Virus record (IMG/VR): IMGVR_UViG_2636415858_000002
Span: 1 to 25,935 of that record
Origin: a virus
Taxonomy: Duplodnaviria; Heunggongvirae; Uroviricota; Caudoviricetes
DNA length: 25,935 nt
Direction: 5' to 3' (one strand)
In this document: in pieces, positions 1 to 25,935 of the stretch
How positions within the stretch are numbered: the stretch's first letter is position 1
Layout of the letters: the number at the start of each line of letters is the position of its first letter
Notes under the pieces: model-generated
Databases searched by the model: none
Told to the model about the DNA's origin: nothing
What the model saw: the letters and a program-made list of their open reading frames with translations, nothing else
Made by a program: the position numbers and the translations under genes

Positions 1-375
<375 letters not shown>

Positions 376-713
376 CTGATAAAAGCGCCCTGTACTGGTT
401 AGCAATAGCAAATTTACTCCCAGCTGCTCTGATTTCAAGAAAGCTGTACACCTCCCTTATGCCTATATTTTTAACCGGAACACCACCAAAGTATTCACTT
501 ATGATTTTCAACCTCTGGTTGTGTCTTTTCATGGTGTTTGTGCTTAATTGTCTACGCTCTATTTCATTTCTGAAATTTAATATCAGCTCGCAGAATAATG
601 TTACGCTATTACCTTTTATTCTATCCAGTAAGCTTATATGTTGCGTGGATAATAATTCCATATTTGCCGCAATAGCCTCATTAACTGCAATTCTTTTGTC
701 TCTTCCGATTCCA
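376..713 (-). pseudogene. int: lambda-type tyrosine integrase, N-terminal fragment cut at both ends by IS elements
   Basis: Minus-strand translation GIGRDKRIAVNEAIAANMELLS...NSVTLFCELILNFRNEI parallels lambda Int GLGRDRRIAITEAIQANIELFS...NSVTLHSWLDRYEKIL (recalled); bounded by IS1 at 714 and IS911 at 375. Confidence 0.55.
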
Positions 714-728
714 GGTAATGACTCCAAC

Positions 729-1232
729 TTACTGATAGTGTTTTATGTTCAGATAATGCCCGATGACCTTGTCATGCAGCTCCACCGATTTTGAGAACGA
801 CAGTGACTTCCGTCCCAGCCTTGCCAGATGTTGTCTCAGATTCAGATTATGTCGCTCAATGCGCTGAGTGTAACGCTTGCTGATAACGTGCAGCTTTCCC
901 TTCAGGCGTGATTCATACAGCGGCCAGCCATCCGTCATCCATACCACGACCTCAAAGGCCGACAGCAGGCTCAGAAGACGCTCCAGTGTGGCCAGAGTGC
1001 GTTCACCGAAGACGTGCGCCACAACCGTCCTCCGTATCCTGTCATACGCGTAAAACAGCCAGCGCTGACGTGATTTAGCACCGACGTAGCCCCACTGTTC
1101 GTCCATTTCAGCGCAGACAATCACATCACTGCCCGGTTGTATGCGCGAGGTTACCGACTGCGGCCTGAGTTTTTTAAGTGACGTAAAACCGTGTTGAGGC
1201 CAACGCCCATAATGCGTGCACTGGCGCGACAT
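729..1232 (-). CDS. insB: IS1 InsB frame (normally expressed as InsAB fusion by -1 frameshift)
   Basis: 167-aa ORF overlapping insA end in the -1 frame, typical IS1 organisation. Confidence 0.85.
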
Positions 1233-1426
1233 CCGACGCCATTCATGGCCATATCAATGATTTTCTGGTGCGTACCGGGCTGAGAGGCGGTGTAAGTGAA
1301 CTGTAGTTGCCATGTTTTACGGCAATGAGAGCAGAGATAGCGCTGATGTCCGGCAGTGCTTTTGCCGTTACGCACCACGCCTTCAGTAGCGGAGCAGGAA
1401 GGACATCTGATGGAAATGGAAGCCAC
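1151..1426 (-). CDS. insA: IS1 InsA
   Basis: 91-aa [45 protein letters not shown]..., zinc-finger/HTH protein of IS1. Confidence 0.9.
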
Positions 1427-1778
1427 GCAAGCACCTTAAAATCACCATCATACACTAAATCAGTAAGTTGGCAGCATTACCCCATTGCTGGCATAAATTC
1501 AGTTTCGAATATTCAGTTAATTAAAGTTCGTGTGCCATCTTGTCTTTTTCGGCACAAGCTGCACCGCAATATTTTCGTTTCTTTCTGGCAATCATGTTTC
1601 CATGCATATAAATAAGCTCGCCAGTAAAAGCTTTTTCAGGTAAAAACTGTTTATTGCAGAGATGGTAATCACATTGTATTAAATCCGGGTCACCTTTTTG
1701 CTGGAGAATTTTTCTGATTCTCCACAGCCATTTTTTAATCCCGGTATGACTGATGGTCTGCCTGAGGTGGTTCTTTTT

Positions 1779-2597
1779 TTAAGCAGCCATCTGATGATAT
1801 TTTTCCCTGAAGGCTGCCGGGGAGATATTCCCCAGACGAGAGTGACGACGCTGACGATTGTAGAAAATCTCAATGTATTCCCGTATTACTGAGATGGCTT
1901 CATCCCGGTTATTAAAATGATAGTGGCTCAGGCTCTCATTTTTCAGCGTTCCCCAGAAGCTTTCCATCGGAGCGTTGTCGTAACAGTGACCTTTACGCGA
2001 CATTGATGTTTTCAGACCAGACTGCTCCTGTATGACCCGGTAATCGTATGCGCAGTACTGTGAACCTCGATCAGAGTGGTGGATTAGCCCGGCAGGTGGG
2101 CGCTGGCTCCTGAGCGCCATAAACAGGGCTTTACCTGTCAGCTCTTTTGTCATGCGCTCTCCCATGGCGTAGCCGACAATTTCGCACGTATAAACATCTT
2201 TGATGCCAGCGAGGTACAACCATCCCTCCTGTGTGGCAACATACGTCAGGTCCGCCACCCAGACCTGATTTGGTGCTGTAGGAGCGAACGTCTGGTTCAG
2301 CAGATTTGGCGCAACTGGCAGATTGTGGTTCGGGTTCGTAGTCGCTCTGAACTTGCGTTTCTGCTTACAGCGTAGCCTTAGCTCCTTACGAAGACGTGCC
2401 AGTCGGTCACGACCAACGATGATGCCATTCTCTGCCAGCTCCGTCTGGAGCCGCCGGGTTCCATATGTTTCGCGAGTGCGGATATGTGCCACCTTAATCT
2501 CCAGTTTTAGCCGCTCATCACTTTGTTTTCTGTCTGAGGGTTCATGCTGTACCCAGTTGTAATAACCGCTCCTGGATACACCAAATACCTGACACAT
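1779..2597 (-). CDS. IS600 OrfB transposase catalytic frame (DDE)
   Basis: 272-aa ORF MCQVFGVSRSGYYNW...; one substitution (SHYHF vs SHYRF) relative to the other three copies. Confidence 0.85.
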   Translation of the reverse strand: MCQVFGVSRSGYYNWVQHEPSDRKQSDERLKLEIKVAHIRTRETYGTRRLQTELAENGIIVGRDRLARLRKELRLRCKQKRKFRATTNPNHNLPVAPNLLNQTFAPTAPNQVWVADLTYVATQEGWLYLAGIKDVYTCEIVGYAMGERMTKELTGKALFMALRSQRPPAGLIHHSDRGSQYCAYDYRVIQEQSGLKTSMSRKGHCYDNAPMESFWGTLKNESLSHYHFNNRDEAISVIREYIEIFYNRQRRHSRLGNISPAAFREKYHQMAA

Positions 2598-2646
2598 CGC
2601 TTCAATGGGAAATTGTTGTCGCCATTGTTCGATTAACGCGTATTTT

Positions 2647-2934
2647 TCAGCGACTCCTGTGCAAAATACGCTGTTGCTTTTTTAATATATCTCGCTCAAG
2701 GCGAGCTTCATTTAACGCCTTACGCAGTTGCAGAATTTCAGATTCCAGTTCAGCCACCGTGCGGGAACCAGGAGTACCGAGCCCTTTTCTGGCGGCGGTA
2801 ACCCATTGTCCTAAAGTGCCTTCAGGAAGGGATAATCGGGAAGCGCCTTCACTGATCGAAAGTTGATTTTCAAGAACCGTTCTGACAGCTTCGGCTTTGA
2901 ACTCTTTAGAGTAACGTTGGTTTTTTCTGCTCAT
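2647..2934 (-). CDS. IS600 OrfA, 95-aa variant (ends KKQQRILHRSR)
   Basis: ORF-track protein; differs from the 100-aa form only after the poly-A run. Confidence 0.8.
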   Translation of the reverse strand: MSRKNQRYSKEFKAEAVRTVLENQLSISEGASRLSLPEGTLGQWVTAARKGLGTPGSRTVAELESEILQLRKALNEARLERDILKKQQRILHRSR

Positions 2935-2998
2935 TATTAGCTCCTTCTGATGCCATTCTATTTCAGGAAGGAGTGTCCGTTAAACTCAGGCTACCTCA

Positions 2999-3187
2999 AT
3001 CTTCTCTTATTTTGAAATACAGATTCGTCAGATAAGTCAGAAGCCCCAGAAGCAGACTTCCCAGCACACCAATCGCAGCCCACTGTGATGGACTGACCTG
3101 ATCCAACCACTGCAAAAACCAGTAGCCGGCACTGCCGGCGGAGGTGCCGTAGGCAATGCCCGTTGAAATTTTGTCCATGGATTTCAT
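2999..3187 (-). pseudogene. phage-21-type class II holin (S21/EssD-like), truncated at C-terminus by IS600
   Basis: [63 protein letters not shown]; dual-start M-K-S-M motif; GGAGGTGA RBS; stop codon supplied by the IS600 terminus at 2996..2998. Confidence 0.75.
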
Positions 3188-3348
3188 AGCCTCACCTCCG
3201 CAAATAACGGATGGCGTAGTTTTACACTGAGAAATGAAAGGGATTTGAAAAGAAAAAAACGCAAAAGCGGGCGAAACGATATATACAGTAAGGAAAGCAC
3301 TCTATCCAACAAACCACCCACAGTTAATCGGAATAAAAGCAGAGTGCT

Positions 3349-3420
3349 TATGAATGATCGCACGCCCGAAGGTTAGTATTTCTGCACAGCAATTTTGCAA
3401 AAAAAGGCGATCATTCATAA
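3349..3420. repeat. 14-bp perfect inverted repeat (ttatgaatgatcgc / gcgatcattcataa) with 44-bp spacer
   Basis: Read directly; lies between tRNA-Gly and the holin start. Confidence 0.6.
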
Positions 3421-3479
3421 CTTAAACGTCTTTCAGTCACTCCGGGATTTCCCATCATCGCAGACTGAAAGACTCTGAC

Positions 3480-3554
<75 letters not shown>

Positions 3555-3557
3555 ATA

Positions 3558-3633
<76 letters not shown>

Positions 3634-3635
3634 GC

Positions 3636-3712
3636 TGGCCCACCACCGAGGACTCGAACCTCGCACCGTCAACTTAGAAGGTTGATGCTCTATCCGGATG
3701 AGCTAGTGGTGG
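3636..3712 (-). tRNA. tRNA-Arg (anticodon UCU), atypical C1-G72 acceptor end; phage-type
   Basis: CCACCACTAGCTCATCCGGATAGAGCATCAACCTTCTAAGTTGACGGTGCGAGGTTCGAGTCCTCGGTGGTGGGCCA; anticodon loop CTTCTAA, T-loop TTCGAGT; manual fold only. Confidence 0.55.
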
Positions 3713-3716
3713 TTGG

Positions 3717-3790
3717 TGGCCCTTGCTGGACTTGAACCAGCGACCTGGCGATTATGAGTCGCTCGCTCTGACCAACTGAGCTAAAGGGCC
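3717..3790 (-). tRNA. tRNA with CAU anticodon (Ile2/lysidine-type, ileX-like; elongator Met not excluded)
   Basis: GGCCCTTTAGCTCAGTTGGTCAGAGCGAGCGACTCATAATCGCCAGGTCGCTGGTTCAAGTCCAGCAAGGGCCACCA; resembles E. coli ileX as recalled. Confidence 0.65.
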
Positions 3791-3799
3791 GGAGGCAGA

Positions 3800-3828
3800 A
3801 TAATAACCATATGTCATCACATCTGCAA
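3800..3828 (-). promoter_or_regulatory. sigma70-like promoter candidate for the tRNA cluster (-35 TTGCAG, 17-bp spacer, -10 TATTAT)
   Basis: Motifs read on the minus strand; -10 ends about 9 nt upstream of the first tRNA 5' end. Confidence 0.3.
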
Positions 3829-3877
3829 ACTCATCTGACCACCAGCACGTTTAACGTCCTGTGCCGTTTTTCAGGTA

Positions 3878-3900
3878 TAAAAAAACCCGCATAAAGCGGG
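3878..3900 (-). terminator. intrinsic terminator candidate (stem cccgc/gcggg followed by 7 U on minus strand)
   Basis: Plus strand aaaaaaacccgcataaagcggg; short GC stem with U-tract on the minus strand. Confidence 0.4.
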
Positions 3901-4320
3901 CTCTTTCAAATGTCCATGTGAAGTGGTCAACAAAAACTGGCCACCGAGTTAGAGTTTTTCCAGTATCGATTTTCCGATTCGTTTGGGGGTAACCCACCGT
4001 TATATTCGTGCGGTCTTAGTGCGCTGTAATATCCAACGATATAGTCCGTTATGGCGTGAGCTGCCTCGCTGGGTAATGCTGCCAACTTACTGATTTAGTG
4101 TATGATGGTGATTTTAAGGTGCTTGCGTGGCTTCCATTTCCATCAGATGTCCTTCCTGCTCCGCTACTGAAGGCGTGGTGCGTAACGGCAAAAGCACTGC
4201 CGGACATCAGCGCTATCTCTGCTCTCATTGCCGTAAAACATGGCAACTACAGTTCACTTACACTGCCTCTCAGCCCGGTACGCACCAGAAAATCATTGAT
4301 ATGGCCATGAATGGCGTCGG

Positions 4321-5872
<1,552 letters not shown>

Positions 5873-6017
5873 TGGAGCACCTGTGTTGTTCTGAGGTGAG
5901 CATATCACCTCTGTTCAGGTGGCCAAATTCAGTGTGCCACTTCAGGTGCCGAACCTTCCTCCGGATATAATCTGTGATTCCCCAATCAACAGAACCAGAG
6001 GAGGTTCGGCATAAACA

Positions 6018-6440
6018 TCAATGCACAACGACAGAATCGTCGGACGACCCACCACCGCTGAAATGTGCTTTCCGGTAAACGGCCTGAACTGCGTCATCAT
6101 GCGCATCAATTGCCGTACTCAACGCTTCCTGCGCCGCCAGTAATGCACGGCGTTCCAGGGTATCGAAGATACAGAGTCGGTGACGCAGCTCACGCGGAAG
6201 AATTGCCAGAACCGCAGGGATCAGTTTCTGAATTTTCTCCCTTTGCGCTTTCGTTTCACCTTTCAACCAACGGTGATAGATATTCTGCTGATTGTTCCAG
6301 TCCTTGCCTGGTACCAGAGGCAATTCGCCGCCCCCCTGCCGCAGATATTCTTCAGTAATTGCGTTAGCGACCCACGCCTGCCCTTTTTCGGCTGCCAGGG
6401 CTAACAGCACTGATTCGATGTGCTCATGCCTGATTTTCAT
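6018..6440 (-). CDS. ydaT: ydaT-like prophage protein (Rac-type CII-like/toxin-like)
   Basis: 140-aa ORF MKIRHEHIESVLLALAAEKGQAW...; resembles YdaT as recalled (MKIKHEHI... start); overlaps the upstream cro-like gene by 17 nt. Confidence 0.55.
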   Translation of the reverse strand: MKIRHEHIESVLLALAAEKGQAWVANAITEEYLRQGGGELPLVPGKDWNNQQNIYHRWLKGETKAQREKIQKLIPAVLAILPRELRHRLCIFDTLERRALLAAQEALSTAIDAHDDAVQAVYRKAHFSGGGSSDDSVVVH

Positions 6441-6651
6441 GAATCACCTTCCCAGGTCGTTTTGCCTTACGATATTCGTCATAAACTTTGGGGTCGTACT
6501 GAAGTTCCCCGCCAGATGCCTCTTGCAGGCGCATCGCGCGGCCTTCAGGAACCAGTTCCCCCCATGCAGCAATGCTTGCCAGCCTAACTCCTGCGGCATT
6601 GGCAAGCTTTGTTTTGCTGCCAAAAAACGCTATAGCATCAATTTTCAACAT
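6424..6651 (-). CDS. Cro/YdaS-like small HTH regulator
   Basis: 75-aa ORF with HTH-like region KTKLANAAGVRLASIAAWG; AGGAG RBS 6 nt upstream; divergent from the repressor gene. Confidence 0.6.
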   Translation of the reverse strand: MLKIDAIAFFGSKTKLANAAGVRLASIAAWGELVPEGRAMRLQEASGGELQYDPKVYDEYRKAKRPGKVIHENQA

Positions 6652-6658
6652 ATCGAGC

Positions 6659-6678
6659 TCCTTAGATTTTCCTAAGGA
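6659..6678. promoter_or_regulatory. operator-like palindrome tccttag-N6-ctaagga between divergent cro-like and repressor genes
   Basis: Perfect 7-bp inverted arms read directly; sits between the cro-like start (6651) and repressor start (6728). Confidence 0.4.
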
Positions 6679-6727
6679 AACTAGATCGTAGAGAAACCTA
6701 AGTCAAGAAAGATTAGAATTCCCTAAT

Positions 6728-7135
6728 ATGAAAAACGAAACCTTCGGTGCTCGCCTCTTACATAGGCGTAAAAAATTAAAACTGTCTCAGGCCGCATTAG
6801 GTAAGCTGGTCAAAGTGGCTCACGTAACAATTTCTCAATGGGAAAGAGATGAAACACAGCCGGCGGGGAAAAGATTATTCGCACTGAGCCAAGCGCTTCA
6901 GTGCTCACCGACTTGGCTTCTTTTTGGGGATGAAGATAAACAACCAGGCGAACCGATCCCGGATAATCAGCCAGCCATTCTGACAGAAGATCAAAAAGAG
7001 TTACTTCAACTGTTCGACGCACTGCCTGAGTCAGAGCAAAAGGCCCTGTTGTCAGAGATGCGTGCTCGAGTTGAAAATTTCAACAAACTTTTTGAAGAAC
7101 TACTCAAAACTCGCAAAAGAAGCGCAAACAAATAA
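6728..7135 (+). CDS. CI-like prophage repressor (XRE-family HTH N-domain with C-terminal extension)
   Basis: 135-aa ORF; HTH segment LKLSQAALGKLVKVAHVTISQWERDE; no obvious SD, possibly leaderless like lambda cI. Confidence 0.65.
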   Translation: MKNETFGARLLHRRKKLKLSQAALGKLVKVAHVTISQWERDETQPAGKRLFALSQALQCSPTWLLFGDEDKQPGEPIPDNQPAILTEDQKELLQLFDALPESEQKALLSEMRARVENFNKLFEELLKTRKRSANK

Positions 7136-7337
7136 TCCCCTTTTTTCTCCACACCCTGTAATAAAAAGCACAAACTTTCAAACACTTGTGTTTTTTACAT
7201 CAAAAAAACTTAGGTTTTTATACATAAAATCTTGACTCCACGTCTTAGGTTATTCTAAATTTCATTCATCAAGACACCGCACGGTGTTCTCAGCAAACAG
7301 TTCCACTACCCCGGCGTTAAGGGGAAATGAGGTCAGC

Positions 7338-7490
7338 ATGGATACTATCGATCTTGGCAACAACGAATCCCTAGTGTGTGGCGTGTTTCCCAATCAGGAC
7401 GGCACATTCACCGCCATGACGTATACCAAAAGCAAAACGTTTAAAACCGAAGCTGGCGCACGTCGCTGGCTTGCCAAAAATACCAGCTAA
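7338..7490 (+). CDS. ydfA: small prophage protein, YdfA-like (DUF1391-type)
   Basis: MDTIDLGNNESLVCGVFPNQDGTFTAMTYTKSKTFKTEAGARRWLAKNTS with GAGG RBS; start taken at internal Met of the 68-aa track ORF. Confidence 0.55.
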   Translation: MDTIDLGNNESLVCGVFPNQDGTFTAMTYTKSKTFKTEAGARRWLAKNTS

Positions 7491-7577
7491 TCCATTTATT
7501 GGATTAATTCAATATTCTCGCTGTAGAGGTATAGTGAGGTGTACTGGCAATAGCGGACACTACCATTTGTTCTTTTT

Positions 7578-8396
7578 TTAAGCAGCCATCTGATGATATT
7601 TTTCCCTGAAGGCTGCCGGGGAGATATTCCCCAGACGAGAGTGACGACGCTGACGATTGTAGAAAATCTCAATGTATTCCCGTATTACTGAGATGGCTTC
7701 ATCCCGGTTATTAAAACGATAGTGGCTCAGGCTCTCATTTTTCAGCGTTCCCCAGAAGCTTTCCATCGGAGCGTTGTCGTAACAGTGACCTTTACGCGAC
7801 ATTGATGTTTTCAGACCAGACTGCTCCTGTATGACCCGGTAATCGTATGCGCAGTACTGTGAACCTCGATCAGAGTGGTGGATTAGCCCGGCAGGTGGGC
7901 GCTGGCTCCTGAGCGCCATAAACAGGGCTTTACCTGTCAGCTCTTTTGTCATGCGCTCTCCCATGGCGTAGCCGACAATTTCGCACGTATAAACATCTTT
8001 GATGCCAGCGAGGTACAACCATCCCTCCTGTGTGGCAACATACGTCAGGTCCGCCACCCAGACCTGATTTGGTGCTGTAGGAGCGAACGTCTGGTTCAGC
8101 AGATTTGGCGCAACTGGCAGATTGTGGTTCGGGTTCGTAGTCGCTCTGAACTTGCGTTTCTGCTTACAGCGTAGCCTTAGCTCCTTACGAAGACGTGCCA
8201 GTCGGTCACGACCAACGATGATGCCATTCTCTGCCAGCTCCGTCTGGAGCCGCCGGGTTCCATATGTTTCGCGAGTGCGGATATGTGCCACCTTAATCTC
8301 CAGTTTTAGCCGCTCATCACTTTGTTTTCTGTCTGAGGGTTCATGCTGTACCCAGTTGTAATAACCGCTCCTGGATACACCAAATACCTGACACAT
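7578..8396 (-). CDS. IS600 OrfB
   Basis: 272-aa DDE transposase frame. Confidence 0.9.
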   Translation of the reverse strand: MCQVFGVSRSGYYNWVQHEPSDRKQSDERLKLEIKVAHIRTRETYGTRRLQTELAENGIIVGRDRLARLRKELRLRCKQKRKFRATTNPNHNLPVAPNLLNQTFAPTAPNQVWVADLTYVATQEGWLYLAGIKDVYTCEIVGYAMGERMTKELTGKALFMALRSQRPPAGLIHHSDRGSQYCAYDYRVIQEQSGLKTSMSRKGHCYDNAPMESFWGTLKNESLSHYRFNNRDEAISVIREYIEIFYNRQRRHSRLGNISPAAFREKYHQMAA

Positions 8397-8431
8397 CGCT
8401 TCAATGGGAAATTGTTGTCGCCATTGTTCGA

Positions 8432-8734
8432 TTAACGCGTATTTTTCAGCGACTCCTGTGCAAAATACGCTGTTGCTTTTTTTAATATATCTCGCTCAAG
8501 GCGAGCTTCATTTAACGCCTTACGCAGTTGCAGAATTTCAGATTCCAGTTCAGCCACCGTGCGGGAACCAGGAGTACCGAGCCCTTTTCTGGCGGCGGTA
8601 ACCCATTGTCCTAAAGTGCCTTCAGGAAGGGATAATCGGGAAGCGCCTTCACTGATCGAAAGTTGATTTTCAAGAACCGTTCTGACAGCTTCGGCTTTGA
8701 ACTCTTTAGAGTAACGTTGGTTTTTTCTGCTCAT
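8432..8734 (-). CDS. IS600 OrfA (100 aa)
   Basis: MSRKNQRYSKEFKAEAVRTVLENQLSISEGASRLSLPEGTLGQW...KKATAYFAQESLKNTR. Confidence 0.9.
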   Translation of the reverse strand: MSRKNQRYSKEFKAEAVRTVLENQLSISEGASRLSLPEGTLGQWVTAARKGLGTPGSRTVAELESEILQLRKALNEARLERDILKKATAYFAQESLKNTR

Positions 8735-8857
8735 TATTAGCTCCTTCTGATGCCATTCTATTTCAGGAAGGAGTGTCCGTTAAACTCAGGCTACCTCAGC
8801 CTGAGGGCAGGTGTAAAACAATAATCAAGCATGGGGTTCATATCCATAGCTCCATTT

Positions 8858-9403
8858 TTATTTTAAGGAAAGCAACTGCTCTACGGTCATGTTTTTAATT
8901 GCGCCCCGGTTTACAAGAGTCCAGCCCTGTTTTTCCAGATAAAACCGGAAAGTCTCCAGGGTACAGACCAGTGCGCCATCAGGAACGGTTTCGGTGAATT
9001 CGACATTGCCGAATTTGTCGAAGTGAACAACCAGAGTGCGACCATCACCCGGAATCATCTTGTCAGCAGGTGGGGTGTTATTCTGGCGCAGTTCGGCCTC
9101 CATGCGGTCGAACTCAGCAATGTAGGCTTCCTTGAATGTGGCGGCTTTTTTGCCCGTGAAGCCCATCACCAGGAAAACGAAGCCGTTTTTGGTGATTTGG
9201 TAGGCGTTATAAGAATTGCCGCGGTGTTCGAATTTAACCCGCGAAAAGTTGCTGGTTAAAAATAGTTCAGAACATTCGAAGGATTCTATTTTTTGAACAA
9301 CATGGTGATGCTGCTTGCCAAAAAACTCAGCAATCGAAATAGAAGTAGTGACGGCGCGACCATTTTCGATGGTTACGTCAGGGTGAGAAAGGGTAGTAGC
9401 CAT
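8858..9403 (-). CDS. rha: Rha-family phage regulatory protein
   Basis: Start MATTLSHPDVTIENGRAVTTSISIAEFFGKQHHHVVQKIESF... with GAGGA RBS; the longer track ORF (to 9697) is an in-frame non-coding extension. Confidence 0.7.
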   Translation of the reverse strand: MATTLSHPDVTIENGRAVTTSISIAEFFGKQHHHVVQKIESFECSELFLTSNFSRVKFEHRGNSYNAYQITKNGFVFLVMGFTGKKAATFKEAYIAEFDRMEAELRQNNTPPADKMIPGDGRTLVVHFDKFGNVEFTETVPDGALVCTLETFRFYLEKQGWTLVNRGAIKNMTVEQLLSLK

Positions 9404-9567
9404 AATGACATCCTCAAGTGATAAGTTAATTAACTCACCAGCAGAGGTGCTAATCTCATGGGTGGTGAGACGCACAGGGTTAGCACTACCGGTCACTCGA
9501 GAACCCGGCCAGCCTTGCGGCTGCCCCGCACGCCTCACCATAATTTGAATGTGGCTGTGCATTACGC

Positions 9568-9592
9568 ATAAAAAAACCGCTTCAGCGCGGTT
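9568..9592 (-). terminator. intrinsic terminator candidate (stem aaccgc/gcggtt, loop 6 nt, 7 U on minus strand)
   Basis: Plus strand ataaaaaaaccgcttcagcgcggtt. Confidence 0.45.
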
Positions 9593-9719
9593 ATGCGCTC
9601 GAGTAACTTTCGGGGTGCTAATCCCGGCACCCGTTTTATGAGGTGCAGGTGCACTATAATTCCACCCGTTCTGGTTTTCAATAGCTACATTCAACATTTT
9701 CTCTTTCCTTTCATCACCG

Positions 9720-9874
9720 AAGTGAATTTTGTGATGCGGTGCCTAGTGCCTCCAGGTGACGTTAACCAGTTAACAATTACAGTCGGCTTTCCCACCCAAA
9801 CCAATAAGGACTAACATGACTTTTAACTGTGCCGCGTGCGCTTAGCCGCATTCACCGCATCACAAAATTCACTT
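9720..9874. repeat. 22-bp perfect inverted repeats (aagtgaattttgtgatgcggtg / caccgcatcacaaaattcactt) flanking a 111-bp core
   Basis: Read directly: left arm 9720..9741, right arm 9853..9874; core contains near-palindrome gttaaccagttaac. Confidence 0.7.
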
Positions 9875-10141
9875 TAAAAAGGGCGGACATCAGCCAGCAA
9901 TTAAACCGATGCCGCCAACTGGTACTTCACACAGCAATGTCGTTATTTACAACCGGAAGCGCACTCCCACCATTTAAATTTCACAGACAAGACCGACTCT
10001 TTATGAATACCGGAAATGCGCCTTCGTGTTGTGCCCGGTTTTATTTCACCACCTCCGGGCTTTGGTGGCCTCGGCTATGAGGTAGCCTGAGTTTAACGGA
10101 CACTCCTTCCTGAAATAGAATGGCATCAGAAGGAGCTAATA

Positions 10142-10444
10142 ATGAGCAGAAAAAACCAACGTTACTCTAAAGAGTTCAAAGCCGAAGCTGTCAGAACGGT
10201 TCTTGAAAATCAACTTTCGATCAGTGAAGGCGCTTCCCGATTATCCCTTCCTGAAGGCACTTTAGGACAATGGGTTACCGCCGCCAGAAAAGGGCTCGGT
10301 ACTCCTGGTTCCCGCACGGTGGCTGAACTGGAATCTGAAATTCTGCAACTGCGTAAGGCGTTAAATGAAGCTCGCCTTGAGCGAGATATATTAAAAAAAG
10401 CAACAGCGTATTTTGCACAGGAGTCGCTGAAAAATACGCGTTAA
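10142..10444 (+). CDS. IS600 OrfA (100 aa)
   Basis: Identical protein to 8432..8734. Confidence 0.9.
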   Translation: MSRKNQRYSKEFKAEAVRTVLENQLSISEGASRLSLPEGTLGQWVTAARKGLGTPGSRTVAELESEILQLRKALNEARLERDILKKATAYFAQESLKNTR

Positions 10445-10479
10445 TCGAACAATGGCGACAACAATTTCCCATTGAAGCG

Positions 10480-11298
10480 ATGTGTCAGGTATTTGGTGTA
10501 TCCAGGAGCGGTTATTACAACTGGGTACAGCATGAACCCTCAGACAGAAAACAAAGTGATGAGCGGCTAAAACTGGAGATTAAGGTGGCACATATCCGCA
10601 CTCGCGAAACATATGGAACCCGGCGGCTCCAGACGGAGCTGGCAGAGAATGGCATCATCGTTGGTCGTGACCGACTGGCACGTCTTCGTAAGGAGCTAAG
10701 GCTACGCTGTAAGCAGAAACGCAAGTTCAGAGCGACTACGAACCCGAACCACAATCTGCCAGTTGCGCCAAATCTGCTGAACCAGACGTTCGCTCCTACA
10801 GCACCAAATCAGGTCTGGGTGGCGGACCTGACGTATGTTGCCACACAGGAGGGATGGTTGTACCTCGCTGGCATCAAAGATGTTTATACGTGCGAAATTG
10901 TCGGCTACGCCATGGGAGAGCGCATGACAAAAGAGCTGACAGGTAAAGCCCTGTTTATGGCGCTCAGGAGCCAGCGCCCACCTGCCGGGCTAATCCACCA
11001 CTCTGATCGAGGTTCACAGTACTGCGCATACGATTACCGGGTCATACAGGAGCAGTCTGGTCTGAAAACATCAATGTCGCGTAAAGGTCACTGTTACGAC
11101 AACGCTCCGATGGAAAGCTTCTGGGGAACGCTGAAAAATGAGAGCCTGAGCCACTATCGTTTTAATAACCGGGATGAAGCCATCTCAGTAATACGGGAAT
11201 ACATTGAGATTTTCTACAATCGTCAGCGTCGTCACTCTCGTCTGGGGAATATCTCCCCGGCAGCCTTCAGGGAAAAATATCATCAGATGGCTGCTTAA
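10480..11298 (+). CDS. IS600 OrfB
   Basis: Identical protein to 7578..8396; frame is -1 relative to orfA across the A7 run at 10393..10399. Confidence 0.9.
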   Translation: MCQVFGVSRSGYYNWVQHEPSDRKQSDERLKLEIKVAHIRTRETYGTRRLQTELAENGIIVGRDRLARLRKELRLRCKQKRKFRATTNPNHNLPVAPNLLNQTFAPTAPNQVWVADLTYVATQEGWLYLAGIKDVYTCEIVGYAMGERMTKELTGKALFMALRSQRPPAGLIHHSDRGSQYCAYDYRVIQEQSGLKTSMSRKGHCYDNAPMESFWGTLKNESLSHYRFNNRDEAISVIREYIEIFYNRQRRHSRLGNISPAAFREKYHQMAA

Positions 11299-11343
11299 AA
11301 AAAGAACAAATGGTAGTGTCCGCTATTGCCAGTACACCTCATG

Positions 11344-11720
11344 ATGGACTGTGTGCAGTTTGTTCCCGATCCGAAAAAACGCAGCATCCGGAGACCGCTT
11401 GTTGAAGAGGATATTGAAGAAATCATTACCCGTCTTAATCTGCGTGCGGAGGTCTTTAAGCTGCATGTGGATTTTTTCGCTACCGTCGTCAGCTAGATAT
11501 CCCCCCGCGTTATCTCGACCCCGACAGACCGTTCGGGGTGGTGGATTACGTTAATGTTCCCCGTACCATTGCGACCGTTATCTCCTCCGGTAAGGCTTCA
11601 AAAGCTGAACTGGATTCTGTCCTTGGTGTGCAGGACTTATGGGATCTGCTGGAAATAATTCATGTGGATGCCCATAACGAACAGGTGATACAGGAGAACA
11701 GAAATGGCGCAGGTACTTGA
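11344..11720 (+). pseudogene. tail assembly chaperone G/GT-type 3' fragment with -1 frameshift site; 5' part removed by IS600
   Basis: Upstream frame ends VDFFATVVS* at 11496; slippery heptamer T TTT TTC at 11472..11478; -1 frame stays open to 11720, overlapping the tape-measure start. Confidence 0.5.
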
Positions 11721-13725
11721 TGAGCTTGTTCTGTCCCTCGGGATTGATGACAGGGACTTTACTGCCGGGGAACAGGCAGTACATGCTGCCCTTAACCGGC
11801 TCACGACGGTGATGGAAGGTGTCGCTGACACATTCAGTCAGGGACAGAAGAAAACCAGTGAATCACTGGAAAAAACCGGAAAAGATGCTGATAAAACGGC
11901 CCGTCGAATGGAAGATGCCGGGAAACGGGCGTCCCGTTTTTTTTCAGGGATCCGTAGCGAGATTCTGGCTCTTGCGGGTGTCAGTCTGACGCTGGGGGGG
12001 CTGAAGAACCTGGTAACAGGTTTTGCCCGTGATCTGAACCGTCTGTCCGTGGAATCCGATGCTTTTGGCATGAAGGCCAGAAATCTGGACGGATGGTTAC
12101 GGGCTGCGCGGGCAAATAATGTTGATGAAGGGGAAATGTCTGGGGCATTTTCCCGGCTTGCAAATGCAAAAGCGGCCTTCAGAGCCGGAAGGTCCTTTGA
12201 TCCTGTGTTACAGGATTTGTTTCAGGTTGCAGCCAGGGCGGGCATTAGTGTTGATTTAAATACTGACAGCACTGAAGCCATCATGCGCAAGCTGGCGGTT
12301 ATTTTTCCGCGACTGACAAAGTCCGAACAAACTGCCTACGGCAACGCGCTGGGCTTCAGTTATGCCGGACAGCAGTTTCTTGGCTCCGGTCATGCGCTGA
12401 AAGATGTGGACGAATTTACTTCCCGTTCGCAGGTTACGCCGGGGCGTACAGCGCTGGCCCGTAAGCTACGAAAAGAGCTTGTTGAGCTCGATCAGACCTG
12501 GTCCGGCATCGGGATGACGATTAGCACCGCGTTGATGCCGTACGCGCTGAAGCTCAGCCACTGGCTGGAGACACTCGGTGACTGGATGCAGCAACATCCG
12601 GAGGAAGTGAACAGGTTTATCACCACATTTCTGAATGACGTTGAGTCAGTGGCCTCCCTGGCGAATAAGGCTGCCGGAGAACTGGGGGGCTGGCAGAATG
12701 TCATTATTACGCTGATCGGGCTGAAAGTGGCGTCATGGGTGCGGGGGCTGACAAAAGCCCTCAGTGGCCCCGGAGGCCTTCTTTTTGCGATAACGGCGCT
12801 TTACCCGGTTGTTGACGGATTACTGACATCCATTGTTGGCAGGGAAAATAAGGACTGGCTGGATTCACATGGTTTTTTCTGGGCTTCAGACGGGACTTTC
12901 TTTTTCAATAAGAAAGAGATGGAGACGTATCAGACAAAACTGGATGTCGGAGAAAAGCCTGGCAACATCACCCGGGCACAATCACCCACAGTATGGCAGC
13001 AGGGCATGCTGGATACTCAGGCTTCTCAGGCAACCGGGAGGGAAGCAGCCTTCGGTGAATCCTGGCTACAGGGTATGCGTGCGACGCAGGAAAAACTCGG
13101 TAATGCCATGCAAAACCGCCAGCGACCGACGAAGACCGGGGAAGCCCTGTTAGGCTGGCTGCAACCGAAACTGTCTCAACTGGAGGAAAAATATAACCTG
13201 CCGCCCGGACTGCTGCGCAGCGTTGCGATCACCGAATCCCGTGGTAATCAGTTTGCCGTCTCACCTGCTGGTGCGATGGGACTGTTTCAGTTCATGCCGA
13301 AGACGGCCAGTGAATTTGGTCTGAGGGGGAACGATGCCTTTGATCCCGAAAAAGCCGCTGATGCCGCCGCGAGAAAACTTGGTGGCCTGATACGTTTTTT
13401 TCATGGCGATCTGGCTAAGGCTCTGGCGGCATATAACTGGGGAGAGGGAAATGTTCAGCGTAAGGGACTGGCTGCTGCTCCGGAGGAGACCCGCAACTAT
13501 ATTCCGCGGGTGCTGGCGAACCTGCCTTATCCGGGTGCGGCAATGGCCATACGGTCGCTCCATCCTGCGCCTGTATCGCAGTCCACCGTAACGGAAACCA
13601 CGCATATCGGGACACTGAATGTCACCACAACGTCGGACAATGTGAAGGGTATTACCGATGACGCACGTCGGCGTATCACGAATTCGGCGCTTGTGTCGGT
13701 TTATTCCAGCGGGGTAACAGGATGA
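11704..13725 (+). CDS. tail tape-measure-like protein with C-terminal lytic transglycosylase (SLT) domain
   Basis: 673 aa; AGGAGA RBS; SLT motifs ITESRGNQFAVSPAGAMGLFQFMP and AAYNWGEGN; position directly after chaperone frameshift site. Confidence 0.7.
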   Translation: MAQVLDELVLSLGIDDRDFTAGEQAVHAALNRLTTVMEGVADTFSQGQKKTSESLEKTGKDADKTARRMEDAGKRASRFFSGIRSEILALAGVSLTLGGLKNLVTGFARDLNRLSVESDAFGMKARNLDGWLRAARANNVDEGEMSGAFSRLANAKAAFRAGRSFDPVLQDLFQVAARAGISVDLNTDSTEAIMRKLAVIFPRLTKSEQTAYGNALGFSYAGQQFLGSGHALKDVDEFTSRSQVTPGRTALARKLRKELVELDQTWSGIGMTISTALMPYALKLSHWLETLGDWMQQHPEEVNRFITTFLNDVESVASLANKAAGELGGWQNVIITLIGLKVASWVRGLTKALSGPGGLLFAITALYPVVDGLLTSIVGRENKDWLDSHGFFWASDGTFFFNKKEMETYQTKLDVGEKPGNITRAQSPTVWQQGMLDTQASQATGREAAFGESWLQGMRATQEKLGNAMQNRQRPTKTGEALLGWLQPKLSQLEEKYNLPPGLLRSVAITESRGNQFAVSPAGAMGLFQFMPKTASEFGLRGNDAFDPEKAADAAARKLGGLIRFFHGDLAKALAAYNWGEGNVQRKGLAAAPEETRNYIPRVLANLPYPGAAMAIRSLHPAPVSQSTVTETTHIGTLNVTTTSDNVKGITDDARRRITNSALVSVYSSGVTG

Positions 13726-14432
13726 GTTTTTCTTTCGATAATATTTCCCTGAATAACTTTTCGCTCAGTGAAAGTAACGTACTGAGTGCAGTTCGTGGCG
13801 GCGGTGTCCTGGGACTCATTAATAGTGTACTGGCACCGTCATTCGGTATTTATTACGCACGGAATGATCCGGCAGGTGCCCATCAGAAGGGTGGCAAACC
13901 TTTCTCCCCGGATTCTTTTGTTGTCGTTGAGGTGGGCGCGGAGGCTTCTGTTTCCACCGTCCCCGTGGAGCAGGGGGCTTATACCACCTTTAATAAAATC
14001 CAGAGATCGCCGGAACTGCATGTGACTTTCATTGTAGAGGGGTGGACGGCCTTTTCCGGATCCGTCCCGAACCTGACAAATTTTTCCACCACCTCGCGGA
14101 CGAATGTGCTGGAAACGCTTGAAAGGATGCGTACCACGGCAGGACTCTACGATATTGAGACGCCGGACAAGACATGGACATCCTGCGACCTTGTGAAATA
14201 TGACTACCGAATGCGAAGTAATAATGGTCCGACCTTACTGACGGTTACTGCGGTATTTCAGACCGTAATGAATACAGGAGAGGTGTCAGTGGGAAGTACG
14301 GATAAGTCGTCTCCCACGGACAACGATAAAGCAAAAGGGGCCGCATCGGTTAAAACGCAGCCAGTTACGGCGTCGGTGACACAACCGTCAGACGCTGACA
14401 GACGAAGTGCCACGAACAGGGGGATCACCTGA
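13722..14432 (+). CDS. phage tail protein, function unassigned
   Basis: 236-aa ORF; ATGA overlap with the tape-measure stop; no family recognised. Confidence 0.5.
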
Positions 14433-14734
14433 TGCTGGAAATTGTTTTATCTCCCGTTAAAGCCCAGCAGTTTACGGTGACACTGGGCGCTCAGGTCTGC
14501 ACCATTCGCCTGAATCAGCGTACTACGGGGATGTATATCGATATCATTGTTAATGGTGAACCGTGCCTGTATGGCGTGCTGTGTCTGAATAATAACCGGA
14601 TTGTCCGGTACGGATACCTGCCGTTTCAGGGGGACCTGTTTTTTACCGACACGGAGGGGAATAGTGACCCTGACTGGCGGGGGCTCGGATCCCGGTACCG
14701 GCTCTACTGGCTGTTACCTGAGGAACTGATATGA
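14432..14734 (+). CDS. phage tail protein, function unassigned
   Basis: 100-aa ORF; TGATG overlap with the upstream gene; no family recognised. Confidence 0.45.
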
Positions 14735-14841
14735 GCTACAGACAACGTAAAATAAGTAAGCGTAAACTGACCGCCGTATGTAGCCATTAAGCCTGTATTG
14801 GTAACGTAGGTGCCCACCTTTTCAACTAGTGGACACCTGTT

Positions 14842-15261
14842 ATGGAACAGAAAGCATTATCTGCAGAACCCCGCAGATCATTTTCAAATGAGTTTAAACT
14901 TCAAATGGTTAAACTGGCTTCACAACCAGGAGCCTCTGTTGCCCGTATTGCCCGGGAACACGATATCAATGATAACCTGCTGTTCAAATGGCTCAGGCTC
15001 TGGCAGAACGAAGGGCGCATATCGCGGCGTCTTCCGGTAACAACCTCTTCTGACACTGGCGTTGAATTATTACCTGTGGAGATAACGCCGGATGAGCCGA
15101 AAGAACCTGTGGCTGCTCTTACTTCGTCTTTATCTACTCAGACTACAGTTAGTGCCAGCTCCTGCAAGGTGGAGTTCCGTCACGGTAACATGACGCTGGA
15201 AAATCCTTCACCAGAGCTGCTCACAGTGTTGATCCGTGAACTGACCGGGAGGGGACGATGA
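14842..15261 (+). CDS. IS66-family Orf1 (HTH accessory protein)
   Basis: 139-aa ORF, first of the three-gene IS66 arrangement. Confidence 0.7.
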   Translation: MEQKALSAEPRRSFSNEFKLQMVKLASQPGASVARIAREHDINDNLLFKWLRLWQNEGRISRRLPVTTSSDTGVELLPVEITPDEPKEPVAALTSSLSTQTTVSASSCKVEFRHGNMTLENPSPELLTVLIRELTGRGR

Positions 15262-15608
15262 TCTCACTCCCGTCAGGCACCCGCATCTGGCTCGTTGCTG
15301 GGATAACCGATATGCGTAAGTCTTTCAACGGGCTGGGTGAACAGGTACAGCATGTGCTGAATGATAATCCCTTCTCCGGTCACCTGTTCATCTTCCGTGG
15401 CCGACGGGGTGACATGATTAAAATCCTGTGGGCTGATGCTGATGGTCTGTGCCTGTTCACCAGACGCCTGGAGGAAGGCCAGTTTATCTGGCCTGCTGTG
15501 CGTGACGGCAAGGTATCCATTACCCGCTCGCAACTGGCAATGCTCCTCGATAAGCTGGACTGGCGTCAGCCAAAAACATCCCGCCTTAATGCACTGACAA
15601 TGTTGTAA
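15258..15608 (+). CDS. IS66-family Orf2 (TnpB-type accessory protein)
   Basis: 116-aa ORF MISLPSGTRIWLVAGITDMRKSFNGL... Confidence 0.75.
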   Translation: MISLPSGTRIWLVAGITDMRKSFNGLGEQVQHVLNDNPFSGHLFIFRGRRGDMIKILWADADGLCLFTRRLEEGQFIWPAVRDGKVSITRSQLAMLLDKLDWRQPKTSRLNALTML

Positions 15609-15638
15609 AAATGTCATGGCCGGATTATAAAAACGGCC

Positions 15639-17231
15639 ATGAATCAAAAATACCTCATTCGCATTGCAGAACTGGAATGCCAGCTCCGTCAGAAAGACCA
15701 GCAACTGAGTCTGGTTGAAGAGACGGAGGCCTTCCTGCGCTCTGCACTGGCCCGCGCCGAAGAAAAGATCGAAGAAGATGAACGGGAAATAGAACATCTG
15801 CGGGCTCAGATAGAAAAACTGCGCCGGATGCTGTTCGGTACCCGTTCTGAAAAACTGCGTCGTGAAGTTGAACAGGCTGAGGCCCTGCTGAAACAACGCG
15901 AACAGGACAGTGATCGTTACAGTGGGCGGGAAGACGATCCGCAGGTTCCCCGCCAGTTGCGACAGTCTCGTCATCGTCGCCCGTTACCGGAGCATCTGCC
16001 CCGCGAAATAAATCGCCTGGAGCCAGAAGAAAGCTGTTGCCCGGAGTGTGGCGGTGAGCTGGATTATCTGGGGGAAGTCAGCGCAGAACAACTGGAACTG
16101 GTGAGCAGCGCTCTGAAAGTGATCCGCACAGAACGGGTAAAAAAAGCCTGTACAAAATGTGACTGCATCGTTGAAGCACCGGCACCATCCCGTCCGATAG
16201 AGCGTGGTATCGCGGGCCCGGGGTTACTTGCCCGCGTGTTAACGGGAAAATACTGCGAACACCTGCCACTGTATCGTCAGAGTGAAATTTTTGCCCGTCA
16301 GGGTGTCGAACTGAGCCGTGCATTACTCTCCAACTTGGTTGACGCGTGCTGCCAGTTAATGACGCCGCTGAATGATGCTCTGTACCGTTATGTAATGAAC
16401 AGCCGCAAAGTTCACACTGATGACACACCAGTAAAAGTGCTGGCACCGGGCAGGAAGAAGGCGAAAACAGGATATATCTGGACGTATGTCCGGGATGACA
16501 GGAATGCCGGTTCGCCAGAGCCTCCGGCGGTCTGGTTCGCCTACTCACCGGACCATCAGGGTAAACATCCGGAGCAGCACCTTAGTCCCTTCCGGGGTAT
16601 CCTGCAGGCAGATGCGTTTAATGGTTACGATCGGCTGTTCAGTGCCGAACGAGAAGGCGGCGCGTTGACGGAAGCAGGATGCTGGGCTCATGCGCGGCGC
16701 AAAGTCCACGATGTATATATCAGTACCAAAAGCGCGACAGCGGAAGAAGCCCTGAAACTAATCGGTGAGCTGTACGCCATCGAGCACGAAATACGCGGGT
16801 TGCCGGTGTCTGAACGCCTGGCGGTCAGGCAAATGCAGAGTAAACCGCTACTGACTTCCCTGTATAAGCTGATGCAGGAGAAAGAACACACGTTATCGAA
16901 AAAATGCCGTCTGAGAGATGCGTTCCGGTATATCAGGAAGCACTGGGTTGCGTTGTGCAACTTCAGTGATGATGGTCTGGCTGAGGCGGATAATAATGCC
17001 GCGGAAAGAGCGCTTCGTGCAGTCTGTCTCGGAAAGAAAAACTTTATGTTCTTCGGCAGCGATCACGGTGGAGAGCGTGGTGCGCTACTGTACGGGCTGA
17101 TCGGCACCTGCCGACTGAACGGTATCGATCCGGAAGCGTATCTGCGCTATATCCTGAGCGTACTGCCGGAATGGCCTTCCAACCGTGTTGACGAACTCCT
17201 GCCATGGAACGTAGCACTCACCAATAAATAA
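15639..17231 (+). CDS. IS66-family transposase (Orf3)
   Basis: 530-aa ORF with N-terminal coiled coil, CPECGG zinc-finger-like motif and DDE-type core. Confidence 0.8.
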
Positions 17232-17262
17232 GCGTCAATACGGTGCTCCGTTGACGCTTACC

Positions 17263-18006
17263 CATGATACTGATGTAGTCACGCTTTATCGTTTTCACGA
17301 AGCTCTCTGCTATTCCGTTACTCTCCGGACTCCGCACCGCCGTGTTCTTCGGTTCAAGTCCCAACATCCGGGCGAACTGGCGTGCTTCATTAGCCCGGTA
17401 GCATGAACCATTATCCGTCAGCCACTCCACTGGAGACGACGGAAGATCGTTGCCGAAGCGGCGTTCCACCGCTCCCAGCATGACGTCCTGTACTGTTTCA
17501 CTGTTGAAGCCGCCGGTAGTCACCGCCCAGTGCAGTGCCTCACGATCACAGCAGTCCAGCGCGAACGTGACACGCAGTCTCTCTCCGTTATCACAGCAGA
17601 ACTCGAACCCGTCAGAGCACCATCGCTGATTGCTTTCTTTCACGGCCACTCTGCCTGTATGTGCCCGTTTCGATGGCGGTACAGCAGGTTTTCGCTCAAG
17701 CAACAGCGCATTCTGGCGCATGATCCGGTAAACACGTTTGGCATTGATCGCAGGCATACCATCAAGTTCTGCCTGTCTGCGAAGCAGCGCCCATACCCGA
17801 CGATAACCATACGTGGGCAGCTCTCCGATAACATGGTGTATACGGAGAAGCACATCCGTATCATCAGTGTGACGACTGCGGCGGCCATCCATCCAGTCAT
17901 CGGTTCGTCTGAGAATGACGTGCAACTGCGCACGCGACACCCGGAGACAACGGCTGACTAAGCTTACTCCCCATCCCCGGGCAATAAGGGCGCGTGCGCT
18001 ATCCAC
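17263..18006 (-). pseudogene. insD: IS2 OrfB transposase, C-terminally truncated
   Basis: Matches InsD up to ...KRDYISIM, then reads into the IS66-family element end. Confidence 0.8.
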
Positions 18007-18329
18007 TTTTTTGCCCGTCCATATTCAACGGCTTCTTTGAGGAGTTCATTTTCCATCGTTTTCTTGCCGAGCAGGCGCTGGAGTTCTTTAATCTGCTTCA
18101 TGGCGGCAGCAAGTTCAGAGGCAGGAACAACCTGTTCTCCGGCGGCCACAGCAGTAAGACTTCCTTCCTGGTATTGCTTACGCCAGAGAAATAACTGGCT
18201 GGCTGCTACACCATGTTGCCGGGCAACGAGGGAGACCGTCATCCCCGGTTCAAAGCTCTGCTGAACAATTGCGATCTTTTCCTGTGTGGTACGCCGTCTG
18301 CGTTTCTCCGGCCCTAAGACATCAATCAT
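17964..18329 (-). CDS. insC: IS2 OrfA
   Basis: [56 protein letters not shown]... Confidence 0.85.
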
Positions 18330-18420
18330 CTGTACTCCAATGACTAGTCTAAAAACTAGTATTAAGACTATCACTTATTTAAGTGATACTGGTTGTCTGG
18401 AGATTCAGGGGGCCAGTCTA

Positions 18421-18746
18421 ATCAGGCACCGTTTTACAACGGAAAATCGGATACCCGGACTGTTGACCTGTCTGATGCTGTATACCGGCGGCTGATACTG
18501 ATGAAAGCCATGTCGAACATTACTGACTGTTCCGTTCCGGATATTAACCGGATGCTGAGATTTATGTTCGGAAAAAAACGGCGAGCTTATGTTCTGAATA
18601 ATGGTGGGCTGAGGATGAGTTACATCTTTGAGTCCGCGCTCTCGTTGGCAGAACTGGCGATTATCCAGTCGTCGGGTGCACTGCCGTCCCCGCCGGGTGT
18701 TTATGTTTCAGTAGTTTTAAAGGAGTCCCGTAATGAAGGCCAGTGA
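18421..18746 (+). pseudogene. phage baseplate-type protein (P2 gpI-like position), 3' fragment; 5' part lost at the IS2 junction
   Basis: Frame continuous from the IS2 end to a stop overlapping the tail-fibre ATG (TAATG); assignment by position only. Confidence 0.35.
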
Positions 18747-20118
18747 TAAACCCCGCCAGCTGGCGGTCCCCTTTGCGAGTACCGGAGATAAAAACCGTAT
18801 CCCGGACAAGGCGACACAGCAGACCAGAGAGAGCGGTAATGCTGCGTATGATTCAGGTTTTCCTCCGGTGACCATGACAGCGGTCTCAGCGGGAGGTATA
18901 CCGCCACACGGCAAGGATTTTAACGGTCTGATGTACGATATTACCGCAGCAATACGGTTCGCCCAGGCTGGCGGTTTGTACACGTATAATGCCGGTTTTG
19001 CGGGGGCCATTGGTGGATATGCAAAAGGAGCCATTCTCGCCGGAGTCGCAACAACAGCGGTCTGGCTGAATACCACAGACGATAACCTGACCGATCCTGA
19101 AGGCTCCGACAGTGCGGGCTGGGTAAATCTTCTTGAGGATCCGAAAAGGATATTCCTGCGGCAGAAGAACAATCTGTCAGACCTTCAGAATAAAGGGACG
19201 GTACGGGATAATCTTCAGGTTTACAGTAAAGAGCAGTCAGATCAACGCTATGTTCATCGGGAAGGCGATAAAATAACCGGAGAGCTGAAAATCCGTGGTG
19301 TTAATGCGCTGAGGATTTTCAACGAAGCTTTTGGCCTGATTTTTCGTCGTTCGGAAGAGTGCCTGCACCTTATTCCCACCAGTGAAGGTCAGGGGGAAAA
19401 TGGCGATATTGGTCCCCTGCGCCCGTTCACCATTAATTTGCGGACGGGTGAAATATCCATGTCGCATAAAGTGTCTGTTGGCGGTGGTTCGCAGGTCAAT
19501 GGTGCGCTGGGTATCGGCGTTCAGAACGCCCTGGGGGGGAATTCAATTGTTCTTGGTGATAATGACACCGGATTTAAACAGAATGGAGACGGTATTCTGG
19601 ATGTTTATGCTAATAGTCAGCGTGTATTCCGCTTTCAGAATGGAGTGGCTATTGCTTTTAAGAATATTCAGGCCGGAACTGCCAGAAAATTCACGTTATC
19701 CAGCGCCAACAACTCCACGAAAAATGCAGCGTTTTATTTGTGGGGTAATCCATCCAGGTCTGTTGTTGCAGAGCTTGGCGATGATTCAGGCTGGCATTTT
19801 TTCAGCCAGAGGAATACAGATAACAGCATCACGTTCGCCGTAAACGGACAGGTAATTCCGTTAAATTACGGAAACTTCGATGCCCGCTATAAACATCGAA
19901 CTGAGGGGGTACAGGATGTGCGGTATGGTTATGAAATGTATTACAACCCTGGCAGCAACACCGTTTCATGGACGTTTCGCTCACCTTCGGGACACGGGTT
20001 GTCAGGGATATCGATATCGGATACCGGCCGTAACTCAGCGGATAACGTCAACGGTGTGTATTACCGACCGCTGCAAAAACTGATTAATGGCATCTGGTAT
20101 AACGTAGCGAGTATTTAA
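18733..20118 (+). CDS. tail fibre protein with P2 gpH-like C-terminal domain
   Basis: 461 aa; C-terminal region [51 protein letters not shown]...[11 protein letters not shown] resembles the P2 H C-terminus as recalled. Confidence 0.7.
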
Positions 20119-20120
20119 CA

Positions 20121-25935: not shown

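Follow-up and report, generated by a model that had tools for sequence, protein, structure and literature searches.

How does a phage-type holin frame come to stop at the very tip of an insertion sequence, and could the shortened product still be made and act in the membrane? The frame in question lies on the minus strand of the stretch of DNA analysed here, 25,935 nt in its whole length and hereafter called the window, in which the list of open reading frames gives an ORF of 63 amino acids at 2996..3187. In our reading, this ORF is very probably a pseudogene-like remnant of an S gene, produced by a deletion of approximately 15 kb that ends at IS600, by an upstream loss at IS911, and by later inversions. 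The element that carries it would be a prophage of lambdoid organisation in a Shigella chromosome, with ipaH3 among its genes.

Identity of the holin frame and its junction with IS600

Based on the ORF list, the Pfam profile PF04971, alignments, and hydropathy, codons 1–63 of a phage-21-type class II holin (pinholin) can be placed at 2999..3187 on the minus strand. The ORF scores 114.7 bits with PF04971 (“Bacteriophage P21 holin S”), for which the cut-off is 26, at E = 1.8e-33, and covers positions 1–59 of the 64 in the profile; judged by sequence, the family match lies far beyond chance. Residues 1–63 share 97% identity with the S proteins of both phage 21 and phage vB_EcoS-689R5 and 86% with EssD of the DLP12 prophage in Escherichia coli K-12. 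Their identity is 100% to an intact 71-aa E. coli prophage allele, WP_000839570.1, which is found in strains FDAARGOS_943/944 and CFSAN029787 and lies in an ipaH3-carrying prophage. Compared with phage 21 S, the ORF has the substitutions V46L and F49L, both of which are also present in this intact E. coli allele.

The original prediction had recognized a dual-start holin of the phage 21 type from the N-terminus MKSMDK, and this assignment is borne out by the Pfam match, by the alignments with phage 21 S and DLP12 EssD that it had proposed as a check, and by the starts annotated in phage 21. A dual-start motif yields an antiholin with an extra N-terminal Lys, plus the holin. The putative starts in the window are Met1 at 3187..3185 and Met4 at 3178..3176 (minus strand). 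The N-terminus, with Met1-Lys2-Ser3-Met4, is the same as in phage 21, for which the curated record gives Met1 as the start of the antiholin S21-71 and Met4 as the start of the holin (pinholin) S21-68. A Shine-Dalgarno sequence, GGAGG, is located 7 nt 5' of Met1 (3195..3199, minus strand), as seen from the sequence, the alignment, and the annotation of phage 21, where the site is kept and recorded as a ribosome-binding site. In a Kyte-Doolittle profile with a 15-residue window, two hydrophobic segments are predicted, which answers the proposed check by transmembrane-helix prediction: TMD1 at about residues 8–28, which is rich in Gly, Ala, and Ser and weakly hydrophobic (about 0–0.6), and TMD2 at about residues 36–58, which is strongly hydrophobic (up to 2.2). 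The hydropathy thus matches the class II pattern of a weak, SAR-like TMD1 and a hydrophobic, pore-lining TMD2, a combination shared with phage 21 S, and G40, S44, and G48 are conserved between the two proteins.

Within holin codons 17–24 (3125..3139, minus strand), GCCGGC-AGU-GCCGGC forms a perfect hairpin with a U-rich stretch behind it. This hairpin was flagged as terminator-like and rejected, as it is not conserved in phage 21 and is probably incidental to the codons for AGSAG.

The 3' end of the frame is made by the insertion sequence. When the four IS600 copies in the window are aligned with their flanks, the common IS600 sequence starts exactly at TGAGGTAGCC, and the base that precedes it is T, C, A, or G; the TGA stop at 2996..2998 (minus strand) is therefore IS600 DNA, namely, the first three bases of the left inverted repeat (TGAGGTAGCC...), as the comparison with intact alleles also shows. 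In other words, the frame of 63 codons closed by the IS600 terminus, as originally proposed, stands. It had also been supposed that about eight C-terminal residues were replaced. Eight residues, KRKAARGE, are indeed gone, but alignment with the intact allele shows that nothing was added in their place: the product ends at D63, whereas the intact gene continues with GAC AAG CGT AAG GCT GCA CGG GGA GAG TAA. After F58, the tail reads KIRED (net 0) here and KIREDRRKAARGE (net +3) in the intact E. coli allele; the cytoplasmic tail is shortened from KIREDKRKAARGE (net +3) to KIRED (net 0), so that the window product lacks the complete basic C-terminal tail. The predicted product would thus have both transmembrane segments and the dual start, minus most of the basic cytoplasmic tail.

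The identity of the native DNA to the intact allele reaches position 3000. From the terminator described below to codon 63, the DNA of FDAARGOS_944 agrees with the window at 919 of 920 nt, and it is the last base that differs: position 2999 is T on the coding strand and C in the intact allele, a silent change of GAC to GAT in Asp63. No intact allele with GAT at codon 63 was found when the corresponding 57-mer was searched in 5,426 complete E. coli genomes, in which the best match has one mismatch. The T could be either a point mutation or the result of an imprecise junction event.

The IS600 copy at the junction, copy 1 (1236 bp, 1763..2998, minus strand), was delimited by alignment of the copies and is 99.1% identical to the annotated IS600 of L015, the reference prophage introduced in the next section. 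Its left end is intact, but it has a 27-bp deletion just inside its right tip and an A6 run with one A fewer. This deletion is private to the window and is not seen in the closest Shigella genomes; copy 1 is a degraded and probably immobile IS600. Such irregularities, in a region dense in IS copies, are what one might expect if the junction were an artefact of assembly or annotation, a mis-join of repeats. The same 61-nt junction, however, is present in all ten complete Shigella chromosomes examined, which come from independent genomes and include CP000036.1, and the protein occurs on 83 contigs; the chance of an artefact therefore appears to be negligible. The exact 63-aa protein stands in NCBI nr as “MULTISPECIES: phage holin [Shigella]”, its index entries comprise 92 blocks, 23 of them with megabase contigs, and the gene remnant as such is thus already known from public databases.

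IS600 copies, the missing lysis cassette, and the 15-kb gap

IS600, a member of the IS3 family, is 1264 bp long, with TG...CA termini and the genes orfA and orfB, and generates a 3-bp target duplication on simple insertion. The other copies in the window are copy 2 (1264 bp, 7535..8798), copy 3 (1264 bp, 10078..11341), and copy 4 (1263 bp, 20934..22196), and the copies are 99.1–99.3% identical to the RefSeq entry “IS3-like element IS600 family transposase”. In copy 4, the slippery run is A6 rather than A7, and OrfA is cut to 95 aa as a result; these differences in homopolymer length could be real or could be sequencing errors. A proper target duplication (TTG/TTG) is present at copy 4 only. 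For the other three copies, the flanking triplets at 1760-1762, 2999-3001, 7532-7534, 8799-8801, 10075-10077, and 11342-11344 were compared. Copy 1 is flanked by GAT on the holin side and by GGC on the other, without a target-site duplication. The triplets instead form a chain: the right flank of copy 1 equals the left flank of copy 2 (GGC, from an insertion in the YdaE gene), and the right flank of copy 2 equals the left flank of copy 3 (CTA, between Rha and DUF1391). Only the holin side of copy 1 (GAT) and the right side of copy 3 (TGA, beside the SLT region) remain unpaired. It follows from this chain that IS600-mediated inversions have reshuffled the early region of the prophage.

The near-intact ipaH3 prophage of E. 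coli FDAARGOS_943 (L015) served as the reference for the original gene order. Its early part runs through integrase, RecE, YdaE, Rha, repressor, Cro, YdaT, the replication and nin genes, and a Q-like DUF1133 gene; its late part continues with four tRNA genes, the 71-aa holin, lysozyme, Rz, terminase, portal, head, neck, and sheath genes, and, after the sheath, with an SLT-domain protein, baseplate and fibre genes, and ipaH3. The intact allele WP_000839570.1 is likewise preceded by the Q-like DUF1133 gene and followed by a hypothetical gene, lysozyme, and Rz, and its prophage has the same tRNA cluster and spacer as the window. Four segments of the window can be mapped onto L015: 2999-3919 onto 17765-16846, 11341-14755 onto 32900-36314, 1482-1767 onto 4990-5275, and 8796-9918 onto 5265-6387. 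According to this map, the holin junction and the right junction of copy 3 are the two ends of one gap, which measures ~15.1 kb in L015 coordinates, L015's own IS600 included. The gap contains the 3' end of S, the hypothetical gene, endolysin, Rz/Rz1, and the terminase, portal, head, neck, and sheath genes.

We therefore have to ask whether these genes were deleted or merely displaced. In the original prediction, the endolysin gene was spoken of as displaced, and a corresponding explanation can be formulated in which, after a simple IS600 insertion, the rest of S, the endolysin gene, and Rz are intact elsewhere, the cassette having been split by inversion. The flank triplet chain makes inversions between IS600 copies clear, and two alternative downstream contexts exist among Shigella genomes, as such a split would produce. 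Nevertheless, of the eight IS600 ends present in the window, not one adjoins the 3' end of S or offers a partner for the GAT flank, and the displaced 3' end of S was not found in the window by blastn. In addition, tblastn with endolysin (R), Rz, Rz1, and Q from phage 21 and 689R5 revealed no homologue in the 25.9-kb window. The unmatched TGA flank to the right of copy 3, on the SLT side, is collinear with the holin in the intact prophage, lying ~15 kb downstream, which is the signature of a deletion. A split cassette is thus very unlikely, and simple displacement of the endolysin gene gives way to the reading in which the holin junction is one end of the ~15-kb deletion.

In the deletion reading, the left end of IS600 would have been joined directly after codon 63, with its terminal TGA closing the frame, and an IS600-associated deletion of ~15 kb would have removed everything from the rest of S through the sheath genes. 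Later recombination between IS600 copies would then have inverted segments. A trace of the latter is a 3' fragment of a YdaE-family gene (1524..1762, minus strand), which was recognized from synteny with the reference prophage and whose usual place is ~12 kb upstream of the holin. It was moved beside copy 1 by IS600-mediated inversion, and it would lie on the far side of this copy because recombination between IS600 copies inverted the intervening segments.

The arrangement of a pinholin gene followed by SAR endolysin and Rz/Rz1 genes is accordingly not found in the window. The lysis cassette is dead, as had been claimed from the absence of endolysin and Rz genes and as the tblastn search and the comparison with L015 confirm, and packaging and head assembly are dead likewise. 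DLP12 provides an instructive comparison: its essD-rrrD-rzpD genes in E. coli K-12 belong to the same family, and there too a holin has been retained in a defective prophage; unlike in the window, however, the DLP12 holin is of full length, and the endolysin and spanin genes are still adjacent.

In the reference prophage itself, a separate IS600 in the opposite orientation is found at 17792..19556 of L015, 109 nt 3' of the intact holin; both the hypothetical gene and lysozyme are truncated by it. IS600 has thus struck the lysis cassette of this prophage independently on at least two occasions.

The upstream side and the prospects for a functional product

On the upstream side, the surviving phage DNA begins at 3918, reading with the gene, and comprises ~920 bp with a terminator, four tRNA genes, and holin codons 1–63. 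It is bordered by IS911 (3919..5944, minus strand), which was identified by 99.8% identity to annotated copies and by the synteny map and is interrupted in turn by an IS1 (about 4070-4840). The flanks of IS911, ACC and CAT, are not a target duplication, and a YdaT-Cro-repressor module lies past it. Compared with L015, ~8.7 kb is absent at this side, including the replication and nin genes and the Q-like gene. IS911 would thus have taken the place of the replication, nin, and Q-antiterminator genes, of the upstream promoter region, and of all other DNA as far as 10 nt short of the terminator hairpin. It should be mentioned that nested IS insertions (IS911/IS1) accompany this loss of ~8.7 kb, and that 1..1467 is taken up by another IS1 together with the beginning of a further IS911-like orfA.

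The intrinsic-terminator hairpin (3878..3908, minus strand), identified from the sequence and with RNAfold, is strong, with U7 behind the core CCCGC-UUUAU-GCGGG; the folding energy calculated for the region 3918..3860 is -18.7 kcal/mol. The hairpin starts 10 nt into the surviving phage DNA, the tip of IS911 being at 3919. In L015, at least 62 nt separate the Q-like gene from the same terminator, which lies downstream of it; FDAARGOS_944 has an additional, interposed ORF6N gene. Candidate late-promoter sites exist in the intact relatives: TTGACT-17-TATATT at the end of the Q-like gene in the intact relative L003, and TTGC(A/T)T-17-TTCAAT, which is conserved just 5' of the breakpoint in both L003 and L015; neither candidate was flagged in L015 by the consensus scanner. 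In the window, any promoter upstream of the terminator is gone and a Q homologue is missing, so that neither component of late transcription is left. A hybrid promoter combining an outward TTGACC in the tip of IS911 with the flank was also considered and rejected, as no -10-like hexamer occurs at 16–18 nt. In a distant search of the phage collection, 139 bp from around the terminator matched only phiP27, over 53 nt, and this match was uninformative.

Downstream of the terminator lie four prophage tRNA genes (3480..3790, minus strand), with the anticodon CAT in the first and Arg(TCT), Thr(TGT), and Gly(TCC) in the others, as found with ARAGORN, Rfam, and RefSeq. The first tRNA is assigned to Met by ARAGORN and to tRNA-Ile by the RefSeq annotation. 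The cluster is 100% identical to that of an E. coli prophage, and its tRNA genes may be the only functional cargo of the 920-bp island. Between tRNA-Gly and the holin start is a spacer of 292 nt (3188..3479, minus strand), which is identical to that of the intact prophage allele and strongly structured, with a minimum free energy of -89 kcal/mol and U-runs. Just 5' of the first tRNA gene, a consensus scan gave a promoter-like site, TTTGCA-18-TATTAT (3800..3829, minus strand), which is a pattern match only, with 9 of 12 consensus positions, and the sole candidate promoter between the terminator and the holin. The intact prophage, whose lysogens must keep S silent, has the same site.

Could the truncated protein form pores if it were made? 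In the established model, S21 belongs to the class II holins and has the topology N-in, C-in; S21-68 assembles into heptamers whose channels, of ~2 nm, make the proton-motive force collapse, and this frees the membrane-tethered SAR endolysin, whereas S21-71, made from the upstream start, is the antiholin (PMC9636201). According to a preprint, one-residue C-terminal truncations of S21-68 stay functional down to K56, and the C-terminus is largely dispensable for pore assembly (doi 10.1101/2021.04.20.440580). K56 of S21-68 corresponds to K59 in the window product, which ends four residues later at D63. [quoted passage not shown] The engineered S21-56 from the FuN nanopore screen resembles the window product in being C-terminally shortened while keeping the membrane-proximal Lys. 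Unlike the remnant, it is driven by a plasmid promoter and has the phage 21 residues at 46 and 49, whereas the natural remnant extends four residues further and lacks an evident promoter. Measured against phage 21, in turn, the remnant is without the last eight residues of S, the SAR endolysin, the spanins, Q, and the late promoter. The N-terminus of the 689R5 lysozyme (MNAKIRYGLSAAVLALIAVGA...) looks SAR-like, which, as far as sequence can tell, would fit the pairing of pinholin and SAR endolysin in this lineage.

Expression is another matter. The suggestion that a slightly shortened holin might still be expressed finds little support, since Q and all DNA 5' of the terminator have been replaced by IS911; expression of the 63-aa holin looks unlikely, and the remnant is presumably silent or nearly so. 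Low read-through into the ORF from the promoter-like site 5' of the tRNAs could occur, and the ribosome site and both starts are intact. It is highly doubtful, though conceivable, that a low-level product of such read-through acts in Shigella as a stand-alone, faster-triggering, tail-poor pinholin. If this were true, it would be a chromosomal toxin collapsing the proton-motive force, which could add to stress-induced growth arrest or death.

A stronger version of this idea is that the truncated pinholin is expressed, whether from the tRNA promoter or through read-through, and has been kept by selection as a membrane-depolarising protein, in other words, as a domesticated toxin. The intact ORF, ribosome site, and start codons would suit such a role, as would the activity of S21-68 truncated to residue 56, the promoter-like site 5' of the tRNAs, and the identical sequence in 10 of 10 Shigella chromosomes examined. 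This invariance, however, is not particular to the ORF. The 920-bp native segment and the IS911 junction are identical in nine of the ten complete genomes, so that the neighbouring non-coding DNA and the tRNAs are equally invariant, and they match the E. coli prophage as well. As coding and non-coding DNA are equally unchanged, common descent rather than selection on the ORF accounts for the pattern. The loss of Q and of all DNA 5' of the terminator also speaks against the toxin, as does the structured 292-nt spacer with its U-runs between the tRNAs and the ORF, and the same DNA must hold S silent in intact lysogens. We consider a domesticated toxin improbable and infer that the remnant persists by descent.

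Arrangements in Shigella and the remaining window

The closest locus to that of the window is in CP026731.1, with flanks that are 100% identical. The unit of holin and IS600 does not have the same neighbour everywhere. In five of the ten complete Shigella genomes (L005, L006, L007, L010, and L014), it lies directly against the SLT region, whereas in the window and in four others (L009, L011, L012, and L013) the YdaE fragment takes this place, as expected from an inversion between IS600 copies. CP000036.1 (L008) has a further, different arrangement.

At base resolution, the locus illustrates the dismantling of a Shigella prophage by IS600 and IS911; the prophage retains its virulence cargo ipaH3 and its tRNA genes and has lost its lysis, packaging, and regulatory genes. 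It also shows that the terminus of an IS3-family element (TGA...) can close a broken frame, with the result that pipelines annotate a short “holin”. Beyond annotation, the significance is small, the feature being an ordinary remnant.

Several other features of the window deserve mention. At 24124..25935 (minus strand), a 603-aa IpaH-type T3SS effector with LRR_TTSS and NEL E3 ligase domains is encoded, the counterpart of the ipaH3 gene with which the reference prophage ends; this cargo is intact, whereas the functions of the phage are destroyed. Rfam identifies a C4 antisense RNA at 9458..9545 (minus strand, 78.6 bits) and an isrK Hfq-binding RNA at 9570..9646 (minus strand, 68.5 bits), both inside the 5' part of an ORF with Ash/Rha domains (8858..9697). 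This locus is a C4-controlled antirepressor module of the P1/P7 type in the early-left region of the prophage. Finally, 14842..18374 contains an IS66-family element, with a TnpA-like protein, TnpB, and a transposase of 530 aa, as well as another element of the IS3 family; they interrupt the baseplate/tail region, with the plug gene on one side and the tail-fibre genes on the other.

Follow-up and report, generated by a model that had tools for sequence, protein, structure and literature searches.

Immunity switches that combine a repressor with a Cro-like and a CII-like regulator are already well described, and among those closest to the locus studied here are the ones carried by the Qin and Rac prophages of Escherichia coli K-12. 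In Qin, DicA and DicC behave like CI and Cro, and dicBp is repressed 22-fold by DicA (bioRxiv 10.1101/2023.04.14.536235). The experimentally validated DicA operator Oc (TTGTTAGTCATAACTAACAA) has TTAG-N6-CTAA as its core; a change of CTAA to CTCA abolishes DicA binding, and two operators predicted from sequence in the dicA promoter region, Om and Oa, are not bound by DicA in vivo (PMC3441716). The dicF and dicB genes of the controlled operon are a feature of K-12 Qin and not general to the DicA/DicC family. In Rac (racR-ydaS-ydaT) the third gene encodes YdaT, a transcription factor that is equivalent to CII and harms the cell when overexpressed (PMC9986795, PMC11879457, PMC5917428). Through a YdaT-box this protein turns on racR by way of a reverse promoter, and it feeds into the RcsA regulon of K-12 by activating rcsA (PMC11879457). 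The repressor of phage P22, C2, is a 216-aa protein with a RecA-sensitive C-terminal domain (bioRxiv 10.1101/2023.04.14.536235).

The locus that we compare with these systems lies in a decayed prophage of Shigella boydii ATCC 9210 (CP011511.1), represented by the whole 25,935-nt (25.9-kb) stretch of DNA that was analysed, here called the window. Positions 5945-7534 of the window very probably constitute, by analogy where mechanism is concerned, a complete lysis/lysogeny immunity switch of a Qin/DicA-type lambdoid prophage joined to a Rac-type ydaT and left as an island bounded by insertion sequences. The first-pass annotation had described a repressor gene divergent from a cro-like gene and ydaT and followed by a ydfA-like gene, all four uninterrupted, and this layout was borne out: the four proteins align over their full length with their homologues, no frameshift was found, and the family assignments, unambiguous from curated families and annotated genomes, all exceed curated cutoffs.

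The repressor gene (6728-7135, plus strand) encodes a 135-aa helix-turn-helix (HTH) protein, short and of the P22 C2 type, that matches the NCBIfam model for DicA (PRK09706) at 236.1 bits (cutoff 101) over model positions 1-135 of 135 and Pfam HTH_3 at 51.8 bits. It is 61% identical to K-12 DicA and 99.3% identical to the corresponding protein of E. coli FDAARGOS_944. Its N-terminal domain resembles that of P22 C2 (structure 1adr, 1e-21), but it differs from C2 in having a short, helical C-terminus of the DicA type. Whereas HTH_3, YdaT and DUF1391 were all found in the module with Pfam, the peptidase S24 domain that had been looked for along with them was absent from the repressor, for which Pfam at E values up to 0.1 returned HTH families only; the protein is therefore not a self-cleaving repressor of the CI/LexA type. 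A single substitution separates it from its closest relatives, which have alanine where it has threonine at position 127, and the exact protein with A127T occurs on only four contigs among those read; the change is restricted to this lineage. Beyond the gene an AU-rich hairpin (7162-7197) lies between an A tract and a U tract. With only two G-C pairs and a predicted folding energy of −9.6 kcal/mol (z = −3.5), it may act as a weak terminator between the repressor gene and the ydfA promoter.

The divergent gene (6424-6651, minus strand, 75 aa) encodes the Cro analogue, with scores of 158.3 bits for NCBIfam NF007282 (DicC; cutoff 130) and 49.7 bits, also above cutoff, for Pfam P22_Cro. The protein is 75% identical to K-12 DicC, 100% identical to that of E. 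coli FDAARGOS_944 and similar to the P22 Cro structure 1rzs (2.4e-7). It had been annotated as cro/ydaS-like with a strong ribosome-binding site; the Cro half of that label holds, as does the binding site (AAGGAG, 6 nt before the ATG), but there is no BLASTP match to YdaS and the YdaS_toxin profile (PF15943), at 20.4 bits, stays below its cutoff of 30. The gene overlaps ydaT by 17 nt.

The ydaT gene (6018-6440, minus strand) encodes a 140-aa transcription factor of the Rac type, equivalent to CII, with 44.4 bits for PF06254, a match to phrog_163 ('CII-like activator', 1.2e-36) and structural relatives in PDB 8bt1/3c4r. It is 96.4% identical to K-12 YdaT over 140 of 140 aa, the codons differing at 28 synonymous and 5 non-synonymous sites, and it keeps the DNA-binding residues H56 and R57 and the oligomerization-helix residues L107 and A110, all of which were mutated in the study of the Rac protein (PMC11879457). 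The core of a YdaT-box, TGATT-N6-AATCA, spans the ydaT start codon (6431-6446; GTGATTCATGAAAATCAG on the gene strand) and is the one match in the 25.9 kb, where 0.06 would be expected; the Rac box, ATGATTCATGAAAATCAA, is placed identically with respect to the ATG (PMC11879457). The 'toxin-like activity' raised in the first-pass annotation is, by analogy with Rac, better understood as harm done by a CII-like transcription factor once it is derepressed than as the action of a toxin (PMC11879457, PMC5917428).

Three copies of the DicA operator core TTAG-N6-CTAA are present in the 25.9 kb, all inside the module (0.24 expected; none of 100 shuffled sequences reached three), and each has a counterpart at the corresponding place in K-12 Qin; none was found in the Rac locus or in a non-DicA prophage locus. 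The first predicted operator, O1 (6659-6678; TCCTTAGATTTTCCTAAGGA), is a perfect 7+6+7 inverted repeat in the position of K-12 Oc (position 4869 of the Qin locus, L002), where it adjoins the −10 region and overlaps the start region and Shine–Dalgarno sequence of the dicC-like gene. The promoter predicted for that gene (6678-6705, minus strand) consists of −35 TTGACT (6705-6700), a 17-nt spacer and −10 TAGTTT (6683-6678); it was read from the sequence and is absent from the consensus scan list at 9/12, and it has the layout of the K-12 dicC promoter (TTGACT, 17 nt, TATCTT, then Oc). The second site, O2 (6712-6727; ATTAGAATTCCCTAAT; L002 4919), is operator-like, abuts the ATG of the repressor gene and holds a −10-like TAGAAT (6714-6719). 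If Om or Oa corresponds to it, some TTAG-N6-CTAA sites may lack a function, and on sequence the role of O2 is uncertain. The promoter predicted for ydfA (7232-7261, plus strand; TTGACT, 18 nt, TAAATT; 9/12 in the promoter scan) corresponds to dicBp of K-12 and has the third predicted operator, O3 (7245-7258; TTAGGTTATTCTAA), within its spacer and −10; the K-12 promoter is built in the same way (TTGACC, operator, TAATCT), with its operator at L002 5415 between dicA and ydfA. The 76-nt region between the divergent genes differs at one position, outside the operator cores, from its relatives in fuller prophages, and promoters, operators, Shine–Dalgarno sequence and YdaT-box are likewise unchanged relative to them.

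The fourth gene (7338-7490, plus strand, 50 aa) belongs to the ydfA/ydaF (DUF1391) family (PF07151, 102.7 bits; phrog_751, 3.1e-36) and is the first and sole surviving gene of an early operon of the leftward type. Its product is 90% identical to both YdfA and YdaF of K-12 and differs at one amino acid from a 50-aa variant in E. coli 214-4. The gene is nested in a longer GTG reading frame (7284-7490), and the DUF1391 profile begins at the ATG at 7338. A three-way DNA alignment of ydfA diverges near 7468. That the C-terminus had been altered or truncated by IS600 was considered and rejected: IS600 starts only at 7535 and the match, 97% to many E. coli prophages for the 50-aa variant plus 44 nt past the stop, runs to 7534.

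As first annotated, IS911 and IS600 bracket the module. On the left an IS911 remnant (4840-5944, minus strand), 99.8% identical to an annotated 'IS3-like element IS911 family transposase', abuts it at 5944 and is itself cut at 4839/4840 by IS1, of which two inverted copies are present (714-1482 and 4071-4839). Between IS911 and the 3' end of ydaT are 73 nt (5945-6017) with a weak hairpin (5992-6007, minus strand) that gives a terminator-like match; we rejected the idea that this is IS debris, because it matches the prophage of E. coli 214-4 (L004, 3830-3897) at about 96% and is thus a natural prophage spacer, beyond which the replication genes are gone. On the right a 1264-nt IS600 (7535-8798, minus strand), which matches annotated IS600 copies in E. 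coli, has inserted at a TAG target 44 nt past the ydfA stop and severed the rest of the operon. It is 100% identical to a second copy in inverted orientation (10078-11341); TAG stands at 7532-7534 and CTA at 10075-10077. The segment between the two copies (8799-10077, minus strand), formerly the downstream neighbour of ydfA, matches a comparison locus (L001, 9992-11269) in reverse orientation at 89.6%. It holds isrK-like and C4-like RNAs (Rfam RF01394, 68.5 bits; RF01695, 78.6 bits) and a Rha-domain gene (within 8858-9697; Phage_pRha, 89.7 bits), a candidate anti-repressor of the AnrP type comparable with the isrK-orf45-anrP locus (PMC4825925). The decay of this prophage is by IS insertion, deletion and inversion and not by point mutation.

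Set against K-12 Qin, the module shares the DicA and DicC families, the divergent genes with an intergenic region of about 80 nt, a dicC that runs 17 nt into the gene after it, ydfA as first gene after the repressor, the three TTAG-N6-CTAA positions and the promoter/operator layout at the dicC and ydfA promoters. It differs in the degree of identity of the two regulators and in the outer operator bases, and in having a full ydaT where Qin has ydfX, whose resemblance to YdaT is weak and local, and the small ydfW ORF. Qin also keeps ydfB-ydfC-dicF-dicB downstream, whereas in Shigella IS600 cuts the operon after ydfA and neither DicF nor dicB is present: DicF has no Rfam match anywhere in the window, and when the module was searched for DicF, dicB or other RNA genes no Rfam match reached the gathering threshold, and hits at E values up to 1 were noise. 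The closest relative, a prophage beside ybhA in E. coli FDAARGOS_944/943, has all four genes, 97.8% identical as DNA, and is much fuller (replication, Q-region, lysis, rha, recE, xis, int), with rha/ydaE/recE in place of dicF/dicB. The PPompW prophages of Shiga-toxin-producing E. coli have homologous genes, annotated dicA/dicC, at 94%, and dicC-dicA of the same type occurs in 751 of 5426 complete E. coli genomes. Only the Shigella locus in this comparison has insertion sequences on both flanks and the isrK/C4/rha segment inverted. PADLOC returned generic HTH matches only and no known defence system for the module.

If the locus works as Qin and Rac do, the DicA-like protein would bind the TTAG-N6-CTAA operators as a dimer through its C2-type HTH and would repress both promoters. 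At O1 it would shut off the rightward dicC-ydaT transcript and would probably also activate its own weak, possibly leaderless, promoter, while at O3 it would shut off the leftward-type operon. With an identity of only 61% to K-12 DicA and outer operator bases TCC against TTG, the repressor can be assigned the specificity of DicA only tentatively. Were it lost or inactivated, the DicC-like protein and YdaT, as analogues of Cro and CII, would be made, and YdaT, bound at the box on its own start codon, would set off transcription in the direction of the repressor gene; a PRE-like reverse promoter was sought inside the dicC-like gene and nothing convincing was seen at consensus level. As the repressor is not RecA-cleavable, inactivation is presumably by an anti-repressor. 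In this it would be like the short repressors of the Gifsy type (GfoR/GftR, and DicA with Rem in Qin), which it resembles in its 135 aa, in lacking an S24 domain and in having an isrK-C4-Rha (AnrP-like) locus of the anti-repressor type as its ancestral downstream neighbour. It is unlike them in that tblastn finds no match to Rem in the window and in that the candidate Rha-domain protein has been uncoupled; the AnrP-like gene is now inverted and split from the module by IS600. With all that once lay downstream lost to IS911 on one side and to IS600 on the other, only dicC-ydaT and ydfA would be left under the control of the switch. We infer that the module is expressed and autoregulated and would be toxic on derepression, and residual immunity to homoimmune phages is plausible by the same analogy.

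Why such a module persists in a prophage so reduced is a separate question. It might have been kept as an addictive pair of repressor and toxic regulator, loss of the repressor derepressing YdaT, with or without the DicC-like protein, to lethal or filamenting effect, so that IS deletions taking the repressor alone would be counter-selected; such a cause of persistence would not conflict with an immunity switch. Expression of Rac YdaT leads to filamentation and death, partly via rcsA activation (PMC11879457), the essentiality of racR and dicA in K-12 is due entirely to the genes that they silence (PMC5917428), and the flanking deletions on either side end just outside the module, but deletion of the module as a whole would be harmless and the intact reading frames call for no special selection, long uninterrupted ORFs being the rule in every other IS-free block of the window. 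The first-pass annotation had singled out an intact module in a shattered prophage; intact it is, and its preservation is not unusual. The IS copies are mutually 100% identical, which points to recent decay with time for few point mutations, and the synonymous/non-synonymous differences from the closest relative (0/1 in dicA, 1/0 in dicC, 5/4 in ydaT) are too few to indicate purifying selection, so that we consider addiction a possible but rather unlikely reason for retention. The broader proposal that the switch has been kept and not merely spared, whether as an addiction unit or through domestication (immunity to the DicA-type prophages, which are common and include the PPompW type, or YdaT feeding host regulons such as that of RcsA), would explain why the IS deletions ended 73 nt and 44 nt short of the module, and we regard it as unlikely. 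That the module is a silent relic, unexpressed or without effect on the cell, its reading frames intact only through recent decay, seems to us improbable: a recent IS burst is indicated by the identical copies, IS elements with approximately set boundaries make up about 45% of the window, the neighbouring blocks are equally intact and A127T is confined to this lineage, but the unchanged regulatory sites speak against it and nothing predicts a silent repressor promoter.

That the module is of the Rac racR-ydaS-ydaT type, with RacR or a CI/S24-type repressor and ydaS as its cro-like gene, has next to no probability, for although ydaT, its place after a cro-like gene, the box across its start codon and a DUF1391 gene beyond the repressor (ydaF, with ydfA its equivalent in Qin) are all as in Rac, profile and BLASTP searches refute it for the repressor and cro-like genes, the former giving no BLASTP match to K-12 RacR at E values up to 10 and both being unrelated to RacR and YdaS, and the operators differ as well.

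The label is therefore corrected from a Rac-like racR/ydaS unit to a Qin-type DicA/DicC switch that carries a Rac-type ydaT and has every known cis element still in place, a result that matters little beyond annotation. Immunity and conditional essentiality are already established for Qin and Rac of K-12, and to confirm them here would carry known biology over to another strain without raising a new question: if the repressor is active, this Shigella strain could be immune to phages with the same operators, and the repressor gene could be conditionally essential because of YdaT.

The four uninterrupted ORFs described in the first-pass annotation for the immunity region (approximately 5945–7534) were all confirmed: ydaT (6018–6440, minus strand, 140 aa; YdaT PF06254 and PHROG 'CII-like activator'), a dicC-like, cro-like gene (6424–6651, minus strand, 75 aa; Pfam P22_Cro and NCBIfam 'DicC' at 158 bits, cutoff 130), a dicA-like repressor gene (6728–7135, plus strand, 135 aa; HTH_3 and, over the full length, NCBIfam 'transcriptional repressor DicA' at 236 bits, cutoff 101) and a ydfA-like gene (7338–7490, plus strand, 50 aa; DUF1391). 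The YdaT and DUF1391 families expected for the first and last of these were both matched, and the ribosome binding site and gene overlap proposed for the cro-like gene are present, as AAGGAG lies 6 nt 5′ of its ATG and 17 nt are shared with ydaT (both read from the sequence). The same annotation took the group for a Rac-like racR–ydaS–ydaT immunity unit with a CI-like repressor, of which the immunity module and the Rac-type ydaT stood but the racR and ydaS identities did not. When the proteins were compared directly with those of K-12, YdaT had 96% identity with its Rac namesake along its full 140-residue length. The repressor has 61% identity with Qin DicA and no similarity to RacR; the dicC-like protein, which shares 75% of its residues with DicC, has none to YdaS. 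For the DUF1391 protein the identity is 90% with YdfA and likewise with YdaF. A peptidase S24 domain was not detected in the repressor by the profile search. Sequence searches against solved structures gave a P22 C2-like N-terminal domain for the repressor (1e-21) and a match to P22 Cro for the dicC-like protein (2.4e-7), with 3c4r and 8bt1 as the nearest solved relatives of YdaT. Because of these profile, K-12 and structure matches a racR–ydaS unit was rejected; judged from its sequence, the module is a DicA/DicC switch of Qin type with a ydaT of Rac type, and its gene make-up relative to K-12 is a mosaic of Qin and Rac parts.

The K-12 DicA operator next to dicC (Oc, TTGTTAGTCATAACTAACAA) has been validated experimentally, and changing its CTAA to CTCA abolishes DicA binding (PMC3441716). 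Its core, TTAG-N6-CTAA, is found three times in the 25.9-kb window (6662, 6713 and 7245), always within the module; 0.24 occurrences would be expected in the window, and none of 100 shuffles gave three. The K-12 Qin locus likewise has exactly three in 10 kb at matching relative positions, one by dicC (Oc), one immediately adjoining the dicA start and one in the dicA–ydfA interval, and there is none in the Rac locus or in a prophage with a different repressor. O1, the predicted operator by the dicC-like gene (6659–6678), is a perfect 7+6+7 palindrome (TCCTTAGATTTTCCTAAGGA) directly following a promoter-like TTGACT-17-TAGTTT that is directed at this gene, a layout equal to that of the K-12 dicC promoter (TTGACT-17-TATCTT-Oc). 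O3, the predicted operator of the putative ydfA promoter, lies between its −35 (TTGACT) and −10 (TAAATT), a placement as at K-12 dicBp. The operator-like site O2 (6712–6727) abuts the dicA-like ATG and contains a −10-like TAGAAT ending 8 nt 5′ of that codon; since transcription would then begin at or close to the ATG and the dicA-like gene has no Shine–Dalgarno sequence, the layout of 6712–6728 suggests a leaderless repressor mRNA, like that of lambda cI from PRM, and the layout at K-12 dicA is similar. In the interval from the dicA-like stop to the ydfA promoter, an AU-rich hairpin with flanking A and U tracts (7162–7197; −9.6 kcal/mol, z = −3.5) may be a weak bidirectional terminator, which would meet read-out from the IS600 transposase genes directed at the module.

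In K-12, DicA acts as a repressor at dicC and at the dicB operon promoter and, from Oc, as an activator of its own gene, DicA and DicC acting like CI and Cro; it has no site for RecA cleavage, and the anti-repressor Rem relieves its repression (PMC3441716; bioRxiv 10.1101/2023.04.14.536235). YdaT is the CII equivalent, which in Rac binds its box and drives a reverse promoter toward the repressor gene; expressing YdaT is toxic and causes filamentation, in part via rcsA (PMC9986795; PMC11879457). Jobling regards such toxicity as regulator overexpression and not as a toxin function (PMC5917428). In Rac the YdaT-box reads ATGATTCATGAAAATCAA and its spacer includes the ydaT ATG (PMC11879457); here the box is retained as GTGATTCATGAAAATCAG. 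Its core TGATT-N6-AATCA has a single occurrence in the window, spanning the ydaT start, and the protein keeps H56/R57 (DNA binding) and L107/A110 (oligomerisation helix), residues mutated in the study of YdaT (PMC11879457). By analogy with K-12, the dicA-like repressor should keep dicC–ydaT and ydfA off, and derepression would allow the DicC-like protein and YdaT to be made. Neither Rem nor DicF or dicB was found in the window, and no specific defence-system model matched there.

The closest relative is a much fuller prophage beside ybhA in E. coli FDAARGOS_944 (97.8% DNA identity), against which the module shows zero indels, in keeping with the claim of unbroken reading frames. The two differ by one synonymous change in dicC, one non-synonymous change in dicA (A127T), five synonymous and four non-synonymous changes in ydaT, and 1 nt, outside the operator cores, in the 76-nt dicC–dicA intergenic region. 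At the end of ydfA a three-way alignment diverges near 7468; rewriting by IS600 was considered and rejected, because many E. coli prophages match the 50-aa variant together with the next 44 nt, up to 7534 (97%), and IS600 begins at 7535. Bracketing of the module by IS911 and IS600 was also upheld. The left border is formed by a truncated IS911, 99.8% identical to annotated copies, whose end at 5944 is separated from the ydaT stop by 73 nt of natural prophage spacer; on the right IS600 (7535–8798) starts 44 nt after ydfA. Four phage-borne tRNA genes are clustered at 3483–3790 (minus strand), as they are in the relative (1799–2109 of its locus), but the approximately 6 kb that separates them from ydaT in the relative, with replication, Q-region and other genes, is missing here and IS1 and IS911 stand in its place.

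A second, inverted IS600 (10078–11341) is 100% identical to the copy at 7535–8798, and the 1279 nt between them (8799–10077) match the E. coli relative in reverse orientation. TAG at 7532–7534 and its complement CTA at 10075–10077 resemble the two copies of a single 3-bp target duplication, separated by inversion through IS600–IS600 recombination; as the outer flank of the second IS600 has no matching duplication, a further rearrangement is suggested to have joined this copy to the tail genes. The inverted segment carries a Rha-domain gene as well as isrK-like and C4-like RNAs: the RNAs, C4 antisense RNA at 78.6 bits and isrK at 68.5 bits, are found at 9458–9646 (minus strand), within a 279-aa ORF (8858–9697, minus strand). 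They occupy its 5′ third, and the rest of the ORF is the Rha domain. A Pfam 'Phage_ASH' match to residues 14–105 of this ORF coincides with the RNA genes, and so may be translated RNA or an orf45 fusion and not a real protein domain. The arrangement is that of the Gifsy-1 isrK–orf45–anrP anti-repressor locus (PMC4825925), and the segment may be the former inducer arm of the DicA-like switch. Homologues of the isrK/C4 region are the dicF–dicB interval of K-12 Qin (80%; 6396–6592 of the Qin locus) and the kilS region of Rac (91%; 2249–2610 of the Rac locus). These prophage sRNA loci therefore seem to be variant occupants of a single conserved position in the leftward-type operon.

CP011511.1, listed as Shigella boydii ATCC 9210 in a published table (PMC6456863), is 100% identical to the window across 12.4 kb, and an ipaH-type NEL E3-ligase gene at 24124–25935 fits such an origin. 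This effector gene (minus strand; NEL E3 ligase at 253 bits with a type III secretion LRR) lies beside tail-fibre genes, on the margin of the prophage remnant. IS sequence makes up about 45% of the window (boundaries approximate), with elements within 1–5944, 14842–18400 and 20933–22196 among others, and comprises two copies of IS911 (one cut by IS1), two inverted copies of IS1, four of IS600 (one with a 1-nt indel that reduces orfA to 95 aa), an IS66-type element (ORFs of 139, 116 and 530 aa) and another IS3-family transposase (17218–18006). Each IS-free block holds long ORFs (tail genes of 673, 236 and 100 aa, tail-fibre genes and ipaH). The prophage has decayed recently, through insertion, deletion and inversion, and the survival of an unbroken 1.5-kb block therefore calls for no special explanation. 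Retention of an addiction type, with the repressor needed to silence YdaT, may have played a part but is not required. Of 5426 complete E. coli genomes, 751 have a match covering at least 80% of the dicC–dicA query, and PPompW prophage records annotate this type as dicA/dicC. The original observation is confirmed and its interpretation partly supported, in that this is an immunity module of DicA/DicC type with a repressor of other than S24 kind; the element belongs to a kind already known, and the module is not special within a prophage whose state of decay is ordinary.

Follow-up and report, generated by a model that had tools for sequence, protein, structure and literature searches.

The stretch of DNA analysed here (25,935 bp, in the following called the window) is heavily loaded with insertion sequences. 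BLAST and domain searches identified four IS600 copies and one IS66-family element, and open reading frames resembling IS1 and another IS3-family element were recognized by eye. Together with a gene for an IpaH-type NEL ligase, found within the window by domain search, this IS content suggests a Shigella-like host. Similarity to L003, an intact relative, was detected by BLAST only over positions 6017-7473. The genes and features of this locus are compiled in Table 1.

Since the repressor belongs to the DicA family, the divergent gene is DicC and the downstream gene is ydfA, the locus represents an immunity module of the Qin type, in which dicC is transcribed away from dicA and dicBp follows in the direction of dicA; this gene order is annotated alike in thousands of E. 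coli genomes, including the Qin prophage of K-12. The repressor displays an HTH at the N-terminus and a short C-terminal domain, and the Pfam search with its 135 aa returned HTH families only, with no peptidase or cleavable domain. The DicC-like open reading frame of 75 aa additionally matched Pfam P22_Cro (49.7 bits, cutoff 30.2, E 3e-13). On the other side, ydfA is the first and here the sole remaining gene of the dicB-type operon, and the final 17 nt of its 3' end are unlike those of relatives. The dicF/dicB division-inhibitor cargo is missing downstream, as similarity to L003 stops at 7473, an IS600 copy follows and the segment past it (8801-9900) was found by BLAST to be inverted relative to L003. 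As a consequence of the IS600-associated loss beyond ydfA, and with similarity to L003 ending just past ydaT, the operators described below are left to control only dicC-ydaT and ydfA. The window is thus an IS-riddled prophage remnant and its immunity switch a remnant as well.

Table 1. Genes, promoters, candidate operators and RNA elements of the immunity locus (positions refer to the window).
Feature	Positions	Strand	Evidence or remarks
IS-type integrase ORFs	4818-5908		just past the ydaT-side end of L003 similarity; ORF 4818-5543 with rve integrase core
ydaT-like gene	6018-6440	-	Pfam YdaT_toxin, E 2.4e-11; second gene of the dicC (P_R-like) operon
dicC-like gene, Cro analogue, 75 aa	6424-6651	-	NCBIfam NF007282 (DicC), 158 bits, cutoff 130
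Oc-type candidate operator	6659-6678		TCCTTAGATTTTCCTAAGGA; perfect 7+6+7 palindrome, same position as K-12 Oc
dicCp-like promoter	6680-6708	-	-35 TTGACT 6708-6703, 17-nt spacer, -10 TAGTTT 6685-6680
Om-type candidate site	6687-6702		CGTAGAGAAACCTAAG; one mismatch to the dyad; between dicCp -35 and -10
Oa-type candidate site	6712-6727		ATTAGAATTCCCTAAT; perfect ATTAG/CTAAT dyad adjoining the dicA ATG
dicA-like repressor gene, 135 aa	6728-7135	+	NCBIfam NF007257 (DicA), 236 bits, cutoff 101, residues 1-135
Intrinsic-terminator-like hairpin and U-run	7162-7197	+	RNA fold -9.6 kcal/mol, z -4.5; inverted repeat I10
OB1, candidate site	7209-7224		CTTAGGTTTTTATACA; upstream of the dicBp-like -35; 35 bp upstream of OB2
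dicBp-like promoter	7232-7261	+	TTGACT, 18-nt spacer, TAAATT
OB2, candidate site	7244-7259		CTTAGGTTATTCTAAA; one mismatch; between -35 and -10, overlapping -10
Two-hairpin leader RNA of the dicBp transcript	7267-7332	+	conserved; adjacent to the operator set, outside it
ydfA-like gene (DUF1391)	7338-7490	+	Pfam DUF1391, E 8e-30
IS600 copy severing the operon	7535-8798	-	self-BLAST, BLAST against L003, rve and HTH_21 domains; annotated IS600 in L003

The probable recognition unit of the locus is a dyad of 16-20 bp, (C)CTTAG-N6-CTAAG(G), which occurs five times, as Oc, Om and Oa within the 76-bp intergenic region of dicC and dicA and as OB1 and OB2 behind dicA. At Oc the palindrome tccttag-N6-ctaagga of the original prediction was recovered as described. 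It touches the -10 element of dicCp and covers the start region of this promoter, and its outer arm overlaps the Shine-Dalgarno sequence of dicC (AAGGAG, 6663-6658). The minus-strand TTGACT that had been noted nearby was likewise found (6703-6708). The assignment of the dicCp-like promoter rests on its alignment with K-12 dicCp (TTGACT-17-TATCTT), the transcription start of which was mapped by 5'RACE (PMC3441716); because its -10 element TAGTTT agrees in only 3/6 positions, it remained below the threshold of a sigma-70 promoter scan. Om, which reads CTTAGGTTTCTCTACG on the minus strand, is kept in relatives sharing the Oc type and displays the geometry of P22 OR2, and Oa, which had been missed in the first description of the divergent region, is kept across the DicA family. 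From centre to centre, Oc, Om and Oa are spaced by 26 and 25 bp. Oa contains a -10-like TAGAAT (6714-6719) only 8 nt before the dicA ATG, and no Shine-Dalgarno sequence is present, which implies that the dicA mRNA is probably leaderless or nearly so, if TAGAAT indeed serves as the promoter element.

Behind dicA, the hairpin at 7162-7197, to which 0/200 shuffles were equal in stability, is terminator-like and would insulate dicA from the next promoter. A third P_L-side operator was considered at 7185-7200 (CTTGTGTTTTTTACAT, repeat D4) and rejected, as the sequence has 5/10 mismatches to the dyad and belongs, as its 3' arm, to the terminator hairpin behind dicA. The plus-strand TTGACT reported earlier at 7232-7237 is present and forms the -35 element of the dicBp-like promoter, one of only two promoter-like matches in a scan of positions 6400-7500, which aligns with K-12 dicBp (TTGACC-17-TAATCT). 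OB2 is the most conserved block of the downstream region among 12 diverse relatives, and its geometry is that of P22 OL1. The left half-site of OB1 is intact and its right half is degraded, so that the copy at 7209 is no more than a half-site in the window: the right half was destroyed by an A at 7220 that is private to the window, 11/12 aligned sequences having a C instead, which gives CTACA.

The least explained feature nearby is the conserved two-hairpin leader at 7267-7332. No Rfam family was assigned to it at E<=1, and it is without similarity to HK022 putL (located at about 811-740 on the minus strand of L027), which was placed by the residue numbering of PMC9378689. A covariance model built from the leader matched neither HK022 nor P22, and on the P_R side it revealed no convincing second copy.

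The octamer cttaggtt (CTTAGGTT) had been described as a motif recurring twice downstream of the repressor. Both plus-strand copies are there (7209-7216 and 7244-7251, 35 bp apart), and a further one lies on the minus strand at 6695-6702, inside cttgacttaggtt and included in the minus-strand reading of Om; the octamer itself, however, did not prove to be a functional unit. It consists of the half-site CTTAG and three spacer bases, GTT, with which Om (minus strand), OB1 and OB2 all start. As a direct-repeat unit it was rejected, since each of the copies is part of a longer dyad and it is this dyad, not the octamer, that relatives keep.

Short A/T-rich words recur easily, and the recurrence of the motif might be attributed to chance in A/T-rich intergenic DNA. 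Three copies of the octamer, all of them flanking one gene, are present in the 25,935 bp against 0.58 expected, and three copies were also reached in 3/100 shuffles of the whole window. As for the dyad, CTTAG-N6-CTAAG with one mismatch at most was matched three times against 0.49 expected, a number reached by 0/100 shuffles, and all matches fall within the 278 bp of intergenic DNA (76 and 202 bp) beside the repressor gene, with none in the other 25,657 bp. When both intergenic regions were shuffled 20,000 times with matched composition, two shuffles gave two matches and none gave three. Moreover, even relatives whose repressor is only about 70% identical have the sites at equal positions. Chance is refuted by the shuffles together with the alignment and has next to no probability left; the motifs are non-random, strongly and far beyond chance.

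The closest counterpart of the locus is found in Qin of E. coli K-12. Both share the order of a ydaT-type gene, dicC, dicA, terminator, promoter and ydfA, and in both five dyads with a TTAG-N6-CTAA core are found at equal positions relative to promoters and start codons, the K-12 version being TGTTAG-N6-CTAACA. DicA is 61% identical between the two, and at the DNA level identity reaches about 93% in leader RNA and ydfA. Qin runs dicC, dicA, ydfA-ydfB-ydfC-dicF-dicB and hence keeps the dicF/dicB part of the operon, which was lost here through IS600 insertion and inversion. The divergent intergenic region measures 76 bp here and 83 bp in Qin, which accounts for the overlap of Oc with the dicC Shine-Dalgarno sequence in the window. 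Above all, the half-sites differ: the Qin operator TTGTTAG-N6-CTAACAA is not matched in the window, which has TCCTTAG-N6-CTAAGGA, so that half-sites read CCTTAG/CTAAGG here and TGTTAG/CTAACA there, and the outer half-site base is C, not G as in Qin, at all strong half-sites. Judged from these sequences, the CCTTAG-type locus probably has an immunity specificity different from that of Qin.

For the K-12 allele several of these sites have been studied experimentally. K-12 Oc (TTGTTAGTCATAACTAACAA), a 20-bp palindrome beside dicC, titrates DicA and confers DicA-dependent repression on a reporter, which is abolished by a single A-to-C change; DicA acting at Oc represses dicC and stimulates dicA, and Om and Oa were predicted from sequence, although neither bound DicA alone (data not shown in that study; PMC3441716). 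The interval between dicA and dicBp in Qin was stated to carry operators analogous to lambda OL, and K-12 dicBp is strongly repressed by DicA (PMC10448788). Derepression of Qin was ascribed to the antirepressor Rem, heat or urea and not to RecA cleavage (PMC10448788). That dicCp and dicBp are analogous to lambdoid OR/OL has itself been published already, according to the citation of Bejar 1988 in PMC10448788.

A second counterpart is immC of phage P22. The N-terminal domain of P22 c2 is 62% identical to residues 1-68 of DicA (E 2e-27), where the alignment ends, and the best PDB matches of this domain of DicA were 1ADR and 2R1J. The operators of P22 are known from experiment, and their positions were assigned here by reading the dyads with the P22 consensus as a guide. 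Three operators lie between the divergent genes in both systems, OR3 adjoins the c2 ATG as Oa adjoins that of dicA, and OR2 overlaps the TTGACT -35 element of PR, the counterpart here being Om. OL1 is situated between the -35 and -10 elements of PL with OL2 centred 35 bp upstream, which matches the layout of OB2 and OB1. The OR spacings in P22 amount to 23 and 25 bp, centre to centre, compared to 26 and 25 bp here. The sequences themselves are different, with P22 half-sites ATTTAAG-N4-CTTAAAT in 18-bp operators and CCTTAG half-sites around a 6-bp centre in the window, and when centred on each other both share only T3-T4-A5. P22 c2 has 216 aa with a RecA-cleavable C-terminal domain and is a full-length LexA-like repressor, whereas the repressor of the window has 135 aa and matches HTH families only. 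Furthermore, an N-type antiterminator gene (24) and a nut site follow PL in P22, in contrast to the different conserved leader and ydfA behind the dicBp-like promoter.

With lambda the locus shares the logic of a repressor gene that has a divergent tripartite operator on one side and, at the leftward promoter, a second operator cluster on the other. The lambda cI transcript from PRM is leaderless, a property that is only probable for dicA of the window. Lambda differs in having three sites on the left side, where two clear sites are present here, and in its CI-type C-terminal domain, which is not found in the repressor of the window. The nearest relatives found of this repressor are the N-terminal domains of P22 c2 and phage 21 cI. 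As it has 135 aa and its C-terminal part matched no cleavable domain, Qin and P22 immC, not lambda, are the closest model for the locus.

A search for the same sites in related prophages, which had been proposed along with the motifs, showed them to be conserved and to co-vary across dicA; the lack of conservation that had been named as a refutation was not observed. The exact palindrome pattern was present in at least 119 viral contigs; among the matches listed, 47 contigs carried a neighbouring DicA homologue (70-99% identical), with the palindrome always 69-70 nt before its ATG. Two [CT]TTA[GA]-N6-CTA[AC] sites follow dicA in 43/43 of the listed contigs with a complete downstream region, 36 bp apart in 41 of these loci and 35 bp apart in 2. 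An alignment of 12 diverse downstream regions displayed invariant columns in OB1 and OB2, and both the -35 element itself and the DNA between it and OB2 vary.

Co-variation was examined in 21 loci from other species. The half-site type TGTTAG-N6-CTAACA is found in K-12, other Escherichia, Citrobacter and Rahnella, TGTTGAG in Citrobacter braakii and Superficieibacter, TTGAG-N4-CTCAA in Buttiauxella and TAAC-N4-GTTA in two further loci. In each locus the half-site type of the dicC-dicA region matches that of the region after dicA, which argues for one protein family reading both regions. A cross-locus score matrix separated the half-site types modestly, owing to the TTAG/CTAA core common to all of them. 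Conservation and co-variation are in part inherited through shared ancestry and not independently selected, and some of the conservation has a second cause, as Om partly doubles as the -35 element of dicCp and Oc partly coincides with the dicC Shine-Dalgarno sequence.

A rival view is that only Oc, and perhaps OB2, are real operators, and that Om, OB1 and Oa are conserved as parts of promoters (-35 elements, UP-like A/T tracts and -10 elements). It would agree with the failure of K-12 DicA to bind isolated Om or Oa (PMC3441716, data not shown there), with the overlap of Om and the TTGACT -35 element and the presence of the -10-like TAGAAT within Oa, and with right halves of Om and OB1 that read CTAC instead of CTAA in all relatives. 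However, OB1 lies upstream of the -35 element and is nevertheless better conserved than the latter, and in TGTTAG-type relatives it is a perfect 18-bp palindrome of the locus's own Oc type (TGTTAGACTAATCTAACA), for which a promoter role is insufficient. An explanation by promoters alone fails at this point. P22 has experimentally known operators at equal positions, and lambdoid switches as a rule include weak auxiliary sites that are bound cooperatively. We consider it improbable that the set shrinks to Oc and OB2; as neither Om nor Oa alone was bound by K-12 DicA, Om, Oa and OB1 may by analogy be weak, dependent on cooperativity or preferred by DicC.

The motifs are very probably the operators of a Qin/P22 immC-type switch of immunity run by DicA and DicC, with (C)CTTAG-N6-CTAAG(G) as their unit. 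What was observed directly is the identity of the genes, the positions and statistics of the sites, and their conservation and co-variation across dicA; protein binding, the order in which the sites are filled, autoactivation and a leaderless start are predictions. The dyad would be recognized by DicA, the 135-aa HTH protein, as a dimer and, with another site preference, by the Cro-like DicC. By homology to K-12, DicA at Oc (and Om) would block transcription of dicC-ydaT and stimulate its own weak, probably leaderless promoter, and at OB2 (and OB1) it would block the promoter of the leftward operon. Upon failure of DicA, DicC would take the same sites, Oa first, and dicA would be shut off.

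Alternatively, the main user of the sites could be DicC, the Cro-like protein, or a host factor, with DicA acting elsewhere or only at Oc. The direct in vivo support for K-12 sites flanking dicA indeed stems from ChIP-seq of DicC, in which one site was inferred on each side of dicA with the palindromic pattern TT(A/C/T)G...C(G/A/T)AA (PMC11430063). In the Reg-Seq study the location of DicA binding at dicB was given as unknown (PMC7567609), and YjdC, a host factor, was reported as a repressor of DicA targets in work cited in PMC11430063. Against this stand the strong repression of K-12 dicBp by DicA (PMC10448788) and the genetic evidence for DicA binding at Oc (PMC3441716). Across the family, moreover, the operator type flanking dicA shifts along with the HTH sequence of the repressor, and P22 c2, to which the N-terminal domain of DicA is so similar, binds both OR and OL. 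A switch run mainly without DicA is accordingly given very little probability, lower than that of the reduction to Oc and OB2. The proposal that operators flank the repressor gene, as in lambda OL/OR, is therefore supported: it is backed by the identities of both proteins, by the K-12 data and by conservation and co-variation of the sites. The analogy has been published for Qin, and binding by the present allele is a prediction.

As to the origin of the different half-sites, one might tentatively think of several mutually heteroimmune DicA classes, in which the choice between CCTTAG and TGTTAG would be set by a residue outside the recognition helix and in which Om and OB1, with their invariant, non-consensus CTAC right halves, would be inherently weak, cooperative sites, although we consider this extension of the operator reading rather doubtful. 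In every TGTTAG- or TGTTGAG-type locus examined (seven lineages), helix 2 of the HTH starts with Thr-Gln-Arg, whereas in the CCTTAG, TTGAG and P22 types Gln is followed by one of Ala, Ser or Asn at this position. Helix 3 (VAHVTISQWER) is identical between one C-type and one G-type repressor. In the literature searched, no usable residue-level contacts of P22 c2 with DNA were found for the idea that Arg reads guanine. If true, weak sites with CTAC halves would need cooperativity from a repressor without the classical CI-type C-terminal domain.

Overall, the finding is real but ordinary, because the arrangement has already been described in E. coli K-12, apart from the half-site, which differs here. 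Specific to the window are the different class of operator half-sites and the local decay of OB1, and the general understanding of such switches is unchanged by the locus. It has modest value for annotation, as operators and promoters are assigned at base level for a DicA immunity type common in E. coli, whereas in the literature searched only the K-12 allele had been examined. The same type is present, for example, in locus L004 of the O157:H7 strain RIMD 0509939 and in records of PPompW phages, E. coli FDAARGOS_943 carries this kind of prophage too, and remnants of related prophages also have the type. For K-12 itself, the comparative alignment pins the DicA site at dicBp to two dyads. Finally, repressor, Cro and operator core have stayed intact in a prophage that is otherwise heavily eroded by insertion sequences, which is consistent with selection keeping dicC-ydaT silent.

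Between the dicBp-like promoter and the ydfA-like gene, a leader RNA folding into two hairpins was recognised, which was kept across DicA-family loci, including those with a different downstream gene. In single-sequence folds the position of hairpin I was unchanged in 13 of 14 variants, and its stem sequences were found to vary (GACACC/GGUGUU, AAUCAC/GUGAUU, CCAAUCAC/GUGGUUGG and others). Hairpin II displayed compensatory changes (CG to GC and CG to UA) as well as a conserved loop, GCG(A/U)UAA. A covariance model of the leader found a single copy per locus in most DicA-family loci searched and none in the comparison loci L017, L019, L021 and L022; every copy found was located 3' of a dicBp-like promoter. 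The leader matched nothing in Rfam, nor did it resemble HK022 putL or the nutL region of P22. One idea is that it acts as a processive-antitermination or stability element.

Features located in the window
Feature	Position	Strand	Remark
IS600 copy	1770-2998
DicA residues 20-22	6785-6793		start of HTH helix 2
dicA terminator hairpin	7162-7197		A-run and T-run on its flanks
Two-hairpin leader RNA	7267-7332	+	conserved across DicA-family loci
IS600 copy	7535-8798
279-aa ORF	8858-9697	-	Ash and Phage_pRha domains
IS600 copy	10078-11341		inverted
IS600 copy	20934-22196
IpaH-type ORF	24124-25935	-	LRR_TTSS and NEL E3 ubiquitin ligase; runs past window end

Enterobacterial-type, Qin-like dicA-ydfA DNA was also encountered on three genome contigs (L008, L015, L018) that bear the labels of Collinsella, Bacillota and Veillonella parvula MAGs. 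Their ydfA leader and start of ydfA were nearly identical to those of E. coli, and binning contamination is the likely source of this DNA.

With an A-run on one side of its hairpin and a T-run on the other, the dicA terminator looks bidirectional. Its 3' arm shares 81% identity (repeat D4) with the start of OB1, the first of two predicted operator dyads downstream of dicA; a third operator at this arm was considered and rejected, the likeness being judged a coincidence of T-rich sequence.

With regard to the repressor itself, comparison of the window's DicA with L001-L022 showed that Thr-Gln-Arg opens HTH helix 2 (DicA residues 20-22) in all seven lineages with TGTTAG- or TGTTGAG-type operator half-sites, and that repressors of the CCTTAG type, to which the window's own belongs, carry Ser-Gln-Ala or Ser-Gln-Ser there. 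Helix 3 showed no difference between one C-type and one G-type repressor. Arg22 might possibly read the outer G of the half-site, which is only hypothetical because the lineages are related.

Downstream, the final 17 nt of ydfA, from 7474 on, are replaced, and segment 8801-9900 lies in reverse orientation relative to the matching DNA of the intact relative L003. Together with the IS600 copies, this reversed match suggests that the remainder of the dicB-type operon was disconnected through an inversion mediated by IS600. The Ash/Phage_pRha ORF possibly encodes a regulator or an antirepressor-type protein; its L003 homologue has the same orientation as dicA and is situated downstream within the left operon. 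The IpaH-type ORF points to Shigella or enteroinvasive E. coli as host of the prophage remnant.

In OB1, the A at 7220 is private to the window (C in 11 of 12 aligned sequences), and the spacing from OB1 to OB2, the second dyad, is 35 bp as opposed to 36 bp in 41 of 43 relatives; the positions concerned are 7220 and 7225-7231. The private A and the 35-bp spacing fit a relaxation of selection once the operon had been severed.

Follow-up and report, generated by a model that had tools for sequence, protein, structure and literature searches.

Analysis of the inverted repeat at positions 9720-9874 of the window (the whole stretch of viral DNA analysed here, 25,935 nt in length) revealed that this 155-bp element is the DNA for a conserved RNA domain of about 155 nt, which is encoded on the minus strand and consists of a basal stem (P1), three hairpins, a short helix and a probable pseudoknot. 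Within the STnc100 family (RF02076), the element forms a divergent branch that is embedded in an operon, and it carries no annotation in the E. coli records that were inspected. Taking all lines of evidence together, we consider it likely that the element represents the leader RNA of a Rac/Qin-type lambdoid early-left operon, which adopts an STnc100-like fold and whose P1 stem would be processed by RNase III, the dependence on RNase III and the end of the 72-nt DicF RNA being taken from the literature on the homologue in the Qin prophage.

The inverted repeat

A repeat search aligned the two arms (9720-9741 and 9853-9874) at a spacing of 111 nt, and a recount bore out the exact complementarity reported in the initial annotation, with 22 of 22 positions (100%) able to pair. 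In a scan of the whole 25.9-kb window, this 22-bp pair was the sole inverted repeat of at least 16 nt within 400 nt, and we estimate the chance expectation for a 22-nt pair at approximately 25935 x 400 / 4^22, or roughly 6e-7. The near-palindrome gttaaccagttaac (9762-9775) described between the arms is likewise real and corresponds to the loop and 3' strand of the internal hairpin P5. We also agree that the arms are unlike IS ends, as they show no resemblance to the termini of IS600, copies of which lie at 7535-8798 and 10078-11341.

Two further statements concerning the surroundings of the repeat needed to be revised. The minus-strand terminator placed at 9568-9592 exists (9592..9575 followed by a T-run), but it has no link to the element, because it forms the 3' end of the small RNA IsrK, which has its own promoter (9681..9653). 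The statement that no open reading frame of 60 aa or more is present between this terminator and the third IS600 copy was incorrect, since a 279-aa frame (minus strand, 9697..8858) and an 83-aa frame (plus strand, 9829..10080) overlap the region mechanically.

A conserved fold encoded on the minus strand

Folding of both strands yielded z scores of -4.9 and -6.8 and recovered the stem in each case; as the stem is palindromic and folds on both strands, folding energy cannot decide which of them is expressed. Alignments of 11 homologues and then of 30 homologues contained an almost invariant core and a variable insert of about 40 nt. RNAalifold returned the inner nine pairs of P1, the hairpin P2, a three-pair helix around the variable insert, a ten-pair P5 and the hairpin P4, and the structure used for counting comprised these helices together with the outer 13 pairs of P1 and the pseudoknot between the P5 loop and the strand CAGUUAA (Table 1).

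Across the 30 homologues, 94.8% of the cells in the counted structure were paired, compared with 31-40% when the partners were slid by one to three columns. Changes on both sides were observed in 12 pairs and amounted to 41 cells versus 10.1 in shuffles, with 0 of 500 shuffles reaching 41, although the kinship among the 30 related homologues makes these shuffle statistics overstate independence. Within P1, Klebsiella phages exhibited changes from G-C to A-U and from U-A to C-G, while the distal stem of contig L057 had changed from A-U to G-C and from U-A to C-G. Covariation was also found in P5, in P4 and in the short helix around the insert. Among the homologues of the window element, hereafter referred to as type A, no covariation was observed in P2 and in the pseudoknot helix, both of which are invariant there.

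The distribution of wobble cells was markedly asymmetric, with 88 G·U cells if the alignment is read as minus-strand RNA versus 27 A·C cells, and with 64 versus 7 in the E. coli rows. As G·U cells far outnumber A·C cells, we concluded that the minus strand is the coding strand. The compensatory changes in P1 would equally preserve a DNA palindrome, and the argument that is specific to RNA is the G·U asymmetry only. Of the structured small RNA considered in the initial annotation, the covariation and the G·U asymmetry thus uphold a conserved structured RNA domain on the minus strand, but not a stand-alone gene, as the domain is embedded in an operon transcript.

The unpaired positions of the core include the invariant motifs GGUGAAU, UAAGCG, GUCACC and GGAGGCAC. 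In the copies of phages P7 and D6 and of the Klebsiella phages, the core is conserved and the outer 13 bp of the arms are not. A covariance model built from the 30 type A homologues (R1) detected a single copy in the window, located on the minus strand.

Table 1. Features of the locus, with positions given in coordinates of the window
Feature	Position	Strand	Evidence
Type A STnc100-like structured RNA domain (the 155-bp element)	9720..9874	-	Covariance model R1, 167.7 bits; Rfam STnc100, 30.7 bits (threshold 47); 94.8% of cells paired, 12 pairs with compensatory changes
P1 5' arm, AAGUGAAUUUUGUGAUGCGGUG	9853..9874	-	Pairs 22/22; RNase III cut between 9862 and 9861 predicted by homology with Qin
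P1 3' arm, CACCGCAUCACAAAAUUCACUU	9720..9741	-	Repeat pairing and structure count
P2 hairpin, GCGGC-UAAGC-GC(A)CGC	9834..9849	-	Invariant in type A; RNAalifold and structure count
P5 hairpin, GACUGUAAUU-GUUAACU-GGUUAACGUC, holding the near-palindrome	9758..9784	-	4 pairs with compensatory changes
Probable pseudoknot, P5 loop UUAACUG with CAGUUAA	9767-9773 with 9823-9829	-	Complementarity; covaries in STnc100 copies
P4 hairpin, CCUGG-AGGCA-CUAGG, with invariant GGAGGCAC motif	9742..9756	-	U-A to G-C compensatory change in 5/30 sequences
KilS-type (DicF-like) small RNA with its own intrinsic terminator (9913..9886), directly upstream of P1	9876..9970	-	Sub-threshold Rfam DicF match; homologue of MG1655 kilS
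Sigma-70-type promoter of IsrK, TTGAAA-17-TATAGT	9653..9681	-	Promoter prediction
IsrK small RNA with a1/b1-type C4 target	9568..9646	-	Rfam RF01394 at 9646..9570, 68.5 bits (gathering score 50); weak c4-a1b1 match
C4 antisense RNA	9458..9545	-	Rfam RF01695, 78.6 bits (gathering score 45)
rha (Phage_pRha domain), open frame reaching upstream to 9697 through C4 and IsrK	8858..9398	-	Pfam PF09669
IS600 copy parting the locus from the repressor/promoter end of the early-left operon	10078..11341	+	1264-bp inverted pair, 100% identical, with 7535-8798

Relation to STnc100

An Rfam scan over 9720-9874 returned no family at threshold and a sub-threshold match to STnc100, with 30.7 bits and an E value of 1.1e-4 in an 851-nt search (gathering score 47), in which P1, P5 and P4 aligned to the consensus. 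Neither the window nor the type A loci L002, L003, L004 and L009 contained an STnc100 match at the gathering threshold. Scanning viral contigs for the P4 motif GTCACCNGGAGGCACNNGGC separated the sequences into two classes. The first, type A, comprised 57 distinct sequences, all of them homologues of the window element, while the second, type B, comprised 39 distinct sequences, and all type B copies in the six loci scanned with Rfam scored above the STnc100 gathering score (52.6-80.7 bits). The relation was also found in the opposite direction, as model R1, built from type A only, detected the Rfam-confirmed STnc100 copies with 31-61 bits and E values of 1e-7 to 6e-17.

Comparison of the two classes revealed the same order of elements, namely a closing helix GGUG...CACC, the sequence AAU, a hairpin whose loop reads UAAGCG, a strand complementary to a later hairpin loop, GUCA, a CCnGG-AGGCA-CCnGG hairpin, and closure. 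The motifs GGUGAAU, UAAGCG and GUCACCnGGAGGCACnnGGC are common to both, and P2 of the element corresponds to the CCCCC/GGGG hairpin of STnc100 with its UAAGCG loop, although the stem sequences differ. The type B helix equivalent to the pseudoknot covaries, occurring as CCAGUUA/UAACUGG, CUGGUUA/UAACCAG, CUAGAC/GUCUAG and GUUCCAGUCA/UGACUGGGGU. This comparison was made by direct helix search and with the covariance model, as a joint MAFFT alignment set the strands of the pseudoknot out of register.

The clearest structural difference from STnc100 lies in the length of P1, with 22-28 pairs for the 48 type A sequences located behind a terminator T-run, versus 4-10 pairs in type B; the type A copies of P7, D6 and Klebsiella have 8-19 pairs. 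The two classes also differ in context. The context that characterises STnc100 is the late region of a lambdoid prophage, downstream of Q or stx, with a terminator of its own, whereas the element is located in the early-left operon between KilS/DicF and kilR/dicB and is not followed by a terminator. In the one annotated context that we examined, that of phage HK639, the STnc100-type copy is flanked by Q and the lysis genes; we noted a promoter-like TTGACC-17-TAATTT in the sequence ahead of it, and an annotated terminator comes after it. The HK639 match had also raised the idea of a put-type antiterminator RNA as in HK022, which was dropped on context alone, since the HK639 copy belongs to the late region and has a terminator on either side. 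Published work treats STnc100 and PasD as small RNAs of prophages, the latter identified by Hfq RIL-seq (bioRxiv 10.64898/2026.05.13.724894), and both have been placed near Q genes or downstream of stx2 (bioRxiv 10.64898/2026.05.13.724894; PMC12370729), with STnc100-type copies reported downstream of stx2 (PMC12370729).

As a side observation, several metagenomic viral contigs carry STnc100-type RNAs in tandem arrays, in which three or four diverged copies recur about every 253 nt (L026, 342-1038; L063, 4349-5513; L116, 3800-5227; also L038 and L117). Some of these arrays adjoin an isrI match or a tRNA.

Distribution and genomic position

On its own, the 155-bp sequence has matches in 4642 of 5426 complete E. 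coli genomes (~85%), at 10433 places (median 2, maximum 9 per genome), and in 39 phage records. No annotated feature was found beneath the 155-bp sequence among the E. coli matches listed.

The copies share a common position, with the 5' edge of the element directly following the terminator of a DicF-type small RNA and the 3' edge located approximately 20-40 nt before the next start codon. In the Rac prophage of MG1655, the element lies between the annotated ncRNA kilS (1418405-1418502) and kilR; it also occupies the dicF-dicB spacer of Qin and of phage Tritos, and it precedes kil in Rac-like and Stx phages. The copies of P7 and D6 precede tciA/terB, and the copy of a Klebsiella phage is followed by a 40-aa open reading frame and a DUF1482 gene. 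In the window, the place of the next gene, held by kilR in Rac, dicB in Qin and tciA/terB in P7/D6, is occupied by an IsrK-C4-rha cassette. As locus L011 has this cassette between the element and dicB, we regard the cassette as an insertion at the 3' edge of the element. In a RefSeq relative with 99.7% identity to the window (L001), the arrangement is uninterrupted, with DUF1391 and HTH repressor genes following upstream. Phages cease to be homologous to one another precisely where the 3' arm has its outer edge (query positions 21-24), which is the point at which the differing cargos join.

In L011, a pseudo-CDS annotated as 'DicB partial' (2769-2852) lies inside the element, and a 'DicB, incomplete' or DicB CDS covers it in the hits H97 and H99. 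These DicB annotations are probably artefacts of DicB models that are over-extended at the N-terminus.

Neighbouring RNA genes and IS600

On the minus strand, the order from 5' to 3' is a DicF-like hairpin with terminator, the element, the promoter at 9681..9653, IsrK, C4 and rha. The upstream neighbour is of the KilS type, as the Rfam DicF model (RF00039) scored 28.6 bits at 9931..9881, below its gathering score of 48, compared with 72.5 bits for the true DicF of Tritos. The segment 9970..9876 is a homologue of KilS from E. coli K-12 (b4833), with a DicF-like fold and a terminator. KilS was identified as a small RNA by Hfq RIL-seq, verified by northern blot and assigned to the 5' UTR of kilR (PMC8175672).

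Downstream of the element, IsrK and C4 both scored above their Rfam gathering scores, and the promoter and the terminator of IsrK are correctly placed. The module resembles the immI-type c4 module of P1/P7 and IsrK of Salmonella Gifsy-1 in the order of promoter, IsrK (a1/b1), C4 and antirepressor-type gene. It differs from the P1/P7 module in that the window has rha downstream rather than icd-ant, and it is separate from the inverted-repeat element. IsrK contains a 10-nt repeat, GGTGCTAATC, of which a second copy follows shortly after C4 and the complement lies within C4 (window 9446-9455, 9477-9486 and 9614-9623), an arrangement that fits the b1/b'/b2 antisense scheme of P1 immI, here upstream of rha.

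The 279-aa frame mentioned above (minus strand, 8858-9697), named 'Rha family phage regulatory protein' in L001, spans the IsrK and C4 genes. It contains matches to the Pfam 'Ash protein family' (PF10554, residues 14-105) and to Phage_pRha (PF09669, residues 117-200). It is possible that the 'Ash' domain results from translating RNA genes, or that this stretch has both roles. The start of rha is likely the ATG at 9398, after which the Phage_pRha domain begins.

The two IS600 copies at 7535-8798 and 10078-11341 (1264 bp each, 100% identical, inverted) enclose 1279 bp that hold rha, C4, IsrK, the element and KilS, with the orfA ends of IS600 facing inward. This arrangement looks like a composite transposon or the outcome of an inversion. 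The IS600 copy at 10078 takes away the operon promoter and leaves at most a possible KilS promoter; as the operon is truncated by IS600, the copy of the element in this genome may be a silent remnant. The window further contains a cluster of four tRNA genes at 3483-3790 (minus strand).

Predicted processing by RNase III

Long perfect duplexes that are cut by RNase III to release or remodel a transcript are known from the stalks of rRNA operons, the lambda N leader and the sib hairpins. The element has no sequence relation to these examples and differs from them in that its duplex closes a pseudoknotted core of about 110 nt. RNase III acts on approximately two turns (at least 20 bp) of uninterrupted duplex, and P1 of the window is Watson-Crick paired at 22 of 22 positions, while the 48 copies located behind a terminator have 22-28 pairs. 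As a duplex of 22-28 bp is a canonical substrate, the lengthened P1 would make the type A element a substrate of RNase III.

A comparison is provided by dicBF in Qin. According to the passages of PMC5069750 and PMC9438474 that cite Faubladier 1990 (Faubladier, Cam and Bouche), the 72-nt form of DicF is made by RNase III from the full-length transcript, while the 53-nt form arises by termination. In the Qin prophage of MG1655, position 1649434 is the last of the annotated DicF, and 7 nt further on, at 1649441, the P1 5' arm of the homologous element begins. The end of the 72-nt form (53+19 nt) maps to 1649453, between AAUUUUGU and GAUGUGGUG (in RNA, AAUUUUGU followed by GAUG), and therefore 13 nt into the Qin P1 5' arm, the sizes being second-hand. 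The two loci are thus alike in that the Qin spacer holds a homologue of the element with the 72-nt end in its arm. They are unlike in that the window has a KilS (Rac) type RNA upstream, the IsrK-C4-rha cassette downstream and an operon cut by IS600. The passages cited give the cleavage and the size of the product rather than a conserved fold or a relation to STnc100.

Transcriptome data point to the same spacer. Table S1 of Gordon 2017 lists position 1649470 in the dicF-dicB spacer with 0 reads in the wild type versus 26 in the rnc mutant, marked as known, and this position lies inside the Qin copy of the element. The same table lists position 1418510 of MG1655 (kilR-sieB spacer, approximately window 9978), a short distance before KilS begins, with 0 reads in the wild type versus 41 in the rnc mutant; this site may correspond, in Rac, to the upstream RNase III site from which the 190-nt DicF of Qin arises. 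The main texts of the two RNase III transcriptome papers contain nothing specific on the P1 stem.

On the basis of the second-hand DicF sizes for the Qin homologue, we infer that P1 of the element is a cut site of RNase III. In the proposed mechanism, P1 would form when RNA polymerase reads through the DicF/KilS terminator, and cleavage of P1 by RNase III would leave the small RNA with a longer, U-rich 3' end, as represented by the 72-nt DicF in Qin, while separating it from the kil/dicB message. If both strands of P1 were cut, a folded core of about 130 nt would be set free. The equivalent cut in the window would be located between 9862 and 9861. As to its role, the core might act in trans like its STnc100 relatives, or in cis as a leader.

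Alternative explanations

One alternative holds that the core is mainly a trans-acting, Hfq-associated small RNA like STnc100/PasD, which is excised by RNase III and for which cis effects are secondary. This proposal, which overlaps with our preferred explanation and differs mainly in the purpose of the RNA, appears possible to us, if doubtful. It gains from the description of STnc100 and PasD as prophage small RNAs and the recovery of PasD by Hfq RIL-seq (bioRxiv 10.64898/2026.05.13.724894), from the architecture common to type A and STnc100, with each model detecting sequences of the other class, and from the basal stem of 22-28 bp, which is what excision from a longer transcript needs. However, type A lacks a terminator of its own and is followed by a ribosome-binding site and a start codon within 20-40 nt, the literature searched contained no such RNA from the dicF-dicB or kilS-kilR spacer, and the core has no known target. 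A crude duplex test for complementarity between the element and the ftsZ leader gave no signal, and DicF, used as positive control, was likewise not significant.

A role as cis-regulatory leader, in which the fold controls read-through, mRNA stability or translation of the toxic kil/dicB genes and cleavage by RNase III is incidental, seems unlikely. The element is always found immediately 5' of a start codon, the annotated next genes are tied to the inhibition of cell division (kilR and dicB; tciA by homology only), and the invariant unpaired motifs GGUGAAU, UAAGCG, GUCACC and GGAGGCAC, the latter with a Shine-Dalgarno-like GGAGG, suggest a binding partner. Against this, the same core immediately precedes an unrelated cassette that has a promoter of its own, both in the window and in L011, the late-region STnc100 relatives precede terminators rather than genes, and the downstream ribosome-binding site is not sequestered by P1.

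With still more reserve, and as a speculation that we would not expect to hold, STnc100-type RNAs might be pseudoknotted modules with a specific partner (protein, ribosome or RNA polymerase) instead of ordinary base-pairing small RNAs. Type A would then be the RNase III-excised operon version, acting with DicF/KilS and Kil/DicB on the derepression of cryptic prophages.

Very little speaks for a site acting at the DNA level, be it paired operator half-sites, a recombination or cruciform site, or a conserved linker for module exchange, and the recombination or regulatory site named in the initial annotation is neither needed nor supported. A perfect 22-bp inverted repeat and phage homology that ends exactly at the outer edge of the 3' arm would fit such a site, but the conserved part is the asymmetric 110-nt core and not the arms, the internal helices P5 and P4 and the short helix covary as well, and the wobble pairs show a strong strand bias. 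Homologous recombination, without the help of any dedicated site, is expected to leave mosaic junctions where a conserved block ends.

A miniature inverted-repeat transposable element, also named in the initial annotation, would fit the terminal inverted repeats, the length of 155 bp and the several occurrences per genome, but is hardly conceivable, as the flanks (caccg and taaaa) contain no target-site duplication, all inspected copies are syntenic in prophage early operons or the ban-operon region of P7/D6 with none dispersed in unrelated contexts, the termini are the least conserved part in distant relatives (the outer 13 bp in P7, D6 and the Klebsiella phages), and the arms do not match the ends of IS600.

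Implications

Our preferred explanation, a leader RNA with an STnc100-like fold and a P1 stem predicted to be processed by RNase III, bears on dicBF and kilR, which are the standard examples of toxic cryptic-prophage genes and whose post-transcriptional control is still being worked out. The untranslated spacer that leads from the small RNA to the toxin gene is one conserved, complex RNA fold, related to the STnc100 RNAs of the late region. For practical purposes, the repeat should not be taken for a mobile element, and the protein annotations that lie over RNA genes, namely the 'DicB' fragments and the 'Ash' domains, are flagged herein. The P1 stem would account structurally for the RNase III-dependent form of DicF that has long been known, and the same processing is predicted for KilS in Rac. 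Overall, these results define a testable RNA family with invariant unpaired motifs.

Follow-up and report, generated by a model that had tools for sequence, protein, structure and literature searches.

A conserved -1 frameshift site in a tail assembly chaperone gene pair, probably left as a fossil beside IS600 in a degraded contractile-tail prophage

Introduction

Frameshifting of the G/GT type is widely conserved in long-tailed phages (PMC5009743). These systems need a skewed ratio of the short to the long product; both products bind the tape-measure protein, and the extension of the long form recruits the tube subunit (PMC5009743). The P2-type frameshift is 2- to 3-fold more efficient than that of lambda (PMC5009743). 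U_UU.Y is the second most shift-prone class of tetramer in E. coli (PMC4066793). In the TAC-N/TAC-NC system of Pakpunavirus and Andersonviridae, the short chaperone gene carries a conserved GTTTTT motif at its 3' end, the ORF that follows is routinely listed as a "hypothetical protein", and the -1 frame is open in all alleles (PMC12846349).

In this study, we analyzed a 25,935-nt stretch of caudoviricete DNA (IMG/VR record IMGVR_UViG_2636415858_000002, positions 1 to 25,935; hereafter the window). Positions 11341-11720 of the window very likely represent the 3' end of a chaperone gene pair with a -1 frameshift, which is now a fossil, from a degraded contractile-tail prophage. An earlier note on the same DNA had described a frameshift site of a chaperone pair next to an IS600 element. 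Here, we compare the locus with intact relatives in E. coli, with close alleles in viral contigs, and with distant phages.

Results

Chaperone remnant and slippery heptamer

The 0 frame that opens at ATG 11344, next to the right end of IS600 copy 3, reads MDCVQFVPDPKKRSIRRPLVEEDIEEIITRLNLRAEVFKLHVDFFATVVS and closes at a TAG stop at 11494-11496 (translation). It belongs to the 3' remnant of a tail assembly chaperone gene, the analogue of G (11341..11496, + strand), which consists of codons 84-134 of 134 and the TAG. The remnant is 99.7-100% identical to positions 9000-9155 of the E. coli FDAARGOS_943 locus, where the intact gene occupies 8751-9155. Its ribosome-binding site and promoter context are lost together with codons 1-83 (249-250 nt), and the IS600/chaperone junction can be placed with an uncertainty of one base.

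The slippery heptamer T TTT TTC (11472..11478, + strand) has the form X XXY YYZ and spans the codons GAT|TTT|TTC, with the end of the stop codon 18 nt downstream. The last upstream stop in the -1 frame is at 11457-11459, and this frame is open from 11460 to a TGA at 11718-11720, where its end overlaps ATG 11704 of a 673-aa ORF by 17 nt. The -1 frame extension, the analogue of T (11478..11720, + strand), has 80 codons plus the TGA, as defined by translation and a match to phrog_3976. After the slip it begins with RYRRQLDIPPRY and ends with NRNGAGT; the 80 residues that a slip on the heptamer would add are RYRRQLDIPPRYLDPDRPFGVVDYVNVPRTIATVISSGKASKAELDSVLGVQDLWDLLEIIHVDAHNEQVIQENRNGAGT. The extension has no conserved start codon of its own, and the separate hypothetical protein that RefSeq calls here, from GTG 11538 to 11720, includes just the last 60 codons. 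All coordinates given in the earlier note hold, both for the fragment directly after IS600 copy 3 with its stop at 11496 and for the heptamer in its X XXY YYZ register. The note had also read the -1 frame as open to 11720 and overlapping the start of the 673-aa gene, and a recount found no early stop in it.

A six-frame scan of the window detected 13 in-register XXXYYYZ heptamers located at most 60 nt from the end of an open stretch and followed by at least 70 open -1 codons. These bare-pattern sites include the genuine sites of IS600 (A AAA AAA) and IS1 (A AAA AAC) and also artefacts in non-coding frames. With 13 such sites, rarity of the bare pattern in the window was dropped as a line of evidence. 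The case against chance therefore rests on the comparative evidence, which is strong.

Intact locus in E. coli

The 419 nt downstream of IS600 are present in 9 of 5426 complete E. coli genomes with 99.5-100% identity. In E. coli FDAARGOS_943 (NZ_CP065615, 858650-859278) and RMDEC465, the chaperone region is surrounded by a complete tail module. This module encodes a sheath protein of 494 aa (DUF3383, Pfam E 2e-140), a tube protein of 148 aa (Pfam E217_Gp32, E 1.8e-17), the chaperone of 134 aa, which lies between the tube gene and the 673-aa gene, a -1 ORF of 60 aa, and the 673-aa protein, with baseplate genes next. RefSeq names both the chaperone and the -1 ORF product "hypothetical protein" and the 673-aa product "lytic transglycosylase domain-containing protein", and its PGAP annotation lists WP_000101350 and WP_000228829 as two separate proteins at this locus. 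The C-terminal end of the 134-aa chaperone is ...KLHVDFFATVVS. The chaperone pair is thus placed between the tube and tape-measure genes at the intact locus, and the window keeps the downstream half of this order only.

The 673-aa gene of the window (11704..13725, + strand) encodes a tape-measure-like tail protein with a C-terminal lytic transglycosylase (SLT) domain, as assigned by Pfam and PHROG. Residues 493-598 match the Pfam SLT family (E 8.8e-26). Its PHROG matches are phrog_2013 (E 2.6e-245), labelled "lytic tail protein", and phrog_2276 (E 1.7e-29, residues 1-607), labelled "tail length tape measure protein". The genes that follow encode a Dit-like protein and then a Pam3 gp18 baseplate-plug protein. 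These matches are in line with the tape-measure assignment made in the earlier note.

A shorter match was found in E. coli RMDEC332 (NZ_CM177021.1, 2274049-2274355), which aligns with query positions 113-419 only (window 11454-11760). This suggests an independent, different truncation of the same chaperone gene.

Family assignment and predicted fold

The naming of the two frames as a chaperone pair in the earlier note agrees with the PHROG database. The full-length chaperone homologue belongs to phrog_1932, labelled "tail assembly chaperone" (E 3e-59), a label that is an annotation and not an experiment, and the -1 extension belongs to phrog_3976 (E 5e-32), a family with no assigned function. 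In Pfam, no chaperone family was matched at E<=1, and in NCBIfam, no chaperone model was matched at E<=0.1. Because neither database offers a chaperone model for it, PGAP annotates no programmed frameshift here.

A conceptual fusion of the two frames aligns over the junction with phrog_18181 (E 5e-8) and weakly with phrog_4774 (E 0.019). These two families give weak, indirect hints of fused homologues. The best 120 of 345 protein homologues are all about 134 aa in length, and no natural single-frame fusion of the G and T parts was found among them.

An AlphaFold2 model of the Salmonella homologue (88% identical) had a pLDDT of 73 and a pTM of 0.62, and the other four models reached at most 53. 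A fold search of the PDB with this moderate-confidence chaperone model gave no match to a solved structure (best E 0.66), and a search of the PDB with chaperone sequence profiles found nothing. In BFVD, the chaperone model matches predicted myovirus proteins named tail assembly chaperone (E 8e-7, TM 0.70), so that the structural matches bearing this name are predicted viral structures only. The model also matched the predicted structure of Acinetobacter AB1 gp01 (E 1.9e-6). A note in the Orisa03 record links this protein to the Orisa03 chaperone, which is one of the tblastn homologues. No fold link to characterized chaperones is established by these searches, and membership as a chaperone rests on synteny, the recoding architecture and the PHROG label.

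Conservation among close alleles

We compared 80 loci from IMG/VR viral contigs with 59-100% identity, which represent 45 distinct allele combinations. In 43 of the 45 distinct alleles, the distance from T TTT TTY to the end of the 0-frame stop codon is exactly 18 nt, and an extension of at least 67 aa follows. The two exceptions have a premature stop in the chaperone gene and a -1 extension of just 25 aa, respectively. The site is a run of six T residues, with seven in one allele.

Wobble positions were compared over 35 different segments of 150 nt. GAT and TTT keep their third base in every segment, and TTC shows a single C-to-T change at this position, while the wobble positions of the 19 upstream codons vary in 17-63% of the segments. 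Past the 0-frame stop, it is the second codon position of the old frame, equivalent to the wobble position in the -1 frame, that carries the variation. The -1 codon periodicity sets in directly after this stop, 40 nt upstream of GTG 11538. As far as sequence comparison can tell, the pattern is the signature of a selected recoding site, with a -1 frame that appears to be translated without an initiation of its own.

Conservation in distant phages

A megablast search of a phage collection with positions 11342-13725 gave no match. At the protein level, tblastn with the chaperone retrieved 116 phage records, all with less than 60% identity, and ten of these were chosen down the ranking for comparison of the site. 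In seven of the ten (35-59% identity), the same alignment position is occupied by an in-register heptamer, which is accompanied by a -1 ORF of 73-86 aa. Their heptamers sit at an H-V/L-D/G-F-F/L motif, and the 0-frame stop ends 18-57 nt further on. The heptamer is T TTT TTC in Pantoea PA-1 (ORF069-070, -1 extension of 76 aa) and T TTT TTA in Pseudomonas Orisa03 (73 aa), Edwardsiella GF-2 (77 aa), Acinetobacter AP22 (86 aa) and Acinetobacter phiAC-1 (86 aa). Burkholderia phiE058 (75 aa) and Aeromonas phage 51 (79 aa) have G GGT TTT. Klebsiella phage RCIP0114 has no X XXY YYZ heptamer; a U_UU.U tetramer (GCT TTT GTA) occupies the homologous position, at about 1945-1960 of its locus, with a homologous -1 ORF, and it may be a minimal slippery site. 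In two Ralstonia phages, which are the most distant matches, the frameshift arrangement is absent and the layout is different.

The -1 extensions of nine phage lineages align with a mean column identity of 44% and share the motifs N-V-P-x-T-I-A and L-L-E-I. A joined (frameshifted) CDS is annotated in none of the ten phage records. The small downstream ORF has different starts in different records, and in three records no such ORF is called, which argues against independent initiation. In Burkholderia phiE058, a gene for an HNH homing endonuclease at 2114-2605 of the locus separates the end of the chaperone -1 frame from the tape-measure gene; the two normally overlap.

Across these comparisons, the conserved elements are the register and the U_UU.Y A-site tetramer, usually extended to X XXU UUY, and the length of the T run is not conserved. 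This pattern fits a putative slippage of tRNA-Phe on the ribosome, either in tandem or in the A site.

Search for stimulatory elements

The earlier note had named a downstream stimulatory structure as a point to check, and none that is significant was found at this site. The RNA 3' of the window heptamer folds no better than its shuffles (z of +0.35, -0.71 and -0.78 over 129, 52 and 82 nt, respectively, the latter two being -0.7 to -0.8 when rounded), and the single hairpin downstream of the heptamer begins about 28 nt away. The relatives have no common stimulatory structure, with z values of -0.3 to -2.7 in differing places. A downstream structure was accordingly rejected as a feature of the site on the basis of the shuffle z-scores and the inconsistency among relatives. 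Low-level, unstimulated slippage is typical of G/GT-type sites. A Shine-Dalgarno-like GGAGG at 11448-11452 ends 19 nt before the heptamer, which is outside the 6-17 nt window of PMC4066793.

IS600 junction and decay of the tail module

IS600 copy 3 (IS3 family, 1264 bp, 10078..11341, + strand) abuts the chaperone remnant with its right end. It contains orfA (10142-10444, + strand), orfB (10480-11298, + strand) and its own A AAA AAA -1 site (10393-10399, + strand), which leads into a -1 extension of 299 codons. Self-BLAST gave identities of 100% and 99.9% between this copy and the two further full copies. Its ends are TGAGGT... and ...ACCTCA, and its product matches "IS3-like element IS600 family transposase" in RefSeq and transpos_IS3 in NCBIfam (E 3e-99). 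A 3-bp target-site duplication is absent at copy 3, where the flanks are CTA and TGA. When the inversion between copies 2 and 3 is undone, the chaperone-side flanks become GGC and TGA, and there is still no duplication. The lack of a target duplication at the chaperone junction points to a deletion or rearrangement and not to a simple insertion.

The window retains positions 9000-12414 of the tail-module block of FDAARGOS_943 and, further downstream, the fibre pieces 15801-16655 and 17078-17864. The window has none of the sheath, tube and head genes and lacks chaperone codons 1-83. The earlier note had attributed the loss of the 5' part of the chaperone gene to IS600. This part is indeed gone, but the loss also includes the sheath, tube and head genes, and a deletion or rearrangement is indicated. 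An IS66-family element occupies the place of the genes for the baseplate hub, spike, sheath initiator and gp47/J, which correspond to the missing positions 12415-15800 of the FDAARGOS_943 locus. The element (14842-17231, + strand) encodes a tnpA-like protein of 139 aa, a TnpB_IS66 protein of 116 aa and a DDE_Tnp_IS66 protein of 530 aa. No promoter-like site was found near the remnant (11200-11800).

At least six assemblies or read sets that are independent of one another, among them CP026731, CP182558 and CP011511, contain the identical IS600/chaperone junction; they were located by an exact look-up of the tape-measure protein. The junction was found in none of the 5426 complete E. coli genomes, and an exact search of one-genome-per-species contigs gave 0 matches.

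A large part of the window consists of IS elements. IS600 copies 2 (7535-8798, - strand) and 3 (10078-11341, + strand) bracket, as inverted repeats, a 1279-bp segment (8799-10077) that carries a Rha/Ash-family gene (8858-9697) and is found in either orientation, depending on the assembly. The left flanks of copy 2 (TAG) and copy 3 (CTA) are reverse complements, which fits an IS600-mediated inversion. IS600 copy 4 (20934-22196, - strand) has a clean 3-bp target duplication (CAA/CAA) and is flanked by a tail-fibre assembly gene (20121-20666) and by a 598-aa ORF (22148-23944) that carries a partial phage_tail_N domain; it has the look of a simple insertion at or close to a tail-fibre gene. A partial fourth copy of IS600 (1770-2998, 1229 bp) and two inverted copies of IS1 (714-1482 and 4071-4839, 99.7% identical) are also present, with the A AAA AAC site of IS1 at 4378. 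At the end of the window, a gene for an IpaH-type E3 ligase effector (24124-25935, - strand; LRR_TTSS E 4e-15, NEL E 2.5e-75) runs off the edge. This gene marks the island as a Shigella/EIEC-type ipaH prophage island.

Discussion

In this study, we described a truncated chaperone gene pair with a -1 frameshift site that is conserved, along with its -1 frame, in relatives of the locus. The anatomy of the pair, its homology to intact loci and its truncation are seen directly in the DNA and its alignments. We propose the following scheme for an intact phage. Most ribosomes translating the 134-aa chaperone would terminate at the TAG. A minority would slip back one base on T TTT TTC, with both tRNA-Phe re-pairing in the -1 frame, and would read 80 more codons, so that the fused product has a length of about 208 aa. 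If the two products act as in lambda G/GT and P2 E/E+E', both would coat the tape-measure protein, and the extension would recruit the tube protein so that the tail polymerizes to the correct length. We infer that slippage occurs and is ribosomal, and its efficiency and the part played by each product are likewise proposals. In the window, an IS600-associated deletion would have taken the translation start with the first 83 codons and every tail and head gene upstream, and part of the baseplate module would have been lost to the IS66-family element. As the start, the N-terminal domain and the partner genes are all gone, the frameshift site here, although it looks intact, would be a functionless fossil in a pseudogene remnant.

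The scheme has to be weighed against other explanations of the locus. The 134-aa protein and a protein of about 60 aa starting at GTG 11538 might be products of two independent genes, the T run being simply the codons of a conserved Asp-Phe-Phe. RefSeq PGAP and several phage records do call a separate small ORF, and a D-F-F / x-F-L motif is kept at the protein level. However, conservation of the -1 frame, including an RRxLDIPP motif, starts right after the 0-frame stop and thus upstream of the GTG, which has no Shine-Dalgarno-like sequence upstream. The annotated starts of the small ORF vary by phage, and three records are without it. Amino-acid constraint does not explain why GAT and TTT are invariably used over GAC and TTC in 35 sequences. 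Furthermore, lineages with altered residues (HLGF and HLEGF) have switched to another canonical heptamer, G GGT TTT. We therefore regard two independent genes as very improbable. Transcriptional slippage, in which RNA polymerase would add a U on the T6 run and the ribosome would not slip, would give the same protein outcome and is a recognized route of recoding in bacteria and phages (PMC5009743). The run is homopolymeric, and one allele has T7. A run of T6 is, in turn, shorter than those that usually give appreciable polymerase slippage. What is kept among relatives is the register and the X XXY YYZ / U_UU.Y form and not the run length: G GGT TTT (T4 to T5) is found in the Burkholderia and Aeromonas relatives, and just GCT TTT G in the Klebsiella phage. 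The variable run length argues against slippage by RNA polymerase, and we consider this explanation unlikely.

The remnant itself might also be expressed. Read-through from IS600, with initiation at ATG 11341/11344 or TTG 11326, could yield small frameshifting G'/G'T peptides with a retained or new (co-opted) function. In-frame ATGs are found at the junction, and an ORF at 11326-11496 starts within the IS600 end. Several assemblies share the junction, and the fragment does not differ from intact E. coli copies (100% identity); such identity is, however, expected after a recent deletion, and selection is unnecessary to explain it. The region 11200-11800 has no promoter-like site, the conserved N-terminal 83 residues are lost together with 7 of 11 invariant positions, and the genes for the tube, sheath and baseplate hub partners are missing. 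A functional remnant thus seems exceedingly improbable, and a fossil of a frameshifted chaperone pair remains the reading that we adopt.

It is likely that the whole phrog_1932/phrog_3976 clade uses a conserved -1 frameshift centred on U_UU.Y, publicly annotated as two hypothetical proteins, in a chaperone whose fold is perhaps unlike the solved ones. The clade extends over prophages of Escherichia/Shigella, Salmonella, Serratia, Photorhabdus, Enterobacter and Pantoea and over AP22-like, Popoffvirus and GF-2 lytic or temperate myoviruses. What is listed upstream of the tape-measure gene as a "60-aa hypothetical protein" most likely forms the C-terminal domain of a chaperone made by frameshifting, and its annotation should be corrected accordingly; gene callers and PGAP miss this in a widespread tail module. 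The frameshift pair also supports naming the 673-aa SLT protein a tape-measure protein. For the history of the island, the data indicate that an IS600-associated deletion, an IS600-mediated inversion and replacement by an IS66-family element disabled the tail module of an ipaH-carrying prophage. The type of feature is ordinary and well understood, and it raises no new question on recoding or tail assembly.

Comparison with known systems

The arrangement resembles lambda G/GT in several respects. In both, two overlapping ORFs lie immediately upstream of the tape-measure gene, the heptamer is a few codons before the first stop, and the -1 extension of about 80 aa lacks a start of its own and runs as far as the beginning of the tape-measure gene. 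In both, a strong stimulatory structure is unnecessary (PMC5009743). In contrast, there is no detectable sequence similarity (no match in Pfam), and the predicted structure of N15 GT was matched only at E 0.24. The lambda heptamer is G GGA AAG and that of the present locus is T TTT TTC; lambda has a siphovirus tail, whereas the tail here is contractile and sheathed.

P2 E/E+E' also belongs to a contractile-tail phage and has its chaperone pair between the tube and tape-measure genes. Its slippery run is reportedly T-rich as well. With its DUF3383 sheath and E217 gp32-like tube, the tail encoded here is contractile, and a pair of the P2 E/E+E' type is therefore its closest analogue, ahead of lambda G/GT. 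The G/GT-type arrangement upstream of the tape-measure gene, as described in the earlier note, is conserved in distant phages and stands in this sense, but its nearest counterpart is that of P2. No sequence relationship to P2 was found, and the tail module here is of the DUF3383-sheath / E217 gp32-tube / Pam3 gp18-plug type and does not resemble that of P2. The Pakpunavirus and Andersonviridae case presents the same situation and the same style of argument as ours but concerns a different phage family.

The true homologues are found in the myoviruses of about 43-47 kb that carry phrog_1932 and phrog_3976, namely Acinetobacter AP22/Obolenskvirus, Aeromonas Popoffvirus, Edwardsiella GF-2, Pantoea PA-1, Pseudomonas Orisa03 and Burkholderia phiE058. 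Their chaperones are 35-59% identical, and they share the gene order, the frameshift position and the -1 extension. Their copies are intact in functional phages, whereas the copy in the window is truncated by IS600 in a decayed prophage. The phrog_1932 group is a distinct putative chaperone family of DUF3383-sheath myoviruses and enterobacterial prophages, with a conserved, unannotated predicted frameshift.

Follow-up and report, generated by a model that had tools for sequence, protein, structure and literature searches.

The 673-amino-acid protein encoded at positions 11704-13725 (+ strand) of the 25,935-nucleotide window, the whole stretch of DNA analyzed here, which derives from Shigella boydii ATCC 9210, is very probably an ordinary tape measure protein (TMP) with a lytic transglycosylase (SLT) domain, inherited from a temperate phage with a short contractile tail of the Pam3/Pbunavirus/Gofduovirus type. 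In the ancestral phage, this tail type was combined with early and lysis genes of lambdoid kind. In S. boydii, the gene is an intact relic within a prophage wrecked by insertion sequence (IS) elements. The features of the window are as follows.

10142..11298, + strand: IS600 coding region (100-aa and 272-aa open reading frames (ORFs)); named from the RefSeq name on the flank matches, 'IS3-like element IS600 family transposase'
11341..11496, + strand: 3' remnant of a tail assembly chaperone gene, 51 codons plus stop; colinear with 20001-20156 of the intact relative (L001)
11472..11478, + strand: slippery heptamer T TTT TTC in the chaperone zero frame, predicted site of a -1 programmed frameshift (G/GT-type)
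11472..11720, + strand: -1 frame extension of the chaperone, 82 codons; contains a 60-aa ORF at 11538-11720
11704..13725, + strand: very probable tape measure protein, 673 aa, with a lytic transglycosylase domain in its C-terminal part; PHROG 2013, synteny, and helical model
13180..13497, + strand: SLT domain (family 1/GH23-type), aa 493-598; Pfam PF01464, T7 gp16 alignment, and Foldseek
13234-13236, + strand: codon of the putative catalytic Glu511; aligned to T7 gp16 E37
13531..13722, + strand: conserved C-terminal tail of the same protein, aa 610-673; many invariant columns past the SLT domain in the homologue alignment
13722..14432, + strand: tube initiator (Dit-like baseplate protein), 236 aa; fold comparison and position directly after the tape measure gene
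14432..14734, + strand: baseplate plug protein, 100 aa; Pfam Pam3_gp18 PF22479
14842..17231, + strand: IS66-family element (ORFs of 139, 116, and 530 aa); Pfam TnpB_IS66 and DDE_Tnp_IS66 on identical genes of a related locus (L005)

Domain architecture of the 673-aa protein

The ORF opens with an ATG and encodes the product given in the preliminary description. Minus-strand ORFs within the gene (e.g., 13261-13605, 114 aa) were rejected as spurious, since a plus-strand ORF with a full-length family match covers the region. That match is to PHROG 2013, "lytic tail protein" (E 2.6e-245), a family for which no experimental work was found. Two PHROGs annotated as "tail length tape measure protein", 2276 (E 1.7e-29) and 9570 (E 6.6e-20), match the N-terminal 460-600 residues. 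The tape measure models of Pfam and NCBIfam gave no match to the protein, its N-terminal part included, and the NCBIfam search returned SLT enzymes only, all of them sub-threshold.

Pfam placed SLT (PF01464) at aa 493-598, spanning positions 6-115 of the 117-position model, with a score of 90.2 bits (E 8.8e-26). Because the gathering cut-off is 21.3, this match lies far beyond chance. All three family-1 motifs that had been quoted from the C-terminal part were found there, namely AITESRGNQ (containing E511 and S512), GLFQFMP (beginning at G526), and AYNWGEGN (beginning at A576); the SLT domain proposed earlier is confirmed. The motifs align column for column with TESR, GMMQF, and AYNQGEG of T7 gp16, placing E511 opposite gp16 E37. 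Among 19 homologues, E511, S512, G526, Q529, A576, Y577, N578, W579, and G580 are invariant. The modelled SLT domain (AlphaFold2, local pLDDT ~65-88) was matched by Foldseek, each time with a probability of 1.0, to Slt, MltD, MltE, MltC, and T7 gp16, which share a goose-type-lysozyme-like fold.

Residues 1 to ~470 are almost entirely helical according to DSSP on the AlphaFold2 model, whose pLDDT is low over this stretch and whose confidence is low except in aa 112-250 and the SLT domain. Kyte-Doolittle hydropathy peaks lie at residues ~86-105, 331-349, and 357-378. Both results, the model with its low confidence, agree with the helical and hydrophobic N-terminal part proposed earlier. Homologues span 630 to 740 aa and differ by repeat-like indels near residue 63 and in a variable middle section. 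The PE067 homologue retains the N-terminal scaffold and carries Phage_lysozyme2 where SLT would be; the TMP scaffold therefore accepts different wall-cutting modules.

Position of the gene in the tail module

The tail genes of the intact relative, a nearly complete prophage of enteroinvasive Escherichia coli (EIEC) CFSAN029787 (NZ_CP011416.1, ~520.9-550 kb), run in the order sheath, tube, chaperone, 673-aa gene, tube initiator, plug, hub, spike, wedge, and fibre, and the 673-aa gene is the sole long gene between the tube/chaperone genes and the baseplate. Edno5 and PE067 have the same tail gene order, which is also the order reported for the myophage Pam3. A near-identity DNA search against cultured phages returned matches to the IS flanks only, and no phage with this tail module; relatives such as Edno5 and PE067 came from a search at the protein level.

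The gene directly upstream of the tape measure gene in L001 encodes a chaperone of 134 aa, and in the window its 5' side has been cut off by IS600. The remnant retains the T TTT TTC heptamer five codons ahead of its stop codon, and from there the -1 frame is open to 11720, stopping 17 nt within the tape measure gene. The heptamer and the open -1 frame are also found in L001, Edno5, and PE067, and the site is conserved in 47 of 51 related IMG/VR loci. A G/GT-type -1 frameshift upstream is a mark of tape measure genes and is specific to tape measure chaperones. Pfam yielded nothing for the 134-aa chaperone or for a 118-aa protein of the intact relative, and NCBIfam held no family for the chaperone or for the putative sheath-initiator protein.

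Downstream, the 673-aa gene and the 236-aa ORF share 4 nt, and the 236-aa and 100-aa ORFs share 1 nt, in keeping with the coupling noticed in the preliminary description. That account had recognized no family for either, and here both could be named. The 100-aa protein matches Pam3_gp18 (PF22479; aa 1-94 on model positions 1-99 of 101) with 80.2 bits (E 1.7e-22) against a gathering cut-off of 24.2, and shows weak sequence matches to Pa193 gp34 and E217 gp33, making it the baseplate plug. The 236-aa protein is the tube initiator, identified by fold comparison only: it has a tube-like beta-barrel fold of the Pam3 gp17/Pfam Dit_like type and comes next after the tape measure. No solved structure was matched to it by sequence, whether a single sequence or a 19-sequence profile was used, and NCBIfam has no family for either downstream protein. 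The TMP gene and the genes for the 236-aa and 100-aa proteins stay together in 48 of 52 IMG/VR loci, and the three belong to the Pam3/Pbunavirus-type minimal baseplate lineage.

A different reading of the 673-aa protein is that the virion carries it as a tail-associated lysin or ejection protein, comparable to T7 gp16 or to a Tal protein of the baseplate, with some other factor measuring the tail. By sequence, its best match among solved structures is indeed T7 gp16, an internal core protein, and the PHROG 2013 label says lytic tail protein rather than tape measure; PHROGs also lists matches named 'internal virion protein with endolysin domain', and the curated tape measure models of Pfam and NCBIfam are silent, as noted above. 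The likeness to gp16 is, however, limited to the SLT module (aa 502-607), while the two tape measure PHROGs align to the long N-terminal part. Furthermore, the intact prophage offers no other long gene between tube and baseplate that could serve as the ruler, and the upstream frameshift is of the kind specific to tape measure chaperones. We therefore regard a lysin or ejection protein as quite improbable. The tape-measure-like nature suggested in the preliminary description is thus upheld by the PHROG matches, the position between tube/chaperone and baseplate in the EIEC relative, and the frameshift site. Its remark that 673 aa is short for such a protein was not confirmed; this length is normal for short-tailed myophages (Edno5, 585 aa; Pa193, 858 aa).

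A relic in a wrecked prophage

Only four fragments of the intact prophage are left in the window. The sheath, tube, hub, and spike genes, most of the wedge genes, and all head genes have been lost, owing to IS600, IS66-family, and IS2-like elements. The tail module lost its upstream part to the insertion of IS600, and homology to the intact prophage begins at 11341. Downstream of the plug gene, the IS66-family element stands in place of the hub, spike, and wedge genes; homology ends at 14755 and restarts at 18416. With the sheath, tube, hub, spike, and head genes gone, no virion can be built in S. boydii, and the proposed tape measure role is therefore that of the ancestral phage and not of the present-day locus.

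Could the host instead have co-opted the gene, using its transglycosylase, e.g., to remodel the wall around a machine that spans the envelope? Secretion systems are known to be assisted by dedicated SLT enzymes, and the ORF is intact even though IS elements removed neighbours on both sides. Moreover, many Shigella assemblies carry the exact 673-aa sequence in intact form (189 index blocks in an exact-sequence look-up, which is blind to broken copies), and these copies could hint at retention. Against this, the protein carries no signal peptide, its N-terminus (MAQVLDELVLSLGIDDRDF) being acidic, and thus, unless a virion delivers it, lacks an obvious way into the periplasm. Scanning 11200-14900 for promoters gave no candidate ahead of the gene, from IS600 to the start codon; the two sites that the scan did report, at 13714 and 14726, are not above shuffle expectation. 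Differences from the EIEC copy are mostly nonsynonymous (5 of the 8 nucleotide differences; 3 of the 4 substitutions alter the protein) and include R619L, at a nearly invariant column of the homologue alignment. In other strains, truncated versions occur, namely P0041, which ends before the SLT domain, and a 157-aa product in a further locus (L002). The two baseplate genes that follow are just as intact, a pattern better explained by recent decay than by selection acting on a single gene. Co-option accordingly strikes us as hardly credible, and we give just as little credence to the wider proposal that Shigella has kept the tape measure and the two intact baseplate genes together for a host function, such as a wall-remodelling enzyme released on lysis or driven by IS600 read-through.

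Selection on the gene in Shigella was also considered directly and set aside: only 8 differences separate the gene from the EIEC copy, too few to give the test any power, and the 5 nonsynonymous ones point to drift. Within 11200-14900, 12 terminator-like hairpins were counted against 4.0 expected, the excess being mostly on the minus strand.

Proposed assembly and infection in the ancestral phage

Read as the tape measure of a short contractile tail, the protein invites comparison with several characterized systems. One of them is Pa193 gp41, a Pbunavirus TMP (PDB 9B45) whose SLT domain is similarly placed (aa 465-579 versus 463-580 in the 673-aa protein, E 6e-10). Cryo-EM has located gp41 in the tail lumen, with its C-terminus anchored on the tail tip and hub. 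In the Pa193 baseplate, gp34 is homologous to the 100-aa protein, and there are ripcord/tube-initiator proteins similar to the 236-aa protein. Pa193 differs in being a virulent phage with a tail of ~130 nm, and gp41, at 858 aa, extends ~280 residues past its SLT domain as compared to ~65 here, with no sequence similarity detected beyond the SLT module. The tail module of the cyanophage Pam3 (gp13-gp24; PDB 7YFZ) shares the gene order, but its host, head genes, and lifestyle differ from those of the Shigella/EIEC prophage; the solved chains that matched do not include the Pam3 TMP.

The 'lytic tail protein' of the Edwardsiella phages Edno5/GF-2 (Gofduovirus) is a full-length homologue with 28% identity and an SLT domain (E 8.5e-27), and it occupies the equivalent position behind an upstream frameshift. 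Virions of these phages are myoviruses with tails of 74.5-81.6 nm. The Edno5 homologue is the shorter of the two proteins, and in Edno5 an immunity cassette (mnt/arc/ant) is inserted between the tape measure and tube initiator genes. T7 gp16 offers a parallel for the enzyme, as its N-terminal lytic transglycosylase is virion-borne and ejected into the periplasm, with the catalytic Glu37 aligning with Glu511; gp16 is nonetheless a 1318-aa podovirus internal core protein and not a tail ruler, and has no similarity past the SLT module. An experimental precedent comes from the mycobacteriophage TM4, where a muralytic motif within the tape measure gp17 is dispensable for viability and improves infection of stationary-phase cells, although TM4, a siphovirus, infects mycobacteria and has a motif (motif 3) that differs from SLT.

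By analogy with these relatives, the chaperone and its -1 frameshift product would hold the long, helical protein during tail assembly in the ancestral phage. The last 60 residues or so of the TMP, its conserved C-terminal tail (aa 610-673), are proposed to dock on the hub-spike complex, as the C-terminus of Pa193 gp41 suggests, and the tube initiator together with six plug subunits would complete the inner baseplate. The tube would then polymerize around the TMP up to its N-terminal end, giving a tail of perhaps ~85-100 nm. Edno5 (585 aa, 74.5 nm) and Pa193 (858 aa, ~130 nm) correspond to 1.3-1.5 Å per residue, a relation based on two relatives only and on EM tail lengths from the literature. 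During infection, sheath contraction would push tube and spike across the outer membrane, with the TMP being expelled into the periplasm. There, the SLT domain, with Glu511 as its catalytic residue, may cut MurNAc-GlcNAc bonds locally and open the peptidoglycan, and the hydrophobic segments (~86-105 and 331-378) may help to form a path for the DNA across the inner membrane.

A tape measure bearing an SLT domain is already known and ordinary, wall-cutting domains within tape measures being well documented, with TM4 and Pa193 among the examples. The finding has little importance beyond correct annotation. RefSeq labels the protein as a lytic transglycosylase domain protein, and one source calls a truncated copy a tape measure; what is gained is a clean functional label for each of three genes whose annotation is usually vague: tape measure, tube initiator, and baseplate plug. 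The tail module is that of a phage carrying an ipaH effector gene, nearly intact in EIEC and wrecked by IS elements in S. boydii, and this context lends the locus some interest for the evolution of Shigella.

Transglycosylase domain and tape-measure identity

The following genes of the window are considered:
11341-11496: 3' remnant of the gene for a 134-aa tail chaperone
11704-13725 (+): 673-aa gene, ATG start
13722-14432 (+): 236-aa gene
14432-14734 (+): 100-aa gene

All three family-1 SLT motifs quoted in the preliminary description are present in the 673-aa protein, and Pfam places an SLT domain (PF01464) at residues 493-598 with a score of 90.2 bits (E 8.8e-26; gathering cut-off 21.3). In an alignment with T7 gp16 the motifs fall on its lytic transglycosylase module, and Glu511 stands opposite Glu37 of gp16, reportedly identified as the catalytic residue by Moak and Molineux. 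E511, S512, Q529, Y577 and N578 are invariant in 19 aligned homologues (50-91% identity). Position 513 is Arg here and Gly in most homologues, and is not a mark of inactivation because T7 gp16 has Arg there too. An AlphaFold2 model built on a 19-sequence alignment (mean pLDDT 52.6) is nearly all helix to about residue 470 and is confident only at residues 112-250 and in the SLT domain, which matches the solved structures of Slt, MltD, MltE, MltC and T7 gp16. This low-pLDDT helical model and hydropathy peaks at ~86-105, 331-349 and 357-378 agree with the hydrophobic N-terminal part described earlier.

The initial interpretation, a tape-measure-like protein with a lytic transglycosylase domain, is right in its core. 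PHROG 2013 ('lytic tail protein') matches the protein end to end (E 2.6e-245), the tape-measure PHROGs 2276 and 9570 match its N-terminal 460-600 residues, and in the nearly intact prophage of the enteroinvasive E. coli (EIEC) strain CFSAN029787 its gene is the sole long one from tube to baseplate. Upstream, a slippery heptamer, T TTT TTC (11472-11478), lies in the correct register 5 codons ahead of the preceding gene's stop, and the -1 frame is open for 82 codons from the heptamer, ending 17 nt within the 673-aa gene. Judged by sequence, this arrangement is a predicted G/GT-type tail chaperone frameshift signal; such frameshifts precede tape-measure genes, as Xu et al. reportedly described in 2004. 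It is found in 47 of 51 related IMG/VR loci, and the heptamer is T TTT TTC in the EIEC prophage, A AAT TTC and T TTT TTA in Edwardsiella phage Edno5, and G GGT TTT in Burkholderia phage PE067.

The SLT module also matches that of Pa193 gp41 (E 6e-10). A cryo-EM structure places the C-terminus of gp41 inside the tail lumen, attached to the tail tip, and its authors noted a putative transglycosylase domain in the protein (PMC11456595). The closest characterised case is gp41, a protein of the same kind from the same baseplate lineage. Its length is different, as is the extent of the C-terminal region beyond the SLT domain, and a search for similarity outside the SLT module detected none. The PE067 homologue (5001-6869 of locus L011) has its N-terminal 349 residues in common with the 673-aa protein (E 6e-18), and its SLT position is taken by Phage_lysozyme2 (E 3.6e-28); the helical scaffold therefore accepts exchangeable wall-cutting modules. 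The PE067 record annotates this tape measure as N-acetylglucosaminidase, and its structural neighbours are clearly misnamed ('cobalamin biosynthesis protein', 'RNA polymerase', 'oxidoreductase').

Although 673 aa had been considered short for a tape measure, it is not so for this phage class. The Edno5 homologue has 585 aa and the tail 74.5 nm (PMC6372524), and the 858-aa Pa193 tape measure accompanies a tail of ~130 nm. These values correspond to 1.3-1.5 Å per residue, so that 673 aa would predict a tail of ~85-100 nm for the ancestral phage; tails measure 81.6 nm in the relative GF-2 and ~84 nm in Pam3 (PMC9942802). Salmonella and Serratia homologues are 630 to 740 aa long, differing by repeat-like indels that follow residue 63 and by a stretch at ~350-470 that is hypervariable, and the SLT domain and last 60 residues are strongly conserved, a pattern of variation that is that of tape measures. 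At aa ~63 (columns 60-115 of homologue alignment A2), Salmonella proteins hold up to ~50 additional residues in KTG-x-DADK-x-A...E-x-AG-x-RTG repeats that are absent from the Shigella/EIEC protein; these insertions are repeat-driven length variation within the ruler part.

Tape measures that carry wall-cutting domains are well documented, and the finding is real and ordinary. RefSeq already lists this very protein as 'lytic transglycosylase domain-containing protein', and in one source a truncated copy bears the name 'putative phage tail tape measure protein'.

Gene order and the two downstream genes

Positions 1704-23725 of the window are identical base for base to a stretch of CP011511.1, listed as Shigella boydii ATCC 9210 (PMC6456863). 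The 673-aa, 236-aa and 100-aa genes occur in nine complete E. coli genomes at 99.7-99.8% identity, and one of these, EIEC CFSAN029787, still has almost the whole prophage around them.

Gene order of the EIEC CFSAN029787 prophage
1. Lambdoid early and lysis genes; terminase, portal and head genes; neck terminator
2. Sheath (DUF3383, 494 aa)
3. Tube (148 aa, Pfam E217_Gp32)
4. 134-aa gene, then 60-aa ORF
5. 673-aa, 236-aa and 100-aa genes
6. Hub (Pfam E217_GP41), then spike
7. 118-aa gene
8. Baseplate J, DUF2612, fibre and fibre assembly protein, ipaH

This tail order is that reported for the minimal myophage Pam3, namely gp13 sheath, gp14 tube, tape measure, gp17 tube initiator, gp18 plug, gp19 hub, gp20 spike, gp21 sheath initiator, gp22-23 wedge and gp24 fibre (PMC9942802). 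By position as in Pam3, the 118-aa gene is a putative sheath initiator.

Both downstream ORFs, for which no family had been recognised, can be placed. The 100-aa protein belongs clearly to Pfam Pam3_gp18 (E 1.7e-22), the baseplate plug family, and has weak matches to the equivalent baseplate adapters Pa193 gp34 and E217 gp33. The 236-aa protein is identified as the tube initiator by its gene position and by its fold matches, among them tube initiators and related proteins of the baseplate from Bas63, A-1(L), PhiTE, P1 and pyocin R2. Of 52 related IMG/VR loci, 48 retain the trio of tape-measure, 236-aa and 100-aa genes. In Edno5, an mnt/arc/ant immunity cassette lies between the tape-measure and tube-initiator genes (L010 9037-10454), a mid-tail-operon position unusual for a regulatory module.

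State of the prophage locus

All that is left of the intact prophage in the window is four fragments: 3000-3890 (inverted), 11341-14755, 18416-20729 and 23828-24903. The truncated chaperone gene borders directly on IS600 at ~11340. After 14755 the genes for hub, spike, sheath initiator and wedge have given way to an IS66-family element, which lies beside a putative IS2-like element. The window contains no sheath or tube gene and none of the head genes, and the locus can no longer yield a virion. Over 3415 bases there are 8 nucleotide differences from the EIEC copy, 5 of them nonsynonymous, and one change, R619L, falls at a nearly invariant column; in other strains the tape measure is truncated to 482 aa (homologue P0041) and the 236-aa gene to 157 aa (locus L002). 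Because of these substitutions and truncations, the most fitting view of the 673-aa gene is that of a relic stranded recently. Retention for a host function is argued against by the lack of a signal peptide in the protein and of any promoter-like site from IS600 to the start codon in a scan of 11200-14900. That scan also returned 12 terminator-like hairpins (4.0 +/- 2.1 expected from shuffles), 9 of them on the minus strand within coding sequence, an excess that is probably a composition effect.

A Rha/Ash regulator gene (8858-9697, -) is flanked by two inverted IS600 copies (7578-11298) and is oppositely oriented in three other genomes with an identical tape measure (L002-L004, compared with L005), which looks like an IS600-mediated inversion polymorphic among strains. 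Another IS600 copy (20977-22132, -) appears to interrupt a tail fibre gene (20690-23944), leaving a 96-aa ORF (20690-20980) with the start of Pfam phage_tail_N and a 598-aa ORF (22148-23944) with its end (model positions 81-131) and DUF4376. Within fragment 3000-3890, an inverted match to the intact prophage at 95.5% identity, four clustered tRNA genes (3480-3790, -; Gly-TCC, Thr-TGT, Arg-TCT and one CAT anticodon) lie beside a holin gene remnant; RefSeq calls the corresponding EIEC genes Ile, Arg, Thr and Val, so two calls differ, between tools or between copies.

A 603-aa ORF (24124-25935, -) reaches the window's 3' end, and 23828-24903 matches a region of the EIEC prophage (L001 29418-31181) annotated by RefSeq as ipaHa, a T3SS effector E3 ubiquitin ligase. 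Strain CFSAN029787 carries ipaHa as cargo immediately past the fibre genes of this lambdoid, myovirus-tailed and almost intact prophage, and the distant relative Edno5 also has an LRR-ligase-like gene according to its authors (PMC6372524). Effectors of this kind may repeatedly have travelled with this tail lineage.

Proposed role in the ancestral phage

Domain identity, catalytic motif, helical character, gene order and frameshift signal are observed here, and characterised relatives suggest how the ancestral tail would have worked. Chaperones would hold the tape measure through assembly, its conserved C-terminus would dock on hub and spike, as in Pa193, and the tube would grow around it, starting at the initiator. 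Sheath contraction would then expel the tape measure into the periplasm, where the SLT domain would locally open the peptidoglycan, and the hydrophobic segments would aid DNA passage across the inner membrane. Experimental precedent comes from TM4, in whose tape measure the muralytic motif is dispensable for viability but improves infection of stationary-phase cells (PMC1796659).

Follow-up and report, generated by a model that had tools for sequence, protein, structure and literature searches.

As judged by comparison with related loci, the region studied here is the tail end of a single contractile-tailed prophage that carries ipaH and is decaying in the chromosome of a Shigella. Almost certainly, five of its baseplate genes were lost within one prophage that first received an IS2 and then underwent a single IS66-associated deletion of ~3.57 kb. 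The window (the whole stretch of 25,935 nucleotides that was analyzed, IMG/VR record IMGVR_UViG_2636415858_000002) consists to 45% of insertion sequences, namely two IS1, four IS600, one IS3-family element, an IS2, and an IS66-family element. Only the phage genes from the tape measure to the plug and from a wedge gene fragment to the fibres are left in the remnant; absent are the head, neck, sheath, and tube genes as well as five baseplate genes. The tail-fibre region ends with an IpaH-family effector gene (24124..25935, minus strand), and the intact prophage of an enteroinvasive-type Escherichia coli (L001) has the same arrangement. The rest of the window is pieced together from two or more prophage remnants, with IS600 copies at the joins.

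The left phage flank includes three intact genes, all on the plus strand. A 673-amino acid protein with a lytic transglycosylase domain (11704..13725; Pfam SLT; 99.8% to L001) is the presumed tape measure, since its gene comes after those for tube and chaperone in intact relatives. It is followed by a Dit-like baseplate protein of 236 amino acids (13722..14432; Pfam Dit_like, annotated as “phage baseplate protein” in L001 by RefSeq) and by a baseplate plug protein of 100 amino acids (14432..14734; Pfam Pam3_gp18, E=1.7e-22), which is the last intact gene on this side and whose exact sequence is present in 1,953 blocks of the collection. A preliminary description of this DNA had placed the left phage end at 14734. 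The plug reading frame does end there, but phage sequence reaches 14755, and a 25-nt stub of the baseplate hub gene (14731..14755, plus strand; 8 codons, MSYRQRKI) is cut by the IS66-family element. Our alignment to the L001 hub coding sequence (15098..15967) ends at L001 15122, which corresponds to window position 14755.

The right phage flank begins at 18421 with a 3′ fragment, as had been proposed, and we find that this fragment belongs to a DUF2612/Wedge1 wedge gene (18421..18746, plus strand; 326 bp, starting with ATCAG and covering Pfam DUF2612 profile positions 82–180 of 181). The genes for a tail fibre protein of 461 amino acids (18733..20118, plus strand; RefSeq “phage tail fiber protein” in L001, exact protein in CP011511.1) and for a tail fibre assembly protein of 181 amino acids (20121..20666, plus strand; RefSeq annotation; in related loci the identical gene is matched by Pfam Caudo_TAP) come next. 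A stretch of ~575 bp within the fibre gene shares ~82% DNA identity with P2 gpH; fibre segments excepted, the tail module has no DNA-level match among the sequenced phages of the phage collection.

Comparison with intact prophages names the genes that had been suspected missing between the two modules. The order in the intact prophages of enteroinvasive E. coli is tape measure, baseplate protein, plug, hub, spike, sheath initiator, baseplate J, DUF2612 wedge, fibre, fibre assembly, and ipaH. Nine enteroinvasive-type E. coli genomes (L001 and eight others) carry both flanks in one prophage, 3.4 kb apart: window positions 11341..14755 correspond to L001 11708..15122 (99.8% identity) and 18416..19270 to L001 18509..19363 (99.4% identity), and the flanks are contiguous and collinear in the uninterrupted relative, with ipaH downstream in both. 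Many Shigella loci likewise carry both modules contiguous in a single prophage. Since both flanks lie in one prophage in intact relatives, the deletion took place within a single prophage. Compared with the intact run, the window is short of exactly 3,391 bp, from the hub to the 5′ part of the wedge gene, and the gap comprises precisely the five baseplate genes expected between the modules.

Members of the IS66 family, among them IS66, IS679, ISEc8, ISEc23, and ISEc43, have three genes, as reportedly described by Han et al. (2001) and Gourbeyre et al. (2010). The gap is occupied by a complete element of this family (14756..17261, plus strand; 2,506 bp, ends GTAAGCGTAAAC...GTTGACGCTTAC), whose boundaries are exactly those first described and whose termini are the same in six full-length copies on other replicons. 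It contains intact tnpA (14842..15261, plus strand; Pfam HTH_Tnp_1), tnpB (15258..15608, plus strand; Pfam TnpB_IS66, E=2.6e-36), and tnpC (15639..17231, plus strand), the latter encoding the DDE transposase (Pfam DDE_Tnp_IS66, E=7.9e-95, together with zf-IS66, LZ_Tnp_IS66, and IS66_C), and is matched by NCBIfam transpos_IS66 with 444.6 bits (cut-off 180). The terminal inverted repeats are imperfect and start with GTAAGCGT, including the GTAAGCG motif; the left end (GTAAGCGTAAACTGACCGCCGTATG) and the reverse complement of the right end (GTAAGCGTCAACGGAGCACCGTATT) agree at all of the first 8 positions and at ~19 of the first 25. A copy that is 100% identical is located on a plasmid of S. flexneri 64-5500, and the nearest labeled relatives, at ~93% DNA identity, are annotated as “ISEc43 family” by RefSeq. 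The supplement lists of Hawkey et al. yielded no unambiguous ISfinder name.

Three of the six reference copies are flanked by perfect 8-bp duplications (TGAAAACA, GAACGTGA, and AGCTAAAA), and the other three are not. As previously noted, the window copy has no 8-bp target-site duplication either, with TAAAATAA on its left and CCATGATA on its right. Because the same element duplicates 8 bp elsewhere, the missing duplication reflects a secondary event and does not argue against IS66 membership. The element was active in this lineage: in one related locus (L036) a second copy is nested inside the first with an 8-bp duplication (AAAACGGC).

Adjacent to the IS66-family element we find a truncated IS2 (17263..18420, minus strand; 1,158 of 1,331 bp), which shares 99.65% sequence identity (4 mismatches in 1,158 bp) with positions 174..1331 of the complete IS2 of locus L009 and is assigned by Pfam HTH_Tnp_1 on orfA and by HTH_21 and rve on orfB. 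The alignment agrees with the reported break of orfB at 17263, after ...KRDYISIM. The orfA-side terminus (TAGACTGGCC...) is intact at 18420 and is the only one left. The missing part, put at ~170 bp before, amounts to 173 bp and comprises the orfB 3′ end and the other terminus (TGGATTTGCC end); across the whole window, only chance matches of ≤19 nt to it were detected. Having lost these 173 bp including the second terminus, the truncated IS2 is no longer able to transpose, and its internal break rules out IS2 itself as the deletion agent. ATCAG is found at both ends of the complete IS2 in L009 and once in the uninterrupted gene of L001, and the right-hand copy of this 5-bp target duplication is kept in the window (18421..18425).

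Between the right end of the IS66-family element and the start of IS2 homology there is a single C (17262, no strand) that belongs to neither. The IS2 base at this position is G in three independent IS2 copies. The junction string including this orphan C is identical in 12 sequences, the window and 11 other loci from ~9 assemblies, and these carriers include several complete chromosomes, the chromosome paired with S. flexneri 64-5500, and CP000036.1, which we take to be S. boydii Sb227. The identity of the junction down to the orphan C points to one ancestral event. A megablast search with the junction region (14300..18900) against 5,426 complete E. coli genomes returned no record at ≥80% coverage, and the papers on Shigella IS decay consulted here do not describe this IS66/IS2 junction.

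In six loci (L009, L016, L032, L037, L038, and L040), the complete 1,331-bp IS2 occupies the site of the window's IS2 and is oriented alike, and the ATCAG duplication and all baseplate genes are present. We read this arrangement, a complete IS2 in the wedge gene next to a full set of baseplate genes, as the ancestral state, and we infer that these loci belong to S. dysenteriae. Exact-protein look-ups with the plug, the fibre, the truncated IS2 OrfB, and the 81-amino acid wedge fragment (the 24 blocks with the longest contigs per look-up) recovered two states only, either the complete IS2 together with the baseplate or the deletion. The junction is a clean, single-origin lineage marker that, among the genomes compared, splits the lineage of CP000036.1 and of the chromosome paired with S. 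flexneri 64-5500 from the complete-IS2 relatives.

The course of events started with the insertion of IS2 into the DUF2612 wedge gene, generating the 5-bp ATCAG duplication, the step shown by the comparison of L001 and L009. One 2,506-bp copy of the IS66-family element would then have inserted, its target being codon 8 of the hub gene or a point 173 bp into IS2, and one end of this copy would have engaged in a transposase-mediated intramolecular event, that is an adjacent deletion, with the loss of 3,565 bp. The lost segment would span the hub gene beyond its stub, the genes for spike, sheath initiator, and baseplate J, the first 280 bp of the wedge gene together with one ATCAG copy, and the terminal 173 bp of IS2. 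Such a deletion would leave both IS66 termini exact, no 8-bp duplication, and one aberrant C at the right junction, and a tail module unable to build a baseplate, while the fibre genes and the downstream ipaH would stay. We consider the chances about even that the deletion involved one IS66 copy and its adjacent sequence, and not recombination between two copies. The signature of an adjacent deletion (a single IS copy, exact ends, an original flank on one side and a new one on the other, and no duplication) is present, and two-copy recombination yields the same signature. To our knowledge, the transposition chemistry of the IS66 family is not established, and its capacity for adjacent deletions is an assumption on our part; the titles and abstracts of the literature we found do not link IS66 with the terms adjacent deletion or intramolecular transposition. 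An inversion in place of a deletion can be rejected, as the IS2 body, the wedge fragment, and the fibre genes to the right of the IS66-family element keep their ancestral order and orientation.

The strongest competing explanation, to which we assign a probability somewhat short of one-half, invokes two IS66 copies in direct orientation, one in the hub gene (duplication TAAAATAA) and one in IS2 (duplication about GCATGATA). Their RecA-dependent recombination would excise 3.57 kb plus one IS copy and leave a hybrid copy with mismatched flanks. Exact IS ends with mismatched flanks are the classic signature of such an event, the lack of duplications in half of the reference copies is in line with it, and the element is seen to insert into or near itself in this lineage (L036). 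In addition, the 3′ end of IS2 orfB looks like a preferred insertion site, and deletion between homologous IS copies is described as a main decay route in Shigella (PMC7373316). However, two independent insertions in the same orientation within 3.6 kb would be required, neither of which was found on its own in the 24-block look-ups or in 5,426 E. coli genomes, and the C at 17262 is left unexplained (the duplication copy would have G), unless a later substitution occurred exactly there. As a non-templated or mismatched base, this C speaks slightly more for an aberrant event in one step than for two canonical insertions that recombined; it could also be a plain G-to-C substitution.

Neither an IS66 copy in a complete IS2 nor one in the hub gene with the downstream remainder was present in the 5,426 E. 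coli genomes or in the 24-block look-ups. The IS66 right end joined to TAAAATAA and the hub remainder gave no record at ≥80% coverage in the 5,426 genomes, and the IS2 tip joined to GCATGATA and the IS66 left end gave 34 records in the same collection. Two candidates for a reciprocal junction were discarded: in an E. coli O104:H4 plasmid (L030), the one record examined in detail, the insertion is another one, located in an IS2-like element at a distance of 13 bp, and the match to H92 falls into two pieces over 370 bp with no junction. From the sequence that remains, adjacent deletion and two-copy IS66 recombination cannot be told apart, as it is equally compatible with both. Three unproven scenarios would give this same sequence: IS66 insertion into IS2 followed by an adjacent deletion (the order first proposed), insertion into the hub gene first with a rightward deletion, and two-copy recombination.

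A ~36-bp stretch near the 3′ end of IS2 orfB (IS2 positions ~1124..1159) has received four independent insertions, three of the IS66-family element on different replicons and one of IS2 itself. That this stretch is an IS hot spot and that the orphan C is the footprint of a non-canonical IS66-family strand transfer appears unlikely to us. When inspected by eye, the stretch shares with the IS66 inverted repeat only AAGCGT, a match expected by chance in 1.3 kb, and we discarded this resemblance.

The preliminary description had further suggested that a tape-measure module was fused to a P2/Mu-like fibre module from a different phage. The P2 gpH-like stretch in the fibre gene and the joining of at least two prophage remnants via IS600 copies in the rest of the window would be in keeping with such a fusion, but we regard it as very improbable, given that the nine E. 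coli genomes and numerous Shigella loci have the modules contiguous, with 99.4–99.8% identity to the flanks of the window, and that the gap corresponds exactly to the five expected baseplate genes. Likeness to P2 is confined to the ~575 bp mentioned above, and the module is part of a contractile-tail baseplate of the E217 and Pam3 Pfam families. An assembly artefact, in which repeats were collapsed or mis-joined at IS copies to create a false IS66/IS2 junction, is hardly conceivable even in so IS-rich a region, of a type prone to mis-assembly, as the identical junction occurs in 11 other loci including several complete chromosomes and each element end has unique sequence context on both sides.

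With no baseplate to be built from its tail module, the remnant can produce neither particles nor tailocin activity; despite the baseplate loss it retains ipaH, an effector gene, and its fibre genes. The locus is a case of ordinary IS-driven genome decay. Beyond annotation and the correction of the two-phage fusion idea its significance is slight. Two leads are mildly interesting: IS insertions cluster toward the 3′ end of IS2 orfB, and one aberrant base stands where the IS66-family element meets IS2.

Our comparison with known systems places the tail module of the intact relatives next to that of Pseudomonas phage E217, with the E217_gp27, gp28, gp31, gp32, and gp41 Pfam families in the same gene order. 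The plug belongs to the gp18 family of cyanophage Pam3 and is followed by hub, spike, sheath initiator, baseplate J, and Wedge1. The IS2 copy is 99.65% identical to reference IS2 (IS3 family, 1,331 bp, 5-bp target duplication), with one ATCAG left. The larger element resembles other IS66 family members in its tnpA/tnpB/tnpC genes, its size of ~2.5 kb, its GTAAGCG termini, and the 8-bp duplications of its other copies; the window copy differs in lacking a duplication and in having one additional C at the right-hand junction. Chromosomal ipaH islands of Shigella were reportedly described by Jin et al. in 2002. The window shares the layout of ipaH after the fibre genes with the chromosomal ipaH islands and ipaH-carrying remnants of prophages in Shigella and enteroinvasive E. 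coli (PMC9046306). That Shigella genomes decay through deletions mediated by IS elements is documented (Hawkey et al. 2020, PMC7373316), and the window is alike in the loss of genes at IS boundaries and in an IS copy without duplication. The main subjects of that study are IS1, IS2, IS4, IS600, and IS911; it does not treat the IS66-family element, of lower copy number, that acted here.

An IS66-family element (14756..17261; 2,506 bp) abuts a truncated IS2 (17263..18420, minus strand) in the window, an arrangement that the preliminary description had read correctly from the sequence. By gene content and termini the element belongs to the IS66 family: tnpA, tnpB and tnpC are intact, with strong Pfam and NCBIfam matches, and its imperfect terminal inverted repeats start GTAAGCGT. 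The nearest named relatives are entered in RefSeq as 'ISEc43 family' (~93%); the supplement of Hawkey et al. did not resolve an ISfinder name. S. flexneri 64-5500 has a 100% identical copy on its plasmid, and plasmids of S. boydii and of S. dysenteriae carry copies at 99.6-99.8%. The termini are uniform across all six fetched full-length copies, three of which are flanked by perfect 8-bp duplications (TGAAAACA, GAACGTGA, and AGCTAAAA) and three by none. The window copy likewise has no duplication, as had been noted (flanks TAAAATAA vs CCATGATA), and we regard this as a secondary feature of that copy. In CP026811.1 (2742..7761 of the fetched locus), a second copy of the element has landed inside the first, at position 875-882, and is flanked by the 8-bp duplication AAAACGGC; hence the element was still active, with canonical transposition, after the deletion event described below.

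Both flanks of the IS pair (11341..14755, and 18416..19270 onward) match one prophage present in nine E. coli genomes, whose names and ipaH content suggest that they are enteroinvasive. The intact prophage of E. coli RMDEC364 (L001) is annotated, in order, with an SLT-domain protein (673 aa, presumably the tape measure), a baseplate protein, plug, hub (289 aa), spike (225 aa), sheath initiator (118 aa), baseplate J (413 aa), DUF2612 (wedge; 201 aa), tail fibre and fibre assembly protein, followed by ipaH on the opposite strand. The window aligns with L001 11708..15122 at 99.8% and again from L001 18509 at 99.4%. The second alignment opens with 5 bp (GTCTA) that also match the IS2 terminus; comparison of the junctions places the true phage restart at window 18421. 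The segment absent from the window is exactly L001 15123..18513 (3,391 bp), comprising the hub gene minus 25 nt, the genes for the spike, sheath initiator and J, and 280 bp from the 5' end of DUF2612. Tail genes are thus missing between the tape-measure and fibre modules, as had been proposed; the accompanying idea that these modules come from two fused phages is not supported, given their co-occurrence in one prophage. The tail is of the contractile type, with Pfam matches to Pseudomonas phage E217 families and to the Pam3 plug. At the DNA level, the phage collection yields matches to fibre segments only, among them ~575 bp at ~82% to P2 gpH, and none of its sequenced phages matches the rest of the tail module; the label P2/Mu-like fits at most part of the fibre. 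In the matching genomes the tail module occurs in 1-5 places each. E. coli CP065611.1 has two copies at distant sites, interrupted by different IS110-family elements, in the fibre region of one copy and in the hub gene of the other.

The IS2 segment is 99.65% identical to positions 174..1331 of the complete 1,331-bp IS2, counted from the TGGATTTGCC end, and is a truncated copy of IS2. Within the window, the missing 173 bp of IS2 and the missing phage DNA gave only chance matches (<=22 nt), in line with the earlier statement that the IS2 remainder does not lie on the far side of the IS66-family element. Among related chromosomal loci recovered by exact-protein look-ups, six (L009, L016, L032, L037, L038, and L040) carry a complete 1,331-bp IS2 within the DUF2612 gene, at the same nucleotide site and in the same orientation as in the window, with all baseplate genes upstream. 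We infer that some of these loci are from S. dysenteriae; CP045784.1 is the accession neighbouring a plasmid recorded as this species. The complete-IS2 state reads ...GTTTAATCAG|TGGATTTGCC...IS2...CCAGTCTA|ATCAGGCACC, and the uninterrupted gene reads GTTTAATCAGGCACC; on this comparison the IS2 insertion is canonical, with a 5-bp duplication (ATCAG). Relative to this ancestral, complete-IS2 state, the window has lost L009 8325..11889 (3,565 bp) and carries the IS66-family element and one C instead.

This C (17262) fits neither the IS66-family element, which ends ...CGCTTAC in every copy, nor IS2, where the adjoining base is G in three independent copies. Eleven other fetched loci, from about 9 assemblies, share the identical junction string GTTGACGCTTAC-C-CATGATACTGATG; they include CP000036.1 (which we take to be S. 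boydii Sb227), CP026731.1, CP182558.1 and CP026811.1, a chromosome whose paired plasmid is that of S. flexneri 64-5500. The C is kept in 12/12 junction sequences, the window included. The junction appears to have formed in one event and to have been inherited since. The C arose either by point substitution of the junction base or as a filler nucleotide in aberrant joining.

The IS66-family element and not IS2 defines the deletion, since its two ends are exact and the break in IS2 is internal. Almost certainly, a single prophage that had first acquired IS2 underwent a single IS66-associated loss of ~3.57 kb. Three histories yield one identical final sequence. The element could have entered IS2 and then produced a leftward deletion from its left end, as the preliminary description had it, or it could have entered hub codon 8 and produced a rightward deletion from its right end. 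To these two histories jointly, a transposase-mediated adjacent deletion from one copy, we give about an even chance, because one insertion suffices and the odd C suggests non-canonical joining. No chemistry has, to our knowledge, been established for IS66-family transposition, and none of the ten papers listed for IS66 has 'adjacent deletion' or 'intramolecular transposition' in its title or abstract. Alternatively, two IS66 insertions in direct orientation may have undergone homologous recombination, the route usually invoked for Shigella (PMC7373316) but one that needs two insertions; its probability falls somewhat short of even. No intermediate turned up among the longest contigs that carry the plug, wedge fragment or truncated OrfB, or in 5,426 E. 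coli genomes queried with synthetic junctions.

Four independent IS insertions lie within about 36 bp near the IS2 orfB 3' end. In the window (17262..17300), 173 bp separate the IS66 junction from the IS2 end. The distance is 186 bp between the same IS66 type and the end of an IS2-like fragment on an E. coli O104:H4 plasmid (L030, 4368..4560), the one record examined closely among 34 matching the junction query. On an S. boydii plasmid (L003, about 270..330), the IS66 element, with the duplication TGAAAACA, sits inside an IS2-like element. L035, L039 and L041 (about 6250..7780) have another complete IS2 inside the wedge-borne one, flanked by a 5-bp duplication at positions 190-194. The IS2 orfB 3' end may be an insertion hot spot, the ascertainment being partly biased.

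As a whole, the window mixes prophage remnants with insertion sequences, the latter occupying ~11.7 of 25.9 kb, the IS66-family element and IS2 included. Positions 8733..25935 (17,203 bp) are 100% identical to CP011511.1 (assembly GCA_001027225.1), presumably a Shigella boydii chromosome. Self-comparison and Pfam matches identify two IS1, four IS600-length (1,264 bp) copies and one IS3-family element. The left part holds an inverted IS1 pair (714..1482 and 4071..4839), a 5'-shortened IS600 (1770..2998), the IS3-family element (about 4840..5944; its first 375 bp recur at 1..375), an N-terminal phage integrase fragment cut by IS1 (284..727, minus), a P21-type holin gene (2996..3187, minus) and the Cro/DicA/YdaT-type immunity region of another prophage (6018..7490). 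An inverted IS600 pair (7535..8798 and 10078..11341) brackets a Rha/Ash-family gene (8858..9697, minus). The second of these copies interrupts the ipaH prophage in a gene of 134 aa that lies immediately before the presumed tape measure; the sheath, tube, neck and head genes found in L001 are therefore absent, replaced by IS600 and other prophage fragments. Further right, an IS600-length element (1,263-1,264 bp; 20934..22196) is a simple insertion, with a 3-bp duplication (CAA), into a second, lambda-type tail fibre gene (phage_tail_N ... DUF4376; fragments 20690..20980 and 22148..23944), which L009 carries without the interruption.

Reading frames remain intact for the presumed tape measure, baseplate protein, plug, fibre and fibre assembly protein; the hub, spike, sheath initiator, J and a complete wedge are absent, and the remnant is unable to form a tail. 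It keeps an IpaH-family type III effector E3 ligase gene (24124..25935, minus, running off the right window end; NCBIfam IpaH_Shig, 562.6 bits), the prophage's cargo gene, which has the same position in L001. Such retention is usual in islands of this kind (PMC9046306). The preliminary description thus stands as observation and, the two-phage fusion aside, in part as interpretation. The IS2 orfB insertion cluster and the unexplained base at 17262 are small leads in an otherwise ordinary finding, all of whose components are of known kinds: an IS66-family element, IS2, an ipaH prophage remnant and an IS-associated deletion in Shigella.
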